Positions 1 through 64,000 of a stretch of 64,000 nucleotides of DNA are shown here, in pieces; within the stretch, counting starts at the first letter, position 1, and every line of letters begins with the position of its first letter. The translations under genes were made by a program, and so were the position numbers. Below the pieces are notes generated by a model. The model was given only the letters and a program-made list of their open reading frames with translations. It was not told the DNA's origin and ran no database searches. Origin of the DNA: Gemmatimonadota bacterium (GTDB lineage: Bacteria > Gemmatimonadota > Gemmatimonadetes > Gemmatimonadales > GWC2-71-9); contig JADFNB010000008.1 of the NCBI GenBank assembly GCA_022563595.1, positions 258-64,257 on the forward strand, read 5' to 3'.

Positions 1-250
1 TTCGGTCGCGGTTCGCCATCATACGGAAGATCCATCTCACTGCCGCCCGCAAATGCTCGGCACGGATGGTCCCGCTGCCGTCCTGATTCAAGTACTCGAG
101 GAACGCCGGATCGCACTGTAGGCTTTCGACCTGCACGCTGGTGGCGGCCCAGCGAGCTGGGTGGAGCTGGTGGATGAAGGCAAGATCCTCCGCGCTCTCG
201 ATGCGCAGTTGGTGGATCCCGCCGTAATTTTGGAAGACAATGGGCTTCAT
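1..250 (-). CDS. Hypothetical protein, N-terminal part only (runs off the window)
   Basis: Hand translation from ATG 250: MKPIVFQNYGGIHQLRIESAEDLAFIHQLHPARWAATSVQVESLQCDPAFLEYLNQDGSGTIRAEHLRAAVRW... is open to the edge; contains an EF-hand-like loop NQDGSGTIRAEH. Confidence 0.65.
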   Translation of the reverse strand, partial: MKPIVFQNYGGIHQLRIESAEDLAFIHQLHPARWAATSVQVESLQCDPAFLEYLNQDGSGTIRAEHLRAAVRWIFRMMANRDR

Positions 251-523
251 AACGATAAGGATTGTATCCCGAGTGCTCACGAGCCGGAAGCCTGAGCTTC
301 ACCGTTGACGAGATGATCTGGTGTACCGGTCCCGGTTTCTTGGACAAGTGGGCGGCATAATCAGGCCGCCTACTTCGTGAGCGCTTGACGGACGTCGGCC
401 GCCCACGCCGGCAGGTGCCGGGGGCCCCACGGCCTTGGGGGGCGACCGATGCCTCACAATCCCCGTCCTCTTGGCTCCCCGCTTCGCGCGCCCGACGAAG
501 GCCCCCCCGGGGAACCGGTGAAC

Positions 524-539
524 CAGAACGAGCGTTTAG
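524..539. promoter_or_regulatory. Possible TetR operator (imperfect palindrome CAGAACGAGCGTTTAG)
   Basis: AACG-AG-CGTT dyad about 25 nt upstream of the TetR start; autoregulation is typical of the family. Confidence 0.35.
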
Positions 540-563
540 ATATCCGTGACAGGGAGGTACCCG

Positions 564-1166
564 ATGCCGCGCAAGAAAAAGTTCGACCCCGAACGCGCGC
601 TGGACGAGGCGATGGATGTCTTCTGGGAGAAGGGCTACAAAGCCACCTCAGTTCAAGATCTGGTGGACCGGATGGGCATCAACCGGTTCAGCATGTACGA
701 CACCTTCGGTGGGAAACGCGAGCTGTTCCTGGCGGCGCTCGACCGGTATCGGGAAACCCAGATCGATGAGCTGTTCGCCAGGCTCGAAGCGGGATCCCGA
801 GAACCGGCGGGGCTCGACGCGATCCGGGAGTTCTTCCGGCGGCTGATCGAGGTGTGCAGCGGCTCCGACGGATGGCGGGGGTGCCTCATCACCAACTCGG
901 CTGTTGAGCTGGCTCCCCACGACCGCACCGTCGCAAAGCGCGTGTCCGATCACCTGCAACGGATGGAAGACGCGTTCCGCCGGGCACTGTCCCACGCCCG
1001 CAAGGCGGGCGAACTCAAGAAAGGAAGCCCCATGCGGGACCTGGCGCGGTTTCTCACAGGCGCGGTCGTCGGACTCACTGTCCTGGCCAAGACCTCGCCG
1101 GGACGCCGTGCCCTGGAGCGGTATGCGGCCACGGTCCTCGGCACAGTGACGGCCTACGGACCCTGA
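564..1166 (+). CDS. TetR/AcrR family regulator (NemR/ComR-like)
   Basis: MPRKKKFD..ALDEAMDVFWEKGYKATS..DLV..MGINRFSMYDTFGGK HTH; GCLITN motif; GGAGG RBS before ATG 564. Confidence 0.93.
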   Translation: MPRKKKFDPERALDEAMDVFWEKGYKATSVQDLVDRMGINRFSMYDTFGGKRELFLAALDRYRETQIDELFARLEAGSREPAGLDAIREFFRRLIEVCSGSDGWRGCLITNSAVELAPHDRTVAKRVSDHLQRMEDAFRRALSHARKAGELKKGSPMRDLARFLTGAVVGLTVLAKTSPGRRALERYAATVLGTVTAYGP

Positions 1167-1227
1167 TCCCGTTTTTGTTGGCGTATTTCGCAATGAACAT
1201 TCAGTTATCTCAATCAGGAGACGCACC

Positions 1228-1788
1228 ATGACCGATTTTCGGATTCACACGATCGATAGCGCGCCCGAGGGCGCCAAGCCCGTGCTGGCCGCAGCGAAGG
1301 GCAAGTTCGGCTTCATCCCGAATCTCGTAGCCGAGCTGGCCGAAGCCCCCGTTGCCGCACAGGCATACCTCGCCGTCGCCGACGCTTTCGCGTCGAGCTC
1401 GCTGAGCCTGAAAGAGCAGCAGGTGGTGCTGATCACGACGAGCATCTTCCACCACTGCCACTACTGCGTCGCCGCCCACTCGATGGTCGGCAAGCACGCC
1501 GGCCTCTCGGACGAGGCACTCGCCGCCCTGCGCGACGGTCGGTCGGTCGATGATCCCAGGCTCGAGGCGGTGCGTGCCTTCACCCACGCGCTGGTCGAGA
1601 AGCGAGGCTCGGTCGGCCAAGATACCGTGGACGCCTTCCTCGGCGCCGGCTTCACCAAGGCGCAGATCCTCGAGGTGCTCGTGGGCATCACCCAGAAGAC
1701 GCTCAGCAACTACACGAACCACCTCGCCAATACGCCGCTGGACGAGGCGTTTGAGGCGTTCGCCTGGGAGCCGACGAGCGTCGGCTGA
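1228..1788 (+). CDS. Carboxymuconolactone decarboxylase / AhpD-like protein
   Basis: GFIPNL, CHYCVAAH (CxYC) and TLSNYTNH motifs; AGGAG RBS. Confidence 0.9.
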   Translation: MTDFRIHTIDSAPEGAKPVLAAAKGKFGFIPNLVAELAEAPVAAQAYLAVADAFASSSLSLKEQQVVLITTSIFHHCHYCVAAHSMVGKHAGLSDEALAALRDGRSVDDPRLEAVRAFTHALVEKRGSVGQDTVDAFLGAGFTKAQILEVLVGITQKTLSNYTNHLANTPLDEAFEAFAWEPTSVG

Positions 1789-1971
1789 GCAGCCTCAGAT
1801 GTGGAGATCGGCCGCCCATCCGGCGGCCTCTCCACGCGCTGTTGGCACGCCGAGTAGCGCGCGGAGACCCCTGCCTGGCGGGCCCGGGTCCGCCGGGTAG
1901 ATTTCTGGGTACCGAAGATACGGCAGCACTGTCACGACGTGGAGTCGAAGATCCAGCACCAAGGAGGGAAC

Positions 1972-2538
1972 ATGCATCGCACCGCCCGACCCTTTCTTAC
2001 GCTCGCGCTCTTCCTCGCCCTGCCCCTCGCGGCGTACGCCCAGCACGGGGAACATCACCCCGATCAGGACAGCAAGATCGAGAACGCCCTGAGCGCGGCA
2101 CCGGCAGGGCTGGCCGAGCACGCCGCCGTGATGGACTGGGACCAGTCCGTTCTGAAGGAAGGCACTAACGGCTACACCTGCCTCCCGACACCGCCCGACC
2201 TGCCCGGAAACGCCCCCATGTGTCTCGACGCCCAGTGGATGAAGTGGGCGGAGGCGTGGATGAACCGAACCGAACCCGAGTTTACCGCGGTCGGGATCGC
2301 GTACATGCTCAGAGGGGATGCCGGCGCCAGCAATACGGACCCTTACGCCACCGATCGGGCCGGCGTCGCCGACTGGATCGAGGCGGGACCGCATCTCATG
2401 GTGGTCGTTCCCGATCCCGCCATGCTCGACAACCTGCCGACCGACTACGAGAGCGGAACGCCTTGGGTCATGTGGCAGGGCACGCCGTACGTGCACATCA
2501 TGATCCCGCTTGGTCACGGGCAGACCCGGGAGCACTGA
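1972..2538 (+). CDS. Conserved secreted hypothetical protein
   Basis: AAGGAGG RBS; signal peptide ending AYA; ALSAAP, GTNGYTC, PMCLD, GIAYML.GD and GPHLM motifs. Confidence 0.8.
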   Translation: MHRTARPFLTLALFLALPLAAYAQHGEHHPDQDSKIENALSAAPAGLAEHAAVMDWDQSVLKEGTNGYTCLPTPPDLPGNAPMCLDAQWMKWAEAWMNRTEPEFTAVGIAYMLRGDAGASNTDPYATDRAGVADWIEAGPHLMVVVPDPAMLDNLPTDYESGTPWVMWQGTPYVHIMIPLGHGQTREH

Positions 2539-2562
2539 ACGGAAGAATAGGCGCACTTGTAG

Positions 2563-2590
2563 AAACGCCGGCCAAACGGTCGGCGTTTTT
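2563..2590 (+). terminator. Rho-independent terminator
   Basis: AAACGCCGGCC-AAAC-GGTCGGCGTTT hairpin running into a T-tract, 25 nt after the stop. Confidence 0.8.
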
Positions 2591-2789
2591 CTTCGCGGGG
2601 CAGCGCGATTCGACCGGTGCCGTCCACCGGTCGATATCGGCCGGCCGGTCCACGAACCGGCCCGCCTGTCGATCGTGCCCTACCTCGTTGCGGCAGATAG
2701 TCCAAGTTTCTACTCATGGTGAACCAGACAAGGCTCACGCACAGCAGTTGGTCGTCGCACATGGATAAGGTCGCAGCCAGGCGGACGTC

Positions 2790-3029
2790 ATGAAGGCGGC
2801 CCATGGGCGATGGCCCGGCCCGGACACCGGATCGTATGTATTGTTCGACGGGCACGGGCGGCGCATTGGGACCATTCGCGCGGCGCGCGGCGAGCCGGAT
2901 TTCGGTCGCGCCGCACCGGCACTGCTGCTGCGCCGCGATCCAGCATACGTGAGCGCTCTGGGGACAGCACCACCTGCACTGCGAACAATGGTGATTGAAC
3001 AGCAGGAAATGGAGGCTGGCGATACATGA
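2790..3029 (+). pseudogene. Possible C-terminal remnant of a beta-propeller protein
   Basis: SYVLFDGHGRRIGTIR resembles the last blade (WDVFDREGRYLGIVR) of the downstream propeller gene. Confidence 0.3.
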
Positions 3030-4264
3030 ACACCAGAACCACTTGGACCTTGCTCCTCGTGCTGCTGCTGCTGGCGCCGGCGGAATCGCTTCACGCTCAG
3101 TGGCGCGGCACCGTTCGGGACAGCGCGGGCGTGCAGGTCATCTCGAACACGCGCGACGGACTGTGGGCATCAGGAGCCGCATGGACGGTAGTCCAGGAAC
3201 TGCGGATCGGCACCATCGACGAAGATCCCGACTACATGTTCGGGCAGATCGGATTCATCGCGGTGGGCTCGGACGGACGGATCTTCGTGCTCGACGCCCA
3301 GGCACAGCACGTGAAGGTCTATTCGCCCGACGGCGAATACCTACAGACGATCGGCGGGCCCGGCGGCGGGCCTGGCGAGCTGGGGCTGGGCGCGGTGTTT
3401 CTGACGATGGTCGCGGGCGACACGCTGTTCGTGCCCGATCTCGCGAACCGACGCGTCAACCGCTATGGCCCCGACGGATCGGAGGTGGGCAGCTTCCCGC
3501 TGGCGATCGAACAGGGCATTCCCATGCAGTGGCGCTCTACGGGGACGGGTCTGGTAGCCGAGCAAGTCCGCCCGTTGACCCTGCCGGACAACACGGCTCC
3601 CGACTCGATGGACGTGATCGTGCTGCTGGGAACCGATGGAGCGGTCACCGACACCCTCATGCGCTTCCCGTCCGGGAAGACGTTCGATTTCAGCGGCGGC
3701 AGTCCCGAGTTCCACATCTACTCGCCGGAACCGGTATGGACGCTCACCGACGACGGGCGCGTCATCTTCGGTGTCAACGACGAGTACCGTATCGGCGTGT
3801 ACGGTCCCGGGGCGAAGCTCGAGCGGATCGTGTCGCTGCCGTTCGAGCGAGGCCCAGTCGGCGACCGCGACAAGAAGGCAGTGATCGACTTCTTCGAGAA
3901 GGCCTGGCGGGACGCCGGCGTCCCGCCTAACGCGATCTCGCGGCTCCGCTCGGGGATCCATTTTAGCGACTACTTCCCGGCATTCGCGAGTATTCAGGTC
4001 GGACCGGGCGGCTCCTTGTGGATCCAGCACATCCAGCCGGCGTCCGAGCTGAGTGAGGAAGAGCTGGAATCATACAACCTGCTGGAGGACGCCGGCGCCC
4101 CGGAGTGGGACGTGTTCGACCGGGAAGGCCGCTACCTCGGCATCGTGCGGATGCCTTCGCGGTTCGCGCCCCGGCTGTTCGTGGAGGACAAGATCTACGG
4201 TGTGTGGCGCGATGAATGGGACGTGCAGTACATGGTGCGCCTGCGGATCGAGGGGGCCAACTAG
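3026..4264 (+). CDS. Secreted 6-bladed beta-propeller (NHL-like) protein
   Basis: Signal peptide; ELRIG..D, DGRIFVLD, G..GGGPGE and WDVFDREGRYLG blades. Confidence 0.88.
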   Translation: MNTRTTWTLLLVLLLLAPAESLHAQWRGTVRDSAGVQVISNTRDGLWASGAAWTVVQELRIGTIDEDPDYMFGQIGFIAVGSDGRIFVLDAQAQHVKVYSPDGEYLQTIGGPGGGPGELGLGAVFLTMVAGDTLFVPDLANRRVNRYGPDGSEVGSFPLAIEQGIPMQWRSTGTGLVAEQVRPLTLPDNTAPDSMDVIVLLGTDGAVTDTLMRFPSGKTFDFSGGSPEFHIYSPEPVWTLTDDGRVIFGVNDEYRIGVYGPGAKLERIVSLPFERGPVGDRDKKAVIDFFEKAWRDAGVPPNAISRLRSGIHFSDYFPAFASIQVGPGGSLWIQHIQPASELSEEELESYNLLEDAGAPEWDVFDREGRYLGIVRMPSRFAPRLFVEDKIYGVWRDEWDVQYMVRLRIEGAN

Positions 4265-4306
4265 TCGGTCCTCGTGACAAGAAGCGAAGCGCTTGGGGCG
4301 GTGCGG

Positions 4307-4588
4307 CTACTGCCGATCGCCCGGCAAGGCTTCGTGCTGCTGCTTCGTCAAGAGCCGTTCAGCGAAATCGAGACGGTCGTGGAGTTCGGCATGCTCTTCC
4401 CGCAGGGCGAGCATCTGCTCGTGCAGCGTCTCGACGACTTCCTGCAACCGTTTGACATCCTCACCGCCACCAGATCCGAGACGGGCGGTCTTGTACGACA
4501 ACCACATCTTGAACCCGATGAGGGTGAACGTCCCGAACGCCAGCATCCCGAGCAGCGGCCCCACGAACTCGAGGATTTCAGGTGGCAC
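4307..4588 (-). CDS. Small membrane-anchored coiled-coil protein
   Basis: One TM helix followed by a coiled coil ending ELHDRLDFAERLL. Confidence 0.75.
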   Translation of the reverse strand: MPPEILEFVGPLLGMLAFGTFTLIGFKMWLSYKTARLGSGGGEDVKRLQEVVETLHEQMLALREEHAELHDRLDFAERLLTKQQHEALPGDRQ

Positions 4589-4955
4589 GGGCCTGCTCCA
4601 CGAGCCAGTCCTTGGCTGCGTCCGATGTGGTGAACGCGGTCAGTTTCCGCCGCGACATGTCCCGAACCAGAAGAAACACCTTCTCTCCCTCACCGCTCGC
4701 TCCCACGACAGCGCTCGCGCGCACCCACGGTTTGTTGTGCCGCGCCAACTCGTAGAGCACCTTCGCAATCGCCGGCGATGATTCCGCCCCGGTGACGTCC
4801 GTGAGGGTCAACAGCGAGCCCTCCGGCTGCGCCGTCACGATCTCCTTGGCCTCTTCGACCGCGTCCTGCGCGCTCGCCGGGTCGCGTATCCCGGTGAAAT
4901 CCAGATACAGGATCTGCACGCCACCGTGGTCGATGAACCGTACGCGTCCGGGCAT
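4578..4955 (-). CDS. STAS/SpoIIAA-like hypothetical protein
   Basis: ILYLDFT..LTLTDVT..SAVVG..F...DAAKDWL pattern. Confidence 0.7.
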   Translation of the reverse strand: MPGRVRFIDHGGVQILYLDFTGIRDPASAQDAVEEAKEIVTAQPEGSLLTLTDVTGAESSPAIAKVLYELARHNKPWVRASAVVGASGEGEKVFLLVRDMSRRKLTAFTTSDAAKDWLVEQARAT

Positions 4956-5067
4956 GTTCTAAAGGTGAAGTCCGGCGCCCCTGCCGCGCCAGTGGGCCGC
5001 CGCAAGGACGGTATACTCAACCGGAGCGAAGCAGCTTGCCCTTGCCATCTTCCCATCTTCCAACCTG

Positions 5068-5697
5068 TCAAAACCCCAGGTCCAACCCCAGCTTGGCAAT
5101 AGTCACCTGGATCGGCACCTTGACCGTCTCAACTTCCCGATCGATCCGCTGGAACTCATATTCGACCCGCACCCGAAACCGGCCATTCGCGGTCCCGAGC
5201 GCCACACCGAGTCCCAGCTCCAATGCCAGTCCGGCCTCACCCCCACCGTTGAACCGGGAACTGACCAGGTACGCACCGCGGCCCCACACGCTTCCGATGC
5301 TGGAGAGGCGAACCTCGGAGAGCAGTCCCGCCCGCACGACGCTCACGTCCTGGGCGGTGAACTCGGGATCGATCTTGCGCCGTCCGGCACCGACCTCGAT
5401 CGCAAGCGAGCGGGCGACCGCGTAGCTCAGGCGTGCGTCGCCTTGCAACACGTCGAACGGTTCGGCCGGCACGTCGACGAGCTCGATCGAGGCGGCGTGC
5501 CCCGAGAGATCGAGCCCAAAGCGCCCGACGCGCACGCTCAGGTACCCGCCGATCCCGCCGCCCTCGGCCCGCCGCTCCTGGCGTACCTCCACATGGGAGA
5601 TCCCCACCCCGTGGATCCCGATCCGCACGGTCTGCGCCCCAGCCGCGGAAGTCACGGCCAGGAGCAGCGCTCCGCCCGCGACGCCGGCGCGCCTCAC
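5068..5697 (-). CDS. Outer-membrane beta-barrel protein
   Basis: Signal peptide, alternating amphipathic strands, C-terminal LGLDLGF; start overlaps upstream stop. Confidence 0.7.
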   Translation of the reverse strand: MRRAGVAGGALLLAVTSAAGAQTVRIGIHGVGISHVEVRQERRAEGGGIGGYLSVRVGRFGLDLSGHAASIELVDVPAEPFDVLQGDARLSYAVARSLAIEVGAGRRKIDPEFTAQDVSVVRAGLLSEVRLSSIGSVWGRGAYLVSSRFNGGGEAGLALELGLGVALGTANGRFRVRVEYEFQRIDREVETVKVPIQVTIAKLGLDLGF

Positions 5698-6713
5698 GGA
5701 CTCCCCCGCACCGGTGTTACCGTGAGCATGACCTGCCGGCGCCGCAAGTCATTCCGGGCGGCGATCTCCGTGTTGCGGGCAGCGACTTGTTCCCGCAGCA
5801 GCTTGTTGTAGCGGATATTAGCCTGAACGGGTTGCAGATCGGGCTGCTTGAGACTGAGGATGAGCCCGACCGCCAAAGTCAGGACGGCAACGCCGCCGAT
5901 TTCCCGGCGCTCGCCGCCGCCAAGTATAGTGTTCTCGAGGGCCAGCGACGCACCTGCGGTGACACCGGCGAACAGGACGCTCAGGCCGAGCGGTCGCCAG
6001 TTGCGCGGCGGTGAGACGAACTCGGGCTGTTCGGCGTAGCCCGGCAGGCTCGTGAGGTGCGCAATGGTGTCTACAGACCCATGGACGACCTCTACCTCCA
6101 CCGGCGCCGCGAACTCGTTCCCACCTTCCACCGCAGTGACGATGATCTGATACCGGCCGGGCGGTACCGCATCGCCTTCCGGAGTCAAGCCGCGCCATTC
6201 GACGCGGGTGGCGCCGCTGACGAGCTGTGAGTCGACGACGAGATTCAGTCCCTGGCCCACTACGCGGGTGACCGCGCGCGCCGAGCGGGAGAGCTGAAAG
6301 CGAATCGGCACCCCGCCCTGCCCGGCGACGAACGATGCGGTATCGACCGTGAGCCGCCGGACGACGAGCACCTGTCCGAGCGCCGAGGCGTAGAGCGAGG
6401 TGATGCGCGGCGAGACCTGTTCGACGTCGGGCTCGCGGTTGGGATCGAGGAAGATCAATTGCTTGAACGCGTCCACGGCCTGCCGGGTCGAGTCGAGCGC
6501 GCCGTACGCGAACCCGAGCAGCTCGTAGATGGCGATCCGGTCGTCGCGGCTCAACCGCTGGCGGAGTGCGCGTTGCGCCGTGGCGATCGCAGTCCGGAAG
6601 TCGAGTTGGTCGTACGCCTGCTTGGCACGGCGCGCTTCCCCATGCTCCTGGGCTGCCAGCGCCGCCGGCAGGGCCAGCGCCGCCATGATGGCGGCAGTGC
6701 GCGTCATGTTCAT
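5694..6713 (-). CDS. Exported TPR-like + FlgD-Ig-like protein with late hydrophobic hairpin
   Basis: Signal peptide; YELLGFAYGAL..AVDAFKQLIFLDP TPR-like repeat; WRG....G..VPPGRYQI FlgD-Ig motif; two hydrophobic segments near the C-terminus. Confidence 0.7.
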   Translation of the reverse strand: MNMTRTAAIMAALALPAALAAQEHGEARRAKQAYDQLDFRTAIATAQRALRQRLSRDDRIAIYELLGFAYGALDSTRQAVDAFKQLIFLDPNREPDVEQVSPRITSLYASALGQVLVVRRLTVDTASFVAGQGGVPIRFQLSRSARAVTRVVGQGLNLVVDSQLVSGATRVEWRGLTPEGDAVPPGRYQIIVTAVEGGNEFAAPVEVEVVHGSVDTIAHLTSLPGYAEQPEFVSPPRNWRPLGLSVLFAGVTAGASLALENTILGGGERREIGGVAVLTLAVGLILSLKQPDLQPVQANIRYNKLLREQVAARNTEIAARNDLRRRQVMLTVTPVRGSP

Positions 6714-8314
6714 CCTCGCGTCAGCGTCTTGGTGCGCCGTACCTCGTTACCGTCGGTGATGGTGACGGTGTCGACCACGGTCAACCACCCTTCGCGCCTT
6801 ATCTCCAAGACGTACGTCCCGGGTGCAAGCTCGAGACGGATCCGCGGCGTGTCACCGTATTCCCGTCCGTCGATGTACAGGGTGCCGTAGACGGGGACCG
6901 CCCTGACGCTCAGGTAGCCTACGCGTGGTGCGGTAGGTCGTGTGATGACGGGCTGGGCCCGTGGAGGCGTGCGGCGAGCCGGAGCCAGAGGTGATTCCTC
7001 TTGCTCGGCGGGTGGCTGTAGCGGCGGTTGGGTCTGCGCCGTGGCCACCGCGGCGGTGTCCGGAGGCGCCGTCCGCTCGGGCTGGGCGGCGCTGTCACGC
7101 AGCGCCATGATGGGACGCGAGGCGGGCTGAGGAGCGGGCGCCGCTTCACGCAACCCGATCTGCCCGAGCAGGCGGTTGCCGGCGGGGGTGAACATCGCGA
7201 ACGCGGCGCCGAGGCCGAGCACCACGACCAGCAGGGCCGGCACCCAGCGCAACGCCCGGCGCCGCTTCGTCTCGACCGTAATCACGGTCGGTTCGGACAT
7301 CTCGGTGGGCGCTTCCGTGGACGTCAGTGGCTGGCGCGCCGCGAGCTGGGCGCTGTCACGCGTTTCCGGCTGCACCGGATGCTCCGGCCAGACGGCCGTC
7401 GCGAAGTCTTCCATCGTGGGGTAGCGGTGCGTCGGTTCTTTCGCCATCGCGCGCCGGATCGCCTGTGCCAGGAACCTGGGAACGCGCGGCTGCACCTGTT
7501 CGACTGGCTCCGGGTCCTCGAAGACATGCTTGTAGATGATGGTGTGGACCGAATCATCCTCGAACGGCAGGCGTCCCGTGACCATGCGATATCCGACGAT
7601 CCCCAGCGAGTACTGATCGCTGGCTCCCGTCACTTCCGTACCCTTGGCCTGCTCGGGGCTCATGTAATGCGGCGTCCCGATCACCTGGCCGGTGGCGGTG
7701 AACTGGGATGCCGACTTGAGCGCCTTCGAGATCCCGAAATCAGCGAGCAGCACCCGTCCGGTTTCCTCGATCATGATGTTCGCCGGTTTGATGTCCCGGT
7801 GCACCACGCCCCGCGCATGGGCGTGACCGAGCGCGCAAGCGGCTTCCCACAGGATGCGCTGCGTGAGATCTGTCGGCACCGGCCCGGCCGAGATGACGCT
7901 GTCGAGGCCGCGTCCGGCCACGAACTTCATCACGAAGTAGTGGAGGTCCTCATCGCTCTCGACGGCGTAGATCGGGATGATACCGGGATGGTCGAGCTTG
8001 GCCGCCGTCTTGGCCTCGTGCTGGAACCGCCCGACGAAGTTCTCGTCGTGGGCCAGGTCAGTTGGCAGCACCTTGATCGCGACTTCGCGCTCGAGTTTCC
8101 GATCCAACGCGAGATAGACGGCGCCCATCCCGCCCTGGCCGAGCAATTCCCGAATCTCGTACTGATCCCCCACCGCGTAGCGCAGCCGTTCGAGCAGCTC
8201 GTCCTGGCGCCTGCTGCCGCGCCGCCCGGTCGCGCCCGGCGGGGCGTCTATCCCGCAGGCCGGGCAAGACTGTGCGCCGTCAGGCAACGGTGTGTGGCAG
8301 TGGACGCAGGTCAC
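6710..8314 (-). CDS. Membrane Ser/Thr protein kinase with N-terminal zinc ribbon and C-terminal PEGA domain
   Basis: CxxC..CxxC; LGQGGMGAVY, VAIK, HRDIKPAN, DFG, GTPHYMSPE; TM helix; G.L.IDG..G.TP...L.PG.Y PEGA. GTG 8314 lies 1 nt after the upstream stop. Confidence 0.93.
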   Translation of the reverse strand: MTCVHCHTPLPDGAQSCPACGIDAPPGATGRRGSRRQDELLERLRYAVGDQYEIRELLGQGGMGAVYLALDRKLEREVAIKVLPTDLAHDENFVGRFQHEAKTAAKLDHPGIIPIYAVESDEDLHYFVMKFVAGRGLDSVISAGPVPTDLTQRILWEAACALGHAHARGVVHRDIKPANIMIEETGRVLLADFGISKALKSASQFTATGQVIGTPHYMSPEQAKGTEVTGASDQYSLGIVGYRMVTGRLPFEDDSVHTIIYKHVFEDPEPVEQVQPRVPRFLAQAIRRAMAKEPTHRYPTMEDFATAVWPEHPVQPETRDSAQLAARQPLTSTEAPTEMSEPTVITVETKRRRALRWVPALLVVVLGLGAAFAMFTPAGNRLLGQIGLREAAPAPQPASRPIMALRDSAAQPERTAPPDTAAVATAQTQPPLQPPAEQEESPLAPARRTPPRAQPVITRPTAPRVGYLSVRAVPVYGTLYIDGREYGDTPRIRLELAPGTYVLEIRREGWLTVVDTVTITDGNEVRRTKTLTRG

Positions 8315-8315
8315 C

Positions 8316-9938
8316 CTATTGCCTCGGCCGGGGTTTGAGCGCCGCCGGCCGCGACGGACCGAACGCCGCGCGTTTCGCCCGCAACCGCGCGAGCCGCTCA
8401 TCTACGCCCGCCCGGGCGCCGACCGCGGCGTCGGAAAGCAGCGCTCCCGCCCCCGCCCCCACCCCAACGGTGGTCGTCATCGTGTACTCCGCCGGTACGC
8501 CCGGAAAGTCGACCACGATCACGAAGTAGTCACCAGGCGGCAGCATGCCGGTGATCGTTTCCGTCTTGCCTGCGTCGGCGGCGACGTCGAGGATGACCAG
8601 CGAGTCGGGCCGGAAATCCGCCACGAGATAGAGATCCAGGTCGGCGTCCTCGGTGGACGTGGAGACGGATACCGTAAACGGCCGCGCCACACCGCCCGGG
8701 TTGGAGATGCTGAACCAATCGATGTCGTGGGGATTGTCGATTGTCAGGTTAGCCGTGGCACCGGCGGTGAGTGGTTTCGCGAGGTCGCAGTAATCGTTCT
8801 CCTCGGCGGCGTCCGGCGGGAGCAGCGAAAGATAGGCGGACGCGATGAGCAGCTCGTACGAGGCGGGCTGACCGGAAGCGAAGTAGGGCGCCAGAATGTG
8901 ATACGTCCCCGCCGGGAGGTCTTTGAGAGCCAGAATAGAGAACGGGAACAGCACCTCCTTGATTCCGGCCGGCTCCCCATTCCGAGTCAGACCCAGCCCA
9001 CCGCAAAGGTAGGTCTCGAGACCGATCGTCCAGGAATCGGGACCGACGTCGTACGTATTGAGCAACGGACGCCACCGCAGCGAGTCGGTCAGGAAGACGC
9101 CGAACGACTGCGCGCCCACGTTCTCGGAGAAGAAGATGATGGTACGGTCCTGGGTGGTGGTATTCTCGAAGGTGTACCAGTCGGCGGGCTGGCGATCCGC
9201 CACCGCCACGCCTTCCTCGCGGACCTTCCGCTCAAAGGCGAGCGCCGGATTGCGAAACCCGAACGGAATCGGCCCGAGATGTGCCGGCGCCGTATCGTTG
9301 GGCTCGTAGAGATCCCGTTGCTGCACGATGAGCGTCTCGGGATGGAGAACCACGCCGGCGAACCCGATCACATTGACCGTGGACCGCCGTGCCGCGGGTG
9401 GCGGAACCCAGACGCGAAGTACGCCTTCGCCCTGCGGTTTCAAGGTGTCGGCCGGCACGAACGACGACGCGACGGCGTCCACGCCACCCACCTGGATCGC
9501 GATGATCGACGCGGAATCGAGCCCGACGCCGTAGATCGCGATCAGCTCACCGAAGCGCACCTCCCGCGGCAGCACGCTGTCGACCTCCAGGCGGCCCCGC
9601 ACGCGAATCGCCTGGATGAACGGGTCAGCATCCTCGAACTCGATCGCCGTCACCGTGAGTGTCGCGCTACCCGGTGTCAGGGCCCGCAGCAGGCCGGTCG
9701 AGTCGACACTGAAGACGGTCGGATCGCTCGACGTGTACGCGACAACCGCGTGCCGCACGGCGGTGCCCTCGCCGTCGACCACTTCGGCGCTGAGCCGTAG
9801 GCTATCGCTGAGGAGTAGATCGGGAATGGCGGCGAGGATTACCTGGAGGTCGTTCTCGCCGTCGGTCGGAACGACGCAGGACACGGCGGCCCATGCGACC
9901 AGCACGGGAACGAGGCGTCGGGAAGGTCGTGCCATCAT
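8316..9938 (-). CDS. Lipoprotein with Ig-like (Big_2), IPT-like and PPC-like domains
   Basis: Lipobox AVSC; YTSSDPTVFSVDSTGLL; DLYEPND, EEND, DIDWF and DLDLY motifs. Start is approximate. Confidence 0.75.
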   Translation of the reverse strand: MMARPSRRLVPVLVAWAAVSCVVPTDGENDLQVILAAIPDLLLSDSLRLSAEVVDGEGTAVRHAVVAYTSSDPTVFSVDSTGLLRALTPGSATLTVTAIEFEDADPFIQAIRVRGRLEVDSVLPREVRFGELIAIYGVGLDSASIIAIQVGGVDAVASSFVPADTLKPQGEGVLRVWVPPPAARRSTVNVIGFAGVVLHPETLIVQQRDLYEPNDTAPAHLGPIPFGFRNPALAFERKVREEGVAVADRQPADWYTFENTTTQDRTIIFFSENVGAQSFGVFLTDSLRWRPLLNTYDVGPDSWTIGLETYLCGGLGLTRNGEPAGIKEVLFPFSILALKDLPAGTYHILAPYFASGQPASYELLIASAYLSLLPPDAAEENDYCDLAKPLTAGATANLTIDNPHDIDWFSISNPGGVARPFTVSVSTSTEDADLDLYLVADFRPDSLVILDVAADAGKTETITGMLPPGDYFVIVVDFPGVPAEYTMTTTVGVGAGAGALLSDAAVGARAGVDERLARLRAKRAAFGPSRPAALKPRPRQ

Positions 9939-10007
9939 GACTACCAATATGGCGACTTTTGCGTGAGTCAAGCACGAGTTTCTATGACGCTGTACCCGTG
10001 TTCCAGG

Positions 10008-10352
10008 TCACCCGCGTAATGTGACCAGTTTTTCCGCGACCGCCGCCGCCGTGCCCGCGAGGACGGCCGGGAACGCCAGCGTCACCCCAATCAGAACCCA
10101 GCCCGGGATCCCCATGACGCCACCGACGGCAGTCGCGAAGTCGCCGACGGGTCCCTGGAGAGACGTCACAGCGAGCAGAAGCACCCAGGCGAGGCTGGCG
10201 GACACGGCGACCGTGAGGGCCGGATATCCCTCACCGCGACGCGCGACGCCCCACGCGGCGCCCACGAGCGGCACGGTCCACCAGCCGAGCCAGACCGTCG
10301 CCACACCGATCGCCAGCGCCAAGACACCGATCTCGAGGAACTGCCGCCTCAT
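10008..10352 (-). CDS. Small integral membrane protein
   Basis: Several hydrophobic helices; ATG overlaps the acylase stop (TGATG). Confidence 0.7.
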   Translation of the reverse strand: MRRQFLEIGVLALAIGVATVWLGWWTVPLVGAAWGVARRGEGYPALTVAVSASLAWVLLLAVTSLQGPVGDFATAVGGVMGIPGWVLIGVTLAFPAVLAGTAAAVAEKLVTLRG

Positions 10353-12871
10353 CACTGCCCTCCCCGGACGGTAAAGGTCGCGACAATCCGCTCGACGGGG
10401 AGATCCTCCGGCGTTCGCGGGAACAGCAGCGGGTCGAGCGCGCCGTCGATCCACCGGTCCAACCGGTCGGTGTACCACGGGCTGGCCGGGTTCCCGGACT
10501 GCCCGCCCGGGTAGGTCCCCCAAGCTCTCACCTCCGGACCCAGCTCGACGACCATCCGCCAGCTCGCTCCTTCCGTGCCGGCGCCCTCAAGCGGACTGAT
10601 CGTTCCCGGACCGCCCGGCACCGGCAGGTTCAGCGCCGAGAGCGACCGGTACCCCAGCAGATGGTAGATGTTGGCCTGCCGTACGCGGTCCCAGCGCCAT
10701 CCGCCCTCGCCCGGGGCGCCGTACTTCTCGAGCGCCCGATCGTACCCCGCCACCAGGCTGGCGGCCAGCACGGCGTCACGGGATTCCACCGTCTCGGTGC
10801 GGCGGTCGTCCCACCACACGCTGGTCGCATGGCGCAGCAGCGAGGCGAGCACGGAGCCGGGAGGCGTGAAGATGCGTCGCTGCCCGGTCGAATCATCAGG
10901 ATCGAGCAGCTCGTCCCAGGTGGCGTCGGCGAGCGCATCCATCGCCAACTCGAATAGGATCGCCCGCTCGTTGTCCCTGGTGTAGCGCCGGTCCCACTCC
11001 TCGAGCAACCGGGCGGCCAACGCCAACGTCGGCCCTCGGTCCCCAGCCGCCCTCTGGCGTTTCGCGGCGTCCAGGAACGCAGGCATGAACAGATCCGCAC
11101 GCGCGCTGCCCGGATCGGTCTGGTAGCGCTGCATCGCCTCCCGCGTCACCGCCGAATCGGCCCGGAGCAGCTGGTTGATGCGCATCGCCCGCCACGGCGA
11201 GGGCCACCACGCGCCGAGGTAGAAGGGTGCGGTGGCGGGATCGAGCGGTTGCTGATTGGCGGACGCCAGGAACCCCTGCGCCGGGTTGCGCGCGAACGGG
11301 AACCGGGCCGGCGGCAGAAACCCGAGCCAGTCGCTGTCGCTGCTCGTGCCGTCCCACACCTCGAGACCCGGCTTGCCCGCCGGCCGGATCGGATACCGCC
11401 CCGCCGATATGACGGCGATCTCGCCGGCCCGGTCGGCCACGACTCCGTTCTGGATCGGCGCTCGGAACGCCTGCATCAGCCGCAGCCACTCGTCCACGGA
11501 GCGCGCAGTGGCGAGCCCCAGAAAGGCAGTCACCGCGCTCTCTTCCTCGAGCACGGTCCACCGCATCGACCTGGCCCGGCCGCCGTGAAACAGGAGCGGG
11601 CCGCGATGCGTGTGGTAGAGCGTGTCGATCGCCAGCACTCTGCCCTTCCGGTCGCGATACACCTCCACGCGCCGCTCGAGTGGCCGCCATGCACCGTCGA
11701 GGCGATAGTTGCGCGGGTGCTCGAGATCGTCGAGCGTCTCCTCATAGTAGTCCAGCACGTCGGCGCCGGTGTTCGTGAAGCTCCACGCGACGTCCCGGTT
11801 GAACCCGATCACCACCGGCGGCGCGCCCGGGAAGGTGACGCCGTACACGTCGAGTTGGCCGGGAACGACGAGGTGCGCCTCGAACCAGATGGCGGGCAGC
11901 GTGAGATCCAGGTGGGGGTCACCCGAGAGCAGCGCGTGCCCGTTAGCCGTGCGCCAGGGCGCGACGACCCAGTTGTTGCTGGCCTGCGTCGCGGCCATCC
12001 CGCCGGGCGGCGGCCCCGCGAACGTCTGCACGCCAACCGCAGAGGACCCGGTCGCGACATGGTCTGCTGCCAACAGCCGTGGGGGCGGCAATGGGGCAGC
12101 GTCGAAGCGCGGCGCGTTGCGTCCGGTCGGGACGATCGGTTCCTGGATTGGGCTGTTGAGAGGTAGCAGCGCCGCCGCGGCCTCGGCCCCGACGCGTTCC
12201 GTGAGCCGCTCGAACAACCGGTCGGGATGACCGTACGCGAGCGTGTAGCTCATCCGCTTCATGAAATGGAATGTGTTGACCGGCTCCCAGCGTTGCGGGG
12301 TCGCGTCCAGGAGACGGTACTCCAACGGGAGATCGCGGGACGTCAGCTCGTCGATCCGCGCGTTGACACCGTCCGCGTAAGCCAGCACGAAGCGCCCGTT
12401 GGTGGAGGCGGAGTCGAGCGCCGCCGCATCGCGCTCGGCGCTCCACGCGAGGCCCAGGGCGCGTTGGCTGCGATCGGACTCGAGCGCCTGCTCTCCGAAC
12501 CATTCGGAGAGCGTTCCTTTGGTGGCACGTGTCTGGATCTCGAGCTGAAACAGCCGAAACCGAGCGTGCAGATAGCCAAGGGCGCGGTACGCGTCCTCGA
12601 CGCGGGTTGCGAAGATGTGCGGCACGGCACGGTCGTCGAACAGGATACGGACGCTGTCGCGCGTTCCGGGAATCCGCAGCGCCACGCGCGCGGGAAGCTC
12701 ATCCTGGGCCGCGACTGCCCACACGCCGGTGGTGGGGTGCAGGAACGGTCCGAGCGGCGGAACCGGCACCGGCCGATCACCCGCGTAACCCACGTAACCC
12801 ACGTAGAGGGTACCGGCGAGCACGACTGCCGGAACGCCGAGGCGGACAACCGCGCGCAACTCGAGCTTCAC
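10352..12871 (-). CDS. Penicillin acylase family Ntn-hydrolase (peptidase S45)
   Basis: VPHIFA, GYLHA..RLFQ; beta-subunit nucleophile SNNW; DPHL; PGGQSGNP. Confidence 0.93.
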   Translation of the reverse strand: MKLELRAVVRLGVPAVVLAGTLYVGYVGYAGDRPVPVPPLGPFLHPTTGVWAVAAQDELPARVALRIPGTRDSVRILFDDRAVPHIFATRVEDAYRALGYLHARFRLFQLEIQTRATKGTLSEWFGEQALESDRSQRALGLAWSAERDAAALDSASTNGRFVLAYADGVNARIDELTSRDLPLEYRLLDATPQRWEPVNTFHFMKRMSYTLAYGHPDRLFERLTERVGAEAAAALLPLNSPIQEPIVPTGRNAPRFDAAPLPPPRLLAADHVATGSSAVGVQTFAGPPPGGMAATQASNNWVVAPWRTANGHALLSGDPHLDLTLPAIWFEAHLVVPGQLDVYGVTFPGAPPVVIGFNRDVAWSFTNTGADVLDYYEETLDDLEHPRNYRLDGAWRPLERRVEVYRDRKGRVLAIDTLYHTHRGPLLFHGGRARSMRWTVLEEESAVTAFLGLATARSVDEWLRLMQAFRAPIQNGVVADRAGEIAVISAGRYPIRPAGKPGLEVWDGTSSDSDWLGFLPPARFPFARNPAQGFLASANQQPLDPATAPFYLGAWWPSPWRAMRINQLLRADSAVTREAMQRYQTDPGSARADLFMPAFLDAAKRQRAAGDRGPTLALAARLLEEWDRRYTRDNERAILFELAMDALADATWDELLDPDDSTGQRRIFTPPGSVLASLLRHATSVWWDDRRTETVESRDAVLAASLVAGYDRALEKYGAPGEGGWRWDRVRQANIYHLLGYRSLSALNLPVPGGPGTISPLEGAGTEGASWRMVVELGPEVRAWGTYPGGQSGNPASPWYTDRLDRWIDGALDPLLFPRTPEDLPVERIVATFTVRGGQ

Positions 12872-12999
12872 GGACCTCGGTCGCTATCGCCGGCGGGCAG
12901 GAAACTCCGTCCTCTACGGCACGGCATTAGTGGCTCCTGATGGCATGCTGCTTGAGCTAAGCGACGTAATCCACATACGTCGGGCGATGCAGCTTGGTG

Positions 13000-14232
13000 T
13001 CAGCCCCGCGGCCGGACCGATGCGACCTGGACCCCGCCGCCCTCGCCCGGCTGGGTCCATGCCACGACGATGTGGTCGCGCACGCGCGTCAGCCGGGGGA
13101 ACCCGGCCGCGCGCGCCGTCGTGGTGCTCGCAACGACCTGAACCGGGCCGGCGCGGCCGTCGAACGCTATGCGACGGATCATGATCTTGCCCGCGTCGTC
13201 GGCCTCCTCGATCCAGCTCACCACCGCACCGCCACCCGGCAGCATGGCGACGTCGGTTCTGCCCGTGGGTTTCCCCCCGTCGACGCGGATACGTGGACCG
13301 AAGGTTGCCCCCCCGTCGCTCGAGATCGCCGCATAGACACGTGGGCCGTCGGCGGCGGTGTACCACGCGACGACCACCGTGTCACCAGCCGCCGCCACCG
13401 CGGGCCCGTTGACCGGGCAACCAGGGTAGTACCATCCGTCGTCCGCGACCTTGCTAGGCCGGGTCCACTCCCCGTCCGAGTACCGCGCGAGCGCGATGTC
13501 CCTTATCTCCTCGGGCGAGCGGTCCCGGAAGACCAGCACCAACCCGCGCGACGTCAGCGCCATATCGTTCTGGCAGCAATCGCACGCCCGATCGTCCACC
13601 TCGATGTCGGGAGCCGGTAGCCCGTCGGTCCCGAGCGTCGTGAACCGTACCGTCATCGCGCCGCGGTCCGCATTGCCCGCATCCGATTCGGCTCCGCTCC
13701 CGGTTCGCCGCCCGTCCAACCACGCCAGCGCCGCACCACCTTCCCACGGTACCATCGCCACGAACCCGTGCTCCGTGGACGACCGGTCACCGTGCGGCAC
13801 GAACGGTTCCCCCCATGTTGCGCCCCGATCGTTCGAGATCGCCAGCTTGACGTGGTACGCGTAGGTCAACGGCGCCGTCTTCTGTAGCCAGTGCGCCACC
13901 CACCGGCCGTCCGACAACCCGAGGACCGACGGGAAATCGGCCCAGTTCACGAACAACGAGTCGTTCTCGACCACCGTCCCGGCCGGCCGCCACGTCGTCC
14001 CGTCACGCACCGCCAGCCGCAACGCATGCCGGCCGTCGCGGCTCGGTTCCAGCCAACTGAGCACTACCTGGTCACCCACGGTGGTCAGGTTGGGTGCCAT
14101 GCCCGCCGGCGCCTGGAACTCGACTGCACCGACCTCGAAGTCGGCCGGCCGGCACGCGGCCAGCAGGATCACGAAGATCGCTCCACCCGCGGCCCGGCAC
14201 CACGCACTGTTCCGACGATGCGGTTGCCTCAT
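13000..14232 (-). CDS. BNR/sialidase-fold lipoprotein
   Basis: Lipobox LAAC; FVNWADFP; S.D.G.TW Asp-boxes; CDCC and GCPVNGP motifs; ATGA overlap with upstream gene. Confidence 0.85.
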   Translation of the reverse strand: MRQPHRRNSAWCRAAGGAIFVILLAACRPADFEVGAVEFQAPAGMAPNLTTVGDQVVLSWLEPSRDGRHALRLAVRDGTTWRPAGTVVENDSLFVNWADFPSVLGLSDGRWVAHWLQKTAPLTYAYHVKLAISNDRGATWGEPFVPHGDRSSTEHGFVAMVPWEGGAALAWLDGRRTGSGAESDAGNADRGAMTVRFTTLGTDGLPAPDIEVDDRACDCCQNDMALTSRGLVLVFRDRSPEEIRDIALARYSDGEWTRPSKVADDGWYYPGCPVNGPAVAAAGDTVVVAWYTAADGPRVYAAISSDGGATFGPRIRVDGGKPTGRTDVAMLPGGGAVVSWIEEADDAGKIMIRRIAFDGRAGPVQVVASTTTARAAGFPRLTRVRDHIVVAWTQPGEGGGVQVASVRPRG

Positions 14233-15122
14233 CGTCCTTCTCCCGCTTCCTGCAGGCTCGCGTGCACCGATTCGATGAACCGTTCGGGATTTATGAACCC
14301 ACCGCCCCACGTCGCATCCCACTCGCTCGTCAGCCCGGCGCCCTTGATGTCGTCGAGCGAGCGGCCGGCCGCCATCGCTGCCGCCACACGATCGCGGACG
14401 GTCGCGAGCACGTCGCGATACCGCCGGAGATCGGCCTTCGTGGAGAGCGCCCCGTGTCCCGGAATGACCTTCGTCTCGTCGTCCATCAACTCGAGTGCGA
14501 CGTCGGCCGCGGCGATCACCCCGTCGATCGAGCCGCCGCTCCCGATGTCGATGAACGGGTAGCGCCCGGCGAAGTACGTATCGCCCATGTGCACCACGTT
14601 CGCGTTCCGGAAATGGACGATCACGTCTCCGTCGGTGTGCGCGTGGGGGACATGGAACACGTGGATCTCGTCACCGTTCAGGTGAAAGGTCACCGTCTCA
14701 CCGAACGTGACGACCGGCAACGCGTCTTGGGGCGACGCCGGAACTCGCCTGTCGAACGCCTCCATGAACTGCTCCACACTCATCCGCTCGCGTACGTTGT
14801 CGTGCGCCACGATGAGCGCGCCCGCCTTGCCGAGGTTCTCGTTCCCGCCGGTATGGTCACCGTGCCAATGCGTGTTGAGGACGAACCGGATCGGGCCGTC
14901 AGTGAACTCGCGTATCGCTCCGACGATGCGTTCGGTCAGCGGCGCGTACTGGTCGTCGATGAGAAAAACGCCGTCGGGCCCGGACGAGACCCCAATGTTC
15001 CCTCCACGACCGATGAGCATGTGAATCCCGGGAGCGAGATCGATCGACTCGATCTCGACGGCTTCTTGGGCGGCGAGCGGTGCGGCGGCAGCGAGTACGG
15101 CGAGGCCAACGAAGAGACGCAT
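14229..15122 (-). CDS. Secreted MBL-fold metallo-hydrolase (cyclase-like)
   Basis: THWHGDHTGGN, HAHTDGD, HMGD and IPGHG motifs. Confidence 0.92.
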   Translation of the reverse strand: MRLFVGLAVLAAAAPLAAQEAVEIESIDLAPGIHMLIGRGGNIGVSSGPDGVFLIDDQYAPLTERIVGAIREFTDGPIRFVLNTHWHGDHTGGNENLGKAGALIVAHDNVRERMSVEQFMEAFDRRVPASPQDALPVVTFGETVTFHLNGDEIHVFHVPHAHTDGDVIVHFRNANVVHMGDTYFAGRYPFIDIGSGGSIDGVIAAADVALELMDDETKVIPGHGALSTKADLRRYRDVLATVRDRVAAAMAAGRSLDDIKGAGLTSEWDATWGGGFINPERFIESVHASLQEAGEGR

Positions 15123-15140
15123 CCAACCTCCTCAAGCACG

Positions 15141-15269
15141 ATGGAACGGTGGAATGACGGAACAATGATGGCACCGGGACCTAAAGTTACCCTCATCCCC
15201 GTTTGCCGCCATCCCGACCATCCCACCGTTCCGCCCTTCTATCCTCCCGTCCTTCAGTCGTTCCATCCC
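15141..15269. repeat. Degenerate octamer repeat, two arms in inverted orientation
   Basis: ATGGAACG GTGGAATG ACGGAACA followed by CCATCCCA CCGTTCCG CCCTTCTA ... TCGTTCCA. Confidence 0.6.
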
Positions 15270-15322
15270 GCGCCCCGTCCGCCTTATCTTGCCCTAACCA
15301 TCACATCCAACGAGACACTGCC

Positions 15323-15416
15323 ATGGACTGGCTCATCGCGCTCGTGACGCTGACGGTGCTCGAAATCGTGCTCGGCATCTCACTGGTCGCCGAAGGGCTC
15401 GGTCAACACATTGATG
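15323..15416 (+). pseudogene. TerC-family remnant with internal deletion
   Basis: TerC N-terminus MDWLIALVTLTVLEIVLGI joined directly to the near-C-terminal SLVAEGLGQHI. Confidence 0.7.
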
Positions 15417-15516
15417 ATGAACCTCCGGCTCCGGGCGCGCGGAAAGATGCCGGTGAGTTTGCGCGCTCCGTACACCGCCGAAGCGCCGGTAGAGGGATGA
15501 TCCGCCCCTCTCGCCA

Positions 15517-18114
15517 TTACGGCGCCGACGGTCCCAACACGACCGCGTTCAGGAACAGTCGGTTCAAGCCGCGATGGTATCCGCGGAAGTTGACGTCTTC
15601 CGCGAAGATGATGACGCGGCCGCCACCCACACGCTCTTCGTAGGCGAACACGGCGCCCGCGAGACGGTCGAGGGATTCCGGCCACGCGTGACCGGCGATT
15701 CTGGGATCCGTCGCGGCGTAGGTGGCGATAACCCGCCGTCGTCGGTTGGGTGCCCCGTCGGGAGCGAGATAGATCCGCGACGACCCGACCAGCACCAGTA
15801 GATCGCCGTCGTATCCCGCCGTCGCCCAGTGCCGCTCGTTCAACTCGGCCCGGAAGATGGCGCCCGGCACGTTGAAGCGCTGTGCGTCTTTCCCGTCATC
15901 GGTGTCGTACCAGGACCGGAGCGCCAGCTCGAACTGCGTGCGCGCGAAGTCGGTCGAGCCGCCGATCGTCACCAGGGTACCACCGTCCTGTACCCAACGC
16001 TTGAGGCGTTCGAGGCCCTCGTCACCCAGCGCCGTTGCGAGCTGGGTCGGCGATCCGCTGGGAACGACAATAACGTCATATCGCTCCAACTCGGTCCCGG
16101 CCACCGAGCGGGTCTTGAGCACGGTGACGGGGATCTCGTACTGCCGGTCGAGAGTGTACCAGGCCCAGCCGAAGGAGTACCCCTGCACACCATCCTCGGC
16201 GAGGATGGCGATCGTCGACGGTTTCAGGTTGAAAGTGTGGTCGCCCGAGCCTAGGGCCGGGAACCCCGAATCGGCGAGCCCGGTGGCGACCGCGCGCACC
16301 GCGATGCCGTAGCGCCGCGCGACGTCACGCACCGCTGCATGCATCGTGGAATCGTTCTGGCCGACCCGCACGATCCCTGTCCCGCTCGCCACCGCCTGCC
16401 CGTCGATCCGGGACGGTGCGGTCAACACAGCGGCGCGATACCCGCGGGCCTTCAGGTGGTACAGTGCCGCGGCAGTAGCGGCGTTGGAGCCGTCCAACAG
16501 ATAGGCATAGCTCGCCCGTTCCGGCCCACTGTTCGTCGCACCTTCCGGATCCGGATGGGCCGCGGAAGCGGTGGTGAGCGCCCGGCCGTCAGTAGTCCCG
16601 TACACTCCCAGGTTGAAAAGCAACGGCAGCGACCAGGCCGTGATGTCGTAGAATCGCGGATTCTCCGCCCGCTCCACCCGCGTTCGCGCCAGCCGCAGGA
16701 AATCTTCCGGAATCGGTGTTTCGGGCTCGAGCAAGGTACGGATCAGCCGACCAGTCGGCTGGGCGGTTTCCACCACGAACGTCCCGGTGGGGAAGGTGCG
16801 CTGCCCGAGCGCACGACCGGTGCGATCGCGCACTCCCGAGAGCCGGGTTTCCCCGCCCAAGACACCGATCTCCACACCGTTCCGCGCCAGCAGGTGCACC
16901 AACTCCCTGACCAGACCGGGATCGCCCTCGCGCGGGTCGACGAGGTAGCGCCGGATTCCACGCCGCCCGTCGGAGATCGCGGCCCGTTTGGAGTCGAGGT
17001 ACTCGCGCAGCAGTCGCTCCCGGTTCCCCGCCGCAACACGGGTGGCGGTCCATGCGGCCAGGTACTGCTGCTCCAGCGCGTCCGCCAACGTACGTACCGT
17101 GCCGTCCCCGCGGGTGAGAGTGAGACCGCGGGTGGAGGCCTGCTCGTACAGCATCGCCACGGCCCCACCCTGATACGCGCGGCTGGACGTATAACCCGGA
17201 TAGAAATAGTTGTACCGTTCGCGGGTCATATACTCAAAGCCCGCCGAATCGAATGCTGCGGCGTATGCGTCGCCGAAGGTCTCGAACCAGCGCAGGCTGA
17301 ACGCTGGGAAGTATGGATTGGCGGGATCGCCGGGCGGGTCGAAGTAGAACTCCACGTCTGGACTCATCTCGTGCATGTCGACCGCGACCTGCGGCGGCCA
17401 GCGCATGAAGAACGCGACCCGGTCACGAGCCACCGGCTGGGTATGGGCGAACCAGTCGCGATTGTTGTCGAAGAAGTAGTGACCCGTCCGGAACTTCAGG
17501 GCCTGCCAGCCGCTGAAATCGTTAGACCAATCATCCCTATTGGGACTCGGTTCCCGCCCAATGTACTCGTGGTTGATGTGCGCGAAGGCGTCCCGGCCGT
17601 CCGGATTGAGCATCGGATCTATCAGGACGACGGTGTTCCGGAGCACCTCCATCGTGGCGGGATCGTTCCTGGTAGTGAGATGCTCCAGCAACTTGAGCGC
17701 TCCCTCAGCCCCCGACAGCTCGAACCCGTGAATCGACCCGCCGAACCAGACTACGGCCGGCTGATCGGCGATCAGTGTTGCCGCCTCATCGGATTCCAGG
17801 CCACGCGGGTCGGCGAGCCGCCCGTTGGCCGTGCGGATCGCCTCAAGCCGGGCATGGTTCTCCTGAGCCGTCACGATCGCCACCAGGAACACCCGTCCCT
17901 CCCAGCTCTCCCCCAAACGCTCGACCGTAACACGGGGCGAGGTCTCGGCGAGCCGCTCGAGGTAGCGCACCATCTCGTAGTGCTGGGTGATACGCGCACC
18001 AAAAGCATGCCCGACCGCTTGCTCGAATGTCGGTACCTGTGCCCCGGCCCGACCAACGAGTAGCACCGTGCCCGCGGCAACCAAGAAGATCGCCCTTCCA
18101 ACGACCATGCCCAT
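15517..18114 (-). CDS. M14 family zinc carboxypeptidase, secreted
   Basis: IHGFE (HxxE), NPDG, DNNRDW, DMHEM, YEQ; C-terminal GATase-like domain; GGAGG before ATG 18114. Confidence 0.88.
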   Translation of the reverse strand: MGMVVGRAIFLVAAGTVLLVGRAGAQVPTFEQAVGHAFGARITQHYEMVRYLERLAETSPRVTVERLGESWEGRVFLVAIVTAQENHARLEAIRTANGRLADPRGLESDEAATLIADQPAVVWFGGSIHGFELSGAEGALKLLEHLTTRNDPATMEVLRNTVVLIDPMLNPDGRDAFAHINHEYIGREPSPNRDDWSNDFSGWQALKFRTGHYFFDNNRDWFAHTQPVARDRVAFFMRWPPQVAVDMHEMSPDVEFYFDPPGDPANPYFPAFSLRWFETFGDAYAAAFDSAGFEYMTRERYNYFYPGYTSSRAYQGGAVAMLYEQASTRGLTLTRGDGTVRTLADALEQQYLAAWTATRVAAGNRERLLREYLDSKRAAISDGRRGIRRYLVDPREGDPGLVRELVHLLARNGVEIGVLGGETRLSGVRDRTGRALGQRTFPTGTFVVETAQPTGRLIRTLLEPETPIPEDFLRLARTRVERAENPRFYDITAWSLPLLFNLGVYGTTDGRALTTASAAHPDPEGATNSGPERASYAYLLDGSNAATAAALYHLKARGYRAAVLTAPSRIDGQAVASGTGIVRVGQNDSTMHAAVRDVARRYGIAVRAVATGLADSGFPALGSGDHTFNLKPSTIAILAEDGVQGYSFGWAWYTLDRQYEIPVTVLKTRSVAGTELERYDVIVVPSGSPTQLATALGDEGLERLKRWVQDGGTLVTIGGSTDFARTQFELALRSWYDTDDGKDAQRFNVPGAIFRAELNERHWATAGYDGDLLVLVGSSRIYLAPDGAPNRRRRVIATYAATDPRIAGHAWPESLDRLAGAVFAYEERVGGGRVIIFAEDVNFRGYHRGLNRLFLNAVVLGPSAP

Positions 18115-18214
18115 ACCAGCCTCCGCTGTGTACATTTCTTAAGGTCTAAGCGACGAGATCCTGCCCTGGCCCTCCAGGAGGACCGTGTCCGCAATTCTAG
18201 CACTTGAGGCCAAG

Positions 18215-19588
18215 ATGGCGAAAGAGACCTTGGTGCCTGCGGATGACCGTAGCGATACCTTCACTACCGAACCCGCAACACCGGCACCCGAGGCGAGAGT
18301 GGCGAAAGACACGCTAACTATCACGGATAACCGCACCGGCCGGACCTTCGACTTCAAGATCGAGCACGGTACGGTTCGAGCGCTCGACTTCCGCCAAATC
18401 AAGACCCACGACGACGACTTCGGGTTGATGCTCTACGACCCGGGGTTCGGTAACACCGCTCACTGCAAGAGCGCGATCACGTTCATCGACGGCGAGAAGG
18501 GCATCCTTCGCTACCGCGGATACCCCATCGACCAACTAGCGGAGAACTGTTCGTTCCTCGAGACATCCTACCTGATCATCTATGGTGAGTTGCCCACCAA
18601 AGAACAGCTCGATCAGTGGGTGTTCGACATCACACACCACACGTTCGTCCATGAAAACGTCAAGAAGTTCATGGATGGATTCCGCTACAACGCCCACCCG
18701 ATGGGGGTGTTCATCAGCACGCTGGCGGCCCTATCGACGTTCTATCCGGAGGCGAAGCAGATCGGTGATGCGTCCTGCCGCAAGCACCAGGTCCACCGGC
18801 TGATCGCGAAGACGCCCACTATTGCCGCATTCGCGTTCCGTCACATGCGGGGGATGCCGTATGTCTATCCCGACAACGACCTCTCGTACGCCGGCAACTT
18901 CCTGAACATGCTGTTCCGGGTCACGGAGCCCAAGTACGAGCCCAATCCGGTGCTGGAGCGCGCGCTCGACGTGCTGTTCATTCTGCACGCCGATCACGAG
19001 CAGAACTGCTCCGCCGCGGCCATGCGGGGCATCGGATCGAGTCACGCCGACCCATACTGCGCCATGGCCGGCGCCGCGGCCGCTCTGTACGGCCCGCTCC
19101 ACGGTGGCGCCAACGAGAAGGTGCTCAGTATGCTGAGAGAGATCGGCGACGTGAAGGCCATCCCCGAGTACATCAAGCGGGTGAAGAACAAAGAGGTCCG
19201 CCTGATGGGGTTCGGCCACCGGGTCTACAAGAACTACGACCCGCGCGCGCGCATCATCAAGAAGATCGCCGACGACGTCTTCGAGGTGACCGGTCGCAAC
19301 CCGCTCCTGGACGTCGCGTTGGAACTCGAGCGAATCGCCTTGGAGGACGACTACTTCGTCTCCCACAAGCTGTACCCGAACGTAGATTTCTACTCGGGTA
19401 TCATCTACCAGGCGATGGGTTTCCCGGTCGAGCTGTTCCCCGTGCTGTTCGCGATCGGCCGGAGCCCCGGTTGGTTGGCGCAGTGGGAGGAGATGCTCGA
19501 CGATCCCGATCAGCGCATTGCCCGTCCGCGGCAGATCTTCCTCGGAGTGAACGAGCGGGACTTCGTGCCAATGGAGCAGAGGAAGTAG
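18215..19588 (+). CDS. gltA: Citrate synthase (type II-like)
   Basis: YDPGF.NTA.C.S.IT.IDG.KG.L.YRGY, LHADHEQN, GPLHGGANE, GFGHRVYKNYDPR, LYPNVDFYSG. Confidence 0.97.
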   Translation: MAKETLVPADDRSDTFTTEPATPAPEARVAKDTLTITDNRTGRTFDFKIEHGTVRALDFRQIKTHDDDFGLMLYDPGFGNTAHCKSAITFIDGEKGILRYRGYPIDQLAENCSFLETSYLIIYGELPTKEQLDQWVFDITHHTFVHENVKKFMDGFRYNAHPMGVFISTLAALSTFYPEAKQIGDASCRKHQVHRLIAKTPTIAAFAFRHMRGMPYVYPDNDLSYAGNFLNMLFRVTEPKYEPNPVLERALDVLFILHADHEQNCSAAAMRGIGSSHADPYCAMAGAAAALYGPLHGGANEKVLSMLREIGDVKAIPEYIKRVKNKEVRLMGFGHRVYKNYDPRARIIKKIADDVFEVTGRNPLLDVALELERIALEDDYFVSHKLYPNVDFYSGIIYQAMGFPVELFPVLFAIGRSPGWLAQWEEMLDDPDQRIARPRQIFLGVNERDFVPMEQRK

Positions 19589-19678
19589 GAAGGGCAAGAA
19601 GGATGGAAGGGTGGAAGGGCGGGTTCATTCCATCTTTCCATCATCCCATCTTTCCATCATTCCATCCTATCCATCCCT
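19589..19678. repeat. Degenerate octamer array (TTCCATCT-like), inverted arms, between convergent genes
   Basis: GGAAGGGC..GGAAGGGT GGAAGGGC, then TTCCATCT TTCCATCA TCCCATCT TTCCATCA TTCCATCC at 19628-19667. Confidence 0.8.
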
Positions 19679-21468
19679 CTCCCAAACGACCGAATGCGCC
19701 GCTCGAGATCGGCCCTCACCCGCCCGATCTCCTGTCGCTGCGCCGCGAGCCGATCAGCGACCTCGCGTTCCAGCGACGCTACGGCACCACGCGCCATGCC
19801 CACCCGATCCTCCACCAGGGCGTCGACGCGCGCGCGGACCTGACGCTCGGCACGCCGGATCTCCTGGCCCAGTCGCGCGCGCAGACCCGTAGCCAGCACC
19901 CGCGCCACATTCGACCCGACGCCGAGGCGCGGGGCTGCGATCGGTCCGGAAAGGTGCGCTTCGATCGTGACATCTTGCAGCCCCGACACGAGGCGCCAGA
20001 GCACGTCGGCCACCCGGCTAGAGGTGCGGGACTGACTTTCCCCGAGCCGTTCCCACTGCGCGCGAGCCGCGCGCCAGCTCCAGCGGGCGTCGAGGCTATC
20101 GCCCTGCCGCACCAAGGTCAGCTCGGTTGTCCCCTCCCCCAGTAGCAGGCGCGCACCGATCGCGGTGAGATCGACTGTCGGCAGCCGCACACCGTCAACC
20201 AGGACAGCGAGCGAGTCACGAATGGGCCGGCCGACGTGATCGAATGTCCCGCCTACACGGATGGTGCGCGCCCCCACAGAACCGTCCGCACGTCCGAACA
20301 TGAAGGTGGTCGGTCGCCCGATGAGCGCCGGCGCGGAAGCCAGATCGGTGATCCGCAGCACGTAGTTGCCCGCGCCCGCACCGGAATCACCGATCGTCAC
20401 GTCCGCCTCGGCAAACTCCAGGAGGAAACCCGGCAGGCGCTCGCGTCTGGGAAAGGCAACCGTGGTCCCGGACATCCTGGTGCGCTCAGGTCCCTGTCGC
20501 AGGCGCGACTCGATACCGGGGGGCAGATACCGTTCAGCTAGCCGCAGCCAGGTGAGAAATGGCACGACCCGTTCCAGCGCCAGTTCCCCGAACAGCGCCG
20601 GTGCCAAGGCGGGCGCGTCGATGGATGGCAATCGCAGCAATCCGCGCGCGTAAGCGTAGTCCTCAGTCCGCGCCCCCTCCATCCGGGCGACAACCTGCCG
20701 CGCCGCCGCGAGGCCGCCGCGCACCTCGGCCTGCAAGGCCGAGAGCTTCTCATCGGTGCGCTCCAAGGCGCGCACCAAGCCGCGGGCCGACCCCACCGCG
20801 TTCCGCGCACCCACCAGGCCGAGGCTGCGTATCGATGCACGCGCAAGCCGATCGACGAGAGCCCGAGCGGAGTCCACGGCAGCGCGCGGGTCGATCGCGC
20901 GGAGCTGGGATACCCATCTCGCGCGGGCGGAATCGGCGAGCCGGCGCACGGCGTCCGCCTCCCGTAGGGTCCGCAGGCTCTCGGCATCGATCGCCGCGAC
21001 ATCAACGATTTCACCCAAGCCGTCGAATGAGAGCGTGGGCAGGCGCAGTCGGTCACGCCACGCCATCACGTCACGACGGATCGCGCCCGACACTGCGCTC
21101 GACCGCTCGATCGCGCCCGACGTCGTCCGATCCGTGCCGAACCGCACACCGCGGAACGCGACCGTATCGATGATCAGTTTCTTTTCCAGCAGCGGCGCCA
21201 CCCGGAGATTGAGCACGATCTCGTCGGCTTCGACCAGGTTGGTCATAGGCCGGTCGGGATTCGTGACCTGGAGACCACGCAGCGTTACCACACCGTCCCA
21301 GAGCCGGACTTCAGCCCGCTCCACGTCCACCTTGGCGCCCACGATACGCGCACCGATCTTCTCGACCGAGCGCTCCACTACTAGATCGACCAGGAGATAC
21401 CACGCCACTCCCGCGAGCAGCAGGAAGACGATCAGCGGTACGACCGCCTTCCACCGGAACAGCTTCAC
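19657..21468 (-). CDS. TIGR03545-like protein
   Basis: N-terminal TM; GAKVDV, LQVTNP..PMTNL.EA and G..V.FP motifs; GTGA coupling to the TIGR03546 gene. Confidence 0.8.
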   Translation of the reverse strand: MKLFRWKAVVPLIVFLLLAGVAWYLLVDLVVERSVEKIGARIVGAKVDVERAEVRLWDGVVTLRGLQVTNPDRPMTNLVEADEIVLNLRVAPLLEKKLIIDTVAFRGVRFGTDRTTSGAIERSSAVSGAIRRDVMAWRDRLRLPTLSFDGLGEIVDVAAIDAESLRTLREADAVRRLADSARARWVSQLRAIDPRAAVDSARALVDRLARASIRSLGLVGARNAVGSARGLVRALERTDEKLSALQAEVRGGLAAARQVVARMEGARTEDYAYARGLLRLPSIDAPALAPALFGELALERVVPFLTWLRLAERYLPPGIESRLRQGPERTRMSGTTVAFPRRERLPGFLLEFAEADVTIGDSGAGAGNYVLRITDLASAPALIGRPTTFMFGRADGSVGARTIRVGGTFDHVGRPIRDSLAVLVDGVRLPTVDLTAIGARLLLGEGTTELTLVRQGDSLDARWSWRAARAQWERLGESQSRTSSRVADVLWRLVSGLQDVTIEAHLSGPIAAPRLGVGSNVARVLATGLRARLGQEIRRAERQVRARVDALVEDRVGMARGAVASLEREVADRLAAQRQEIGRVRADLERRIRSFGRGMDRME

Positions 21469-21980
21469 GGCCGCAACATCGTGTAGAAGTTGTAGATCTT
21501 CGAGGCGCGTACCGCTCGCATCAACCGAGTCTTCCGCAGCCGTTCGTAGACCGTGGCACGATAGCGTGAGACTGCCCAGCGCAACAGGAAGAACAGCGGG
21601 ACGGTACCGACGATCCACGAGATGAGGCTGCCGAGAACGACCGTGTTGTTGAGGTTTGCGAGCGCCAGGACCGGCGTGTTGTAGAACGCCGTCCAGAGCG
21701 GGAGCAGCACGGTGGCATCGACCAGCAGTAACCGTCCGACCGCATCAAACAGCGGGTCGAGCGCGAAGCCGACCGGCGCGAACGCCAGCCATCCGAGCAT
21801 CACGCCGGGGAAGGAGACGTTCAGGATCACGCCGAGTGAGAAGATCAACAGGTTGTGCAGGTTCAACAGTGGGGTCAGCCCGAGGGCCGCACCCAAGGTG
21901 ATGCCGGCGGCAACCTGCCCGGGCGTACCGTCGGAGTTGAGGGCTTTGAGAAGCGACTGGATGAGCTTGAGGATGAGCAC
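21465..21980 (-). CDS. TIGR03546 / DUF2062 membrane protein
   Basis: LNS..TPGQVAAG..LG..LGLTP, DPLFD.VG and NNTVVLGS motifs. Confidence 0.85.
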   Translation of the reverse strand: MLILKLIQSLLKALNSDGTPGQVAAGITLGAALGLTPLLNLHNLLIFSLGVILNVSFPGVMLGWLAFAPVGFALDPLFDAVGRLLLVDATVLLPLWTAFYNTPVLALANLNNTVVLGSLISWIVGTVPLFFLLRWAVSRYRATVYERLRKTRLMRAVRASKIYNFYTMLRP

Positions 21981-22058
21981 GGCAGTATAGTCTCGCCGGC
22001 TGACAGGATTGTCTAGGGGCCGGCTGCCGCCGCCGTAGCCTCTCAGTACATTCCTCCC

Positions 22059-22575
22059 ATGTCATCGCTCGACCCGATTCTCCGCCCCAAGTCGATCACC
22101 GTCATCGAGCTACAGAAAGCCGGTGTGCCGGCATATATATTCCCACGAGTCGGCTGCCAGCGCCCTCGGTGTGATGTGGCGGTACCGGCAAAGCACCGGG
22201 CGGCGGGAGCAGATGGCGCCGAACGGGAGGGAAGCGATCGTCGGGCTGAACCGCACCGAGCGCGTCGGCGCACTGGTCATGTTCGGTCTCGGCGGCGTGT
22301 ACGTGGAAGTGCTGCGTGACGTCGTGTTGCGGCTGAGCCCTCTGCGCGACACCGACGCTGAATCCATGATCCGGGAGGTACGGATGTATCGGCTCTTGGA
22401 GGGCGTGCGTGGCGAGCCGAAACGCGATCACGCCGCCCTGGTGGACGTCATCCTGCGCGTCTCTCAACTCGCCGAGCGCCATCCACGCATCGTCGAGGTG
22501 GACATCAACCCGCTGCTCGCACTCGAGCGCGGTGCAGTGGCGGTCGACGCCCGCTTCCAGTTGGTAGGGGCATGA
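22059..22575 (+). pseudogene. ADP-forming acyl-CoA synthetase remnant (internal deletions plus frameshift)
   Basis: N-terminus MSSLDPILRPKSITVI | middle ELQKAGVPAYIFP (+1 shift) ESAASAL | ATP-grasp C-terminus EQM..GRE.IVG..MFGLGGVYVEVLRD..EVDINPL..AVDAR. Confidence 0.82.
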
Positions 22576-23483
22576 TGCACGTCCTGCTCACGGGCGGCAC
22601 CGGGTACATCGGTCGTCACCTGGTGCGCGTCCTGCTCGAGCGTGGTGACTCCTGCACCGTTGTCTCGCGCAACCCCCGTTCCCCAGGGAGCGACGATCGT
22701 GTACGGCTGGTCCAGGCGGATCCGACCGGCCCGGGACCGTGGCAGACCGAAGTGGAGCACGCGACGGCCATCGTGAACCTGGCCGGGGCGCGTCTCGTCG
22801 ACCCGCCACATCGCTGGACGGCCGCGCGCAAGCGCGTCATCCGGGACAGCAGGATCGAGACGACGCGGCGCCTCTCCGAGGCGATCCAACAGGCGAACGA
22901 CCCACCGCGGGTGTTCGTCAGCGGGTCCGCGGTGGGGTACTACGGATCGCGCGGCGATGAACCTCTCACCGAGACAGCGCCGCCGGGCAACGATTTCCTC
23001 GCGACGCTCTGCATCGATTGGGAACGAGCCGCACGCGCGGCCGAGCAACGGACCCGCATCGTGGCGATCCGTACCGGCCTGGTGCTCGGCAAGAACAGCC
23101 CGTTGCTGCACTCCATGCTGCCGGCGTTCAAGCTCGGGCTGGGTGGCCCGTGGGGTGACGGTACACAGTGGTGGCCCTGGGTCCACATAGACGACGTGAC
23201 CGGCCTGATCTGCCACGCCCTGGACGGGGAGGCCCCCGGGCCGCTCAACGTAACCGCACCACAACCGGTCCGCGTAGCCGCATTCGCCGCTGCACTTGGC
23301 AAAGCCATCGGACGTCCCGCCGTGGCGCGCGTGCCGGGGTTCGTCCTCAGAATGGCATTGGGGGAGGTGGCAGACGCGCTCCTGGTATCACAACGCGTGG
23401 TACCGCAGCGAGCACTCGCGATCGGATATGCGTTCCGGTACCCGGACCTCACGAGCGCGCTGGGGAATGTTTTCGGGAACTAG
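22572..23483 (+). CDS. TIGR01777 family NAD-dependent epimerase/oxidoreductase
   Basis: TGGTGYIG, VNLAG, SAVGYYG, GLGGP.GDG.QW.PW.HIDD, SQRV.P. Confidence 0.93.
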   Translation: MMHVLLTGGTGYIGRHLVRVLLERGDSCTVVSRNPRSPGSDDRVRLVQADPTGPGPWQTEVEHATAIVNLAGARLVDPPHRWTAARKRVIRDSRIETTRRLSEAIQQANDPPRVFVSGSAVGYYGSRGDEPLTETAPPGNDFLATLCIDWERAARAAEQRTRIVAIRTGLVLGKNSPLLHSMLPAFKLGLGGPWGDGTQWWPWVHIDDVTGLICHALDGEAPGPLNVTAPQPVRVAAFAAALGKAIGRPAVARVPGFVLRMALGEVADALLVSQRVVPQRALAIGYAFRYPDLTSALGNVFGN

Positions 23484-23562
23484 CGGACTGTGACCGAAGT
23501 CTCGTCGGCACGCGAAGCGACGACTCGCTTACCAGCGCGCACTCGGATGCTCCAGTAGACAG

Positions 23563-23775
23563 TCACATGCTGATTTGGGACGCGCGGCGCCGGTCGAAAC
23601 CGCTCCGCCGCTGACCCATCCGCCGCTGGCTGATACGCCGCTCTGCGCCGCTGCGCCGCTCGAGCTTCAGCTCGACCGAATTGCGCCGCCGATCTTGAGG
23701 AGCCCGTCGCGTCCCCGACCGGCGCTCGGAAGGGCTACGTCGATTGTTTCCGCGTTGCTTCTGCATTCCCGACAT
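23563..23775 (-). CDS. Small basic protein made of tandem (E/D/Q)RR motifs
   Basis: GGGAGGAG RBS; nine xRR motifs in 70 aa; sigma54-like promoter upstream. Confidence 0.7.
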   Translation of the reverse strand: MSGMQKQRGNNRRSPSERRSGTRRAPQDRRRNSVELKLERRSGAERRISQRRMGQRRSGFDRRRASQISM

Positions 23776-23828
23776 GCCGCGCTCCTCCCAGGTCCGGACC
23801 CCGAGGCGTCAAACCCTTTATAAGGCAC

Positions 23829-23843
23829 GCACAACTCATGCCG
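23829..23843 (-). promoter_or_regulatory. Putative sigma54 (-24/-12) promoter
   Basis: Minus strand CGGCATGAGTTGTGC = GG-N10-GC, about 55 nt upstream of ATG 23775. Confidence 0.6.
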
Positions 23844-23956
23844 CAAGTGTCGGGCCGCACGCCGTTGCAGCAGTCAACGGCATCGACGCCACGTATCAGT
23901 CCGGGGCGCGTGTTTTCCCAGCCTTGATGGTGTGCTCTACAGCCAACAGATGGCCG

Positions 23957-25315
23957 TCAGGTGTTGCCGCGGCGCCACGCCTCGATCGACTCGTGCTGCG
24001 AGGCACGCAGCCGGTCGGATACCGCGACCGGATACGGCGGATCGGCTGGCTCGAGACGCCGCATCGCCGCCGGCAGCGTAGCGATCTGCTCGCGGGCATA
24101 CGTCCTGGCGGTCGCGAGATCTACGTCTCCGGCCGCGAGGCGGGTCCCTCGTTCCATGACCTTCACGAGCAGCGGCCGACCGGGGTGCTCTTCGTTGGCG
24201 AGGCCGATGATATCGCGCGCCGCCATGCCGTTCTCGTCAATTCGGAACACCTGCTTGCGATGCGGAAGCACCGGCTTGCCGCGCGAGAGCTTGACGCGTC
24301 CTTTCCCCGCGTAGGCCGTAAGCTTGTAGGCAATGTCGAGCGACGGCGCATCGCTCGATACACCCATCCGGGTTCCCACACCGAAGCCTGCAATGGGCGC
24401 GTCCCGGGACACGAACTCTTCAATCTGGTATTCGTCCAGCCCGCCGCTCGCGAAGATGGCGACGTCACGCAAACCAGCAGCATCGAGGATCTCCCGGGCC
24501 TCGCGCGCCAGCGACGGCAGGTCGCCGGAGTCGAGGCGCACCCCTCGCAGCACGCACGCGCCGGCCAGTTCCCGTCCCAGCCGGGCCACGTTCCGCACAC
24601 CGGCCAGCGTGTCGTACGTATCGACCAGGAGAATCGTCTCCGGGTACAGCGCCGTGAACCGGCGGAAGGCCTCCAGCTCGTCGTCGTGGGCCTGTATATA
24701 GCTGTGCGCCATCGTGCCGGTCACCGGAATGCCATACAGTTTCCCGGCGAGCACGTTGCTGGTCGCCTGCACCCCGGCCAGGTACAACGCGCGCGCCGCC
24801 TTGATCCCGGCATCGGCGCCGTGAATGCGACGCAGCCCGAAATCAACGACGGCACGCCCGGCCGCCGCCTCGACAACGCGGGCGGCCTTCGACGCAACCA
24901 GCGTCTGAAAGTGAACCTGATTCATCAGGAACGTCTCGACGAGCTGCGCTTCCGGCAGCGGCGCCACCACCTCCAGTAGCGGCTCCTCGGCGAACAGGGG
25001 CGTCCCCTCCGGGACGGCGTAGACATCCCCCGTGAACCGCAGCCCCCCCAGCCAACCCAGGAACTCGTCGGAGAAGGTGCCCGACGACGCGAGATATTCG
25101 AGCGCCTCCGACGTGAACCGCAGGTTCTCCAGGTAGTGCAGCACGTCGTCCAGGCCGCAGGCCACCAGGTAGTTGCGACACTCCGGCAACCGCCGCACGT
25201 ACAGGCTGAACACGGCCTCCGCGTGCATCTCCTCGCGCCAGTAAGCCTGCAACATCGTCAGCTCGTACCAGTCGGTTAGGAGCGCGACGTTGTCGTCGGT
25301 CACCCATCGGGCCAC
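23957..25315 (-). CDS. pncB: Nicotinate phosphoribosyltransferase
   Basis: LLTD.YELTM, DFGLRR.HG, GTMAHS, LVDTYDT, VRLDSGD, FGVGT; AAGGAGG before GTG 25315. Confidence 0.95.
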   Translation of the reverse strand: MARWVTDDNVALLTDWYELTMLQAYWREEMHAEAVFSLYVRRLPECRNYLVACGLDDVLHYLENLRFTSEALEYLASSGTFSDEFLGWLGGLRFTGDVYAVPEGTPLFAEEPLLEVVAPLPEAQLVETFLMNQVHFQTLVASKAARVVEAAAGRAVVDFGLRRIHGADAGIKAARALYLAGVQATSNVLAGKLYGIPVTGTMAHSYIQAHDDELEAFRRFTALYPETILLVDTYDTLAGVRNVARLGRELAGACVLRGVRLDSGDLPSLAREAREILDAAGLRDVAIFASGGLDEYQIEEFVSRDAPIAGFGVGTRMGVSSDAPSLDIAYKLTAYAGKGRVKLSRGKPVLPHRKQVFRIDENGMAARDIIGLANEEHPGRPLLVKVMERGTRLAAGDVDLATARTYAREQIATLPAAMRRLEPADPPYPVAVSDRLRASQHESIEAWRRGNT

Positions 25316-25554
25316 CAGATCATCCTCCTTGCCGGCTTCTCCCGCATAGGAAACACCCCAAACGCCCCGGCCGCAACGGACCGACCTCCCTGCCCGGCCA
25401 AAGAGATACTGCACCGTACCTCGCCCGGGAGCCAGCACAGCCGCCCGATGCCGGTCTCGCGGTCCCCTTCACAACGGCATCCCAGTTCGTTACCTACAGG
25501 TGGAACGCCGATTGCGCCTTTTTGGGGACAGCGCGTCGCGTGCATTGGCCATCC

Positions 25555-27024
25555 ATGACTTCGGCTCCGACCAAATCATCCACAGAGCGCCGCACACGTT
25601 CCGGCGCCGGCCAGCCGTCCTGGCCGTTCGTCATCGTGGCGAACCGTCTGCCGGTAAGCCTGACGCGGCGCAAGGGAGAGAAACACTGGACGACGAGTCC
25701 GGGCGGGCTCGTATCGGCGCTGACCCCGATCGCGCAGCGCGCGCATGGTGCCTGGGTGGGATGGTCGGGCAGTGTCGACGATCGGCTCGAGCCCTTCGAG
25801 CACGACGCGATTGCACAGGTACCCGTCACCATAAGTCGTCAAGATCATCACGACTTCTATCAGGGGTTCTGTAACCGCACACTCTGGCCGCTCTACCACG
25901 ACGCCGTCCAGAACCCGGAATACCACCGCCACTGGTGGCGGTCCTATGTCGCGGTGAACGAACGGTTCGCGCGAATGGTGGCCGAAACCGTGCAGGCCGA
26001 CGGTGCGGTCTGGGTGCAGGACTACCAACTTCAATTGGTACCTGCGTTGCTTCGCGCGCTCCGCCCCGACCTCCGGATCGGGTTCTTTCTCCATATCCCC
26101 TTCCCGCCTGCCGAACTGTTCGCGCGGCTGCCGTGGCGTCGCCAGGTTCTCGAGGGTCTGCTCGGCGCCGACGTGATCGGCTTTCAGACCGAGCGCAACA
26201 GGGGAAACTTCCTGCGCGTCGTCGGACAGTATACGCGGGCGCAGGCATCCGATGCCGGCCCAATAAGGCACGACGGTCGGCGGCTGCAGGCCGCGGCCTA
26301 TCCCATCTCGATCGACTTCGAGCTGTACGAGTCCGTCGCGTTGGCGCCGGATACCGAGCCCCGGGTCGAGCGACTTCGGCAACGGCTCGGCAGCAGCCGA
26401 AAAGTCATTCTCGGCATCGATCGGCTCGACTACACCAAGGGGATCGATCACCGGCTGCGCGCCTTCCACGAGCTGCTCCTGTCGGGTCTGGTGAAACCCT
26501 CCGACGCCGTCATGGTCCAGGTAGCGGTACCGAGTCGCGAGCGGGTAGCCGAGTACGCGGAGTTGCGGCGGCGCGTGGAGGAACTGGTGGGTCAGATCAA
26601 CGGCGAGTTCGGGGAGGTGGGCGTGGCGGTCGTGCATTACGTGCGCCGCAACCTGACGCCCGAGAACCTCGTCGCGATGTACCGGACGGGCGACGTCATG
26701 ATGGTGACGCCGTTGTGCGACGGGATGAACCTGGTAGCCAAGGAATATGTGGCCACGCGGTTCGACAATAGCGGAACGCTGGTATTGAGCGAGTTCGCCG
26801 GTGCCGCCGAGGAACTCACCGACGCACTGCTCGTCAACCCGCACGACGTGGACGGGATCGGCGCGGCCATCCTCAGTGCACTCACCATGGATCCGGTGGA
26901 AGCTGCCGGGCGGATGGCCAAGATGCGCGCGATCGTGCGCGGGCACACCGTGCACGACTGGGCCCGCAGCTTCGTCGCCGACCTGGTTCCGGCGCGGCAA
27001 CGCCGCAGCATTCTGGGCGGCTAG
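25555..27024 (+). CDS. otsA: Trehalose-6-phosphate synthase (GT20)
   Basis: NRLP, GGLVSAL, WPLYH, GFFLHIPFP, DRLDYTKG, DGMNLVAKEY, LSEFAGA. Confidence 0.96.
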   Translation: MTSAPTKSSTERRTRSGAGQPSWPFVIVANRLPVSLTRRKGEKHWTTSPGGLVSALTPIAQRAHGAWVGWSGSVDDRLEPFEHDAIAQVPVTISRQDHHDFYQGFCNRTLWPLYHDAVQNPEYHRHWWRSYVAVNERFARMVAETVQADGAVWVQDYQLQLVPALLRALRPDLRIGFFLHIPFPPAELFARLPWRRQVLEGLLGADVIGFQTERNRGNFLRVVGQYTRAQASDAGPIRHDGRRLQAAAYPISIDFELYESVALAPDTEPRVERLRQRLGSSRKVILGIDRLDYTKGIDHRLRAFHELLLSGLVKPSDAVMVQVAVPSRERVAEYAELRRRVEELVGQINGEFGEVGVAVVHYVRRNLTPENLVAMYRTGDVMMVTPLCDGMNLVAKEYVATRFDNSGTLVLSEFAGAAEELTDALLVNPHDVDGIGAAILSALTMDPVEAAGRMAKMRAIVRGHTVHDWARSFVADLVPARQRRSILGG

Positions 27025-27034
27025 CGCCGGCGAC

Positions 27035-28237
27035 TCATCTCCTGATCTCGTCCAGGACCTCGACCAGCCCGCGGAGAAACGTCAGCACTTCTTGGGTGTG
27101 GCGCAGGGCATAGGTTGCGGCGGTGACTTGCGGTTGCTCGGCCACAAGAATGCCGATCCCCTCATCGGTGAGAGCCCGAAAAGCGTCTTCATCGGTGACG
27201 TCGTCCCCGACATAGATCGGCACCACACCTTCCGCCTCGAGGGCGAGCGCCCGGAGCAGCCACCTCACCGCATGCCCTTTGTCCCAGTCGATCCGGGGGC
27301 GCAGCTCCAAGATCTTCTTCCCGCCGCTCTTCACGAGATCGGTGTGCGCAGCGGTCGCCTCGTCGACGGCGCGCTCGATCTCAGGCACGCGCTCCTCAGC
27401 CGCATTGCGGTAGTGGACGGCGAGCGCAAACCGCTTGCGCTCCACGCGCACGCCCGGCACCGGGGCCAGCACAGCCGCCAGCGTCGTGTGCGCGGCCTCG
27501 AGGCTCGGGAGACTCGCCCGCCCTCCATCGTATTCCATCCGCAGGCCGTCCGGTCCCGCAATATCGAACCCGTGGCTTCCGGCGTAGACCAGCTCGTCCA
27601 GCGCCACCAGCCGCTTCAGGTCCCCCAGGTCACGGCCGCTGACGATGGCTACGAAGCAGCGTGCGGCCAGCTTGCGCAGAACCCCGCGCATCTCGTCGGC
27701 GAGCACCGCGTCCTCCGGTTGCGATACGATCGGCGTCAGCGTGCCGTCGTAGTCGAGGAACAGCGCCAGGCGTGCGACGGAGAGCCGCGGCGCGAGCGCC
27801 TCAGGCAGGTCCAGCGCCGAAGGCAGTGTGCCCCGGCCACCGTACCTATTGGCAAGCACCGAGAACTCAGTAGAGCCAAGCAGTCGCTCGTCGGCGGTCA
27901 CCAGGGTCAGGTCGTAGACCTTCGCGGTCGCGGCAAGCAACCGGTCGGCGGGATCGCGATGCGGCAGGCCGACGGCCTGGCTCTCGAGCGCCACCTCGTG
28001 CGTGATCGGCGCCTCGCGGAACGGCACTGTCCGCAGCACCTCACGAACCCAGCGCTCCGGATCACCGCTCACCAATACGCGGCCCACGTCAATCAGGACC
28101 AGCAATTCCCACGTGCTGATTGGCGAGAGCCACAATTCATTGTCCGGAGATTCCAGCTCGGCTGCAACCTGCGGTGTGAGGTTCTTCGGTTCGAGCAGAC
28201 TCCAGAGCCAGATGTGGGTATCGAGCAGCAGCCTCAC
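27035..28237 (-). CDS. VapC/PIN toxin fused in frame to trehalose-6-phosphate phosphatase (OtsB)
   Basis: N-terminal LLDTH..S.WE..HRDPADR..LVTAD..VLANR reads through TAC into LPSALD..LFLDYDGTL..SGR..GSHG..WDKG..GDDVTDEDAF; 400 codons; GTG overlaps the antitoxin TGA. Confidence 0.85.
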   Translation of the reverse strand: MRLLLDTHIWLWSLLEPKNLTPQVAAELESPDNELWLSPISTWELLVLIDVGRVLVSGDPERWVREVLRTVPFREAPITHEVALESQAVGLPHRDPADRLLAATAKVYDLTLVTADERLLGSTEFSVLANRYGGRGTLPSALDLPEALAPRLSVARLALFLDYDGTLTPIVSQPEDAVLADEMRGVLRKLAARCFVAIVSGRDLGDLKRLVALDELVYAGSHGFDIAGPDGLRMEYDGGRASLPSLEAAHTTLAAVLAPVPGVRVERKRFALAVHYRNAAEERVPEIERAVDEATAAHTDLVKSGGKKILELRPRIDWDKGHAVRWLLRALALEAEGVVPIYVGDDVTDEDAFRALTDEGIGILVAEQPQVTAATYALRHTQEVLTFLRGLVEVLDEIRR

Positions 28238-28485
28238 GACCGAAGCGCTTCCCAGTCCTCCTCGCCCAGCGGCGCCACCACGTCGCCCACGATGCGGCCG
28301 CGCCTGGCGAAAGCGCCGAGCCAGCTCTTGGGACGCTGCGGAGGCGGGGGAGGCACGACCTCGGCAACGGGCTCGCCGAAGCGCGTGACCAACACCGGCC
28401 GTCCGGTGCGCCGCACGCGCTCCAAGACGGCGAGACAAGTGGCCTTAAACTTAGAAATGGCAATGGATTCGCGGTCATCTAACAT
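28234..28485 (-). CDS. Phd/YefM family antitoxin
   Basis: IAISKFKATCLAVLERV..TG..VLVTR.G.PVAEVVP motif; acidic C-terminus. Confidence 0.9.
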   Translation of the reverse strand: MLDDRESIAISKFKATCLAVLERVRRTGRPVLVTRFGEPVAEVVPPPPPQRPKSWLGAFARRGRIVGDVVAPLGEEDWEALRS

Positions 28486-28491
28486 GCCAAA

Positions 28492-28527
28492 AATCTACTA
28501 TGGTCAATGATTATAGTCAATTAGTAG
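28492..28527 (-). promoter_or_regulatory. Sigma70 promoter with overlapping TA operator repeats; probably leaderless transcript
   Basis: TTGACT (28520-28515)-N17-TAGATT (28497-28492), 6 nt before ATG; repeats TTGACTATA/TTGACCATA; near-palindrome TGACTATAATCA. Confidence 0.75.
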
Positions 28528-28626
28528 CCGATCGCGGAGACACGCTTCCGCAACACAAACCCTTGGAAGGCCGGCATGTCTGGGCGGAAGTGCACCCTGG
28601 ACATGGGACAAGCAAAAGAGGAAGCG

Positions 28627-29182
28627 CGCCTCGGCCTCTCCGACGATGACCTCACCGCGCTACGCGGTGCCGGCGCAGTGCACGACATCGGCAAGGTAGC
28701 CGTGCCTGACGCCACTTGCTGAGGCGCGGGCGGCTGACCCCGGACGAGTGGGTCATCATGCGGCAGCATCCGGTGACCGCGAGCGTATCTGTCAGGGTCT
28801 CAAGTCATTCCGGCTCGTGACTCCGATCATCCGCCATCACCACAAACGACTCGACGGATCCAGCTATCCCGATGGACTCGTCGGAGACGCTATCCCACTG
28901 ACCGCTCGGGTGCTGCAAGTCGTCGATGTCTACGATGCCCTGATCACCGAGCGGCCGTATAAGCCGGCGTTCTCGACCGCCCAGGCCCTCGAGACGTTGC
29001 GTGCGGAATGCGCCAAAGGCTGGCGAGACCCTGACGTCGTCGCCCGGTTTGAGCAGCTGGTGCTGGAAGGCCAGCTGGCGTGGGAAATCGCCAGTGACGC
29101 GGTGCGGCTGACGGTATACGGGTCATGTCGACGTTGCCTCGATTCGCTCCAGGCGGGGCGTCCGCCGCCGGGCGAGCAGTGA
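28627..29182 (+). pseudogene. HD-GYP phosphodiesterase pseudogene
   Basis: HDIGKVAVPD | GRLTPDEW.IMRQHP | IIRHHHKRLDGSSYPDGL..IPLTARVLQVVDVYDAL..ERPYK split across frames; no N-terminus; HHE and GYP motifs degenerate. Confidence 0.85.
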
Positions 29183-29441
29183 CCGGTAGGCTCTCCCTAA
29201 CCGGGATGTAGGATTCCTGCTTACAGGCTGGCGTCCCTCAACGGACATCCTGACAGCCCAAGTCCTACTGTTTCCGGCGCCTGCCGCCGATAGAAAAAGA
29301 GTGTTCGGATCCGATATTGTGCCCTGAGTTAGAGGCTGCTCTCCGCGGCAGTCACACACACTGTGGGAGTCGGAAGCATGACGCAGGCGGTACCGCACGC
29401 GCGGAACGGCTTGAGAGTTATTGTCGGAGTTACAGTTGTAG

Positions 29442-29513
29442 AGCCACCGCGCGGATTCGAACCGCGGACCACTCGATTACGAATCGAGAGCTCTACCACT
29501 GAGCTACGGTGGC
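29442..29513 (-). tRNA. tRNA-Thr(CGT)
   Basis: GCCACCG acceptor stem; AGCTCAGTGGTAGAGC D-arm; CTCGA-TT-CGT-AA-TCGAG anticodon arm; GGTTCGAATCC; CCA not encoded. Confidence 0.96.
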
Positions 29514-29516
29514 GCA

Positions 29517-29598
29517 TGCCCTGGCCCGGATTCGAACCGGGACGGCTCTCGCCACTGCCCCCTCAAGACAGCGTGTCTACCGATTCCACCACCAGGGC
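29517..29598 (-). tRNA. tRNA-Leu(GAG)
   Basis: GCCCTGG acceptor stem; CTGTC-TT-GAG-GG-GGCAG anticodon arm; long variable arm; GGTTCGAATCC. Confidence 0.96.
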
Positions 29599-29799
29599 AG
29601 GCAGAGGGTAACCCTCCGAGACCGCCCAACCTAGCCGGCATCCATAACAGAATCAAGCGGCGTAGGCTGGCGACACGGAGGGTTGAACCTAGTGTTTCCT
29701 CCTCGATGACGAAGCAGCGAATCCGCTCGCTTTCCACACTGGTGTACGTGTTCGGCAATGTCATACAGTGTGTTAGCCGGCCCCTGCCCCCGCCCCATA

Positions 29800-32700
29800 T
29801 CAACCGCCGTCGTTCTCGTCCCGGCGCAGGACGATAGCCGGGAGGTCGAGCGCGCCTACGCGTTGGTTGAACTCGGGCACCCGGTTATCCATCACGTCGG
29901 CCAACCTATCGAGCTGGATCTGGAGCTGGCCGGACAGTTCCTCGAAGACAGCGTACGCCTGTTCGGTAGGCGCGAAATCGCCGTTCTGCACGACGCCCGT
30001 CAGCGCCGCGAGCTTGTTGTTCAACCGGATCGGGAAGTTGAGCGGGTCCTGGTTGCTACGATTCTTGGTCTGGTAGATCTCCCGCTCGATCTCGCCCAGT
30101 GCCTCCTTGATGGTCTTGGCCAGTGCCTCGACCGAATCCGCCTCGGTGGCATCGACGGCGTCGCCCGCGGCATCGATCCGGTCCACCACGCCGTCGATCT
30201 GCTCGCGGACCTGTCGGATTCGTGTTACTGCGTCGTTGGCCTCGGTCACCCGGTCACGAATCCGGATCAGCAACTCGAATTGCTCGCGGAGATCGGCCGC
30301 GGTGGCGTTCACCCGCGGGTCGGCACGGATCTCGAACTGTTGGGTCTGCGACCATGCGCCGACGGTAAGCCGGGCCTGGTAGCTTCCCGCCACCGCGCGC
30401 GGCCCGCGTGTCGTGCCCCCCCACATGATCATCCCGTCGAATCGGCTGGCGTCCGCATACCGCAGGTCCCAGACGAACCTGTTCATCCCCGCCTCGAGCT
30501 CGAGCTGCCGGTTCCGTTCCTCGGATTTGGTCGAGTATGTCTTGATCACGTCCCCGTCCGCCTCGAGGAACTCGAGCGTGATCTCGGCGTCCTCATCTGC
30601 CTCCCGCAGATGGAAGAACGTCATGACACCGCCCGGCGGGTTCTGGCCCACACCGCTCACGGCGAAGCGGAATCCGCCACCGCCCATCCGATAGGTTGGG
30701 CGCGGTACAAAGAGGTGCGCTTCCGCCGACGCTATTTCCTCCGACAGCGCCCGCAGCGGCGTGATATCGTCGAGGATCCAGAACGAGCGCCCGTGTGTCG
30801 CCACGATCACGTCACTGTCCTTCAGGATCAGGCCGTGGATCGGCACGATCGGCAGGTTGAGCTGGAGCGACTGCCAGTGCTCGCCCGCGTCGAACGACAC
30901 GTAGACGCCGAACTCCCCGGCTGCGTATAACAGCCCGGGCCTGCCGAGGTCCTCGCGGACGGAGCGGATGAAGTGGTTGTCCGGAATCCCGCGCACGATC
31001 TTCCGCCAGGAACGCCCGTAATCGGTCGTCATGTAGATATAGGGAGCGAAGTCGTCCTGCTTGTAGCGCGTGGCCGCGACATACGCCGTGCCGGGATTGT
31101 GCGGTGAAACGTCGATGATGCTGATCAACGCCCACTCCGGCAGGCTGCGCGGTGTCACGTCGGTCCAACTCTCGCCACCGTCGCGCGTCACGTGGATCAG
31201 GCCGTCGTCCGAGCCCGCCCAGATTACTTCTGAGTCGTTGGGCGACGGTGCCAGCGTGAACACCGTCCCATAGTACTCGACACTCGTGTTGTCCTTCGTG
31301 ATCGGTCCGCCCGACGGGCCCATCTTGGTGGTGTCATTGCGCGTGAGGTCAGGGCTGATGCGCTCCCAGCTCTGCCCCTCGTCGGTGGAACGATGGACGT
31401 GCTGCGACGTCACGTAGAGCACATTCGGATCGTGCGGTGGGATGATGATCGGGAACGTCCACTGGAACCGCTCCCGCAGCCGGGCGGCACCCCAGCCCAT
31501 CGGGTTGTCCGGCCAGACGGAGATCGAGCGCTCTTGTCCCGTGGCACGATCGTGCCGCTCGAGCTGTCCCCCATAACAGCCGGCGAAGAAGATGTCCGTG
31601 TCGTCGGGCCGCTGTGCCACGTACCCGCTCTCGCATCCGCCGACGCCGAAATCGTAGGTCCGCGTCTGAATGCCGAAACCACTGGTGCGGCTCGGTACGC
31701 AAATGGTGCTGTTGTCCTGTTGGCCGCCGCACACCTTGTACGGGAAATCGGCGGTCGCGAACGCGTGATACATCTGGGCCGTCGGCTGGTTGTCCTGCCG
31801 GGTCCAGGTCGCGCCGCCGTTGAACGAGACGTTGGCACCGCCGTCGTTACCGTTGATCATGCGCGCCGGGTCGTTGGGCGCTATCCACAGGGCGTGGTTG
31901 TCACCGTGGGGAACGCGGATCGAGTTGTAAGTCTTGCCGCCGTCCACGGACCGATAGAATGCGGTGTTCAGCACGTAGACGGTCTCGACGTCCTCGGGAT
32001 CGGCGAAGATGTGCGTGTAGTACCACGCGCGCTGCCGCAGCCGGCGCTCGCTGTTCACCCGGGTCCAGGTCTCCCCACCGTCGTCCGACCGGAAGACACC
32101 GCCTTCATCGGCCTCGACGATGGCCCACACGCGGTCGGGGTTCGCCGGCGAGACGGTCACGCCGATCTTCCCGATCGTGCCCTCCGGTAGCCCGTCGTTG
32201 CGCGTGATCTCGGTCCAGGTGTCGCCGCCGTCGGTGGACTTGAAGAGTCCGCTCCCCGGCCCACCGCTCTCCAGCGCCCACGGATAACGCCGCACCTGCC
32301 AGAGGGCGGCGTAGAGGATGCGCGGATTGGTGGGATCCATCGCCAGATCGATCGCCCCGGCGTTCTCATCACGGTAGAGCACCCGCTCCCAGGTCCGGCC
32401 GCCGTCCTGCGAGCGGAAGACACCCCGCTGCTCGTTGGGACCGAAGATGTGGCCCAGCACCGCCACATACACCAGATCGTGGTCATTGGGATGGACCACG
32501 ATGTGGCCCACCTGACCGGCATCTGCGAGCCCGATCGGCGTCCACGTCTTGCCGGCGTCGGTCGAGCGGTAGACGCCGTTGCCCGGCGAGACGTTGCCGC
32601 GCGGCGGCGACTCACCCGTCCCGACGTAGACGACGTTCGGGTCCGATGGTGCCACCGCGATCGCACCGATGGAGCCGGCCATGCGGGTGGAGTCGGTGGT

Positions 32701-32946
32701 CGGGAACCATGTCATCCCACCGTCGTTGGTCTTCCACACGCCGCCGCCGGTGCCGCCGAAGTAGTAGATATAGGGCTGGTCGGCGTGTCCGGCTACCGCG
32801 GTCGAGCGCCCGCCGCGATACGGGCCGATCATGCGCCACTCGAGCGCATTGTACAGGGTCGAGTCGTAGCCCTGCCCCTCCGCGGACCGGGGATGGAGAA
32901 GCGGAAACAGCGACACGAGAACAGAGATGAGCACCAGTCGGCGCAT
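29800..32946 (-). CDS. VPS10/BNR-repeat glycosyl hydrolase-like secreted protein
   Basis: WR.IGP.RGGR; repeated S.D.G.TW Asp-boxes; GGQQDN; THGRSFW; AG.NR..WDLRY. Confidence 0.9.
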   Translation of the reverse strand: MRRLVLISVLVSLFPLLHPRSAEGQGYDSTLYNALEWRMIGPYRGGRSTAVAGHADQPYIYYFGGTGGGVWKTNDGGMTWFPTTDSTRMAGSIGAIAVAPSDPNVVYVGTGESPPRGNVSPGNGVYRSTDAGKTWTPIGLADAGQVGHIVVHPNDHDLVYVAVLGHIFGPNEQRGVFRSQDGGRTWERVLYRDENAGAIDLAMDPTNPRILYAALWQVRRYPWALESGGPGSGLFKSTDGGDTWTEITRNDGLPEGTIGKIGVTVSPANPDRVWAIVEADEGGVFRSDDGGETWTRVNSERRLRQRAWYYTHIFADPEDVETVYVLNTAFYRSVDGGKTYNSIRVPHGDNHALWIAPNDPARMINGNDGGANVSFNGGATWTRQDNQPTAQMYHAFATADFPYKVCGGQQDNSTICVPSRTSGFGIQTRTYDFGVGGCESGYVAQRPDDTDIFFAGCYGGQLERHDRATGQERSISVWPDNPMGWGAARLRERFQWTFPIIIPPHDPNVLYVTSQHVHRSTDEGQSWERISPDLTRNDTTKMGPSGGPITKDNTSVEYYGTVFTLAPSPNDSEVIWAGSDDGLIHVTRDGGESWTDVTPRSLPEWALISIIDVSPHNPGTAYVAATRYKQDDFAPYIYMTTDYGRSWRKIVRGIPDNHFIRSVREDLGRPGLLYAAGEFGVYVSFDAGEHWQSLQLNLPIVPIHGLILKDSDVIVATHGRSFWILDDITPLRALSEEIASAEAHLFVPRPTYRMGGGGFRFAVSGVGQNPPGGVMTFFHLREADEDAEITLEFLEADGDVIKTYSTKSEERNRQLELEAGMNRFVWDLRYADASRFDGMIMWGGTTRGPRAVAGSYQARLTVGAWSQTQQFEIRADPRVNATAADLREQFELLIRIRDRVTEANDAVTRIRQVREQIDGVVDRIDAAGDAVDATEADSVEALAKTIKEALGEIEREIYQTKNRSNQDPLNFPIRLNNKLAALTGVVQNGDFAPTEQAYAVFEELSGQLQIQLDRLADVMDNRVPEFNQRVGALDLPAIVLRRDENDGG

Positions 32947-33043
32947 TCGTTACCTCTCCTTAGTCAAGCAGCTGAGGTTGGGACGGCGAAGACTATCTCC
33001 GCGATCGCGACGGCGCCAGGGCAAGCGATACAGAGGTGACCCT

Positions 33044-34255
33044 CTATTTCAGCACCTCCCGCACCTCCCCCAGCGCCCACTCCAACGCCTCCTTCGCAAC
33101 CGTCAGGGGCGGCGCAAACCGGATCACCTGTTCGTGGGTCTCCTTGCACAGGATGCCGCGGTGGGCGAGTGCCTCGCAGAACGGCCGTGCCGTGCCGCTC
33201 GACTGCTTGATCACCACGCCGATCATCAGGCCCTGGCCGCGTACCTCTTCCACGTGCGGGGACCCAAGGGCGCGCAACTCGTCCATGAACCAGCTGCCGA
33301 GTTCCTGCGCACGCTTCTCAAGCCGCTCGTCCACGAGCACCTTGAGGGCGGCGCGCCCCACCGCGGCGCCCAAGGGGTTGCCCCCGAACGTCGATCCGTG
33401 ATCACCGGGCGCGAACATGTCCATGACCGGCGCGTCCGCGAGCATCACGGAGACGGGATACACCCCTCCGCCGAGCGCCTTGCCCAGCACGAGCACATCG
33501 GGATGTACGCCCTCCCACTCACAGGCGAACATCTTCCCCGTCCGCCCCAAGCCCGTCTGTATCTCATCGGCGACGAGCAGCACATTGTGCTCGCGGCATA
33601 GCTCGGCGGCCCCGGCCAGGTAGCCTTTGGGCGCGACGATGACACCGCCCTCGCCCTGGAGCGGCTCCACCATGAAGGCGGCTGTGTTGGGCGTGATCGC
33701 GCCGGCCAAGGCGTCGATGTCCCCGAACGGAACCACCACGAAGCCGGGCGTCAGCGGTCCGAAGTCCTCCCGATAGGACTCCTCGGTCGAGAAGGAGACA
33801 ATAGTCGTCGTGCGGCCGTGAAAGTTGTTGGCGCACACGATGATCTCCGCCCGGTCCGCAGGGATGCCCTTCACCCGGTAGCCCCAACGGCGCACGGCCT
33901 TTATGGCGGTCTCAACCGCCTCGGCACCCGTGTTCATCGGCAGGGCGCGCTCGTAGCCGGCCAACTCGCACACCTCGCGCAGGAACGGTCCCATCTGATC
34001 GTTGTGAAACGCCCGGGAGGTGAGTGTCAGGCGGTCGAGCTGCTTGCGCGCCGCCGCGATGATTGCGGGGTGGCGGTGCCCCTGGTTGAGGGCAGAATAG
34101 GCGGCGAGACAGTCGAGGTAGCGCTTGCCGTCGACGTCCCAGACCCACTCCCCTTCCCCCCGCTCGAGCACAATCGGCAGGGGCAGATAGTTCCGCGCGC
34201 TGTACTGGTCGACCTCGCTCAACAAATCGACCGTCGTGGTTGGTGTGGTCATCAA
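33044..34255 (-). CDS. rocD: Ornithine--oxo-acid transaminase
   Basis: NY.PLP, YSALNQGH.HP, LTSRAF, MNTGAEAVETA.K, EP.QGEGG, DEIQTGLGRTG, GKALGGG, HGSTFGGNP, CKETH. Confidence 0.93.
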   Translation of the reverse strand: MMTTPTTTVDLLSEVDQYSARNYLPLPIVLERGEGEWVWDVDGKRYLDCLAAYSALNQGHRHPAIIAAARKQLDRLTLTSRAFHNDQMGPFLREVCELAGYERALPMNTGAEAVETAIKAVRRWGYRVKGIPADRAEIIVCANNFHGRTTTIVSFSTEESYREDFGPLTPGFVVVPFGDIDALAGAITPNTAAFMVEPLQGEGGVIVAPKGYLAGAAELCREHNVLLVADEIQTGLGRTGKMFACEWEGVHPDVLVLGKALGGGVYPVSVMLADAPVMDMFAPGDHGSTFGGNPLGAAVGRAALKVLVDERLEKRAQELGSWFMDELRALGSPHVEEVRGQGLMIGVVIKQSSGTARPFCEALAHRGILCKETHEQVIRFAPPLTVAKEALEWALGEVREVLK

Positions 34256-34290
34256 CGCTCCACCTACGTCACAGGTTAGAGAATCGGTGT

Positions 34291-34328
34291 AATAAATGAT
34301 TATACATACGGCTGCATGTTTTTCCAGT
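34291..34328. promoter_or_regulatory. Tandem ARG-box-like sites overlapping a TATAAT -10 upstream of rocD
   Basis: 18-mers AATAAATGATTATACATA and GCTGCATGTTTTTCCAGT spaced by 2 bp; minus-strand TATAAT at 34304-34299. Confidence 0.6.
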
Positions 34329-34399
34329 CCGCGGCGGGCTGCGCTCCGCTACATCCCGGCTATCTTTGTAGCTCAAGAACCCGCTGGGAGCAATCTATC

Positions 34400-37300
34400 A
34401 TGCGCAGTCGCTCATCCGCACCCTACGTCAGCCACATTCTCGCAGCGTTTCTCTTGCTCGTCTCGAGCGCCACAGTCGCCGTAGGACAGGTCGATTCCGC
34501 CTTCCTGGCCGGCATGCAGGCCCGCAGCGTCGGTCCAGCCGGCATGAGCGGACGCATCAGCGCGATCGATGCCGTTGCGAGCAACCCCAACGTCATCTAT
34601 GTCGGTGCTGCCACGGGCGGGCTGTGGAAGAGCACCAACGGCGGGGTGCGCTGGCGCCCGGTGCTGGATGATTATCCCGCTCCGTCGATCGGCGCGGTGG
34701 CGATCTTCCAGGCCAGCCCCGACATAGTGTGGGTCGGCACGGGTGAGAAGGGACGTCGCAACAGCTCGGGCGTCGGCACCGGAGTCTACCGGACGTTGGA
34801 CGGCGGCGAGACCTGGTCGCACGTCGGGCTCGAGGAAACGGGTGCCATCTCCGAGATCATCCTCCACCCCAGCGACCCGAACGTCGCGTACGTGGCGGCG
34901 CTGGGAAACACCTGGGGCGAGAACCCGCAGCGCGGCGTCTTCAGGACGAGCGACGGCGGCAAGACCTGGACGAACGTGCTCTACGTCGACGAACGGACGG
35001 GCGCGGCCGACCTGGTGATGGACCCCACGAACCCCAACAAGCTCTTCGCCGCCATGTGGGAGCACCGGCGCTGGCCGTGGTTCTTCCGGTCCGGCGGCCC
35101 CGGGAGCGGCCTCTATCTCACCTGGGACGGCGGCGACAGCTGGCAGCGGCTTGGGGAAGACGAGGGGCTCCCGACCGGCGAGCTGGGACGCATCGGTCTG
35201 GCCATCGCGCACAATCGTCCCGAGATCGTCTACGCATTGGTCGAGGCAAAACGCTCCGTGCTGCTGCGCTCGGACGACGGCGGCCGTTCGTGGACCACTG
35301 TAAACCGTGAGCGCGGCATTGCGTCGCGTCCGTTCTACTACGCTCAGATAGCGGTGGACCCCGAGAACGAGAACCGCGTCTACAACCTCCACGGCCGTGT
35401 CACCTTCAGCGAGGACGGTGGCAAGTCGTTCGAACGGCTCGTTCCCTTCCGCGTGCACCCGGACCACCACGCCTTCTGGATCAATCCGCAGGACGGGAAC
35501 ACGATCTACGATGGCAACGACGGCGGTGTGTACATATCGCGCGATCGCGGTCGAACCTGGCGGTTCATGGAGAATCTCCCACTCGCGCAGTTCTACCACA
35601 TCGACGTCGACATGGAGACGCCGTTCAACATCCTGGGAGGGCTTCAGGACAACGGCTCCTGGCGCGGTCCCAGCGCCGTTTGGGAAAACGCCGGAATCCG
35701 CAACTACCACTGGCAGGAGGTCGGGTTCGGCGACGGCTTTGCGACCTTGGCCGATCCCACCGATGACCGGATCGGCTACGCGATGTCGCAGGGTGGCAAC
35801 CTGATGCGGTGGAATCGGGAGACCGGCGAGCGCAAGTCCATTAGGCCCGCCCACCCCGACGGGATCTTCCTGCGGTTCAACTGGAACGCCGCGATCGCGA
35901 TCGACCCGTTCGACCATGCCATCTATTACGGCAGCCAGTTCGTGCACCGGAGCACGAACCGGGGCGAGGGCTGGACGATAATCAGCCCCGATCTGACGAC
36001 CAACGATCCCGAGAAGCAAGACCAGCGGGAGAGCGGCGGGCTCACCTACGACGTTACGAACGCCGAGAACCACACGACGATCATCACCATCGCGCCGAGT
36101 CCGATCGAGCGCGGCGTCATCTGGGTGGGTACCGACGATGGCAACGTGCAGGTCACGCGTGACGGCGGGCAGACCTGGACCAACGTGGCCGACCGTATCC
36201 GCGGGGTCCCGCGCGCCACGTGGGTGCCGCATATCGAGCCGTCGAAGTTCGACAGCGGAACCGCGTTCGTCATATTCGATGACCACAGGCGCGCGAACAA
36301 CGCGCCCTACGCGTTCAAGACAACCAATTACGGGCGATCGTGGCAGAGCCTGGTTACGCCGCAGATCGAGGGGTTCGTCCACGTGATCGAGCAGGATCCC
36401 GTGGAACCCGATCTCCTGTACCTCGGCACGGAGTTCGGCATGTACGTCTCTCTCGACGGCGGGGACTCGTGGCGGCTGTGGCGTGCCGGTCTGCCGCGCG
36501 TGCCGGTGCGCGCGCTGGTCGTACACCCGCGCGACCACGACCTCGTGATCGGAACGCACGGGCGGGCGGCATACGTACTGGACGACGTGCGGCCGCTGCG
36601 CGTGCTGGCGCGTGACCCGTCCGTGGCCGAGCGCTCCCTTCATCTGTTTGAAATCCCGGCCGCCATCCAGTACCGGGTCAAGCAGGTCGACGGTTACCGG
36701 TTCGTGGGCGACGCCATGTTCAACGGCGAGAACCGGCGCTATGGCGCCCTGCTTACGTACATCGTGGACACGGACGGTGAGGACGACAGTGCGCGAGTGA
36801 CGATCCAGGTGCTCGACGACACCGGTGGGACGATTCGGACGTTCCGCGGGCCGGCTCAGCCGGGGGTCAATCGGACCGCCTGGAACCTGCGGCGGGAGGG
36901 GGTGAGCGGACCGCGCGGTGAGAGCAGCCCACCACGCGGCTTCGGCGCGCCGTCCGGCCCGGACGTGCTGCCGGGCAGCTACACCATCCGTATCATCCAC
37001 GACGCCGACACGGTTGCTCAGTCGGTGGAAGTATTAGCCGACCCGCGCTACACCCTGTCGATGACCGAGCGGCGCGCCAAACTGGATGCCTTGACGCGCG
37101 TCAACGACCGGCGGCGTGTCGCCGCCGAGGCGGTGAATCGGATACGGGATACGCGGCGTGGTGTGGAGCGGGTATTGGCCGCAGTGCGCGGCGAGCAGGA
37201 CAGCACGCATGCCCCTATCAGGCACGCCGGCAAGCGGCTCAACGATTCGCTCGACACGCTCGAGGAAGTATTCTGGGGACCGCAGGACCGACAGGGGATC

Positions 37301-37558
37301 TATCGTCCGCCCGAAGTAGTGTGGCGTATGCTCGGCTCCGTCTCCAGATCGATGGGCTCCTCATGGGACGCGCCCACCGAGGCCCAGATGCTCTATTTCC
37401 GGCAGGCGGAGCAACGTCTCGAGGAGGCACTGAGCACAATGCGACGCATCTTCGAGGAACAGGTCACCGCGTTCCGGCGCCAGGTGGCAGAGGCCGAACT
37501 CGAAATTCTCCCGGAGATCGAGCCGGTGGAACTGAGTTGGAAGCCGGAGGGGAACTAG
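34400..37558 (+). CDS. Second VPS10/BNR-repeat glycosyl hydrolase-like secreted protein
   Basis: RSVGPAGMSGRI; Asp-boxes; RPFYY; GGLQDNG; RFNWN; THGR. Confidence 0.9.
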   Translation: MRSRSSAPYVSHILAAFLLLVSSATVAVGQVDSAFLAGMQARSVGPAGMSGRISAIDAVASNPNVIYVGAATGGLWKSTNGGVRWRPVLDDYPAPSIGAVAIFQASPDIVWVGTGEKGRRNSSGVGTGVYRTLDGGETWSHVGLEETGAISEIILHPSDPNVAYVAALGNTWGENPQRGVFRTSDGGKTWTNVLYVDERTGAADLVMDPTNPNKLFAAMWEHRRWPWFFRSGGPGSGLYLTWDGGDSWQRLGEDEGLPTGELGRIGLAIAHNRPEIVYALVEAKRSVLLRSDDGGRSWTTVNRERGIASRPFYYAQIAVDPENENRVYNLHGRVTFSEDGGKSFERLVPFRVHPDHHAFWINPQDGNTIYDGNDGGVYISRDRGRTWRFMENLPLAQFYHIDVDMETPFNILGGLQDNGSWRGPSAVWENAGIRNYHWQEVGFGDGFATLADPTDDRIGYAMSQGGNLMRWNRETGERKSIRPAHPDGIFLRFNWNAAIAIDPFDHAIYYGSQFVHRSTNRGEGWTIISPDLTTNDPEKQDQRESGGLTYDVTNAENHTTIITIAPSPIERGVIWVGTDDGNVQVTRDGGQTWTNVADRIRGVPRATWVPHIEPSKFDSGTAFVIFDDHRRANNAPYAFKTTNYGRSWQSLVTPQIEGFVHVIEQDPVEPDLLYLGTEFGMYVSLDGGDSWRLWRAGLPRVPVRALVVHPRDHDLVIGTHGRAAYVLDDVRPLRVLARDPSVAERSLHLFEIPAAIQYRVKQVDGYRFVGDAMFNGENRRYGALLTYIVDTDGEDDSARVTIQVLDDTGGTIRTFRGPAQPGVNRTAWNLRREGVSGPRGESSPPRGFGAPSGPDVLPGSYTIRIIHDADTVAQSVEVLADPRYTLSMTERRAKLDALTRVNDRRRVAAEAVNRIRDTRRGVERVLAAVRGEQDSTHAPIRHAGKRLNDSLDTLEEVFWGPQDRQGIYRPPEVVWRMLGSVSRSMGSSWDAPTEAQMLYFRQAEQRLEEALSTMRRIFEEQVTAFRRQVAEAELEILPEIEPVELSWKPEGN

Positions 37559-37565
37559 GCGATAC

Positions 37566-37604
37566 GGATGGAAAGGTGGGAAGATGGTAGTCGTTCCATC
37601 TCTC
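37566..37604. repeat. Degenerate octamer repeat between convergent genes
   Basis: GGATGGAA AGGTGGGA AGATGGTA followed by inverted TTCCATCT. Confidence 0.55.
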
Positions 37605-37608
37605 CACG

Positions 37609-38577
37609 CTACCAACACTCTCCATCCCCCTTACGGAATAGCATCAGCGCGAACCAGCGGCGGTCGTCGGTCAGCGTGCGGATCAGCTCGAGTCCGAAGC
37701 AGGCCAAATACGCCTCGAGTTCGTCTATGGTGAACTTCCGGCTGATTTCGGTCATGATCCGTTCGCCCGCCTCGATCCGGAAGGTGCGGCCGAGCGGGGC
37801 AACGTGGAGATCCTGGGCCGTCTCGAAACGGGCCCCGATTTCGATGCGCCGCCATTCGGCGTTCCACCGTGCGACGTGCTCGATCCGGTCGATGTCGAGG
37901 GCTGCACCGAGTTCCCGGTTCATGCGGACGAAGAGGTTCTTCGTGAAGCGCGCCGTGACGCCCGCCGCGTCATTGTACGCCGCCTCCAGCAAGTCGACAT
38001 CTTTCATGAGATCTACACCGAGGAGCACGAAGCTCCCCAACGGCATCGCTGCGCATACCCTGCGCCAGAACGCCACGGACTCCGAGTGATCCATGTTGCC
38101 GATGGTGCTGCCCAGGAAGAGCAGCATCGTCGGCGCGAACTCCGCCAGCAGCGGGAATGCCTGCTCGTACTCACCGTGCACGCCCGCCACATTCACCGAC
38201 GGGAAGGTTTCCTCGATACGATCTGCGGCGACGCGCAAGATCGATGCGCTGACGTCGACCGGTACGTAGCGCACCGGACGTCCCGCCTCGGCGTAGGCGG
38301 CGAGTAGGTGATCCGTTTTCACGGCGCTGCCGGAACCGAGCTCGATCATGGTCACCGGACCGGTGATCTCTCGGATGGTCGCGGCGGAACGCGAGAGAAT
38401 CGCCGCCTCGGTGCGCGTGAGGTAATACTCAGGAAGGTCGCAGATCTGCTCGAAGAGCTCGCTTCCCTTGGCATCGTAGAGAAACCGTGCCGGGAGCCAG
38501 CGTGGCGTGTCACTGAGGCCCAGCGCGACCGCATTGGCGAAATCGCGAATGGACGCGTTCGTGGTGGTCGGCGCCAT
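37609..38577 (-). CDS. egtD: L-histidine N(alpha)-methyltransferase
   Basis: YDAKGS.LFEQI..LPEYY.TRTE, ELGSGS..KT, FLGSTIGN, AYND.AGVTA.F, TEISRKF. Confidence 0.92.
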   Translation of the reverse strand: MAPTTTNASIRDFANAVALGLSDTPRWLPARFLYDAKGSELFEQICDLPEYYLTRTEAAILSRSAATIREITGPVTMIELGSGSAVKTDHLLAAYAEAGRPVRYVPVDVSASILRVAADRIEETFPSVNVAGVHGEYEQAFPLLAEFAPTMLLFLGSTIGNMDHSESVAFWRRVCAAMPLGSFVLLGVDLMKDVDLLEAAYNDAAGVTARFTKNLFVRMNRELGAALDIDRIEHVARWNAEWRRIEIGARFETAQDLHVAPLGRTFRIEAGERIMTEISRKFTIDELEAYLACFGLELIRTLTDDRRWFALMLFRKGDGECW

Positions 38578-38672
38578 GCAAAAAGCTATCCGCAGCCCAA
38601 ACGTGCGGCAAGCACAAGGGTTCGTACTCCGGACTGCTCGAAGGTCGTCCGAGCGGGCGCCGGTGGTTCGGT

Positions 38673-39773
38673 CTAGCGTACGATTCGAGTATCCGGCACG
38701 AATACCGCCCAGGCGAACCAGAAATGGTTGCCGTGCTGCACCACGTCGAGCTGCGTGCCGGCGAGCGGGCCGGCTACGGCGCGACCCAGTATGTCCCAGG
38801 TGCTCCCCGTCTCGGAGTCGCGGAACCTGCCGTCCCCGGCGGGCTGGAAGCTGAGACGGCGGCCGTTCACGTCGCGCCGAAATACGCCGGACGATCCGAC
38901 GTCGCGGCCCTCGGCGATGCGGCGATCGTCGAGGGCGCTCGCCGTCCCCGGCGCCCAGAACACCACTATCGCCACACCCCCGACCTCGTCCTGTACCACA
39001 CGCTTCTCTGCGAGCAGCGAGAACGGGAAGGCGACCGTCTCGCCGCCGAGTTCAACCGCTGCGACGCGCTCCTTGGCCGGCAACCGCTCGTCCGTGCGTC
39101 CTGAGAAGAAGCCGCGAATGGGGCTGGACTGTGGCCGATCGTACCACACGTACGGGTTGTTGCCGTACGGTTTGGAGTGGCCGGTCTCGCGCGATAGGAC
39201 CCGGCCGTCGGGATACGTCTCCTTGAAGGTCTTCCAGCTGATCAGCGGGGCGCTGATGAAGGTGAGTCGATGCCCCGCGAACTCTCCGACGATGCCCCGA
39301 CCCGTGGCCTGCTGCCACCAGCTCTCCGTCTGGCGGTCGTACATGACCAGATCGGAGTGCCGCAGACGTCCCGTCGTACCGAAATCGAGTACACGTCCTG
39401 CGTGGCGACGGTCGAAGGCGAGCGCCGTGTTACAGAGAGGGCAGAACGTGACGGTGACCGGTACCCCGCCCAGCTCGTCGTTCACGATCTCGTGCCAGAT
39501 CAGTATCTGGATGGGGTACGCCTTCGCCTCGCCGTTCAGGACGACCAAAACCACGGGCTCCCGATCCGCCAACCATCGGTCGGCTTGCCGTACGTTGACG
39601 AACCGCGGGCGATCGACGGCCGGGATGCCGTCTTTCGGGGGGCCGCCCGACACGATCTCGTCGAGCGGAACGGTGTGACGGGAAAAATCCGTCTTCCATT
39701 CCCGGCCGAACTGCGCCGCGACGGGGACGGGAACGAGAACGAGCGCGAGCAGTGTGAGGGCGGTATGTGTCAT
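38673..39773 (-). CDS. DUF3179 domain secreted protein
   Basis: GGPPKDGIPA, AYP..IL.WHEIVND, TFCPLC, MYDRQTESWWQQ, FWFAW. Confidence 0.9.
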   Translation of the reverse strand: MTHTALTLLALVLVPVPVAAQFGREWKTDFSRHTVPLDEIVSGGPPKDGIPAVDRPRFVNVRQADRWLADREPVVLVVLNGEAKAYPIQILIWHEIVNDELGGVPVTVTFCPLCNTALAFDRRHAGRVLDFGTTGRLRHSDLVMYDRQTESWWQQATGRGIVGEFAGHRLTFISAPLISWKTFKETYPDGRVLSRETGHSKPYGNNPYVWYDRPQSSPIRGFFSGRTDERLPAKERVAAVELGGETVAFPFSLLAEKRVVQDEVGGVAIVVFWAPGTASALDDRRIAEGRDVGSSGVFRRDVNGRRLSFQPAGDGRFRDSETGSTWDILGRAVAGPLAGTQLDVVQHGNHFWFAWAVFVPDTRIVR

Positions 39774-39857
39774 ACCCGATAAACGGCACCGCTCCTCCAC
39801 CGGTTCCCGTCTGGATTCGCGGCATGGAGCCGCCACTCTCAGCTGCCGATCACCGCG

Positions 39858-40976
39858 CTAGTCGACCACCCCCATAGCCACGGGTGCCGTCGGCCGGCGC
39901 AGGATCTTCCAGATGCCGACGCTCAGTATGGGTACGACGAACACGGCCAAGAAGAGCCAGGTGAGCGTCCCGTATCCCTTGGCGATCAAGTCGATCAGCC
40001 CGAACCGCGAGAGCCCCGCCGCTACCAGCAGCAACGCCACACCCACCACCGGCCGCAGGAGCCGGGGCATGGCGTGGCCGCCCTCTTCGTAGACGCTCGC
40101 GATGCGTTCGTTCACCGCGTGAATCAACCCGGTCCCCGTTTCAATGAGCGTTCCAAGGAGCACGATCTGGAAAATCACGTGAAAGGCCCGTGAACCGAGC
40201 AGCTCGAGGAGCGTATTTGCCGGCACGGGGCGGTCGAGTATCGCCGGGTATTGCGCCACCATGATCAGATAGAACAGCAGGCCCGGGATGATGGCGATCG
40301 GGCCGGCGAGCAGACCGGCGGTAACGGCGTCGCGACGCGACCGGGCGTGGCGCACCGTGAACAGCACGGCGGGGATCACCGCCAGGTTGTAACCGGCATA
40401 ACGCACCCCGCCGAGAATCCAGTCGAGTCCCGGACGGTCGCCCGCGAGCGCCGTACCGATCTCACCGCCGAACCGCACGAAGGACCAGACGAAGAAGACG
40501 AGATACGTACCGTAGAGCACCACCGACCAGCCGGTCAACGCATTCTCGATTGTGCTGCTCCCCCGAAAGACGAGGAACCCCACCGCCGCGGTCACGCCTA
40601 TGACGCCCACCGCGTATGGAAGATCGAACGTCTCGCGCAACATCGTTCCGGCGGCGGCGGCGATGACGGCCAGGACGATCGCGAGGAACGCGATGTAGCA
40701 GATCTCGAAAAGCACCCATCCCGGCCCGAGGAGCGTCTTGAAGAACCGGCGGTAGTCGTAGCTAGAGAAGACGCGCGCGAACTCGAAGCTGGCCGCGTTG
40801 ACCACACTCCAGATCACCGTCGAGACGAGCAGCATCGCCAGCAGGCCGCCGAGCGGGCCGTGCGTGAGGAAGAATTCCGCGATCTCGCGGCCGGTCCCGT
40901 AGCCGCCAGCGATGACTACCGACTGGAACACCAGCCCGGGCAGGAGTATCCGCTTGAACCACTGCGCGTGCTTCAC
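39858..40976 (-). CDS. YkvI-like membrane protein (putative transporter)
   Basis: LLPG..FQSVVIAGGYGTGRE..EFF, YAGYN, GLIDLIAKGY; about 10 TM helices. Confidence 0.82.
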   Translation of the reverse strand: MKHAQWFKRILLPGLVFQSVVIAGGYGTGREIAEFFLTHGPLGGLLAMLLVSTVIWSVVNAASFEFARVFSSYDYRRFFKTLLGPGWVLFEICYIAFLAIVLAVIAAAAGTMLRETFDLPYAVGVIGVTAAVGFLVFRGSSTIENALTGWSVVLYGTYLVFFVWSFVRFGGEIGTALAGDRPGLDWILGGVRYAGYNLAVIPAVLFTVRHARSRRDAVTAGLLAGPIAIIPGLLFYLIMVAQYPAILDRPVPANTLLELLGSRAFHVIFQIVLLGTLIETGTGLIHAVNERIASVYEEGGHAMPRLLRPVVGVALLLVAAGLSRFGLIDLIAKGYGTLTWLFLAVFVVPILSVGIWKILRRPTAPVAMGVVD

Positions 40977-40995
40977 GCGCTAGGTGTCGGCCGGT

Positions 40996-42807
40996 TCAGG
41001 CACGCTTGCCGAGGGCGCGATCAAGGTCGAACGCGGAACTGATCAACGACAGGTGGGTGAAAGCCTGCGGGAAGTTGCCCAGCGCCTCGCCGCTCGGTCC
41101 GGTCTCTTCCGCGTAGAGCCGCAGGTGGTTGGCGTACCCCAGCATCTCCTCGAACATCAACCGGGCGTCGTCGAGCCGGCCGGCACGCGTGAGCGCCTGT
41201 ACCAGCCAGAAGGTGCACATGTTGAACGTGCCCTCGCTCCCATCGAGGCCGTCCGCCGTGTTGTAGCGATAGACGAGGCTGTTCGAGACCAGGCCGCCGG
41301 CCTTGGGTGGCTTGCAGGTCGCGTCGATCGTCGAGATGATCCGCGGATCGGTTGCGGCCAGATAGTCCACCAAAGGCATCATGAGGTTCGCGGCGTCGAG
41401 TGCGTCCGATCCGTAGTGCTGCACGAACGCCTGGCGCTTCTCATTCCATCCCTTGTTGATGATGTCCTCGAAGATCGTGTCGCGCACCTCGATCCATCGC
41501 GAGCGATCGGCTGGGAACGACCGGTCATCCGCCAGCCGCAGGCCCCGGTCGAGCGCCACCCAACACATCAGTTTCGAGTGGACGAAGTGCTTGCGTCCGC
41601 TCCGCATCTCCCAGATCCCCTCGTCCTCACGATGCCAGTTGTCGCACACCCAGTTCACCAGCTCCCGCAGCCTGGCCCAAAGATCGTACGAGATCGCATT
41701 GCCGTATTTATTGAAGTGAAAAACGGATTCCATCAGCTCGCCATAGATGTCGAGCTGAAGCTGGCCGTAGGCGGCGTTGCCTATGCGCACCGGACGCGAG
41801 CCGCGATATCCATCGAGATGATCCAGCGTCTCTTCCGGCAGCTCGTGCCGGCCGTCGATCCCGTAGACGAGCTGGATGAAGCGATCGGGATCGGGTTCCC
41901 GGCAGCGGTCTTCGAGAAAGTGCATGAACTGCACCGCTTCCTCCGTAAACCCGATTCGGAGCAGGCCGTAGAGCGTGAGCGCCGCGTCGCGGATCCAGGT
42001 GTAGCGGTAGTCCCAGTTCCGTCCGCCGCCGACGTGTTCGGGCAGACTCGCCGTCGGCGCCGCGATGATAGCGCCCGAAGGCTCGTAGGTGAGCAGCTTG
42101 AGGACCAGCGCCGAACGGTGCACCGCCTCCCGCCAACGTCCCTGATAGGTGCACCGCGACAGCCAGTGACGCCAAAACTCGACTGTGCGCCAGAACAAGG
42201 CAAAGACGTCCTCGTCGCTCGGGCACACGCCCCAAGAGCCGTCAGGCAGCAGCTCGCGCAGGATGAACGTCGCCGTCTGGTTCTCTTCCAGCACAAACTG
42301 CGCGCGCACCCCCGTTCCCTCGCGCCGGAGCGGGACCTTGGAGAGCAGTCCGAGTCCAAGGTGCTGCGAGCGAAAACACGCGCCATCACCATTGAGCGTC
42401 ACATCATGCGCCGCTCGCGCGTAGTCGAATGCGGGGCAGCACTCCATCTCGAACGCCATGGTGCCCCGGACCACCTCGACCTGCCGAATGAGCCAATGAT
42501 GTCCCGGCTCGCCACGCCGCACACCCACCGGCATGTAGTCCATGACCTGGCCCACCCCGTCCGGCGTGAGGAAACGCGTCGTCAGAACGTTGGAATCCGG
42601 CCAGTAGAATTGCCTGGTTGTGACGTTCCCGACGGCTGGGCAGATCGCGAAGCGGCCACCCTTCTTATCGTCCAGGATCGCCGCAAACACGCTCGGTGAA
42701 TCGAAACGCGGGTAACAGAGCCAGTCGATCGTACCGTCCAGCCCGACCAACGCGGCCGTATGCATGTTGCCCACAATGCCGTGGTCCTGGATGGGGAGAT
42801 ACGCCAT
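40996..42807 (-). CDS. Glycoside hydrolase family 15 (trehalase/glucoamylase-like)
   Basis: [43 protein letters not shown]. Confidence 0.93.
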
Positions 42808-42815
42808 CTGCGTCG

Positions 42816-43124
42816 CTAGAGCCTGGCGAGTTCGTCTTGGACCCGTTGCCGTGACTCGAGGCCCATCTCAGCAGGCCGGGCCACGCCCGTGCCGGCGGCA
42901 GTCCGCATCCTACCCAACCGACGCCGTATCTCATCCTTCAGCTCGGCGGCCTGGGACGAGGGACAGGTGGTCAGCGTCCGCCCCGGGCAAAACGGACTCA
43001 TGGTCGTGTGGAAGATCTTGGACGCGGCCGTCTCGACCTCCGCCGAATACTGGCCGGCGAGCGCGGCCGGTACCGCGAGTGCCAAGACGACGGTAACGAA
43101 TAGCGAGCGCATCGTAAAACTCAT
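42816..43124 (-). pseudogene. CcmH-like cytochrome c maturation protein, apparently internally deleted
   Basis: Signal peptide and MSPFCPGRTLTTCPSSQA.ELK.EIR, then jumps to a short tail; the usual YG..P..W.P TM segment is missing. Confidence 0.55.
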
Positions 43125-43201
43125 GATGGGACCGTTTCCGAAAGCGATCGGGTATCTTACACCCCAAATCAACACAGCTATCCGGTAATGCGTAAGAGAG
43201 C

Positions 43202-45922
43202 ATGATGCGCCGCTGTTTGTTTCTTCTTCTCGTTCTCGCGGTCGGTCCGTCCGCCGCCGCCGCCCAGACGACCGTGCCCAACCCGGAGCCTGCGGCCGCG
43301 GCCGCACGGCGCGACGGTGACATCCGGCTCGATGGTCGTGTGGACGAGCCGGCGTGGCGCCACGCTACCCCTATCACGCGATTCGTCCAGGGCGAACCTG
43401 TGGAGGGTGCCGCCGCAGAACAACGCACGGAGGTCCGGGTGCTCTACGACGCCGACGCCCTCTACGTCGGCGTGATCATGTATGACACCGAGCCGGAGCG
43501 GATTGCCAGCCAGCTCGTGCGCCGGGACTCGCGCGGCCAGTACGACTGGTTCGAGCTGTCTCTCGACCCCAACAACGACCGCCGGACCGGCTACCGGTTC
43601 CGGGTCGGGGCGTCCGGTGTGCGCCGGGATGTCTATCTCTACGATGACAACCGCGAGGACGACGCATGGGACGCAGTCTGGGCGTCGGCGGTTCATCGCG
43701 GTGACTTCGGCTGGAGCATCGAGATGCGGATTCCGCTCTCTCAGCTCCGCTACGAGACGTCCGACGCCGCGCAGACCTGGGGTGTCAACTTCTCGCGACG
43801 CCGCATCGCGACCAACGAGCTGACCTATTTCGCCCTCGAGTCGAAGCTGCGGCACGGCAAGGTGAGTCTGTTCGGCCAGCTGGCGGGCCTGGTGCTGCCG
43901 CGGCGCGCGCGCCGAATCGAGCTACGCCCGTACGCGCTGGCCACCGCCCGCGCCGCGCCAAGCGAGGCGGCCGATCCGTTCTTCGACGGGTCGGAGATGG
44001 GGAGCAGCGTAGGCCTCGACCTCCGCTACGGCCTCGGCGCGTCTTACACGCTCGACGTCACCGTGAATCCCGATTTCGGCCAGGTCGAGGTCGATCCTGC
44101 CGTCATCAACCTCACCGCCTTCGAAACCTTTTTCCCCGAGAAGCGCCCCTTCTTCGTCGAGGACGCGCAGATCTTCGATTTTTCGCTCTCGGGACGCCGC
44201 AACCAGCTATTCTACTCGCGCAGGATCGGCCGGGAGCCTCGGGGCGACGCCCCCGACGGCTCCGATTTCATCGATATACCGACCCAGACAACCATACTCG
44301 GAGCCGCCAAGCTCACGGGCAGGAGCGCAGGCGGCCTCTCGCTCGGCGTCTTGACGGCCGTGACGGCCCGCGAATCCGGTCGCGCGTTCCTGGCGGCAGA
44401 CGGCCGGACGGTCGCGTTCGAGGCCGAGCCGCGAACCGAGTACGGTGTCATACGCGTCCTGCAAGATTTTCGGGACGGCGCCTCACAGCTAGGCGTCATC
44501 GCCACGGCGATGCGGCGCGAACTCCCGAACGACGGCGGATTCGATTTCCTGCCGTCGAACGCCTACGCGATCGGGATCGACTTCGAGCACAACTGGGGTG
44601 GTCCGCGCTCGCGTGACTGGGCGTTCCACGGGTTCGCGGCGGGAACCCTGGTGCGGGGAGTTCCTGAAGCATTGATCGGGATCCAGCAAGCCTCGAATCA
44701 CTACTTCCAGCGGCCCGACGCGACCCGGTTCTCGGTCGACACGACGGCCAACTCACTGAGCGGGATCAACTGGAGGGTCCAGTTCGAGCGACGCAGCGCG
44801 CAACACTGGACCGGTGCCGTCTGGCTGGCCGAAGTAACCCCAGGATTCGAGGTGAACGACGTCGGGTTCTCGACATCGGGGGAACGCCTGGACGGTGGAG
44901 CCCGGATCTCGTACCAGGAGATCACGCCGGGACGGCTGCTCCGCAGCTACCGGATCTCGGCATTCACGTTCCACAACTTCCGGCACGAGGCATTGGACGA
45001 TGTCTTCTCCTGGTCCTCCTGGCGCCGGGCGCACAAGCGCGGCGGGCTCTTTCTCAGCGCGGACCTACAGCTGCTGAACTACTGGCAAGTCGAGTTGAAT
45101 GCGCGCCTCGTTCCGAGCCTCATGAGCGACGTCGCCACACGTGGCGGGCCGCTCATGGTCGAGCCGGCCAGTATCCAGTTCAGATTCGAGGTCAACAGCG
45201 ACCGCAGGCGATCGGTCCGCGTCGATCTACGCTCCGAGTATGTCGACCGCGGGAGGGGCGGATGGCGCTGGCACAACGAGCTGGAGATGGGTGTGCGGCC
45301 CATTCCCAGCGTCGAACTCCAGGTCAAGCCCCAGTTCACCCGTGAGACCAACGCCGCGCAGTACGTTACCACAACCGGCGACATGGGGTTCACTCCGACC
45401 TTCGGCCGGCGCTATCTGTTTGCCGACCTCGAGCGCCGGTCCGCCTCTCTGGAAACACGCATCGGAGTCGCCCTCTCGCCCGACCTCACGTTCCAGCTGT
45501 ACGCGCAGCCGCTGCTCTCTTCCGGAGCGTACCCGGCGTACAAACAGCTCGCCCGCTCCGAGAGTTTCGACTTCGACATCTTCGATCGCGGACAGGCGGT
45601 GGCGGCGCCAAACGGCGACGTATCATGCGTTGGCGGCCGCATCTGCCGCCGGGACGAGACCGAGTTCGTAGACCTCGACGGCGACGGAACCGTCGACTTC
45701 TCGTTCTCGGATCAACGGTTCAACATCCGGTCCCTGCGTCTGAGCGCCGTGCTCCGCTGGGAGTATCGGCCGGGCTCGCAGCTCTTTCTGGTCTGGCAAC
45801 AGAGCCGCCGTGACCGCGCCACGATCGGATCTTTCGACCTCGCGCGGGACTTCGACGCGCTGTTCGACGCGCCGTCGGAGAACGTGTTCACGGTGAAGCT
45901 CAGCTACTGGTTCGGTCTGTAG
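43202..45922 (+). CDS. CBM9-like + DUF5916 outer-membrane protein
   Basis: LDG.VDE..W, EMRIP.SQLRY, NPDFGQVEVD, EKRPFF.E, FYSRRIG, RWEYRPGS; ends YWFGL. Confidence 0.9.
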   Translation: MMRRCLFLLLVLAVGPSAAAAQTTVPNPEPAAAAARRDGDIRLDGRVDEPAWRHATPITRFVQGEPVEGAAAEQRTEVRVLYDADALYVGVIMYDTEPERIASQLVRRDSRGQYDWFELSLDPNNDRRTGYRFRVGASGVRRDVYLYDDNREDDAWDAVWASAVHRGDFGWSIEMRIPLSQLRYETSDAAQTWGVNFSRRRIATNELTYFALESKLRHGKVSLFGQLAGLVLPRRARRIELRPYALATARAAPSEAADPFFDGSEMGSSVGLDLRYGLGASYTLDVTVNPDFGQVEVDPAVINLTAFETFFPEKRPFFVEDAQIFDFSLSGRRNQLFYSRRIGREPRGDAPDGSDFIDIPTQTTILGAAKLTGRSAGGLSLGVLTAVTARESGRAFLAADGRTVAFEAEPRTEYGVIRVLQDFRDGASQLGVIATAMRRELPNDGGFDFLPSNAYAIGIDFEHNWGGPRSRDWAFHGFAAGTLVRGVPEALIGIQQASNHYFQRPDATRFSVDTTANSLSGINWRVQFERRSAQHWTGAVWLAEVTPGFEVNDVGFSTSGERLDGGARISYQEITPGRLLRSYRISAFTFHNFRHEALDDVFSWSSWRRAHKRGGLFLSADLQLLNYWQVELNARLVPSLMSDVATRGGPLMVEPASIQFRFEVNSDRRRSVRVDLRSEYVDRGRGGWRWHNELEMGVRPIPSVELQVKPQFTRETNAAQYVTTTGDMGFTPTFGRRYLFADLERRSASLETRIGVALSPDLTFQLYAQPLLSSGAYPAYKQLARSESFDFDIFDRGQAVAAPNGDVSCVGGRICRRDETEFVDLDGDGTVDFSFSDQRFNIRSLRLSAVLRWEYRPGSQLFLVWQQSRRDRATIGSFDLARDFDALFDAPSENVFTVKLSYWFGL

Positions 45923-45930
45923 CCCACCCG

Positions 45931-48327
45931 TTATCGGGCCGCGTCCCCGAGTTGGTCGAACGGGAGATTCAGGACCGGGTAGCGCCGCCAGTCGCGGTAG
46001 TCGAAGTGCCACCACTCGAACCGGTACACCGCAAACCCTTCCGCCTCCATCGCCGACCGCAGCAGCTCCCTGTGCCAGCGCTGAAGCGAGGTACCACCCG
46101 CATACGCGGCAAACGAGCGGTCGGAGAACTCGTCATAGCCGCCGACCATCTCGACCGGACGCCCGTCACGCACGCGGTACAGGGTCAGATCGACCGCGGC
46201 ACCACGATTGTGCCGCGAGCCGACGGTCGGGTCGGCCACGAAGATCCTCTGGTCGGCGGGCGTCGCATCCCAGAACATCTTGGTGACGTACCAGGGACGA
46301 TACGCATCGTGGATCAGCAGACCGTAACCCCGGCGGCGCACGCGACGGTGCACGCGAACCAGCGCCTCCGCGGCCGGCCGCTGGAGCAACGCGCGCGGCT
46401 CATCATAGAAAACCGCACCCATGAAGTTGTTTGTGGTCGCATATCGGATGTCGTAGCGGATCGTCGCGTCGAGTGACCTCAGCTCGACCAGATCCGCATC
46501 CCGCAATCCGGAGTCGGGCCGCGGTGGCGACGCCGCGAGCGCCGCCTCGCGCAACTCAACCACGGGCCGAACGGGCACGATGCGGAACGTCTCGCCCGCA
46601 TCGGTTCCCACGTCGCGTCGCACGAAGCGCACACCGGCGGCCTCTACAGCACGCGCCCGCCCGGATGGATCCCTATCGAACACCAAGCGCTCACCGTGGT
46701 AGAGTCCCCAGTCGGGAAACGCGAACGCCTCGCGGGAGATCTCGCGCAGCGGATAGAGAAAGAACCACTCGATCAGCGCGTGAAGCTGTCCGTCCCGCTC
46801 CAGGACGTACAACGTGTTGTGGTCCCACCCGTACTCCCCGATGAGACCACGCCAGCGGGCGGGTGCAGGACCCGGCCGGCGGCGCGGCAGGCGACGCAAC
46901 GTGTCCGCGTCCACCACGATCGCCCCTGCAATCGGCACGATGCGCCCGCCGTACCACAGGCGGTCGTCGACGACGAGCGTGTCGCCGCGGCTGCGGAGGC
47001 GCACCCGCAGGCCCGGCCGCCGGAACCATGCGTGAAGCTCGGCGTCGCGGCGCACGATGTCGATTGCCTGGCCGGCGCCGGCGTAACGACCGGCTAGCGC
47101 CCGCATTACGGAATCGGGAACGGGACCGGTGATCTCCGCGTGCGGGAGCGCGCGCCCGGCGCGCAAGGCCAGCATCAGCCGTAACGCGTAGTCGGCGATC
47201 CTCCCGACCACCGCGTTGGATACGTCCATGGACGCGGCGACGACCGCGCCGAGCTTCTCATCGGGCAGCGCCGTGAGTTGGGTGGCAAACCCGTAGACGG
47301 CTCCGCCGTGTCCCACCGCCCGACGGCCGTCCAGCTCACTTACCGCGAACCCGATCCCGAATCCGGTGCGCGCACCTTCGGGTTCGAACTGGGGCGTGAA
47401 CATCAGCTCGAGCGTGCTGTCGGCCAGGATCCGGCCCCGCTCGCCGACCCCTCCGGCAAACAGCGCCGCCAGGAACCACGCGAGGTCGGTCACCGGGGCG
47501 TACATGCTTCCCGCCGGCGCCATCCCCAGCTCGAAGGTGGACCCTTCCTCCGGTTCGCCGTGGTAGGACCACATGAAGCCCGTCGCCAGGTCACGCAGCA
47601 TCTGGCGGGTCGGGGTGAACGAGCTGTGATCCATGCGGAGCGGCTCCAGGACAGCCCGCTGGAGGTAGCTTGCGAACGGCTCGGCTTGGGTCCGTTCGAG
47701 AACGTATCCGACGGTGGCGATCGCGGCGTTCGAGTACTTGATGCGCGATTGGGGCGCGTACACGAGGGCCGTTGCATCCAGGCTGGCTACGGTGGCGGCG
47801 AGACTCGGGCTCGTGTCATCGAAGTAGTGTCCGACCGGGGGCTCCCGGACGAGCCCCGACCGATGCGACATCAGCTCCCGTAGCGTGATCGGATCGTCGT
47901 AGGGGTTCTCGGGAGAGAATTCGGGCAGATAGACCTGGACAGCCGTATCGAGCACGATCTCCCCGCGCTCGACGAGCTGCATGACGGCGATATCGGTGAA
48001 GAGCTTCGATACCGACCCTACGCGGTATACGGTCCGGGCCGTCGCGGGCGTGCCCGCCACCGGGTCGGCATATCCGAACCCCTGAGCCCAGACGATCTCC
48101 TGGTCGTCCACCAGCGCGATCGAGAGCGCGGGTAGCCCCTTGTCCTCGATCTCGTGCTCGATGAACCCGGTGAGTAGTTCGACCACCATGCGGTAGTCGT
48201 CGCGGGGCGCGCGATTCCCGCCACCGGCCACGCAACCGCACAGCGCCGCGACGGCGAGTGCCGCCGCCGGGGCGTTCCAAGGCCTGCCGCGTCCCAGCCA
48301 CATCCGTCCGAGGCTCATCGGCTTCAC
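45931..48327 (-). CDS. Serine hydrolase (beta-lactamase family) fused to D-Ala-D-Ala dipeptidase (M15D, VanX/DdpX-like)
   Basis: GSVSK, YSN, HGG; C-terminal RYAT.NNF, DAYRPW, S.HNRG.AVD, EWWHF. Start uncertain. Confidence 0.9.
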   Translation of the reverse strand: MKPMSLGRMWLGRGRPWNAPAAALAVAALCGCVAGGGNRAPRDDYRMVVELLTGFIEHEIEDKGLPALSIALVDDQEIVWAQGFGYADPVAGTPATARTVYRVGSVSKLFTDIAVMQLVERGEIVLDTAVQVYLPEFSPENPYDDPITLRELMSHRSGLVREPPVGHYFDDTSPSLAATVASLDATALVYAPQSRIKYSNAAIATVGYVLERTQAEPFASYLQRAVLEPLRMDHSSFTPTRQMLRDLATGFMWSYHGEPEEGSTFELGMAPAGSMYAPVTDLAWFLAALFAGGVGERGRILADSTLELMFTPQFEPEGARTGFGIGFAVSELDGRRAVGHGGAVYGFATQLTALPDEKLGAVVAASMDVSNAVVGRIADYALRLMLALRAGRALPHAEITGPVPDSVMRALAGRYAGAGQAIDIVRRDAELHAWFRRPGLRVRLRSRGDTLVVDDRLWYGGRIVPIAGAIVVDADTLRRLPRRRPGPAPARWRGLIGEYGWDHNTLYVLERDGQLHALIEWFFLYPLREISREAFAFPDWGLYHGERLVFDRDPSGRARAVEAAGVRFVRRDVGTDAGETFRIVPVRPVVELREAALAASPPRPDSGLRDADLVELRSLDATIRYDIRYATTNNFMGAVFYDEPRALLQRPAAEALVRVHRRVRRRGYGLLIHDAYRPWYVTKMFWDATPADQRIFVADPTVGSRHNRGAAVDLTLYRVRDGRPVEMVGGYDEFSDRSFAAYAGGTSLQRWHRELLRSAMEAEGFAVYRFEWWHFDYRDWRRYPVLNLPFDQLGDAAR

Positions 48328-48381
48328 TCGGCGGCTCGCCCGGTCAGACTCGCTTACTAACGCGAACTCAGCTACGCTCCA

Positions 48382-48918
48382 CTAGTTGATGTCGGCCGTC
48401 ATGATAAAGTCGTTGTCGCGCCGCGCCCCGTGACAGTTCTCACATCCCGCGCCTCGACCGCCGACCTGGACGGTGCCATCGGTGAGCCGTTTGATGAAGA
48501 ACCAGTTGTTGTTGTCCGGATTGAAGCTCTCGGTCTTGTACATGACCGTCACCGCTGCGAGCGTGCTGTCCGGCATGTAGTTCTCTTTCACGATGATCGC
48601 GCCCGCCGGGAACACGGTTGCGTCCCCATTCAGGGCTTCGAGCGCGGCATCGTTGAGGTAGGTGGTCAGCAACATCCCGTGTGGCTCGCCACCAGCGTAA
48701 AGACGGCCTTTTTCCGGCCAGAGCGCCCACGTCTCGTAGTTCGCCTGCTCGAGGTGTGCCCACACCGCTTCGGCCGTCGTGTCGGGCATGGCGGCAACCT
48801 GCTCCACGACCGGGGCCTCCTCGCCTTCCGCGGCCTCCTCGCCTTCTTCACCGGCACAACCGACGGCGACGATGACCGCCGCGGCGATGCCGAACCGGCC
48901 CATCGAATGCAACCGCAT
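48382..48918 (-). CDS. Cytochrome P460-family lipoprotein
   Basis: AGGAGG RBS; lipobox AVGC; Y..W, G.IIVKENY, VMYK, W.F and C-terminal CENCH. Confidence 0.82.
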   Translation of the reverse strand: MRLHSMGRFGIAAAVIVAVGCAGEEGEEAAEGEEAPVVEQVAAMPDTTAEAVWAHLEQANYETWALWPEKGRLYAGGEPHGMLLTTYLNDAALEALNGDATVFPAGAIIVKENYMPDSTLAAVTVMYKTESFNPDNNNWFFIKRLTDGTVQVGGRGAGCENCHGARRDNDFIMTADIN

Positions 48919-49009
48919 CAGTGCCTCCTGAGCTGTGAGTGCCTGTGCCTGAGCAGGGTAGCTTGCAGCATTCCCACCCACAACGCAAGAGCGTTCGGGG
49001 CGGTTCCCC

Positions 49010-49921
49010 TCACGGCTGGGCGTTGGAGTCGTAGCCCAGCATGAAGGCCAGGAACCGCGAGATCTCGATGATGTCGGCGCCCACATAGCGGATGCTGTGG
49101 GCATCGGTCCGCTCCACGATCGGCAGGTACGCCAGCACCTGTGACGGCCGGTAGCTCTTGAACCGAACGTCGAGGGTGATCGGCGCGTCGAGCCGAAACG
49201 GCTCGAATTCGTCCAGGCGTTCCAGGGCCTCCCGCGCGCGCCGTTCGATCAGGGCGTACGCGGCTTCGGGAACGAGCGTTCTGGCGGCATGGAAGCTCAC
49301 GTTCCACTTCACGACCGCCCCCTCGATGTCTCCAATCACCTCCTGAACCTCCCGGACCGCCGCGTCGTCACCGGTCACGAGCACGACCGGGACGCCGAAG
49401 TGGCCGGCGATGGCAGCGTTGATCCCACCTTCCGGCATCGAGCGGCCGTTCAGCCGCACGTCCGCCAGCCGGGCGCTGGACATAGTGTGCGCTCGCACCC
49501 CGTCCGGGTTGGTCGTACCGGCGTGGTAGCCCACGAAAATCACCGCATCGAAGCTCGAGTCGATTCCCTCCATCATGGCCAGCGGGCGGGGCCAGGAGCG
49601 CACCACGGTGACGTCGGCGGGCAGCCGATCGATCAGGAGGTTCTGCCCGTTCCCGTGGGAATCGCTGATGAGGATCTCGGTAACGCCGGCCGCGCGCGCG
49701 CCCCGAATGGCGGCCAGCACCTCGTTGGTCATGAACTCCCGGAACCGCTCATACTCGAAGCCACCGGGGCCGAGTTGTTCCCCGGTGACCGCCCCGACGA
49801 CGCCTTCCATGTCGGCGGAGATGTAGAGCTTGAGGCCGTCGTCGCGGTGCTGAGCCGCAGCGCCGACCCACGGGATCGAGATGAGCAGCGCAATCGCGGC
49901 GGCCGTGGTCGAAGCGCGCAT
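49010..49921 (-). CDS. M55 family D-aminopeptidase (DppA-like), secreted
   Basis: YISADMEG, DSHG, GYHA, HT, EGGINA, GDD motifs. Confidence 0.92.
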   Translation of the reverse strand: MRASTTAAAIALLISIPWVGAAAQHRDDGLKLYISADMEGVVGAVTGEQLGPGGFEYERFREFMTNEVLAAIRGARAAGVTEILISDSHGNGQNLLIDRLPADVTVVRSWPRPLAMMEGIDSSFDAVIFVGYHAGTTNPDGVRAHTMSSARLADVRLNGRSMPEGGINAAIAGHFGVPVVLVTGDDAAVREVQEVIGDIEGAVVKWNVSFHAARTLVPEAAYALIERRAREALERLDEFEPFRLDAPITLDVRFKSYRPSQVLAYLPIVERTDAHSIRYVGADIIEISRFLAFMLGYDSNAQP

Positions 49922-49936
49922 GGGGCTCCTCCGGAT

Positions 49937-49976
49937 AGAGAGACTGATGGAAAGATGGAAAGGGAGAAAGATAGGG
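49937..49976. repeat. Degenerate octamer repeat
   Basis: TGATGGAA AGATGGAA AGGGAGAA AGATAGG. Confidence 0.6.
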
Positions 49977-50091
49977 TCGGCGAGGCCGGCGGCCAGGCCG
50001 CCGTTGACTGTTGACGCGGCTAGGCGTATTCCAATGGTGCCCATTGGGATACGGCCAACCCGACCGAAAGGATCCGTAATGCGCCGCGACC

Positions 50092-50431
50092 GGCGTGGAG
50101 CGTGCCGCGGGGATCGTCGTGGCCATGCGTAACGACAAGGACATCGTGCTCGCCGTCCTCACGGCCCGCCGGCTCGCGCCACGCGCCCGGTCATCGCCTC
50201 CACCGAACAACCCGAGAGCGAGCCCAAACTCAAGACCGCCGGCGCCGGCCGTACCACCGGCTGGCTTAACGTCGACGAGGTCGCCGGGGCGGTGCTCCTC
50301 GCCGTCCGCCGGCCCGGTGGCGCGTTCCAGTTCAAGCCGGGTGCGGACACCGCACTCGAGCCCGGGCTGACACTGATCGTCATGGCCGACGCGGAGGGGC
50401 GCTCGCGCCTCGAACAACGACTGGAAGGACG
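50092..50431 (+). pseudogene. TrkA/RCK (K+ channel regulatory domain) remnant
   Basis: GVERAAGIVVAMRNDKD..LAVLTARRLAP (frameshift) VIAS..KLKTAGA joined to RCK-C VLLAVRRPGG.FQFKP..DT.LEPG.TLIVM. Confidence 0.72.
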
Positions 50432-53023
50432 ATGGCGTCTCACTCGGTAGTCATCACCGTAGTAGGGATCGTAACATTGCTGTTGGTGGCCGCCGGCACG
50501 GCCATCGGCCTCAAGCGCACGAGCCTGCCGTATACAGTCGGCCTGGTGCTGGTCGGCCTCCTGTTGGGCGTCGTTACGGAGCGGACCGAAGCGCTGGAAG
50601 CGATCCGCGGGATCACGCTCTCACCCGAGATCATCCTGTTCGTCTTCCTGCCGACCCTGATCTTCGAGTCGGCGTTCGCCCTCGACAGCCGCCTCCTGTC
50701 CAAGAACCTGGCCCCGGTGCTGACGCTCGCCGCGCCCGGGCTGCTGATCTCCACCGCGATCATCGGCGGCATCGTGGCGGTGTTCACCTCGTTGCCGCTG
50801 GGAGCGGCGTTGCTGTTCGGCGCCCTGATCTCGGCGACGGATCCGGTGGCCGTGATCGCGCTGTTCAAGGAAGTCGGCGCGCCCAAGCGCCTCGCCATCC
50901 TGGTCGAGGGCGAGAGCCTCTTCAACGATGCCACGGCGATCGTGCTGTTCAAGATCATCCTCCTCGTGGTGCTGGCGGGCGGGGCCCTTGGCGCGGCGAC
51001 CGTCGGAGAGGGTGTCGTCGAGTTCCTGATCGTCTTCATCGGCGGCCTCGTGGTGGGCGGGCTGGTCGGATACCTCATGATTCGCTCAATCGCGTTGTCC
51101 GGGGACGATCCCCTGGTCGAGGTCGCGCTCTCGACGGTTGTCGCCTACGCCGCCTTCATCGCGGCGGAACACTACCTCGAGGTCTCCGGCGTGATGGCGA
51201 CCGTAGGGGCCGGCATCGTCGTCGGGACGATGGGCTCGACCCGGTTCACACCCGAGGTACGCGCCTACCTGCACCAGTTCTGGGAGTACGCCGCGTTCGT
51301 CGCGAACAGCCTCATCTTCCTCCTGGTCGGGATGGCGGTCGAGCCGGCCGCGCTCTGGGAGTTCAAGATCCCCATCATGTTCGCCATCGGTGCCGCGCTC
51401 GTGGCCCGCGTGGTCACGGTCTTCGGTCTCACGCCGCTGGTGAGCCGGGTAGCCGAGCCCATGGATTGGCGCTATCGGGTCGTGCTGTTCTGGGGCGGCC
51501 TGCGCGGAGCCGTCGCGCTCGCGCTCGTCCTGAGTCTCGCGCCGGACTTCCCGCAGCGTGATCTGTTGGTGGCACTCACCGTCGGCGTCGTGTTGTTCAC
51601 GCTGCTCACCGGCGGCCCGACAATCGGTCCCCTCATCCGTTGGCTCGGCCTCAACCGGCCCGATCTCGTGCAGCAGGTGGCACGTGCCCAGGCCGCACTG
51701 GCCGCGAAACAGGGAGCGCTCCAGCGGGTCGAGCGGCTCAAGTCGGCAGGACATTTCTCGAACCGGCTGCTGGCGGACCTCGAGGAGGAGTACGGCAAAG
51801 GCGCCGACGAGGTGGCGCATGAGCTGGAGCAGCTGCGTGCGGTCTGTCGGGCCGATGACATGCGCCGCGTGCTCTGGTCCGAGGCGTTGGCGGCGGAACA
51901 GGCTGCGTACCGCGATCTCTTCGAGCACGGCGCCATCTCGGAGCCCGTCGTGCGCGAGCTGGAACTGGCCACCGAGCTGAGGCGCGACCGGCTGAATCGC
52001 GGAGAGATCCCCGCCGACCCCGAGACGGCGATCCCGCTGGAACTCAAGGTCAGCAACGCGGTTGTATGGATAGCGGAACGGGTCGCACCGCGGAGCCGGT
52101 TGGTACAGCGCCATCGCGTCCGCGCGCTGGCCGCCAAGTACGAGCACGATACGGCGCTCTACGAGGCGAGCGAGCGGGTTGTCTCCGAGATCGAGCGTCT
52201 GAGCGCGTTGAGCGGAATAGACGCCGGGCTCGTGCGGGAATGTCTCGACGCCTACGCCCGTGTGGGCAAAGATGCGATGGCCCGGGTAGACGAGATCGCG
52301 GAGCATTTCCCGGAGTACGCCCGCGAGGTCCAACGCCGTACGGCTTACCGTATCGCGCTCGACGGCGAGCACGATGCGATCACCGCACTGGCCAAGACGG
52401 GCGGGATTCCCGCCTCCGTCGCGCGCGACGCCCATCAGCGGCTACAACAGGCGCAGCGGAACCTCGCGCGCCAGCCGGTCGCGGCGCTGGAACCCGATCC
52501 CGCCGACCTGCTCGCGCGGGTGCCGTTCTTCGAGAAACTCGATCCGGCCGACCTGGACCGCGTGGTGAGCCGACTGGTCCCGCGCACGGTGCTCCAGCAC
52601 GCGACCGTGATCCGGCAAGGCGACCGCGGGACGTCGCTGTTTCTCGTAGCCCGTGGCGTCGTCGCGGTGCTGGTGTCACGGGACGGCGCCGAACGACGGA
52701 TGGCTTCGCTTTACGCGGGGGATTTCTTCGGAGAGATGGCCCTGCTTACCGCCGGACCGCGCACTGCGACGGTGCGCGCCGTTACCGACTGCCAGCTCTA
52801 CGAGCTGGCGAAGCGGGACGTGGATGCGCTGTGCGACGTCTGTCCCGGCGTCAAGGAGGCGCTGGTCGAGGCCTACGAGGCACGGCGCCGCGCGTTGGAG
52901 CGCCCGGAGCGCCTCTCGCGCGTGTCGATGTCACGCATCGATCTCCAGAGCATCCCGGAAGCGGGCGCCACACCAGGAACATTGGGGTCGGTGGAACCTC
53001 CATTGAGACCCGGAGGTGGTTGA
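50432..53023 (+). CDS. CPA1 Na+/H+ antiporter with C-terminal cyclic nucleotide-binding domain
   Basis: FLP.LIFE, ISATDPVAV, GESLFNDA, WGGLRGA; cNMP-binding GDFFGEMALL..PRTATV. Confidence 0.92.
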   Translation: MASHSVVITVVGIVTLLLVAAGTAIGLKRTSLPYTVGLVLVGLLLGVVTERTEALEAIRGITLSPEIILFVFLPTLIFESAFALDSRLLSKNLAPVLTLAAPGLLISTAIIGGIVAVFTSLPLGAALLFGALISATDPVAVIALFKEVGAPKRLAILVEGESLFNDATAIVLFKIILLVVLAGGALGAATVGEGVVEFLIVFIGGLVVGGLVGYLMIRSIALSGDDPLVEVALSTVVAYAAFIAAEHYLEVSGVMATVGAGIVVGTMGSTRFTPEVRAYLHQFWEYAAFVANSLIFLLVGMAVEPAALWEFKIPIMFAIGAALVARVVTVFGLTPLVSRVAEPMDWRYRVVLFWGGLRGAVALALVLSLAPDFPQRDLLVALTVGVVLFTLLTGGPTIGPLIRWLGLNRPDLVQQVARAQAALAAKQGALQRVERLKSAGHFSNRLLADLEEEYGKGADEVAHELEQLRAVCRADDMRRVLWSEALAAEQAAYRDLFEHGAISEPVVRELELATELRRDRLNRGEIPADPETAIPLELKVSNAVVWIAERVAPRSRLVQRHRVRALAAKYEHDTALYEASERVVSEIERLSALSGIDAGLVRECLDAYARVGKDAMARVDEIAEHFPEYAREVQRRTAYRIALDGEHDAITALAKTGGIPASVARDAHQRLQQAQRNLARQPVAALEPDPADLLARVPFFEKLDPADLDRVVSRLVPRTVLQHATVIRQGDRGTSLFLVARGVVAVLVSRDGAERRMASLYAGDFFGEMALLTAGPRTATVRAVTDCQLYELAKRDVDALCDVCPGVKEALVEAYEARRRALERPERLSRVSMSRIDLQSIPEAGATPGTLGSVEPPLRPGGG

Positions 53024-53148
53024 GTTCCCCCGCCCGTACGGTCACCTACCGCTCGGATAAGGCAACCGGTCCCACCGCGGGCGGTGAGACGCTGGACGCC
53101 GAGCCGCGAGGCTACTCAGAGGCTACTCAGTGGAACAGAGAAGACCGG

Positions 53149-54000
53149 CTACGCCGCGAGCCGCTCGACGATCATGACGCCCAGCAGGACGGGAAGATAG
53201 GCGAGCGACGCCAGGAACAGGCGCCGAGCCCTGCCGGAAGTCGCTTCCCGGGCGAAACTATACGCCGTGCCGACGAGCAGGGCCCCCAGCGCGCTTCCGG
53301 CTATCAGTGAGGCCGCTCCCGTGAGTCCCCAGATCCCGGGCATGAGGCTCGCCGGTAGCAGCGCCAAAGCGTACAGGAGCGCCTGCCGCCCGGACGATCC
53401 TCCGGTGGGATCGACGACGGAGAGCATCTTGAGCCCGCCCCGCCTGTAGTCCTCCCGGTACATCCAGCCGAGTGCGAGGAAATGGGGGACCTGCCAGAGA
53501 AACATGATGTTGAACAGGACCCAGCCTTCGAGCGAGAGCGCGTCGCGTGCCGCCGTCCAGCCGCCCAGAATCGGAAGCGCCCCGGGGAACGACCCGACGA
53601 TGGTGGCGAGCGGGCTCTTGCGTTTGAGGGGCGTGTACACCAGCACGTAGCTCACGACCGTCAAGAACGCCAGCAACGCCGTCAGGGGATTGACCAACAG
53701 GAACAACTCGGCGCATCCGACGGCGGCCAGGCCAGCGCCAAAAACGAGGGCAGGCCCCTGGCCGATACGGCCCGACGGAAGCGGGCGGTGGCGGGTCCGC
53801 CGCATCAGCGCGTCGACATCCCGTTCCCACCACTGGTTGAGCGCGTTGGTACCGCTGGCTACCAGGCCGGTGCCGACGAGCAACGAGACGAGCAGCCCCA
53901 GGTCGATCTCACCCGTGGTACCCAGCACGAACCCGGCCGTGGCGGTGAGCACAACCAAGCGGGTGATGCCCGGCTTCGTGAGTTCCAGGAACGTCTTCAT
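53149..54000 (-). CDS. cyoE: Protoheme IX farnesyltransferase (heme o synthase, CtaB/CyoE)
   Basis: LTKP, D..MRRT..RPLPSG, YTPLKR, G..PGALP.L.GW, WQ.PHF, YREDY..GG. Confidence 0.94.
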   Translation of the reverse strand: MKTFLELTKPGITRLVVLTATAGFVLGTTGEIDLGLLVSLLVGTGLVASGTNALNQWWERDVDALMRRTRHRPLPSGRIGQGPALVFGAGLAAVGCAELFLLVNPLTALLAFLTVVSYVLVYTPLKRKSPLATIVGSFPGALPILGGWTAARDALSLEGWVLFNIMFLWQVPHFLALGWMYREDYRRGGLKMLSVVDPTGGSSGRQALLYALALLPASLMPGIWGLTGAASLIAGSALGALLVGTAYSFAREATSGRARRLFLASLAYLPVLLGVMIVERLAA

Positions 54001-54240
54001 CAGAGCCGCTCGACGAGCTGGACGACGGCGTCCGCCCCGGCGTTCACCGCTCAGGAGGTGCTCTCCTGAGCCAAGCCCCCACCTGTCAGCAATGTGCGGC
54101 AGCCGCGCCGGGACATCGCGCCACGGATCGAGCGTAACGATGAAGACAGGGAGAATGAGCGGGCAGATCGTCTGGCAGTGGGCATACGCAAAGGTAACCA
54201 ACGAGGGGCGCTTCAGCGTCACCAGCGTGCCCGACTGGTC
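54000..54240 (-). pseudogene. SCO-family copper chaperone remnant
   Basis: DQSG..VTL..TFAYAHCQTICP (CxxxC) joined to VTLDP.RD; tail AVVQLVERL* in another frame overlaps the cyoE ATG; no start. Confidence 0.75.
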
Positions 54241-54242
54241 AC

Positions 54243-54461
54243 TTCACCGACCCCGGCACGATCGCCACCGTCGTGGAGTCGTACCCGTTCTGGCGAATCG
54301 AAGAGGGTGCGCCCGGGCTCCCCGCCATCGCGACCCCGTGGAACTCGGCCATGCCGTCGTGGAAGGACCAACTCACATCGGACGAGATCTGGCGCATCAT
54401 CCTCGCCGAGTACCGGATCAGCGGCAGGGAGCCACGGACGCCGGAAGGGGGTGAGCGGTGA
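54243..54461 (+). pseudogene. C-terminal remnant of a cytochrome c
   Basis: FTDPGTIA..ESY.FWRI..G.PGLP...PWNSAMP.W..L..DEIW; the CxxCH-bearing N-terminus is absent; stop overlaps the next GTG. Confidence 0.7.
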
Positions 54462-56137
54462 CCCGGCGCCTCGACGTCATCGTCTGGGTCGCGATTGCCA
54501 TCGCCCCCCGCGCTGCTTCAGCGCAATGGATGGACTTGTCCGTCCCCGAGCGGCCAGTTGCAGACGCTGCGAGCATCGCAGCGGGTCGGCGTCTCTACGA
54601 GGAACGATGTTGGTTCTGTCACGGTGAAGACGGCGACGGAACCGGCCCGGTGGCCGAGTACCTCTGGCCCCGACCGCGTGACTTCACGCTTGGCAGCTAC
54701 AAGTTGCGCACCACCTCGAGCGGCGAACTTCCCACAGATGAGGACTTGTTCCGCACGGTCTCACTGGGGATTCCAGGCACCGCGATGCCGGAATGGCAGT
54801 CGGTACTGTCCGAACAAGAACGGTGGCAGGTCATCTCATACATCAAGACGTTCGCCGAAGGACTGTTCGAGGATGAGGATTTTGATCCCTACGCGTTCAT
54901 CGTCGAGATCGGTTCGCCGCCCGAAGGCTCGACGGAGGCATTGGTCGCCGAGGGGCAGCCCGTGTTCGACGAGGCCGACTGCTGGGAATGCCACGGCAGC
55001 TTGGGACGCGGTGACGGAGAACGGGCCTCCGAACTCACCGACGACTGGGACTTTCCGATCCTGCCGACTGACCTGCACACCGGATGGAAGATCAAGGGGG
55101 GCAGCACGCCTCGCGAGATCTACCTGCGCCTCAGCACGGGGCTCGATGGCACGCCGATGCCGTCGTACTCGGAGACGCTGAGTGAAGACGACCGCTGGCG
55201 TCTCGCGTACTATGTCTCCTCGCTCGCCGCACCGCTCGCCGGCGCGCCAGCCACCGGCGTGGTGATCACGGCAAGGCGTGTGGACGATTCGCTGCCGACC
55301 ACGCCTGATGATGCAGCGTGGGCGGACGTCCCCGCGACGTGGCTCACCCTCTCCGGTCAGGCCACGTTCCCGCCGCGCTGGCAGATCCCCGCCGTGTCCG
55401 ATCTCGCGGTGCAAGTTCTCTATAACGCCACTGATGTCGCGCTTCGTCTCCGGTGGGACGACCGTTTCATGGACACGGTGTCTGTCGACTCTGCGCTCGC
55501 GCGTCGTGAGGGATGGGAAGCCAATGATATGTTCCCGCGACTTTTTCCCGATGGCGCTCGGATGCGTGCCACGCACCCCGATGGTGTGGAGGTGATGTTC
55601 CCACTGCGCTACGCCGGAAGACCGGAGCTTCCGCACTTCGTGTACGGAAGCGCAGGGCAGCCAGTCGACCTCTGGCGCTGGCGGGCGGACCGCGCCGGCG
55701 GTCCGACGGCGGTCGAACTCCGCGGGCGAGGTGCGTCCCAGCCACCCGAGCCACATGAGCCCGAGAGCCAGCGTGCGTCCGCGCGGGCCACGTGGGCAGA
55801 CGGCCAGTGGACCGTCGTTCTCCGCAGGCCGCTCACGACAGACGACGGTGCACGAGAGGTTCAGTTGGAGCCGGGTCGAATCATCCCGATTGCCTTCCAC
55901 GTGTGGGAAGGTGCCAACGGCGAGACAGGCCTGAAGATGGCGCTCTCCTCGTGGTACTTCCTCCATCTGCGGGAATCGGCTCGCGCGTCGAGTTACCTGG
56001 TCGTGCTGCTCCTCGTCCTCGGGACCGTGGGCGCGGAGTACGGACTGATCGTGTGGCTCCGCCGGCAGCGGGACTCCGGGTGGCTGAGTCGCTTCGGAAT
56101 CACCCCGGGTCCCGACGACGCGCGGCGCCCCTCATAG
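54458..56137 (+). CDS. Di-heme cytochrome c fused to ethylbenzene-dehydrogenase-like (DOMON heme b) domain, C-terminal TM anchor
   Basis: CWFCH and CWECH; PRPRDFT.G.YK.R.T, GTAMP, GTPMP; RLRWDD, W.DG.W.V..RRPL, AF.VW.G.NGE; terminal TM helix. Confidence 0.85.
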   Translation: MTRRLDVIVWVAIAIAPRAASAQWMDLSVPERPVADAASIAAGRRLYEERCWFCHGEDGDGTGPVAEYLWPRPRDFTLGSYKLRTTSSGELPTDEDLFRTVSLGIPGTAMPEWQSVLSEQERWQVISYIKTFAEGLFEDEDFDPYAFIVEIGSPPEGSTEALVAEGQPVFDEADCWECHGSLGRGDGERASELTDDWDFPILPTDLHTGWKIKGGSTPREIYLRLSTGLDGTPMPSYSETLSEDDRWRLAYYVSSLAAPLAGAPATGVVITARRVDDSLPTTPDDAAWADVPATWLTLSGQATFPPRWQIPAVSDLAVQVLYNATDVALRLRWDDRFMDTVSVDSALARREGWEANDMFPRLFPDGARMRATHPDGVEVMFPLRYAGRPELPHFVYGSAGQPVDLWRWRADRAGGPTAVELRGRGASQPPEPHEPESQRASARATWADGQWTVVLRRPLTTDDGAREVQLEPGRIIPIAFHVWEGANGETGLKMALSSWYFLHLRESARASSYLVVLLLVLGTVGAEYGLIVWLRRQRDSGWLSRFGITPGPDDARRPS

Positions 56138-56146
56138 ATTCAAACA

Positions 56147-56206
56147 ATGCGCATGGTCGCCTTCCTCACGGAGCCCAAGGTGATCGACCGCATCCTCGGT
56201 CACTTA
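56147..56206 (+). mobile_element. Possible IS91-family transposase C-terminal scar
   Basis: MRMVAFLTEPKVIDRILGHL matches the MR..AF.....VI..IL.HL tail typical of these transposases; only 20 codons. Confidence 0.5.
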
Positions 56207-56245
56207 CATCGTACTGCGATGATGCGCGTCGCACACCTGATGCGA

Positions 56246-57463
56246 TCACCCAACGTTCCATAGGGCGCCGGATTCCATGTCCTCGAATGCCGGTCGATAC
56301 AGCTGAAGGCACGCTGCGCGCCAGTCCTCATCGATCTGCACCACCTTATCCGCCCATGCGTGACAGTAGCGGCAGTCGTCACAATCACGTTCCCGGCATC
56401 CTTCCGTCACGAACCGCTGCATGAACCCGTCGAGCGCGCGGTTGTCGATGTATACCGGTGATCCACCTGCGGAGCCGAGCAACCCGCGTTGCCGCGCGAG
56501 CTCGTATAGTCGCGGCAGGGCGCGCCAGCGGACGCCCCCGAGCTGCAGGAAATGGCGGGCCGCCCACCCGGGTCCGCGCCGCGGCGGTTTGCGCCCACTC
56601 GACTGAAAGCCGTACGGTTGTACCAGGTCAAGGAGGTTCCCGTCGTATCGGCGCTGGTGATACGCGCGGGCCCGGAGCACGAGTACGTCGGTGGGGGCGT
56701 TGCGCTCGGTGAGTTTGAACTCCTCGTAGCCTAGCTGCTCGTAGTGTACGACATCTTCCGGTCGAATCCAGTCGGCGCGGATGTAGTTGACAGGATCCAG
56801 GATCTTCTTGTGGGAACACCACAGGAGACACCAGTCGATGACACCGCGACGGGCGGGGCGCCCTCGCTGTGAGGCGTGGCTCAACACATTGCAGTGATAC
56901 CGTTCCAGCGGACAGCTCTGGAGACAACTGTTGCTCGCGAGGAGTTCCAGCCGACAGTTGACGGCGAGCCGAATCTCCCGCAACAGGGCGAATTCTCGGT
57001 TGCACTGTATCGAGTCCAGCGTGATACGATCGGCACCAAGTTCCTCCCAGTAGCGAACTCGTCTGGTATCGTTCACCGCAGCGAAGACGCCCACGCGAAC
57101 CTCGAAACCGGGATAGGCCGCCTTGATCAGGCGAAGCAGAAACGGACTTGCCACCGTAAGGGCCGTGACGCCAATGTCATCCAGCCACGCCAACAGGCGG
57201 CGGATCCGGCGCTGACCGGTTCGGGTGTATTCCCGATTGTCGAGACAGGAGGCATTCAGCAGATAGTTGAACCCGAGGCCCGCTTGCCGGCAGGCCACGA
57301 CGTGGCGCTTGAGCGCGCGGCGTGACGTCGGGGCCAACATGAAGCTGGCGCGCCCACCACCGATGATATCTGCGGGGAGCTTGCCGTAGAGTTCGAAGAC
57401 GTCGAAGTGCCGGACGAGATCCGGGAGCGCGTCATCGAAGTTGGTGGCCAGCGAAATCCTCAT
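56246..57463 (-). CDS. Peptidase U32 family protein (Cys-rich, probable Fe-S)
   Basis: GGGR, FNYLLNA.C, CLQSCP..H, C...C, WIRPED...Y..LG..FK..ER; C-terminal C....C..C.YC; GAGG RBS. Confidence 0.85.
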   Translation of the reverse strand: MRISLATNFDDALPDLVRHFDVFELYGKLPADIIGGGRASFMLAPTSRRALKRHVVACRQAGLGFNYLLNASCLDNREYTRTGQRRIRRLLAWLDDIGVTALTVASPFLLRLIKAAYPGFEVRVGVFAAVNDTRRVRYWEELGADRITLDSIQCNREFALLREIRLAVNCRLELLASNSCLQSCPLERYHCNVLSHASQRGRPARRGVIDWCLLWCSHKKILDPVNYIRADWIRPEDVVHYEQLGYEEFKLTERNAPTDVLVLRARAYHQRRYDGNLLDLVQPYGFQSSGRKPPRRGPGWAARHFLQLGGVRWRALPRLYELARQRGLLGSAGGSPVYIDNRALDGFMQRFVTEGCRERDCDDCRYCHAWADKVVQIDEDWRAACLQLYRPAFEDMESGALWNVG

Positions 57464-57518
57464 GGACACCTCACATCTGGGACTCGTGTTCGAGGAAGCG
57501 TTTCTACACGCGCCTCGG

Positions 57519-58886
57519 TCAGAACGCCAGGTGGAGTGAGATCCGGGAGAAATCCTCGAACAGCGGCAGCGCCGGGGCCGAATCGTCGGACCACGTGGTG
57601 CCGAGCATCAGCATGATGTTGGAACCAAGGAGCACCAGCAGATCCGCCGAGTAGCGCTCGAAGCTCGACGGAAATCCCGCCGGGAACCCACGGACGTCCA
57701 CCCGTTCGTAGCGAAAGCCCGGCACCAGCCAGGGATGCAAATACGCTTGCACCTCTCCCATCGTGACGATCGCGGACGGATCGCTGAGCTGCGGGCGCTC
57801 GAGGTGGTCGTTGAAGAACTGCACCGACCCCAAGAGACTGAGATACCCGTTCTCCTGCTCCCATCGGAGGTCCACGCCCCAGCGGTTGAACTGGTTTCCG
57901 GCGCGCAGGAAGGTGTCAGGGTCGTCGGGATCCTGTAGGAAACCTGATGTGCCCCGGTAGTAGAACCCTCCTACTGAAACCGCCCCTCGGAGCCACGTTC
58001 CGTAGTTCAGACGGGCGTAGTAGTCCTTCTGATTGTTGAAATCGAACTCGCCCCCTGACTCCGCGTACGCCTCTTCGAGTCCCTCCACCAACTCGCCCGC
58101 GGGGCCTTCGCTCCCCTCAAGAGCCTCGAACGCACCACCCGGCTCGCCATTGATCAACCCGATGGCATAGGCGAATTCTCCGAGACCCCCGGGGCCGGGA
58201 ACGCGACCGAATGCCTCGATCCCCTTTTGATTGGGGGAGAAGCCGAAGAAGTTCTGCGACGGCAGGATCGGGAAAACACCGTTCAAGTACGGGGTGATCC
58301 GCAACATGCGACGGTGGTTTGAGAACGCGATGGCGCGCGGCTCGAACTGGCCCACACGGACGTTGAGTGCCAGTGACCGGTTGTACTGTACGAACAGGCG
58401 GTCGATCCCCTCGAACTCTCCGTCTTCCAACAGGGCCACATTGCCAAAGAAGGAGAAGTACTGGCCCATGCCACCACCGAATATCAGTCCCACGGAGCTG
58501 ATACCGGTGAACTCCACCTGGACATCCTCATTCGGGCTATAGCGGAAATCGCTCAACACCTGGAACGACGCGACTGACGTCGCGGGGATGTCAATGAACG
58601 GAATCTGGCTTCCACGCCTCCCCTCCGGCGTTTCCGCCGGCGAGCCGAGCGGTAGTGGGCGCTCTCCGCGCTCCATGTCGGCACCCGGAAGGCGATACCC
58701 CTTTGCCCGAAACAATCTCCCGTACTCGGTCAGCGCGGGGAACACCGTGTGGCATGTGCTGCAACTCAGCCCGTAGCGCCGCGCGAAGCTGGGAACCCGT
58801 TTTTCGGCACGGGAAACCAGCCCCATGGGCAAAACGACGGCGGCAAACCCGACGGTGGCGACGTACCCTCTCCAGGTCCCGGTCAT
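57519..58886 (-). CDS. Cyc2-like monoheme cytochrome c / outer-membrane porin fusion
   Basis: Signal peptide then VPSFARRYGLSCSTCHTVFPALTEYGRLFRAKGY; amphipathic beta strands; C-terminal Phe. Confidence 0.8.
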   Translation of the reverse strand: MTGTWRGYVATVGFAAVVLPMGLVSRAEKRVPSFARRYGLSCSTCHTVFPALTEYGRLFRAKGYRLPGADMERGERPLPLGSPAETPEGRRGSQIPFIDIPATSVASFQVLSDFRYSPNEDVQVEFTGISSVGLIFGGGMGQYFSFFGNVALLEDGEFEGIDRLFVQYNRSLALNVRVGQFEPRAIAFSNHRRMLRITPYLNGVFPILPSQNFFGFSPNQKGIEAFGRVPGPGGLGEFAYAIGLINGEPGGAFEALEGSEGPAGELVEGLEEAYAESGGEFDFNNQKDYYARLNYGTWLRGAVSVGGFYYRGTSGFLQDPDDPDTFLRAGNQFNRWGVDLRWEQENGYLSLLGSVQFFNDHLERPQLSDPSAIVTMGEVQAYLHPWLVPGFRYERVDVRGFPAGFPSSFERYSADLLVLLGSNIMLMLGTTWSDDSAPALPLFEDFSRISLHLAF

Positions 58887-58964
58887 AGCTGCCTGTCTCC
58901 CCGTTGTTTTGACCCTACGGTTAGGCGGCCGACAACGTCGAGCGCCTGTCGCCGGGCTGGTGCG

Positions 58965-59720
58965 CTACTGCTGAATGATCGAGAGCAGGTAGTTCGTCAT
59001 ATCCCAGATCTGGTCCGAGGTCAGCGCGTCGGCCCAGCTGGGCATGGGCGTCCCGCCGATACCGACAGCGATGCTCCGGTAGATGTCCACCGGCCGGTTG
59101 CCACCTCGCCAGTTCCGCGAGATCCTGAGGTCAGCCGGGACGATGGGATACCCCCAGTCATCCTCCAGGGTCGGTGCCGACGGCCCGTCCCCCTTCCCGA
59201 GCATTCCGTGACATTTCCAACACTCGGCTTCGATGTAGAGCCGCCGTCCGGCAAGGACACTCTCTGGAAGCGGAGGCTTGGGCGTCCCGATGGCAATCGG
59301 GACCAGGCGCCCGTCCGTCCGAAACGCGGCGGCGAACGTTTCGATATAGGCCACTAACGCCCACCGTTGCTGCTCGGACAGGTTCGACCACGCCGGCATC
59401 GTCGTTCCCGGCAGTCCGCGGGACAGTGTGTTGAACAGGTCCTGATCCGTCGGAAGTCCACCCGTGGGCGTCGAATGGATCTTGAAAACGCCCAGGGTGA
59501 GGTCGCGTGGACGGGGAAAGACATACCGCGCTACCGGGCCGTCGCCCCGGCCGCTCGAGCCATGGCAGAACACGCATCGGCGCAAGTAGAGCCGCCGGCC
59601 GGCTCGCACCAGGTCCGCCCGTGAGGTCAGGTTACCGTCCGGGGCATACTGCGCCGCCGCCTCAGCCACTACGCACAATGCAACTGCGGCGACGAGCACG
59701 GAGATCCTGGGTGTGCCCAT
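58965..59720 (-). CDS. Exported di-heme cytochrome c
   Basis: GGAGG RBS; signal peptide; CVFCH and CWKCH; GTTMP and GTPMP distal Met motifs. Confidence 0.9.
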   Translation of the reverse strand: MGTPRISVLVAAVALCVVAEAAAQYAPDGNLTSRADLVRAGRRLYLRRCVFCHGSSGRGDGPVARYVFPRPRDLTLGVFKIHSTPTGGLPTDQDLFNTLSRGLPGTTMPAWSNLSEQQRWALVAYIETFAAAFRTDGRLVPIAIGTPKPPLPESVLAGRRLYIEAECWKCHGMLGKGDGPSAPTLEDDWGYPIVPADLRISRNWRGGNRPVDIYRSIAVGIGGTPMPSWADALTSDQIWDMTNYLLSIIQQ

Positions 59721-59787
59721 GAATCCTCCATAGACAACTGCGCGCGTGATCATGACGCCGTCGCTGCACACTCACGGGGCCGCGGAT

Positions 59788-60555
59788 CTAACGGGACGCA
59801 AACCGCGCCTGAACCTGCGCTTCCCCCCCAGCGGTGACCGTAACCTGCTGCGTCTCGGTCCCAAGCCGCTCGTGCCAGAACTGCAGCGTGTACGTACCAG
59901 GCGGGACATCGTCGAGCCGGTAGTTCCCATCCTGATCCGTGATCACATAGTAAGGGTGAGCTGCCACCGCAATCCAACCACTCATCCAGTTGTGCGCATC
60001 ACATTCGACATGCACGATCTCCGCATGAGCTAGGCGTATCCTGACGGACCGCAGAAACCCCGGTTGTGCCTTGTTGACCGGCCGATTCTCCGTACCGCGG
60101 GTGTGCACATTGTGTAGGATCCCGTCGTTGTTCCAGACTTCGAATTGCTCCCCGACCGGTACGATCAGAACGTGCGGTACAAAGCGGCATCCGTTCTGCG
60201 CGAGGGCGGCAGGAGAGTGTCGCGGTTCCCACGCTTTTCCTTCCCGGATATCACTGATCCATACGACAACGTTCTGTAACCCACCGCCGCCGCCGACCAG
60301 CAGATCCTCGGCGAACTGCGGCTCCCGCGCGCAGACCACCGTGTCTATCGTGATCGCGAGCCGGCGCGGAGTCGATGCCGTGCCTGTGAAGGTGACTTGG
60401 CCGACGATCGCACCGCCGTCCGAAACATCACCGGTAACGTAGTCACCCTGCTGAGCCGAGATCGGTGCAGTGATGCCTGATAGCAGACTGACGACGAAAA
60501 GCCCAATCCGACGACTGGTAGCAGCGACACATTGAACTGCTGTTTGGGACGCCAC
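59788..60555 (-). CDS. Exported cupredoxin-like protein with carboxypeptidase-regulatory-like domain
   Basis: Signal peptide; Q.GCRF.PHV, LHNVH, CDAHNWM (His...Cys-x2-His-x2-Met); HPY..TD..G.Y.L..VPPG.Y..WHE. Confidence 0.78.
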   Translation of the reverse strand: MASQTAVQCVAATSRRIGLFVVSLLSGITAPISAQQGDYVTGDVSDGGAIVGQVTFTGTASTPRRLAITIDTVVCAREPQFAEDLLVGGGGGLQNVVVWISDIREGKAWEPRHSPAALAQNGCRFVPHVLIVPVGEQFEVWNNDGILHNVHTRGTENRPVNKAQPGFLRSVRIRLAHAEIVHVECDAHNWMSGWIAVAAHPYYVITDQDGNYRLDDVPPGTYTLQFWHERLGTETQQVTVTAGGEAQVQARFASR

Positions 60556-60633
60556 GGTCGATGCGCTCCCGCATAGGATGTGAACCCGTTGAGAGCCTCC
60601 CCGGGCGCTGTCACTATGAAGTACGCTGTATGA

Positions 60634-60660
60634 AGGTTACCTGAGTTTTCAGTGAAACCT
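60634..60660. promoter_or_regulatory. Imperfect inverted repeat in the divergent intergenic region
   Basis: AGGTTACCTGA-GTTT-TCAGTGAAACCT. Confidence 0.3.
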
Positions 60661-60848
60661 GCCTTAGCCCCGACACCCGGGACACCAACGGATTGTCACG
60701 CGACGACCCTACTTGTCGCATGCGAAGAGGAGCCGCCTACACCAGGAACAAATACAACAGTTCCACTCGTGATTATTGGAGCGAAGACCTTGACGATGTG
60801 ATCGGCGGGAGACCTATTAGCGATGTGGAACTTCGAGGAGAATGACCG

Positions 60849-62099
60849 GTGACCACTACACTCGATCATCGACAGCTCTACCGGCTTCCGTGGACCCTGC
60901 CGGACAACGCGATCGCGTGGCTGGAACCCACAATGAAGTGCAACTTGGCGTGCGAAGGCTGTTATCGGGCAAATGTAAGCCAACACAAGTCCCTCGAGGA
61001 GGTGGCGGCGGACCTGGACGTCTTCGACCGTTACCGCAACGCCGACGGTGTTTCGATCGCCGGCGGGGATCCACTCACCCATCCCCAGATCGTCGACATC
61101 GTGCGGATGGTCGCCGACCGCGGCTGGAAGCCCATCCTCAACACCAACGGCCTCGCTCTCACTGAGGACCTTCTCCGAGAGATGAAACGTGGAGGCCTCT
61201 TCGGCCTCACGTTACACATCGACAGCAAACAGCATCGTCCAAAATGGAAGAACAAGACCGAACAGGAACACAATGCCTTGCGGCTTCACTATGCGGAGAT
61301 GGTCGCACGCGTCGGCGGACTCACCTGCTCATTTAACGCCACGGTGTATGGGGATACGCTCGACGCCGTTCCGGACCTCGTGGCCTGGGCGCAGGAACAC
61401 ATCGATATCGTGCACGTCATGGTCTTCATCTGCTACCGCGAGCCCGCACAACCCACTCAGTTCGACTACTACGCGGGCGGGCAGAAGGTGGACATGGGGC
61501 CGCTGACGTACGAGGACACGGGACAGCGAATCGACATCTCCGCCCCGGAGGTCGTGGCCAAGATCCGCCAGCGGTTTCCTGACTTCGAGCCCTGCGCGTA
61601 TCTCAACGGCACGGAGAAGCCGGATTCCTTCAAGTGGCTTCTGGCCAGTCGCCTGGGCACGCGCAAGCGGATATACGGTTACACGGGGCGCAAGATGATG
61701 GAGCTGGCGCAGGTGTCGCACCATCTCAGGACCGGACGGTATATGGCCTACGCGCCCCCCGCGGTACTTCGGCGGGGCAGATGGCTGCTCTGGCTCTGGC
61801 CGTTCGATCGCGGCGTCCGGCGCGCCTTTCTGCGTGCGCTGCGCTCTCCCAGCCTCCTATTTCGCCGCCTGCACCTGCAATCGATCATGATCATCTCACC
61901 GGTCGAGGTACTGGCCGACGGACGGCAGAACATGTGCGACGGCTGTCCGGACATGACCGTTTGGGACGGCGAGTTGGCCTGGTCGTGTCGGCTGGAAGAA
62001 TGTATCCATTTCGGTCAGTTCGTACGGACGGTGCCGAAGGAGCACGCGATGCCGAAACCGGCCAAGCCCGACCTCGTCACGCTCCGGCTCGGCGGGTAA
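60849..62099 (+). CDS. Radical SAM protein of unknown function
   Basis: CNLACEGC, IAGGDP, TNG; C-terminal MCDGCPD..SC..EEC. Confidence 0.9.
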   Translation: MTTTLDHRQLYRLPWTLPDNAIAWLEPTMKCNLACEGCYRANVSQHKSLEEVAADLDVFDRYRNADGVSIAGGDPLTHPQIVDIVRMVADRGWKPILNTNGLALTEDLLREMKRGGLFGLTLHIDSKQHRPKWKNKTEQEHNALRLHYAEMVARVGGLTCSFNATVYGDTLDAVPDLVAWAQEHIDIVHVMVFICYREPAQPTQFDYYAGGQKVDMGPLTYEDTGQRIDISAPEVVAKIRQRFPDFEPCAYLNGTEKPDSFKWLLASRLGTRKRIYGYTGRKMMELAQVSHHLRTGRYMAYAPPAVLRRGRWLLWLWPFDRGVRRAFLRALRSPSLLFRRLHLQSIMIISPVEVLADGRQNMCDGCPDMTVWDGELAWSCRLEECIHFGQFVRTVPKEHAMPKPAKPDLVTLRLGG

Positions 62100-62255
62100 C
62101 TTCCGGTGGCGTACGCCGAAGTGCTGGACGGTCTCGCCTATGTCGCCGATTGCCGGGGGCTGTTGCCGCACGCCGCTCTCACGCGTTGGATTCGCCGGCA
62201 GGCGGAACGGACTCTGGCACAAGCTGATTGGTGACACCCATCCTGAGCAGGACAG

Positions 62256-63431
62256 ATGGCTGATTCGTACGACGTCGCGATCATCGGTGGCGGCATCATG
62301 GGCTGCTGCACCGCGTACGAGCTGGCGCGGCGCGGGCTGAAGGTGATCCTGCTGGAAAAGGACAGCATCGGCGGAGCGAGCACGGGCAGGTCGTCCGCCA
62401 TAGTGCGGCAACACTATTCCAATGAGTTGACCGCGCGCATGGCGCTCTACAGCGTGCGCGTCTTCCAACATTTCCGCGACCTGATCGGCGACGACTGCGG
62501 GTTCCACCGAACGGGGTTCGTGGCCCTGGCCACCGCCTCGGACCGCGAGGGACTCGAGGCGAACGTGGCGCTCCAGCGAGCGGTCGGCATCGAGACGTCG
62601 GTTCTATCGATCGCAGATCTTCGCGAGCTGGTACCGACCATCGATCCGGCCGGCATCGTGGCCGCCGCCTACGAGCCGGAGAGCGGGTACGCCGATCCGC
62701 ATCTCACGGTCAGCGCCTACGCGGCGGCCGCGCGACGCCACGGAGCCCAACTGGTTCCGGACACAGAGGTTACTGGGATCACGTTCGCCGGTGACCGGGT
62801 CACCGGTGTGGCAGCCCGCACCGGCCGTTACCCAGCGGCACGCGTGATCAATTGTGCCGGTCCGTGGGGAGCGCGCGTTGCGGCCATGGCGGGTATCGAG
62901 GCGCCCATTCATTCATGTCGCGCGCAGGTGGCCGTGTTCCGCCGGCCGGATGAGTATGCGGCAGACCATCCCGTGGTGCTGGACTTCCCGAACGCCGCCT
63001 ACTACCGCGCCGAGACGGGTAATCTGACTATCGCCGGCCTGATCGACCCCGCCGAAGCCAAAGCGGTCGTCGACCCGGACGACTACGATGAGACGATCGA
63101 CGCCGATTTCATCGAGTTGGTGGGAGCGCGGTTCCTCAGTCGTTTTCCCATGATGGCGTCCACGGAGAGCCGCGGCGGCTTCGCCGGCCTCTACGCCATC
63201 ACACCCGACTGGCATCCGATCATCGACGAAGTTCCTGAGGGAAGCGGGCACTACCTCTGCACCGGATTCAGCGGTCACGGGTTCAAGCTAGGGCCCGCCG
63301 TGGGCAGGATGGTGGCGGACATGGTAACGGAGGCAGCGTCCTGTGAGTTCGATCCGCGCCCCTTCCGTCTGAGTCGTTACGCCGAGAACGATCCGGTTCG
63401 CGGACGTTACGAGTACGGTATCGCGGGGTAA
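62256..63431 (+). CDS. FAD-dependent oxidoreductase (DAO / sarcosine oxidase beta-like)
   Basis: IIGGGIMG, STGRSS, NCAGPW, TPDWHPII, GFSGHGFK. Confidence 0.92.
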   Translation: MADSYDVAIIGGGIMGCCTAYELARRGLKVILLEKDSIGGASTGRSSAIVRQHYSNELTARMALYSVRVFQHFRDLIGDDCGFHRTGFVALATASDREGLEANVALQRAVGIETSVLSIADLRELVPTIDPAGIVAAAYEPESGYADPHLTVSAYAAAARRHGAQLVPDTEVTGITFAGDRVTGVAARTGRYPAARVINCAGPWGARVAAMAGIEAPIHSCRAQVAVFRRPDEYAADHPVVLDFPNAAYYRAETGNLTIAGLIDPAEAKAVVDPDDYDETIDADFIELVGARFLSRFPMMASTESRGGFAGLYAITPDWHPIIDEVPEGSGHYLCTGFSGHGFKLGPAVGRMVADMVTEAASCEFDPRPFRLSRYAENDPVRGRYEYGIAG

Positions 63432-63575
63432 CCCGCGACCGCCCACCCGCGCCGCACCCGGCCTCGGGGTGCGAGCTTCCCCAATAGTCGGTACTTTTAG
63501 GAACTCTCGCCGGGGCTCCCGGCGACCCCCGCTTACCCTGCCCGAAGTCGGCACGCCGCGCGTGGAGGACACCAC

Positions 63576-64000
63576 ATGGCCGTCGGACCTGCAACGACCT
63601 CTTTGGGAGAGGTCGAACACAAGAAGGGTATCTGCGGCATCTGCCCCGCCGGCTGCTGGGTGGAGGTCGGCGTGCAAGACGGCCGTCTTGTCACCATCGT
63701 GCCCGACACGGGGCATCCACTGGCAATGATCTGCAGGCGAGGGGAACACGCTCCGGAGATCGTGCACTCCGAGAACCGGCTACAGTATCCGATGAGGCGC
63801 GTCGGTCGGAAGGGCACCTACGAGTTCGCCAGAATAACGTGGGATGAAGCCTACGACCTGATCGTCCGGAACCTGAACTCCATCAAACAGGAATCTGGTC
63901 CCGAAGCCGTCGCCATCTATACCGGTCGCGGCGCTTTCGAGTTGTCGCTCTGCGACATGTACCAGCCGCGTGACGTGGCCGTGTCATCAGCGTCGAACGT
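63576..64000 (+). CDS. Molybdopterin (MopB/DMSO reductase family) oxidoreductase, N-terminal part only
   Basis: Hand translation after GGAGG RBS: CGICPAGC..ICRRG (4Fe-4S), RLQYPMRR, ITWDEA, GPEAV; no Tat signal; runs off the window. Confidence 0.88.
   Translation, partial: MAVGPATTSLGEVEHKKGICGICPAGCWVEVGVQDGRLVTIVPDTGHPLAMICRRGEHAPEIVHSENRLQYPMRRVGRKGTYEFARITWDEAYDLIVRNLNSIKQESGPEAVAIYTGRGAFELSLCDMYQPRDVAVSSASN

Follow-up and report, generated by a model that had tools for sequence, protein, structure and literature searches.

The locus examined here raises the question of how a trehalose-6-phosphate (T6P) phosphatase came to share one open reading frame with a VapC toxin, and whether this union is an evolved bifunctional system or an accident that the cell tolerates. 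The analysed window, a stretch of 64,000 nucleotides from a Gemmatimonadota bacterium, carries on its minus strand a reading frame of 400 codons plus stop (27035..28237) with no internal stop codon or frameshift. Its GTG start lies inside a GTGA overlap with the stop codon of phd (28234..28485, minus strand), which by family profiles encodes an 83-aa antitoxin of the Phd/YefM type. Codons 1-131 form a complete VapC/PIN domain (27845..28237, PF01850), and after a short linker codons 138-400 and the stop (27035..27826) form an OtsB domain, assigned by profiles and alignment. On the plus strand, otsA for the GT20 trehalose-6-phosphate synthase (25522..27024) converges on the fusion frame and ends 10 nt from its stop. 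This arrangement agrees with a preliminary description made from the sequence, which had claimed an antitoxin coupled through GTGA to an uninterrupted 400-codon frame, a PIN domain with its acidic catalytic residues, an OtsB with all HAD motifs, and otsA ending 10 nt away on the other strand.

The N-terminal half has the features of a VapC toxin. PF01850 matches residues 4-119 with 50.9 bits (cut-off 23.6), and the acidic residues D6, E44, D95/D98 and D116 are all found and are invariant across 38 relatives. The PIN part retains 42 of 43 conserved columns, where the median deviation among relatives is one. Its structural model has a pLDDT of 93.6, and the top fold matches are VapC toxins, the first being 3tnd_A (TM 0.74). 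The protein as a whole, with 400 aa, is not a single-domain VapC of ~130 aa, whereas 106 of the 120 best stand-alone VapC matches are exactly 131 aa long. Among the best protein matches, the nearest stand-alone VapC is 76% identical, and phd-vapC pairs with 55-66% identity occur in Gemmatimonadota, Acidobacteriota and Planctomycetota. We infer that phd-vapC is a mobile cassette and that its PIN half has toxin activity.

The antitoxin matches the TIGR01552 phd_fam profile with 27.8 bits (cut-off 20.8) and Pfam PF02604 with 29.4 bits, slightly below the cut-off of 29.8. A like gene stands upstream of vapC with a 4-nt overlap in 25 of 28 VapC relatives. Upstream of phd, a promoter scan found one sigma-70-like site (28492..28520, minus strand; TTGACT, 17 nt, TAGATT) against 0.1 expected from shuffles, and the end of this predicted promoter is 6 nt from the phd ATG, which makes a leaderless phd mRNA possible. 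Two tandem 13-nt repeats, 77% identical to each other, overlap the promoter (28499..28524) and are a candidate operator for Phd/VapC. Base composition gives the cassette no contrast, its GC content of 0.64-0.68 being close to the 0.70 of the otsB part.

The C-terminal half is likewise preserved in its catalytic parts. PF02358 matches residues 160-379 (E 1.5e-55; 188.3 bits against a cut-off of 27) and TIGR00685 scores 194.4 bits (cut-off 68.05). The HAD motifs DYDGT (162-166), SGR (200-202), K307 and GDDxTDED (344-351) occupy columns that are invariant in 11 stand-alone relatives, and trehalose-6-phosphate phosphatase is the predicted activity. OtsB retains 104 of 109 conserved columns; its five deviations exceed the relatives' median of one, with a maximum of 12 among them, and none falls in a HAD motif. 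The nearest OtsB among the best protein matches is 66% identical. In the genome, which is 96% complete, the fusion gene is the single match to PF02358. The neighbouring OtsA protein matches GT20 with E 1.2e-140 and scores 527 bits against TIGR02400, below its cut-off of 565. HAD-OtsB fusions of ~520 aa are common among the relatives of OtsB, and the closest solved structure, Mycobacterium tuberculosis OtsB2 (5gvx), has ~145 residues ahead of its catalytic part. To judge from these many HAD-OtsB relatives and from the N-terminal part of OtsB2, the family is tolerant of N-terminal additions. Several longer matches were set aside as fusion candidates: L124, L139, L101, L034 and L055 proved to be such HAD-OtsB proteins, and the alignments of L171, L159, L087 and L094 crossed stop codons.

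At the junction, the TAC for Tyr132 (27842..27844, minus strand) lies where vapC stops in all 28 relatives, of which 14 use TGA, nine TAG and five TAA; the stop follows residue 131, or residue 129 in six of the 28. The linker had been described as ANRYGGRGT. YGGRGT, codons 132-137 (27827..27844, minus strand), is indeed linker, but ANR is the native C-terminus of the VapC subfamily, which reads ANR, ANE or ANK before the stop in 28 of 28 relatives. An AlphaFold (AF2) model gives two confident domains with a disordered linker between them, and pLDDT falls below 50 at residues 133-136 between the domains and also at 170-172 inside OtsB. On the other side of the junction, the 11 stand-alone relatives have ~14 residues before the conserved LPSAL, against six in the fusion, and the otsB domain is without the first ~14 codons of those relatives, the start included. 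OtsB had also been said to have no ATG or GTG of its own at the junction. This holds for codons 128-177, in which an in-frame search for ATG, GTG or TTG found none, but not for codon 127, an in-frame GTG within the VapC tail (27857..27859, minus strand). As it stands, otsB lacks its own promoter and ribosome-binding site as well as a clear start, and its expression would therefore have to come from the toxin-antitoxin (TA) promoter.

The fusion is real DNA and no assembly slip. The preliminary description had named reads with a stop codon at the TAC as a refutation; the assembled contigs of all four runs examined, from four studies, bridge it, with no indel listed in the frame and no change listed at the TAC codon. 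The bridging contigs of X19 and X20 are letter-identical to the window, and those of X3 and X16 have one difference each, which the difference table leaves unplaced. Contigs lose rare variants, and a minority unfused allele is possible. All four populations have the fusion, which must therefore predate their divergence. In X16, the most diverged of the four strains, seven of the differences shown in the frame are synonymous and one is non-synonymous; this tally is small and incomplete, with up to five differences left out, and the 0-1 differences in the PIN part are too few to measure selection on the toxin half. Between the fusion and its relatives, at 60-76% protein identity, synonymous sites are saturated. 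Clustered at 90% identity, the fusion protein has 12 member sequences on three contigs. At least half of the sampled words of the stretch were found in 19 runs, and the 20 runs with the stretch are marine or sediment metagenomes from nine studies. The fusion-bearing bacterium recurs in marine sediments. None of the runs listed with the stretch is on record as RNA; X20, whose contig spans the junction, is labelled metatranscriptomic WGA, and its RNA status is a guess.

The architecture was found in this lineage only. A search for PIN joined to a trehalose phosphatase domain in other genomes had been proposed, and no second PIN-OtsB protein was found in 40 related genomes, 160 loci, 120 + 150 best protein matches and eight long PIN relatives. 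The fusion forms only one cluster at 90% identity. The other long PIN relatives were rejected as true fusions, being apparent gene-calling or read-through artefacts; P0273, for example, has a junk tail after its ANR, so accidental stop loss does occur.

The surroundings of related otsB genes suggest what the locus once looked like. All seven of the closest OtsB loci (56-63% identity) have a HAD gene (pgmB) upstream and a GH65 gene downstream, an order shared by 15 of the 20 top-ranked loci whose flanks are long enough, and by 58 of 103 in total; two of the loci, L019 and L021, have a convergent otsA as well. At the fusion locus both partners are absent, and phd-vapC lies upstream and otsA downstream instead. 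A genome-wide search of the 96% complete genome found no GH65. Beyond the cassette and divergent from the TA promoter lies the 5'-truncated and frameshifted remnant of an HD-GYP gene (28576..29182, plus strand), in which the HD_5 profile is matched at positions 88-170 of 170 only, and the HDIGK segment lies in another frame that ends at a stop. We read this remnant as a probable scar of the same rearrangement. The rearranged stretch adjoins genes for tRNA-Thr(CGU) and tRNA-Leu(GAG) (29441..29599, minus strand), which were the only hits of an Rfam search of positions 25000-30000. Two genomes of the same genus were tried as an ancestral guide and gave no flanking gene matches: the two have otsA matches, at 60% and at 36-39% identity, and G001 alone also has an otsB-like gene, distant at 34-36%. 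These genomes cannot give the ancestral state, because they share no synteny at the locus.

Taken together, we think it probable that the gene is a real, lineage-specific fusion made by rearrangement, and that it is a tolerated accident rather than an evolved bifunctional system. The ancestor would have had pgmB (HAD), otsB and GH65 in a row, convergent on otsA, as in the closest relatives. A phd-vapC cassette would then have taken the place of pgmB and of the promoter-proximal part of otsB, start codon included, GH65 would have been lost by deletion, and the vapC stop would have become TAC, most simply by a single substitution in TAG or TAA; insertion, GH65 loss and stop loss may also have come in another order. 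A chance fusion through a recent TA insertion or deletion, or through such a change of TAG or TAA to TAC, had been put forward as the alternative in the preliminary description. It is now the favoured account, with a stop at the TAC site in 28 of 28 relatives, TAG or TAA in 14 of them, and the fusion in one lineage.

According to this scheme, transcription would start at the TA promoter and phd would be translated first, followed by vapC through the GTGA coupling, the six linker codons and then otsB, so that the sole T6P phosphatase of the cell would be the C-terminal part of a VapC toxin. The PIN domain is presumably still neutralised by Phd, and the two together would repress the promoter. 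The dosage of OtsB would then track TA autoregulation and rise upon degradation of the antitoxin. Persistence of such a gene might follow from the harm that loss of T6P phosphatase should cause to cells with an active otsA. In M. tuberculosis, according to the available text of Korte et al. 2016 (PMC5148154), a block of OtsB2 leads to accumulation of T6P, and deletion of otsA abolishes the essentiality of the phosphatase. An earlier suggestion that trehalose synthesis would come under TA autoregulation stands in part: expression of otsB from the TA promoter follows from the anatomy, but nothing indicates an evolved switch.

An unlikely alternative is that the frame yields two products, with translation from GTG127 or CTG138 giving a free OtsB of ~274 aa as the working enzyme and the fusion as a tolerated by-product. 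Ahead of HAD motif I, no canonical in-frame start other than GTG127 could give an intact OtsB, and the 274 aa that GTG127 would yield fit the 274-277 aa of the stand-alone relatives. Against this, the Shine-Dalgarno-like pairing upstream of GTG127 is just -2.2 kcal/mol, a value that 80% of positions within the frame equal or better. This weakness is not disqualifying, because several genes of the window also have no Shine-Dalgarno match at their approximate starts. Val127 is, however, common in the VapC tail of relatives, and the GTG would therefore be inherited from vapC rather than be a start signal. CTG138 has the better Shine-Dalgarno-like stretch upstream (-7.9 kcal/mol), but CTG start codons are rare.

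It is quite unlikely that the fusion was retained because a tether between OtsB and the toxin is useful, whether by raising trehalose through derepression under stress, by letting T6P or trehalose modulate the RNase, or by making the TA module permanent through an indispensable enzyme. Such selection would fit an otsB that is expressible solely from the TA promoter, a fusion that predates the divergence of four populations from four studies, and the intact conserved columns of both halves. Intact halves do not prove function, though, because the fusion may be so recent that decay is not yet visible. A loose precedent exists in M. tuberculosis, where two vapB antitoxin genes were strongly upregulated under T6P stress, as stated in PMC5148154. 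On the other hand, any search returned the fusion in only the one protein cluster, and with the nearest stand-alone VapC and OtsB at the 76% and 66% identity given above, the architecture has neither spread nor diversified. The six-residue linker bears no trace of adaptation, and the artefactual long PIN relatives show how a stop can be lost by accident. The earlier idea that RNase activity could be tied to T6P finds no support, since neither a second lineage nor co-variation nor an adapted linker is seen.

That the locus is an assembly or consensus error, or an unexpressed, decaying pseudogene, is very improbable: scarred surroundings with an HD-GYP pseudogene, the absence of pgmB and GH65 from the locus and the lack of GH65 in the genome would suit it, but the same junction in independent contigs of four studies, the 12 cluster members on three contigs, 400 codons without stop or frameshift, the retained conserved columns and catalytic motifs, the seven synonymous among the eight X16 differences shown, and the status of the frame as the genome's only PF02358 gene beside an intact otsA all speak against it.

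The fusion, read as a tolerated accident, can be set beside four known systems. Like canonical Phd/VapB-VapC modules such as VapBC of Shigella flexneri (3tnd), it has a small antitoxin gene with a 4-nt overlap to the PIN toxin gene, a PIN domain of 131 residues with four acidic residues, and promoter repeats; the identity of the PIN half to solved VapCs is 12-26% only. Unlike them, its toxin frame runs on into a 269-residue extension with a sugar-phosphate phosphatase. Mycobacterial PhoH2/PhoAT, in which a VapC-like PIN domain is joined to a PhoH RNA helicase and co-transcribed with a small upstream antitoxin gene, as described in the available parts of PMC4826407 and PMC5499597, is likewise a two-domain 'long' type II toxin with an N-terminal PIN domain and an upstream antitoxin. 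The second domain of PhoH2, however, works on RNA, complementing the RNase, and this architecture is conserved in both bacteria and phages, whereas the fusion described here adds a metabolic enzyme, a HAD sugar phosphatase without a link to RNA, in an architecture found in one lineage only.

The OtsB half resembles the OtsB1-like modules of the pgmB-otsB-GH65 and HAD-OtsB(-GH65) types, which contain its nearest relatives (up to 66% identity) and in which N-terminal fusions are common. It differs from them in that a PIN toxin replaces the beta-phosphoglucomutase-like HAD, GH65 is absent from the genome, and the phosphatase pairs only with OtsA. M. tuberculosis OtsB2 (5gvx) is similar in sequence (E 5.8e-57) and in fold (Foldseek E 1.9e-28, 33% identity) and also has its ~145 residues before the core, but that N-terminal part is no PIN toxin and OtsB2 lies outside any TA operon.

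In this study, we examined a VapC toxin that runs on into a metabolic enzyme. Long, multi-domain type II toxins such as PhoH2 are already known. Our literature search returned no paper on a fusion of VapC with a metabolic enzyme from an osmoprotectant pathway, and the accessible portion of a survey of the PIN superfamily (PMC5499597) has no mention of trehalose. With a single lineage and no evolved link seen, the weight of the finding is that of an instructive accident rather than a new system. A more speculative reading, which we regard as a minor but real possibility, is that the TA cassette holds the cell's only T6P phosphatase 'hostage' and has thereby become an un-losable selfish module with a stress-coupled metabolic output. 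If this were true, whether vapC suffered a deletion, a frameshift or a nonsense mutation, OtsB would be destroyed with it, and T6P would poison the cell while otsA is active. Selection on the enzyme would therefore protect the toxin frame and, through the toxin, the antitoxin, and the output of trehalose would be wired to TA derepression under stress. The locus would then show in nature how the capture of a gene can make a selfish module un-losable. More generally, if the fusion is the working phosphatase, it would offer a clean natural case of a mobile TA cassette that rewires the expression of a host gene, and of purifying selection on a host enzyme that keeps a toxin gene from being lost. 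Each is relevant to the question of why chromosomal TA modules persist.

The locus reads as an antitoxin gene followed by one long frame, both on the minus strand. The Phd/YefM-type antitoxin, phd (28485..28234, 83 codons), scores 27.8 bits against TIGR01552 (cut-off 20.8) in a profile search, and 29.4 bits against Pfam PF02604, slightly below the cut-off of 29.8. Its stop overlaps the start of the fusion ORF in GTGA, and the ORF (28237..27035) then runs for 400 codons without a stop. PIN (PF01850) matches residues 4-119 with 50.9 bits (cut-off 23.6), Trehalose_PPase matches residues 160-379 with an E value of 1.5e-55, and the T6PP equivalog model TIGR00685 gives 194 bits (cut-off 68). A gap of 10 nt separates the end of otsA (GT20, E 1.2e-140; 25522..27024, plus strand) from the stop of the fusion. 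The sequence and the profile matches thus bear out the preliminary description of an antitoxin coupled by GTGA to a 400-codon PIN-OtsB frame beside otsA. Small size, a defining trait, is the one tested respect in which phd and the fusion depart from a Phd-VapC module. The linker, described earlier as ANRYGGRGT, is indeed short, but ANR is the toxin's native C-terminal end, so that only YGGRGT (residues 132-137) remains.

OtsB had also been said to lack an ATG or GTG of its own at the junction. However, codon 127 (27857-27859) is an in-frame GTG. Since the next ATG, GTG or TTG is codon 178, codon 127 is the sole such start giving an OtsB with motif I. A free OtsB initiated there is possible, and its predicted product of 274 aa has the size of the stand-alone OtsB relatives. 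Nevertheless, GTG127 has no Shine-Dalgarno-like stretch (-2.2 kcal/mol, equalled or beaten by 80% of in-ORF positions).

The PIN plus Trehalose_PPase architecture, sought in other genomes, loci and protein collections, was found in the fusion's own cluster only. Among relatives 220-700 aa long (the best 120 of 7,276), PF01850 and PF02358 occur together in that cluster alone, and the top match after it is a 277-aa OtsB with 66% identity. No match spans both halves in 40 related genomes (one, G016, unpublished). Of 566 loci from the genomes of 185,579 species and of 574 metagenome loci, the best 80 in each set match residues ~137-400 or ~1-131, with none matching the two together. Nine seemingly longer locus matches were HAD-OtsB proteins or alignments through stops, not PIN-OtsB fusions. 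When 1.84 billion representatives were searched exhaustively with HMMER, none of the best 150 matches touched the PIN part, and a Pfam scan of 40 long matches found no PIN. The PIN part alone gave 8 matches among proteins of 220-700 aa, with OtsB in the self cluster only; the remaining long ones came from wrongly called starts or frameshift fusions, or from read-through into a junk tail after ANR (P0273). P0273, a member of the same VapC subfamily, has lost the stop after ANR and continues for ~100 residues without a recognised domain, an independent case of stop-loss read-through. Stand-alone members of this subfamily are very numerous: of 8,000 candidates scored, 7,973 reached E <= 0.001. 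The best of them is 76% identical to the PIN part, and a near-identical unfused allele is therefore absent from the record. The organism is itself rich in VapC-type modules, with 13 PIN-domain matches in its 3.25-Mb genome, three of them within ~1.5 kb on one contig (C86). Literature searches returned no description of PIN or VapC joined to OtsB or trehalose-6-phosphate (T6P) phosphatase.

The preliminary description proposed that the fusion could tie RNase activity to T6P or bring trehalose synthesis under TA autoregulation. An evolved coupling of T6P to the RNase, or of stress to trehalose, finds no comparative support; its only, loose, precedent is the induction of vapB genes by T6P stress in M. 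tuberculosis (PMC5148154).

The stretch is present in 19 public runs at a threshold of half or more of the sampled words, and the 20 runs containing it span 9 studies, all of marine or sediment metagenomes. The junction was checked in four runs from four studies; the two runs that match best were left out, since they could be the source sample itself. Contigs bridge the Tyr132 codon (27842-27844) in all four: X3 (27156-28611), X16 (27728-28580), X19 (27734-28186) and X20 (27594-28018). In X19 and X20 the piece agrees with the window at every letter; in X3 and X16 it carries one difference each, at a position that the table does not give. Within the ORF no indel is listed, and at Tyr132 no change; a stop codon at the TAC, raised earlier as grounds against the fusion, is thus listed for none of these contigs, though contigs hide rare variants. 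The protein-database cluster of the fusion holds 12 member sequences from 3 contigs.

Both halves are well kept. Among columns at least 90% conserved, the PIN part retains 42 of 43 (28 VapC relatives, median deviation 1), the sole change being F100L. The OtsB part retains 104 of 109 (92 stand-alone relatives, whose own deviations have a median of 1 and reach 12 at most), and none of its five changes falls in a HAD motif. AlphaFold2 predicts two confident domains (mean pLDDT 89, under 50 at linker residues 133-136 and at 170-172). Among solved structures, T6P phosphatases match the OtsB part, with M. tuberculosis OtsB2 the closest; when modelled by itself (pLDDT 93.6), the PIN domain resembles VapC toxins, 3tnd_A most of all (TM 0.74). 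In X16, the most diverged population compared, the ORF differences shown are seven synonymous, one of them in the linker, and one non-synonymous (L310F); none falls in the PIN part, with up to five differences not displayed. This pattern fits purifying selection on OtsB, and selection on the toxin half is not measurable from it. An artefact or a dead gene is unlikely because the contigs are independent and the ORF is intact and varies mostly synonymously.

Some variation lies outside the fusion. In the X3 contig, 17 of 18 listed differences fall in 28453-28577, the first phd codons and the putative promoter/operator stretch, and one nucleotide is deleted at 28489. In this contig the fusion ORF is almost unchanged. 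Short contigs of X3, X16 and X19 match only the 39 nt at 28587-28625, with the same foreign flank before 28587, and this piece may be common to another sequence in these samples. Elsewhere, a 150-aa ORF (22123-22575, plus strand) matches only the C-terminal half of the ATP-grasp_5 profile (positions 103-221 of 221) with no long in-frame ORF upstream. Truncation of the gene or a mis-set start may account for this.

The fusion's origin can be read from its relatives. All 28 VapC relatives with DNA examined end in ANR (or ANE, ANK, ANQ and the like) with a stop exactly at the fusion's TAC (14 TGA, 9 TAG, 5 TAA), and 106 of the 120 best stand-alone matches are exactly 131 aa long. The fusion keeps the whole toxin, and its TAC is one base from TAG or TAA, the stop in 14 of the 28, which supports the earlier alternative of a chance fusion by a TAG/TAA-to-TAC change. 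Before the conserved LPSAL, stand-alone OtsB relatives have ~14 residues and the fusion six, its start gone. A tight HAD(beta-PGM-like)-otsB-GH65 operon houses the nearest otsB genes, which show 56-63% identity and include some from Gemmatimonadota and Myxococcota MAGs. This layout is found in 7/7 closest loci, in 15 of the 20 best loci with sufficient flank and in 58 of all 103 such loci. In two loci, L019 and L021, a convergent otsA lies directly behind GH65. These two (~3195-7209 in L019) and L018 are tightly packed, with a rhomboid gene upstream and otsA convergent. The window's own genome, 96% complete, has no GH65 match and a single PF02358 match. Past the TA promoter lie a 5'-truncated, frameshifted HD-GYP (HD_5) remnant (28576-29182, plus strand) and then two tRNA genes. 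The remnant's HDIGK segment stops at about 28719, and 28748-29182, in another frame, covers only positions 88-170 of the profile's 170. The remnant resembles a pseudogene cut short by the event that brought the TA cassette. Cassettes of this phd-vapC type are present in three phyla, at 55-66% identity. We infer three events, in no implied order: pgmB and the otsB 5' end gave way to the cassette, which also clipped the HD-GYP gene; GH65 was deleted; and the vapC stop was lost. In an attractive, hypothetical two-step path, the insertion would silence otsB, the T6P made by OtsA would burden the cell, and the stop-to-Tyr change would restore phosphatase expression.

A sigma-70-like site (TTGACT, 17 nt, TAGATT; 28520..28492, minus strand), overlapped by two 13-nt tandem repeats, extends to 6 nt upstream of the phd ATG. 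A single transcript would start there; after translating phd, ribosomes would couple into vapC and run on into otsB. Phd would bind the PIN domain and the resulting complex would, like that of other VapBC systems, repress its promoter, so that phosphatase levels would be set by TA autoregulation. HAD-OtsB fusions of ~520 aa are common among the relatives, and OtsB2 has an N-terminal part of ~145 residues; the family clearly tolerates N-terminal additions.

The nearest conceptual relative, PhoH2/PhoAT, likewise joins a PIN toxin to an added C-terminal domain behind an upstream antitoxin (PMC4826407), but its extra domain works on RNA, and that architecture is conserved. PMC5499597 catalogues PIN fusions to GNAT, PUA and PhoH domains, with trehalose absent from its main text. 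The PIN-OtsB fusion extends this known 'long toxin' class. With otsA intact next door, phosphatase loss should be costly; in M. tuberculosis, according to PMC5148154, blocking OtsB2 leads to toxic T6P accumulation, which otsA deletion relieves. A lineage-specific rearrangement made permanent by a needed enzyme accounts best for the fusion. As a side effect, selection would now act against frameshift and nonsense mutations in vapC.

What the first reader, a model, noticed from the sequence alone, without database searches (positions are those of the whole stretch)
56246..60555. Cupredoxin + di-heme cytochrome c + Cyc2-like porin-cytochrome + U32 unit: candidate outer-membrane electron-uptake (Fe(II) oxidation) system
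Seen: four co-oriented genes with gaps under 80 nt. They encode an exported protein with His..Cys-x2-His-x2-Met, an exported di-heme cytochrome c, a beta-barrel whose N-terminus carries PxFAR..CxxCH..PxL..GRxF..GY, and a Cys-rich U32 protein. Established: that N-terminal signature characterises Cyc2, the fused cytochrome-porin Fe(II) oxidase, and Acidithiobacillus pairs Cyc2 with a di-heme cytochrome (Cyc1) and the blue-copper protein rusticyanin. Inference: this is an independently assembled analogue of that chain, built from different partner families, in an apparently heterotrophic lineage, with an unexpected U32 passenger. Many Cyc2 homologues have unverified function.
Basis: partly seen in the sequence, partly recalled or inferred. 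Interest (0 to 1): 0.88.

Follow-up and report, generated by a model that had tools for sequence, protein, structure and literature searches.

The report
Cyc2-like outer-membrane electron-uptake gene module
A marine-sediment Gemmatimonadota genome carries a conserved three-gene set (an outer-membrane haem-porin, a two-haem cytochrome and a blue-copper protein) that probably carries electrons from outside the cell, most likely from dissolved iron, to its oxygen-reducing enzyme; the fourth gene (U32) is only a neighbour.

Summary
The four co-oriented genes and all quoted motifs are real. Three of them form a conserved module. C is a Cyc2-type fused monohaem cytochrome and 16-strand porin. B is a dihaem cytochrome c. 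A is an amicyanin-like type-1 copper cupredoxin with a C-terminal CarboxypepD_reg domain.

Of 72 Cyc2-like genes sampled from Gemmatimonadota, 40 have A and/or B next to them, in the orders A-B-C, C-B-A, A-C or C-A. The order follows the barrel's clade. In metagenome contigs, 28 of 40 barrels of the window's motif type have A adjacent, against 0 of 26 of the 'ARQ' motif type.

A and B are paralogues of A' and E'. These two proteins are encoded directly upstream of COX2-COX1 in 29 of 30 Gemmatimonadota loci. This points to a path Cyc2-like → B/A → aa3 oxidase.

The U32 gene is cytoplasmic. It was found in 1 of 301 genomes of the phylum and is absent beside every related module. It is not part of the system.

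Fe(II) as the donor is inferred, not shown. Cyc2 homologues in heterotrophic Gemmatimonadota are already in print. I did not find the partner module or its oxidase-operon origin in print. I rate it a new variant of a known kind, of moderate interest.

The parts
57519..58886 (-). C: Cyc2-type fused monohaem cytochrome c and 16-strand outer-membrane porin (455 aa)
   Evidence: It has a single CxxCH at residue 42 within PSFARRY-GLS-CSTCH-TVF-PAL...GRLF...GY. The AF2 model has pLDDT 70 and 16 strand elements between residues 105 and 454. Foldseek matches the porins OmpT, Omp32, OprP and OprO, E down to 1e-12. No Pfam or NCBIfam hit. There are 87 homologues, all hypothetical proteins. The family has 249, 1601 and 4202 representative clusters at E<=1e-30, 1e-10 and 1e-3.
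58965..59771 (-). B: exported dihaem cytochrome c (268 aa as listed; the likely start is Met18, at 59720)
   Evidence: Two Cytochrom_C domains. CxxCH at 66 and 184. The nearest solved relative is 6h5l chain B, E 3e-64 over residues 54-267. It is 48% identical to the N-terminal half of E and 42% to that of E' on contig C43.
59788..60555 (-). A: exported type-1-copper cupredoxin (amicyanin-like C-x2-H-x2-M loop) with a C-terminal CarboxypepD_reg beta-sandwich (255 aa)
   Evidence: H148, C185, H188 and M191 are invariant in 25 of 25 aligned family members and kept in 43 of 44 Cyc2-adjacent or oxidase-adjacent copies. The AF2 model has pLDDT 88. Foldseek matches amicyanin, plastocyanin, pseudoazurin and NirK, TM by target 0.6-0.7. 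Pfam finds only CarboxypepD_reg, at 201-250.
56246..57469 (-). D: cytoplasmic Cys-rich U32-family protein; a neighbour, not part of the module
   Evidence: Pfam U32 hit at 88-151. The Atlas structure match to U32 clusters has TM 0.96. No signal-like N-terminus. It is the only U32 in this genome. It was found in 1 of 301 Gemmatimonadota genomes, G000 itself, at E<=1e-10. It is absent from every other A/B/C locus examined.
54458..56137 (+). E: membrane-anchored dihaem cytochrome c plus an EB_dh (haem-b, DOMON-like) domain; a paralogue of the oxidase-operon protein E'
   Evidence: Pfam finds Cytochrom_C x2 and EB_dh. It matches PDB 6h5l_B (E 6e-64) and 2ivf_C. It is 37% identical over 510 aa to E' on C43.
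53149..54222 (-). UbiA-family prenyltransferase (read as haem O synthase from the family and its context); respiratory context of the locus
   Evidence: Pfam UbiA, E 9e-57. The listed ORF carries a 5' extension with a weak SCO1/SenC match (residues 4-25, E 1e-4).
60849..62099 (+). F: radical SAM protein, divergent from A; a neighbour of unknown relation
   Evidence: Pfam Radical_SAM. It is not found next to A-B-C in the same-genus locus or in L041/L042. A 26%-identical paralogue lies in the oxidase region of C43.
56147..56214 (.). Short repeated element between the convergent ends of E and D
   Evidence: Four further copies (88-93% identity, 43-68 nt) lie on contigs C19 (2), C7 and C40. Contig depth spikes and loose ends occur here in four metagenome runs.

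Best explanation
A, B and C are one extracytoplasmic electron-transfer module. C sits in the outer membrane as a Cyc2-type porin with one c-haem. It takes single electrons from a dissolved extracellular reductant, most likely Fe(II). The electrons pass to the periplasmic dihaem cytochrome B and the type-1-copper cupredoxin A, and from there to the aa3-type haem-copper oxidase. This gives a heterotroph supplementary energy or Fe(II) detoxification. A and B arose by duplication of the oxidase's own donor proteins (A', and the cytochrome half of E'). Shown here: the domain identities, conservation of the metal ligands, conserved A/B/C linkage in several gene orders, and the paralogy to oxidase-operon genes. 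Inferred: the direction of electron flow, the order of B and A, physical contacts, and Fe(II) as the donor. The U32 gene D is a later, unrelated insertion.
For: C carries the Cyc2 marks.

I examined 72 Cyc2-like genes, the best-scoring matches from 401 Gemmatimonadota genomes. The neighbourhoods were A-B-C 2, C-B-A 21 (plus L160, where A is split into two pieces), C-B 1 at a contig end, A-C 11, C-A 4 and none 32.

The architecture is clade-specific on the barrel tree. The A-associated clade has SH-aLRT 99 and the C-B-A clade 100. All labels together need 20 changes, against a shuffled mean of 52.9.

In metagenome contigs, 28 of 40 barrels of the ARKY/ARRY motif type have A adjacent, against 0 of 26 of the ARQ type.

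The copper ligands are kept in 43 of 44 partner copies.

The own genome has E'-A'-COX2-COX1-COX3 on C43. That order is kept in 29 of 30 loci across the phylum.

In other phyla the A family lies directly downstream of a multihaem cytochrome c of about 900 aa plus a split cytochrome b in 51 of 80 loci. The family is therefore a respiratory electron carrier.

The published Cyc2 potential of 208 mV (PMC8406198 abstract) lies below typical blue-copper potentials (recalled, about +290 to +370 mV), so inward flow would be downhill.
Against: No activity, expression or redox data exist for any of these proteins.

Profile-profile comparison with the canonical-motif 'ARQTG' proteins aligns only the 64-column cytochrome region, not the barrel.

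The window protein has R where the published motif has Q/K.

Placement in Cyc2 clusters 1-3 was not tested.

32 of the 72 Cyc2-like genes in the phylum have neither partner.

Only 5 of 80 A-family loci across phyla contain a Cyc2-like gene, so A is not specific to Cyc2.

In the same-genus genome the module lies beside a CusB/CusA-type efflux system and a YtkA-like gene, which could point to metal homeostasis.

The marine Gemmatimonadota paper states that iron oxidation and reduction cannot be told apart from such annotation (PMC11316326).
Confidence: 0.55

Rival explanations
1. The module has the same architecture but another donor. C oxidises a different soluble reductant (Mn(II), Cu(I), reduced humics or quinones, iodide, a sulfur species), or it serves redox sensing or metal detoxification rather than energy gain.
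For: The substrate is wholly inferred from family membership. The A-C/C-A loci usually carry a dedicated sigma-54 response regulator (16 of 20 loci) and a HAMP/PAS histidine kinase (12 of 20) upstream, which suggests induction by a specific signal. The same-genus module lies next to CusB/CusA-like and YtkA-like genes. The barrel has diverged from canonical-motif Cyc2-like proteins beyond profile detection.
Against: Every Cyc2 homologue tested so far in the papers read oxidised Fe(II): PMC8406198 and PMC13647500, a Cluster 3-type protein. The haem-domain motif is conserved.
Confidence: 0.18
2. Electrons flow outward. Electrons from a bc-type complex or the quinol pool pass through A and B to C, which reduces an extracellular high-potential acceptor such as Mn(IV) or chelated Fe(III).
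For: In other phyla the A family sits right behind a cytochrome b/multihaem c complex (51 of 80 loci), as an acceptor of electrons from it would. The Gemmatimonadota paper says the direction cannot be told from annotation.
Against: In this phylum the paralogues A' and E' sit directly upstream of COX2-COX1 (29 of 30 loci), the position of donors to the oxidase. A monohaem Cyc2 at about +200 mV would be an uphill acceptor from a blue-copper protein (potentials partly recalled). No Cyc2-family protein has been shown to act as a reductase in the papers read.
Confidence: 0.12
3. One reading: all four genes, U32 included, form one functional unit.
For: D is co-oriented, 49 nt downstream of C, with no terminator-like site in the C-D gap. 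The D-C-B-A order recurs on a single contig in an independent run.
Against: D has no export signal. It was found in 1 of 301 genomes of the phylum. It is absent beside A-B-C in the same-genus genome, in L041 and L042, and in 80 metagenome loci. A repeated element lies at its 3' end.
Confidence: 0.05
4. The genes are adjacent by chance and not functionally linked.
For: No direct interaction or co-expression data.
Against: The linkage is kept through at least five gene orders (A-B-C, C-B-A, A-C, C-A, and B-C-A in L176). It holds across Gemmatimonadota, named Acidobacteriota/Planctomycetota relatives and many metagenomes.
Confidence: 0.03

Closest known systems
rus operon chain of Acidithiobacillus ferrooxidans (Cyc2, dihaem cytochrome c4 Cyc1, rusticyanin, aa3 oxidase)
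   Same: The logic is the same: a fused cytochrome-porin in the outer membrane, a periplasmic dihaem cytochrome c, a periplasmic type-1 copper protein and an aa3-type oxidase. The carriers are encoded next to the porin-cytochrome. (Description of the rus chain from PMC10654088.)
   Different: A is amicyanin-like with an extra CarboxypepD_reg domain. It has no rusticyanin family match, and rusticyanin is not among the listed Foldseek hits. B's solved relative is 6h5l_B; no c4 was hit at E<=1e-3. The oxidase genes are on another contig. The organism is from marine sediment and no RuBisCO large subunit was found.
Cyt572/Cyt579 of Leptospirillum and other 'Cluster 3' Cyc2 homologues
   Same: Both have a fused cytochrome-porin with the same N-terminal motif. 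A vent metagenome study found Cyc2 homologues in Gemmatimonadota MAGs among 17 phyla. Its text lists only other phyla in clusters I and II and puts about 75% of its homologues in cluster III (PMC9769843). So cluster III follows by exclusion. B has a weak sub-threshold NCBIfam match to cytochrome 579 (35 bits, cut-off 280).
   Different: Cluster membership of this protein was not tested here. The partner proteins differ.
Cyc2 of neutrophilic iron oxidisers (Mariprofundus PV-1 and others; Keffer et al. 2021)
   Same: The defining features match: signal peptide, one CxxCH, PxFAR upstream, PxL four residues downstream, a 16-strand porin, more than 365 aa.
   Different: The window protein has R-V-P-S-F-A-R-R-Y, with R at the A position and at the Q/K position. 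Its relatives' consensus is AVPSFARKY. The barrel is not alignable to the ARQTG-type proteins by HHalign. The host has no RuBisCO.
Amicyanin, plastocyanin and pseudoazurin (single-domain blue copper electron carriers)
   Same: The fold and the four ligands match, with the short C-x2-H-x2-M loop as in amicyanin (the amicyanin loop spacing is recalled).
   Different: A has an N-terminal extension of about 80 residues with two further invariant Cys (C75, C123) in part of the family, and a C-terminal CarboxypepD_reg domain. It is not recognised by the Pfam cupredoxin models at E<=0.01.
PDB 6h5l chain B, a dihaem cytochrome solved with a Kuenenia stuttgartiensis HAO-type octahaem enzyme
   Same: Strong sequence similarity over the whole mature protein (E 3e-64). 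One search shows that 6H5L is a K. stuttgartiensis HAO structure. That chain B is its redox partner is my recollection.
   Different: Here the neighbours are a Cyc2-like porin and a cupredoxin, or (as the domain in E and E') a haem-copper oxidase, not an HAO.
U32 family (TrhP, RlhA, UbiU/UbiV O2-independent hydroxylases; functions recalled)
   Same: D has the U32 fold and Cys clusters. It has a weak NCBIfam match to TrhP.
   Different: D belongs to a subfamily whose nearest Atlas clusters are commonest in Thermodesulfobacteriota and Myxococcota. It has no conserved link to the module.

Membership tests
Cyc2 fused cytochrome-porin (criteria of Keffer et al. 2021, PMC8406198) | Single CxxCH haem-binding motif near the N-terminus | tested here: met
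   One CxxCH, at residue 42. C42, C45 and H46 are invariant in 23 relatives.
Cyc2 fused cytochrome-porin (criteria of Keffer et al. 2021, PMC8406198) | AxPxFAR[Q/K][T/Y] motif just upstream of CxxCH | tested here: inconclusive
   The window protein has RVPSFARRY. The PxFAR core and the Y are met. R replaces A at the first position and replaces Q/K. The relatives' consensus is AVPSFARKY, with P32, A35, R36 and Y38 invariant. The spacing to CxxCH is the same as in the ARQTG-type proteins.
Cyc2 fused cytochrome-porin (criteria of Keffer et al. 2021, PMC8406198) | PxL four residues after CxxCH | tested here: met
   H46-TVF-P50-A-L52. P50 is invariant and L52 at least 90% conserved.
Cyc2 fused cytochrome-porin (criteria of Keffer et al. 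2021, PMC8406198) | Length of at least 365 aa with a 16-strand beta-barrel porin | tested here: met
   455 aa. The AF2 model has 16 strand elements between 105 and 454 (pLDDT 70, pTM 0.71). Foldseek hits are general and phosphate porins. The protein ends in an aromatic residue.
Cyc2 fused cytochrome-porin (criteria of Keffer et al. 2021, PMC8406198) | Match to a FeGenie Cyc2 HMM, or placement in phylogenetic clusters 1-3 with validated members | not testable with these tools
   No FeGenie models and no named validated Cyc2 sequences could be obtained. HHalign to ARQTG-type proteins aligns only the cytochrome region (prob 99%, E 5e-18, 64 columns).
Cyc2 fused cytochrome-porin (criteria of Keffer et al. 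2021, PMC8406198) | Fe(II) oxidase activity | not testable with these tools
   Needs expression and an assay.
Type-1 (blue) copper cupredoxin | Cupredoxin Greek-key fold | tested here: met
   The AF2 model has pLDDT 88. Foldseek matches amicyanin, plastocyanin and pseudoazurin with probability 1.00 and TM by target 0.6-0.7.
Type-1 (blue) copper cupredoxin | His, Cys, His, Met ligand set conserved | tested here: met
   H148, C185, H188 and M191 are invariant in 25 of 25 and kept in 43 of 44 partner copies.
Type-1 (blue) copper cupredoxin | The four ligands converge on one site in 3D; copper is bound | not testable with these tools
Copper binding needs spectroscopy.
Type-1 (blue) copper cupredoxin | Match to the Pfam cupredoxin models (Copper-bind, Cupredoxin_1) | tested here: not met
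   No such hit at E<=0.01; only CarboxypepD_reg-type hits.
Rusticyanin | Sequence-family match | tested here: not met
   No rusticyanin model hit in Pfam or NCBIfam at E<=0.01. Rusticyanin is not among the listed Foldseek hits.
Cytochrome c4 (Cyc1 type) | Two class-I cytochrome c domains with c4-family similarity | tested here: not met
   Two CxxCH and two Cytochrom_C domains are present. Of the 8 PDB hits at E<=1e-3, none is named cytochrome c4. The best is 6h5l_B.
Peptidase U32 family | U32 domain and fold | tested here: met
   Pfam 35.2 bits against a cut-off of 22.4, covering residues 88-151 only. The Atlas structure match has TM 0.96 to clusters in which 96% carry PF01136.

The most novel reading that the evidence does not exclude
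Gemmatimonadota, and relatives in Acidobacteriota and Planctomycetota, may hold a widespread dedicated pathway for lithoheterotrophic Fe(II) oxidation or extracellular electron uptake. Its periplasmic carriers would have been recruited by duplicating the aa3 oxidase's own donor module (E'-A') and coupling it to a Cyc2-type porin-cytochrome. This would be a second, independent invention of the 'Cyc2 → dihaem cytochrome/blue-copper protein → aa3' chain known from Acidithiobacillus. If so, abundant sediment heterotrophs would be unrecognised iron oxidisers, with a recognisable three-gene marker.
Probability: 0.35. Interest if true: 0.7.

Novelty: new variant of a known kind. Interest (0 to 1): 0.55.

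Why it matters
Cyc2 is used as the marker gene for iron oxidation in metagenomes, but most homologues lie in heterotrophs where their role is unknown. This locus, read with its relatives, gives such homologues a concrete and testable electron path. The path has a conserved dihaem cytochrome and a conserved blue-copper protein, both paralogous to proteins encoded inside the aa3 oxidase operon of the same phylum.

That has three uses:
- It separates Cyc2-like clades with dedicated carriers from clades without them.
- It offers a three-gene signature that is more specific than Cyc2 alone.
- It names two small soluble proteins whose potentials and reactivity with the porin-cytochrome can be measured.

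The near-identical stretch occurs in marine-sediment runs from several studies, so the population is not rare.

Tried and rejected
Complex prediction of C (28-455, with haem) and A (36-255) gave 'no answer', score 0.00. It says nothing either way.

No RNA holder was listed for the stretch, so expression could not be examined. The laid runs are DNA contigs only.

The promoter/terminator scan gave 0 promoter-like and 3 terminator-like sites, no more than in shuffles. It is uninformative.

Named, validated Cyc2 sequences and FeGenie HMMs could not be obtained, so there is no placement in clusters 1-3. One homologous-protein search was left unused, because it was unlikely to list the few validated proteins among its best 120.

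HHalign of the window's subfamily against 15 ARQTG-type proteins aligned only the cytochrome region.

The PDB sequence search with C found nothing relevant.

The coordinates of the AF2 models are not exposed to scripts, so ligand distances in A could not be measured.

I considered D as an O2-independent hydroxylase acting on haem, because of the neighbouring haem O synthase. A normal CtaA is present elsewhere (C41), and D is not conserved, so I dropped the idea.

I considered the whole 56.2-62.1 kb stretch as an acquired island. D, C, A and F have GC 0.61-0.63 against 0.654 for the genome, which is only a weak hint.

The first count of partner genes used flanks of 1.5 kb. It wrongly suggested a 'B only' class. 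Longer flanks showed that these loci are C-B-A.

Supplementary files of the cited papers (Cyc2 trees, motif logos) could not be seen and may already contain this subfamily.

The tallies (157 of 401 genomes with a Cyc2-like match) include the unpublished genomes G156 and G057, both with a weak match. G057 also appears among the non-matching genomes listed. No locus was taken from either genome, and no other claim rests on them.

Full report
OBSERVATION. One search lists four minus-strand ORFs.
- A: 59788-60555, 255 aa.
- B: 58965-59771, 268 aa.
- C: 57519-58886, 455 aa.
- D: 56246-57469, 407 aa.

The gaps between them are 16, 78 and 49 nt.
- A has H148 and C185-x2-H188-x2-M191.
- B has two CxxCH.
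- C has one CxxCH, within PSFARRYGLSCSTCHTVFPALTEYGRLFRAKGY, and ends in ...HLAF.
- D has 14 Cys.

The PxFAR...CxxCH pattern occurs only once in all six-frame ORFs of 150 aa or more in the 3.25-Mb genome. A single 4637-nt contig from an independent marine-sediment run covers D, C, B and A with 20 differences. The arrangement is therefore real in this population. The stretch is held near-identically by marine-sediment runs from several studies besides the possible source.

WHAT THE PROTEINS ARE.

C has no Pfam or NCBIfam match. Its AF2 model (pLDDT 70) has 16 strand elements from residue 105 to 454, after a poorly modelled N-terminal haem region. Foldseek matches general and phosphate porins: OmpT, Omp32, OprP and OprO. 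Keffer et al. 2021 define the Cyc2 family by these features (PMC8406198, passages):
- a signal peptide;
- one CxxCH;
- an AxPxFAR[Q/K][T/Y] motif upstream;
- PxL four residues downstream;
- at least 365 aa;
- a porin.

C meets all of these except that it reads RVPSFARRY, with R at the A position and at the Q/K position. Its 22 aligned relatives have the consensus AVPSFARKY.

A is recognised by Pfam only through its C-terminal CarboxypepD_reg domain. Its AF2 model (pLDDT 88) has a central cupredoxin domain that matches amicyanin, plastocyanin, pseudoazurin and NirK. H148, C185, H188 and M191 are invariant in 25 of 25 aligned family members from many phyla.

B has two cytochrome c domains. Its nearest solved relative is chain B of 6h5l (E 3e-64). 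That entry is a Kuenenia stuttgartiensis HAO-type structure. That chain B is the enzyme's dihaem redox partner is my recollection.

D is a true U32-family protein and has no export signal.

THE ORGANISM. The named relatives of A and C are MAGs titled Gemmatimonadota, with some titled Acidobacteriota. The runs holding the stretch are marine-sediment metagenomes. The genome is 96% complete. It has no RuBisCO large subunit and has one A-type haem-copper oxidase. Only this one carbon-fixation marker was tested.

SYNTENY. A search of 401 genomes of the phylum found a Cyc2-like match in 157. This count includes two unpublished genomes; see Tried and rejected. Only the same-genus genome has a close orthologue (81%).

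I fetched the 72 best-scoring matches with flanks. I scored the neighbours by tblastn with A and B. The results were:
- A-B-C: 2 (the window and its congener);
- C-B-A: 21, plus L160, where A appears in two pieces;
- C-B: 1, cut by a contig end;
- A-C: 11;
- C-A: 4;
- none: 32.

These 72 are biased towards proteins most like the window's N-terminus. Five of the 'none' loci had only 1.5-kb flanks.

A maximum-likelihood tree of 89 barrels was built (quick search, LG+G4, SH-aLRT support; long-branch warnings apply). It gives four groups:
- an A-associated clade (support 99) that holds the window protein, the named Acidobacteriota/Planctomycetota proteins and the A-B-C loci;
- a C-B-A clade (support 100);
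- a clade of shorter barrels without partners;
- an 'ARQTG'-motif clade without partners, which groups with proteobacterial-type proteins.

Two further A-B-C loci come from named Gemmatimonadota MAG contigs (L041, L042; C 72%, B 66-67%, A 52-53% identical).

In 80 metagenome loci, 40 barrels carry the ARKY/ARRY motif type. Of these, 28 have A adjacent (10 A-C, 17 C-A, and 1 with B upstream and A downstream) and 1 has only B. Of the 11 without a partner, 10 lack room on one or both sides; only L214 has ample room on both. None of the 26 ARQ-type barrels has A, and 2 have B.

The partner cupredoxins keep the four ligands in 43 of 44 copies.

THE U32 GENE. D was not found next to A-B-C in the congener, in L041/L042 or in any of the 80 metagenome loci. 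At E<=1e-10 it was found in 1 of 301 genomes of the phylum, the window's own. It is the only U32 in this genome. Its nearest Atlas clusters are commonest in Thermodesulfobacteriota and Myxococcota. A 68-nt element with four other copies in the genome lies just beyond its 3' end. I read D as a recent insertion, unrelated to the module.

WHERE A AND B COME FROM. On contig C43 of the same genome the order is:
- cytochrome-bd-like protein;
- cytochrome c;
- E' (dihaem cytochrome c plus EB_dh);
- A' (cupredoxin plus CarboxypepD_reg, 34% identical to A, ligands kept);
- COX2;
- COX1;
- COX3.

Among the 30 best A' loci from 121 genomes of the phylum, 29 have E'-A'-COX2-COX1 in that order.

B is 42% identical to the cytochrome half of E'. 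It is 48% identical to that of E, a second copy that lies in the window beside a UbiA-family (haem O synthase-like) gene.

Outside the phylum, the A family has at least 593 hits among species-representative genomes. Only 5 of the 80 loci fetched hold a Cyc2-like gene. In 51 of the 80, A follows a multihaem cytochrome c of about 900 aa, preceded by a split cytochrome b (43 and 27 loci). Pfam was run on one example of each cluster. The A family is thus a general respiratory copper carrier, and one branch of it has been coupled to Cyc2-like porins.

MECHANISM. The best-supported reading has four steps.
1. C takes electrons from a soluble extracellular reductant, most likely Fe(II).
2. B and A carry the electrons across the periplasm.
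3. The aa3 oxidase receives them.
4. The cell gains supplementary energy or removes Fe(II).

The component identities, the linkage and the paralogy are shown. The direction, the order of the carriers, the contacts and the substrate are inferred.

The published potential of Cyc2 PV-1 is 208 mV. It lies below typical blue-copper potentials (recalled), which fits inward flow.

Rivals are another donor or a sensing/detoxification role, outward electron export, a four-gene unit including U32, and chance adjacency. The A-C/C-A loci usually carry a sigma-54 response regulator (16 of 20 loci) and a HAMP/PAS kinase (12 of 20) upstream. The window does not.

COMPARISON WITH WHAT IS KNOWN. The system works like the Cyc2 / Cyc1 / rusticyanin / aa3 chain of Acidithiobacillus (described in PMC10654088). 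The carriers, however, belong to other families. A has no rusticyanin match, and B has no c4 match.

By the published operational criteria C would count as a Cyc2 homologue. I could not test its placement in clusters 1-3. HHalign against ARQTG-type proteins aligns only the cytochrome region.

A vent study found Cyc2 homologues in Gemmatimonadota MAGs. Its text assigns only other phyla to clusters I and II, so these homologues fall by exclusion into cluster III, with Leptospirillum Cyt572 (PMC9769843).

NOVELTY. Three papers already report Cyc2 homologues in Gemmatimonadota, and one of them calls these groups putatively heterotrophic:
- PMC9769843;
- PMC10367259;
- PMC11316326.

I found no description of the conserved Cyc2-like / dihaem cytochrome / cupredoxin module, or of its relation to oxidase-operon paralogues. 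Supplements could not be read.

I therefore rate it a new variant of a known kind, with interest 0.55. The family of C is large: 249 representative clusters at E<=1e-30 and 4202 at E<=1e-3.

Noticed in passing
window 53149-54222 (-): The ORF holding the UbiA-family (haem O synthase-like) gene has an N-terminal extension of about 70 aa. The extension has a SCO1/SenC-like FAYAHCQTICP...DPWRD stretch (Pfam SCO1-SenC, E 1e-4, residues 4-25). It may be a truncated or fused SCO1 remnant, or an over-long ORF call.
   Followed up: no
window 54273-54461 (+): A 62-aa ORF just upstream of E ends like the C-terminal part of a class-I cytochrome c (...MPSWKDQLTSDEIWRIILAEY...). This is by eye only. It may be a fragment or a small cytochrome gene.
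   Followed up: no
window 56147-56214: A repeated element of about 68 nt lies between the convergent ends of E and D. Four other copies are on contigs C19 (2), C7 and C40. Contig depth rises 3- to 8-fold here in four metagenome runs, with loose ends at 56141 and 56214.
   Followed up: partly
G000 contig C43, L118:2463-14583: The oxidase region reads: radical SAM/SPASM protein with a PCP_red domain, cytochrome-bd-subunit-I-like protein, cytochrome c, E', A', COX2, COX1, COX3. The window's radical SAM gene F has a 26%-identical paralogue in this region. The window locus (E, A, B, F) therefore partly mirrors the oxidase locus.
   Followed up: partly
L031 (same-genus genome), 750-8579: There the A-B-C module lies beside a CusB-like/AcrB-family efflux pair, a YtkA-like protein, a porin and a DUF4440 protein, not beside E, D or F. 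The module has moved between genomic contexts within one genus.
   Followed up: partly
A-C and C-A loci (e.g. L037:9549-10937, L049:127-2061): A sigma-54-dependent response regulator (16 of 20 loci) and a HAMP/PAS histidine kinase (12 of 20) lie upstream of the cupredoxin/Cyc2-like pair. In 7 loci a multihaem cytochrome c of about 650 aa lies about 3 kb downstream.
   Followed up: partly
C-B-A loci (e.g. L168:5188-6000): A fourth conserved ORF without any Pfam match follows A on the same strand in 21 of 24 loci.
   Followed up: no
A-family loci L038-L117: Outside Gemmatimonadota (Binatia, Methylomirabilota, Acidobacteriota and others), the cupredoxin/CarboxypepD_reg gene usually follows a multihaem cytochrome c of about 900 aa and a split cytochrome b (51, 43 and 27 of 80 loci). 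It looks like an uncharacterised copper carrier of a bc-type complex.
   Followed up: partly
G398:C12, G357:C31, G377:C76 (L130, L132, L149): In the partner-less clade of short barrels the open frame is 739-801 aa, with the PxFAR...CxxCH motif in the middle. This may be an N-terminal fusion, or only an open upstream frame in GC-rich DNA.
   Followed up: no
window 56246-62099: D, C, A and F have GC 0.61-0.63, and the A-F intergenic region 0.55, against 0.654 for the genome. B (0.651) does not share this. It is a weak hint of foreign origin.
   Followed up: partly
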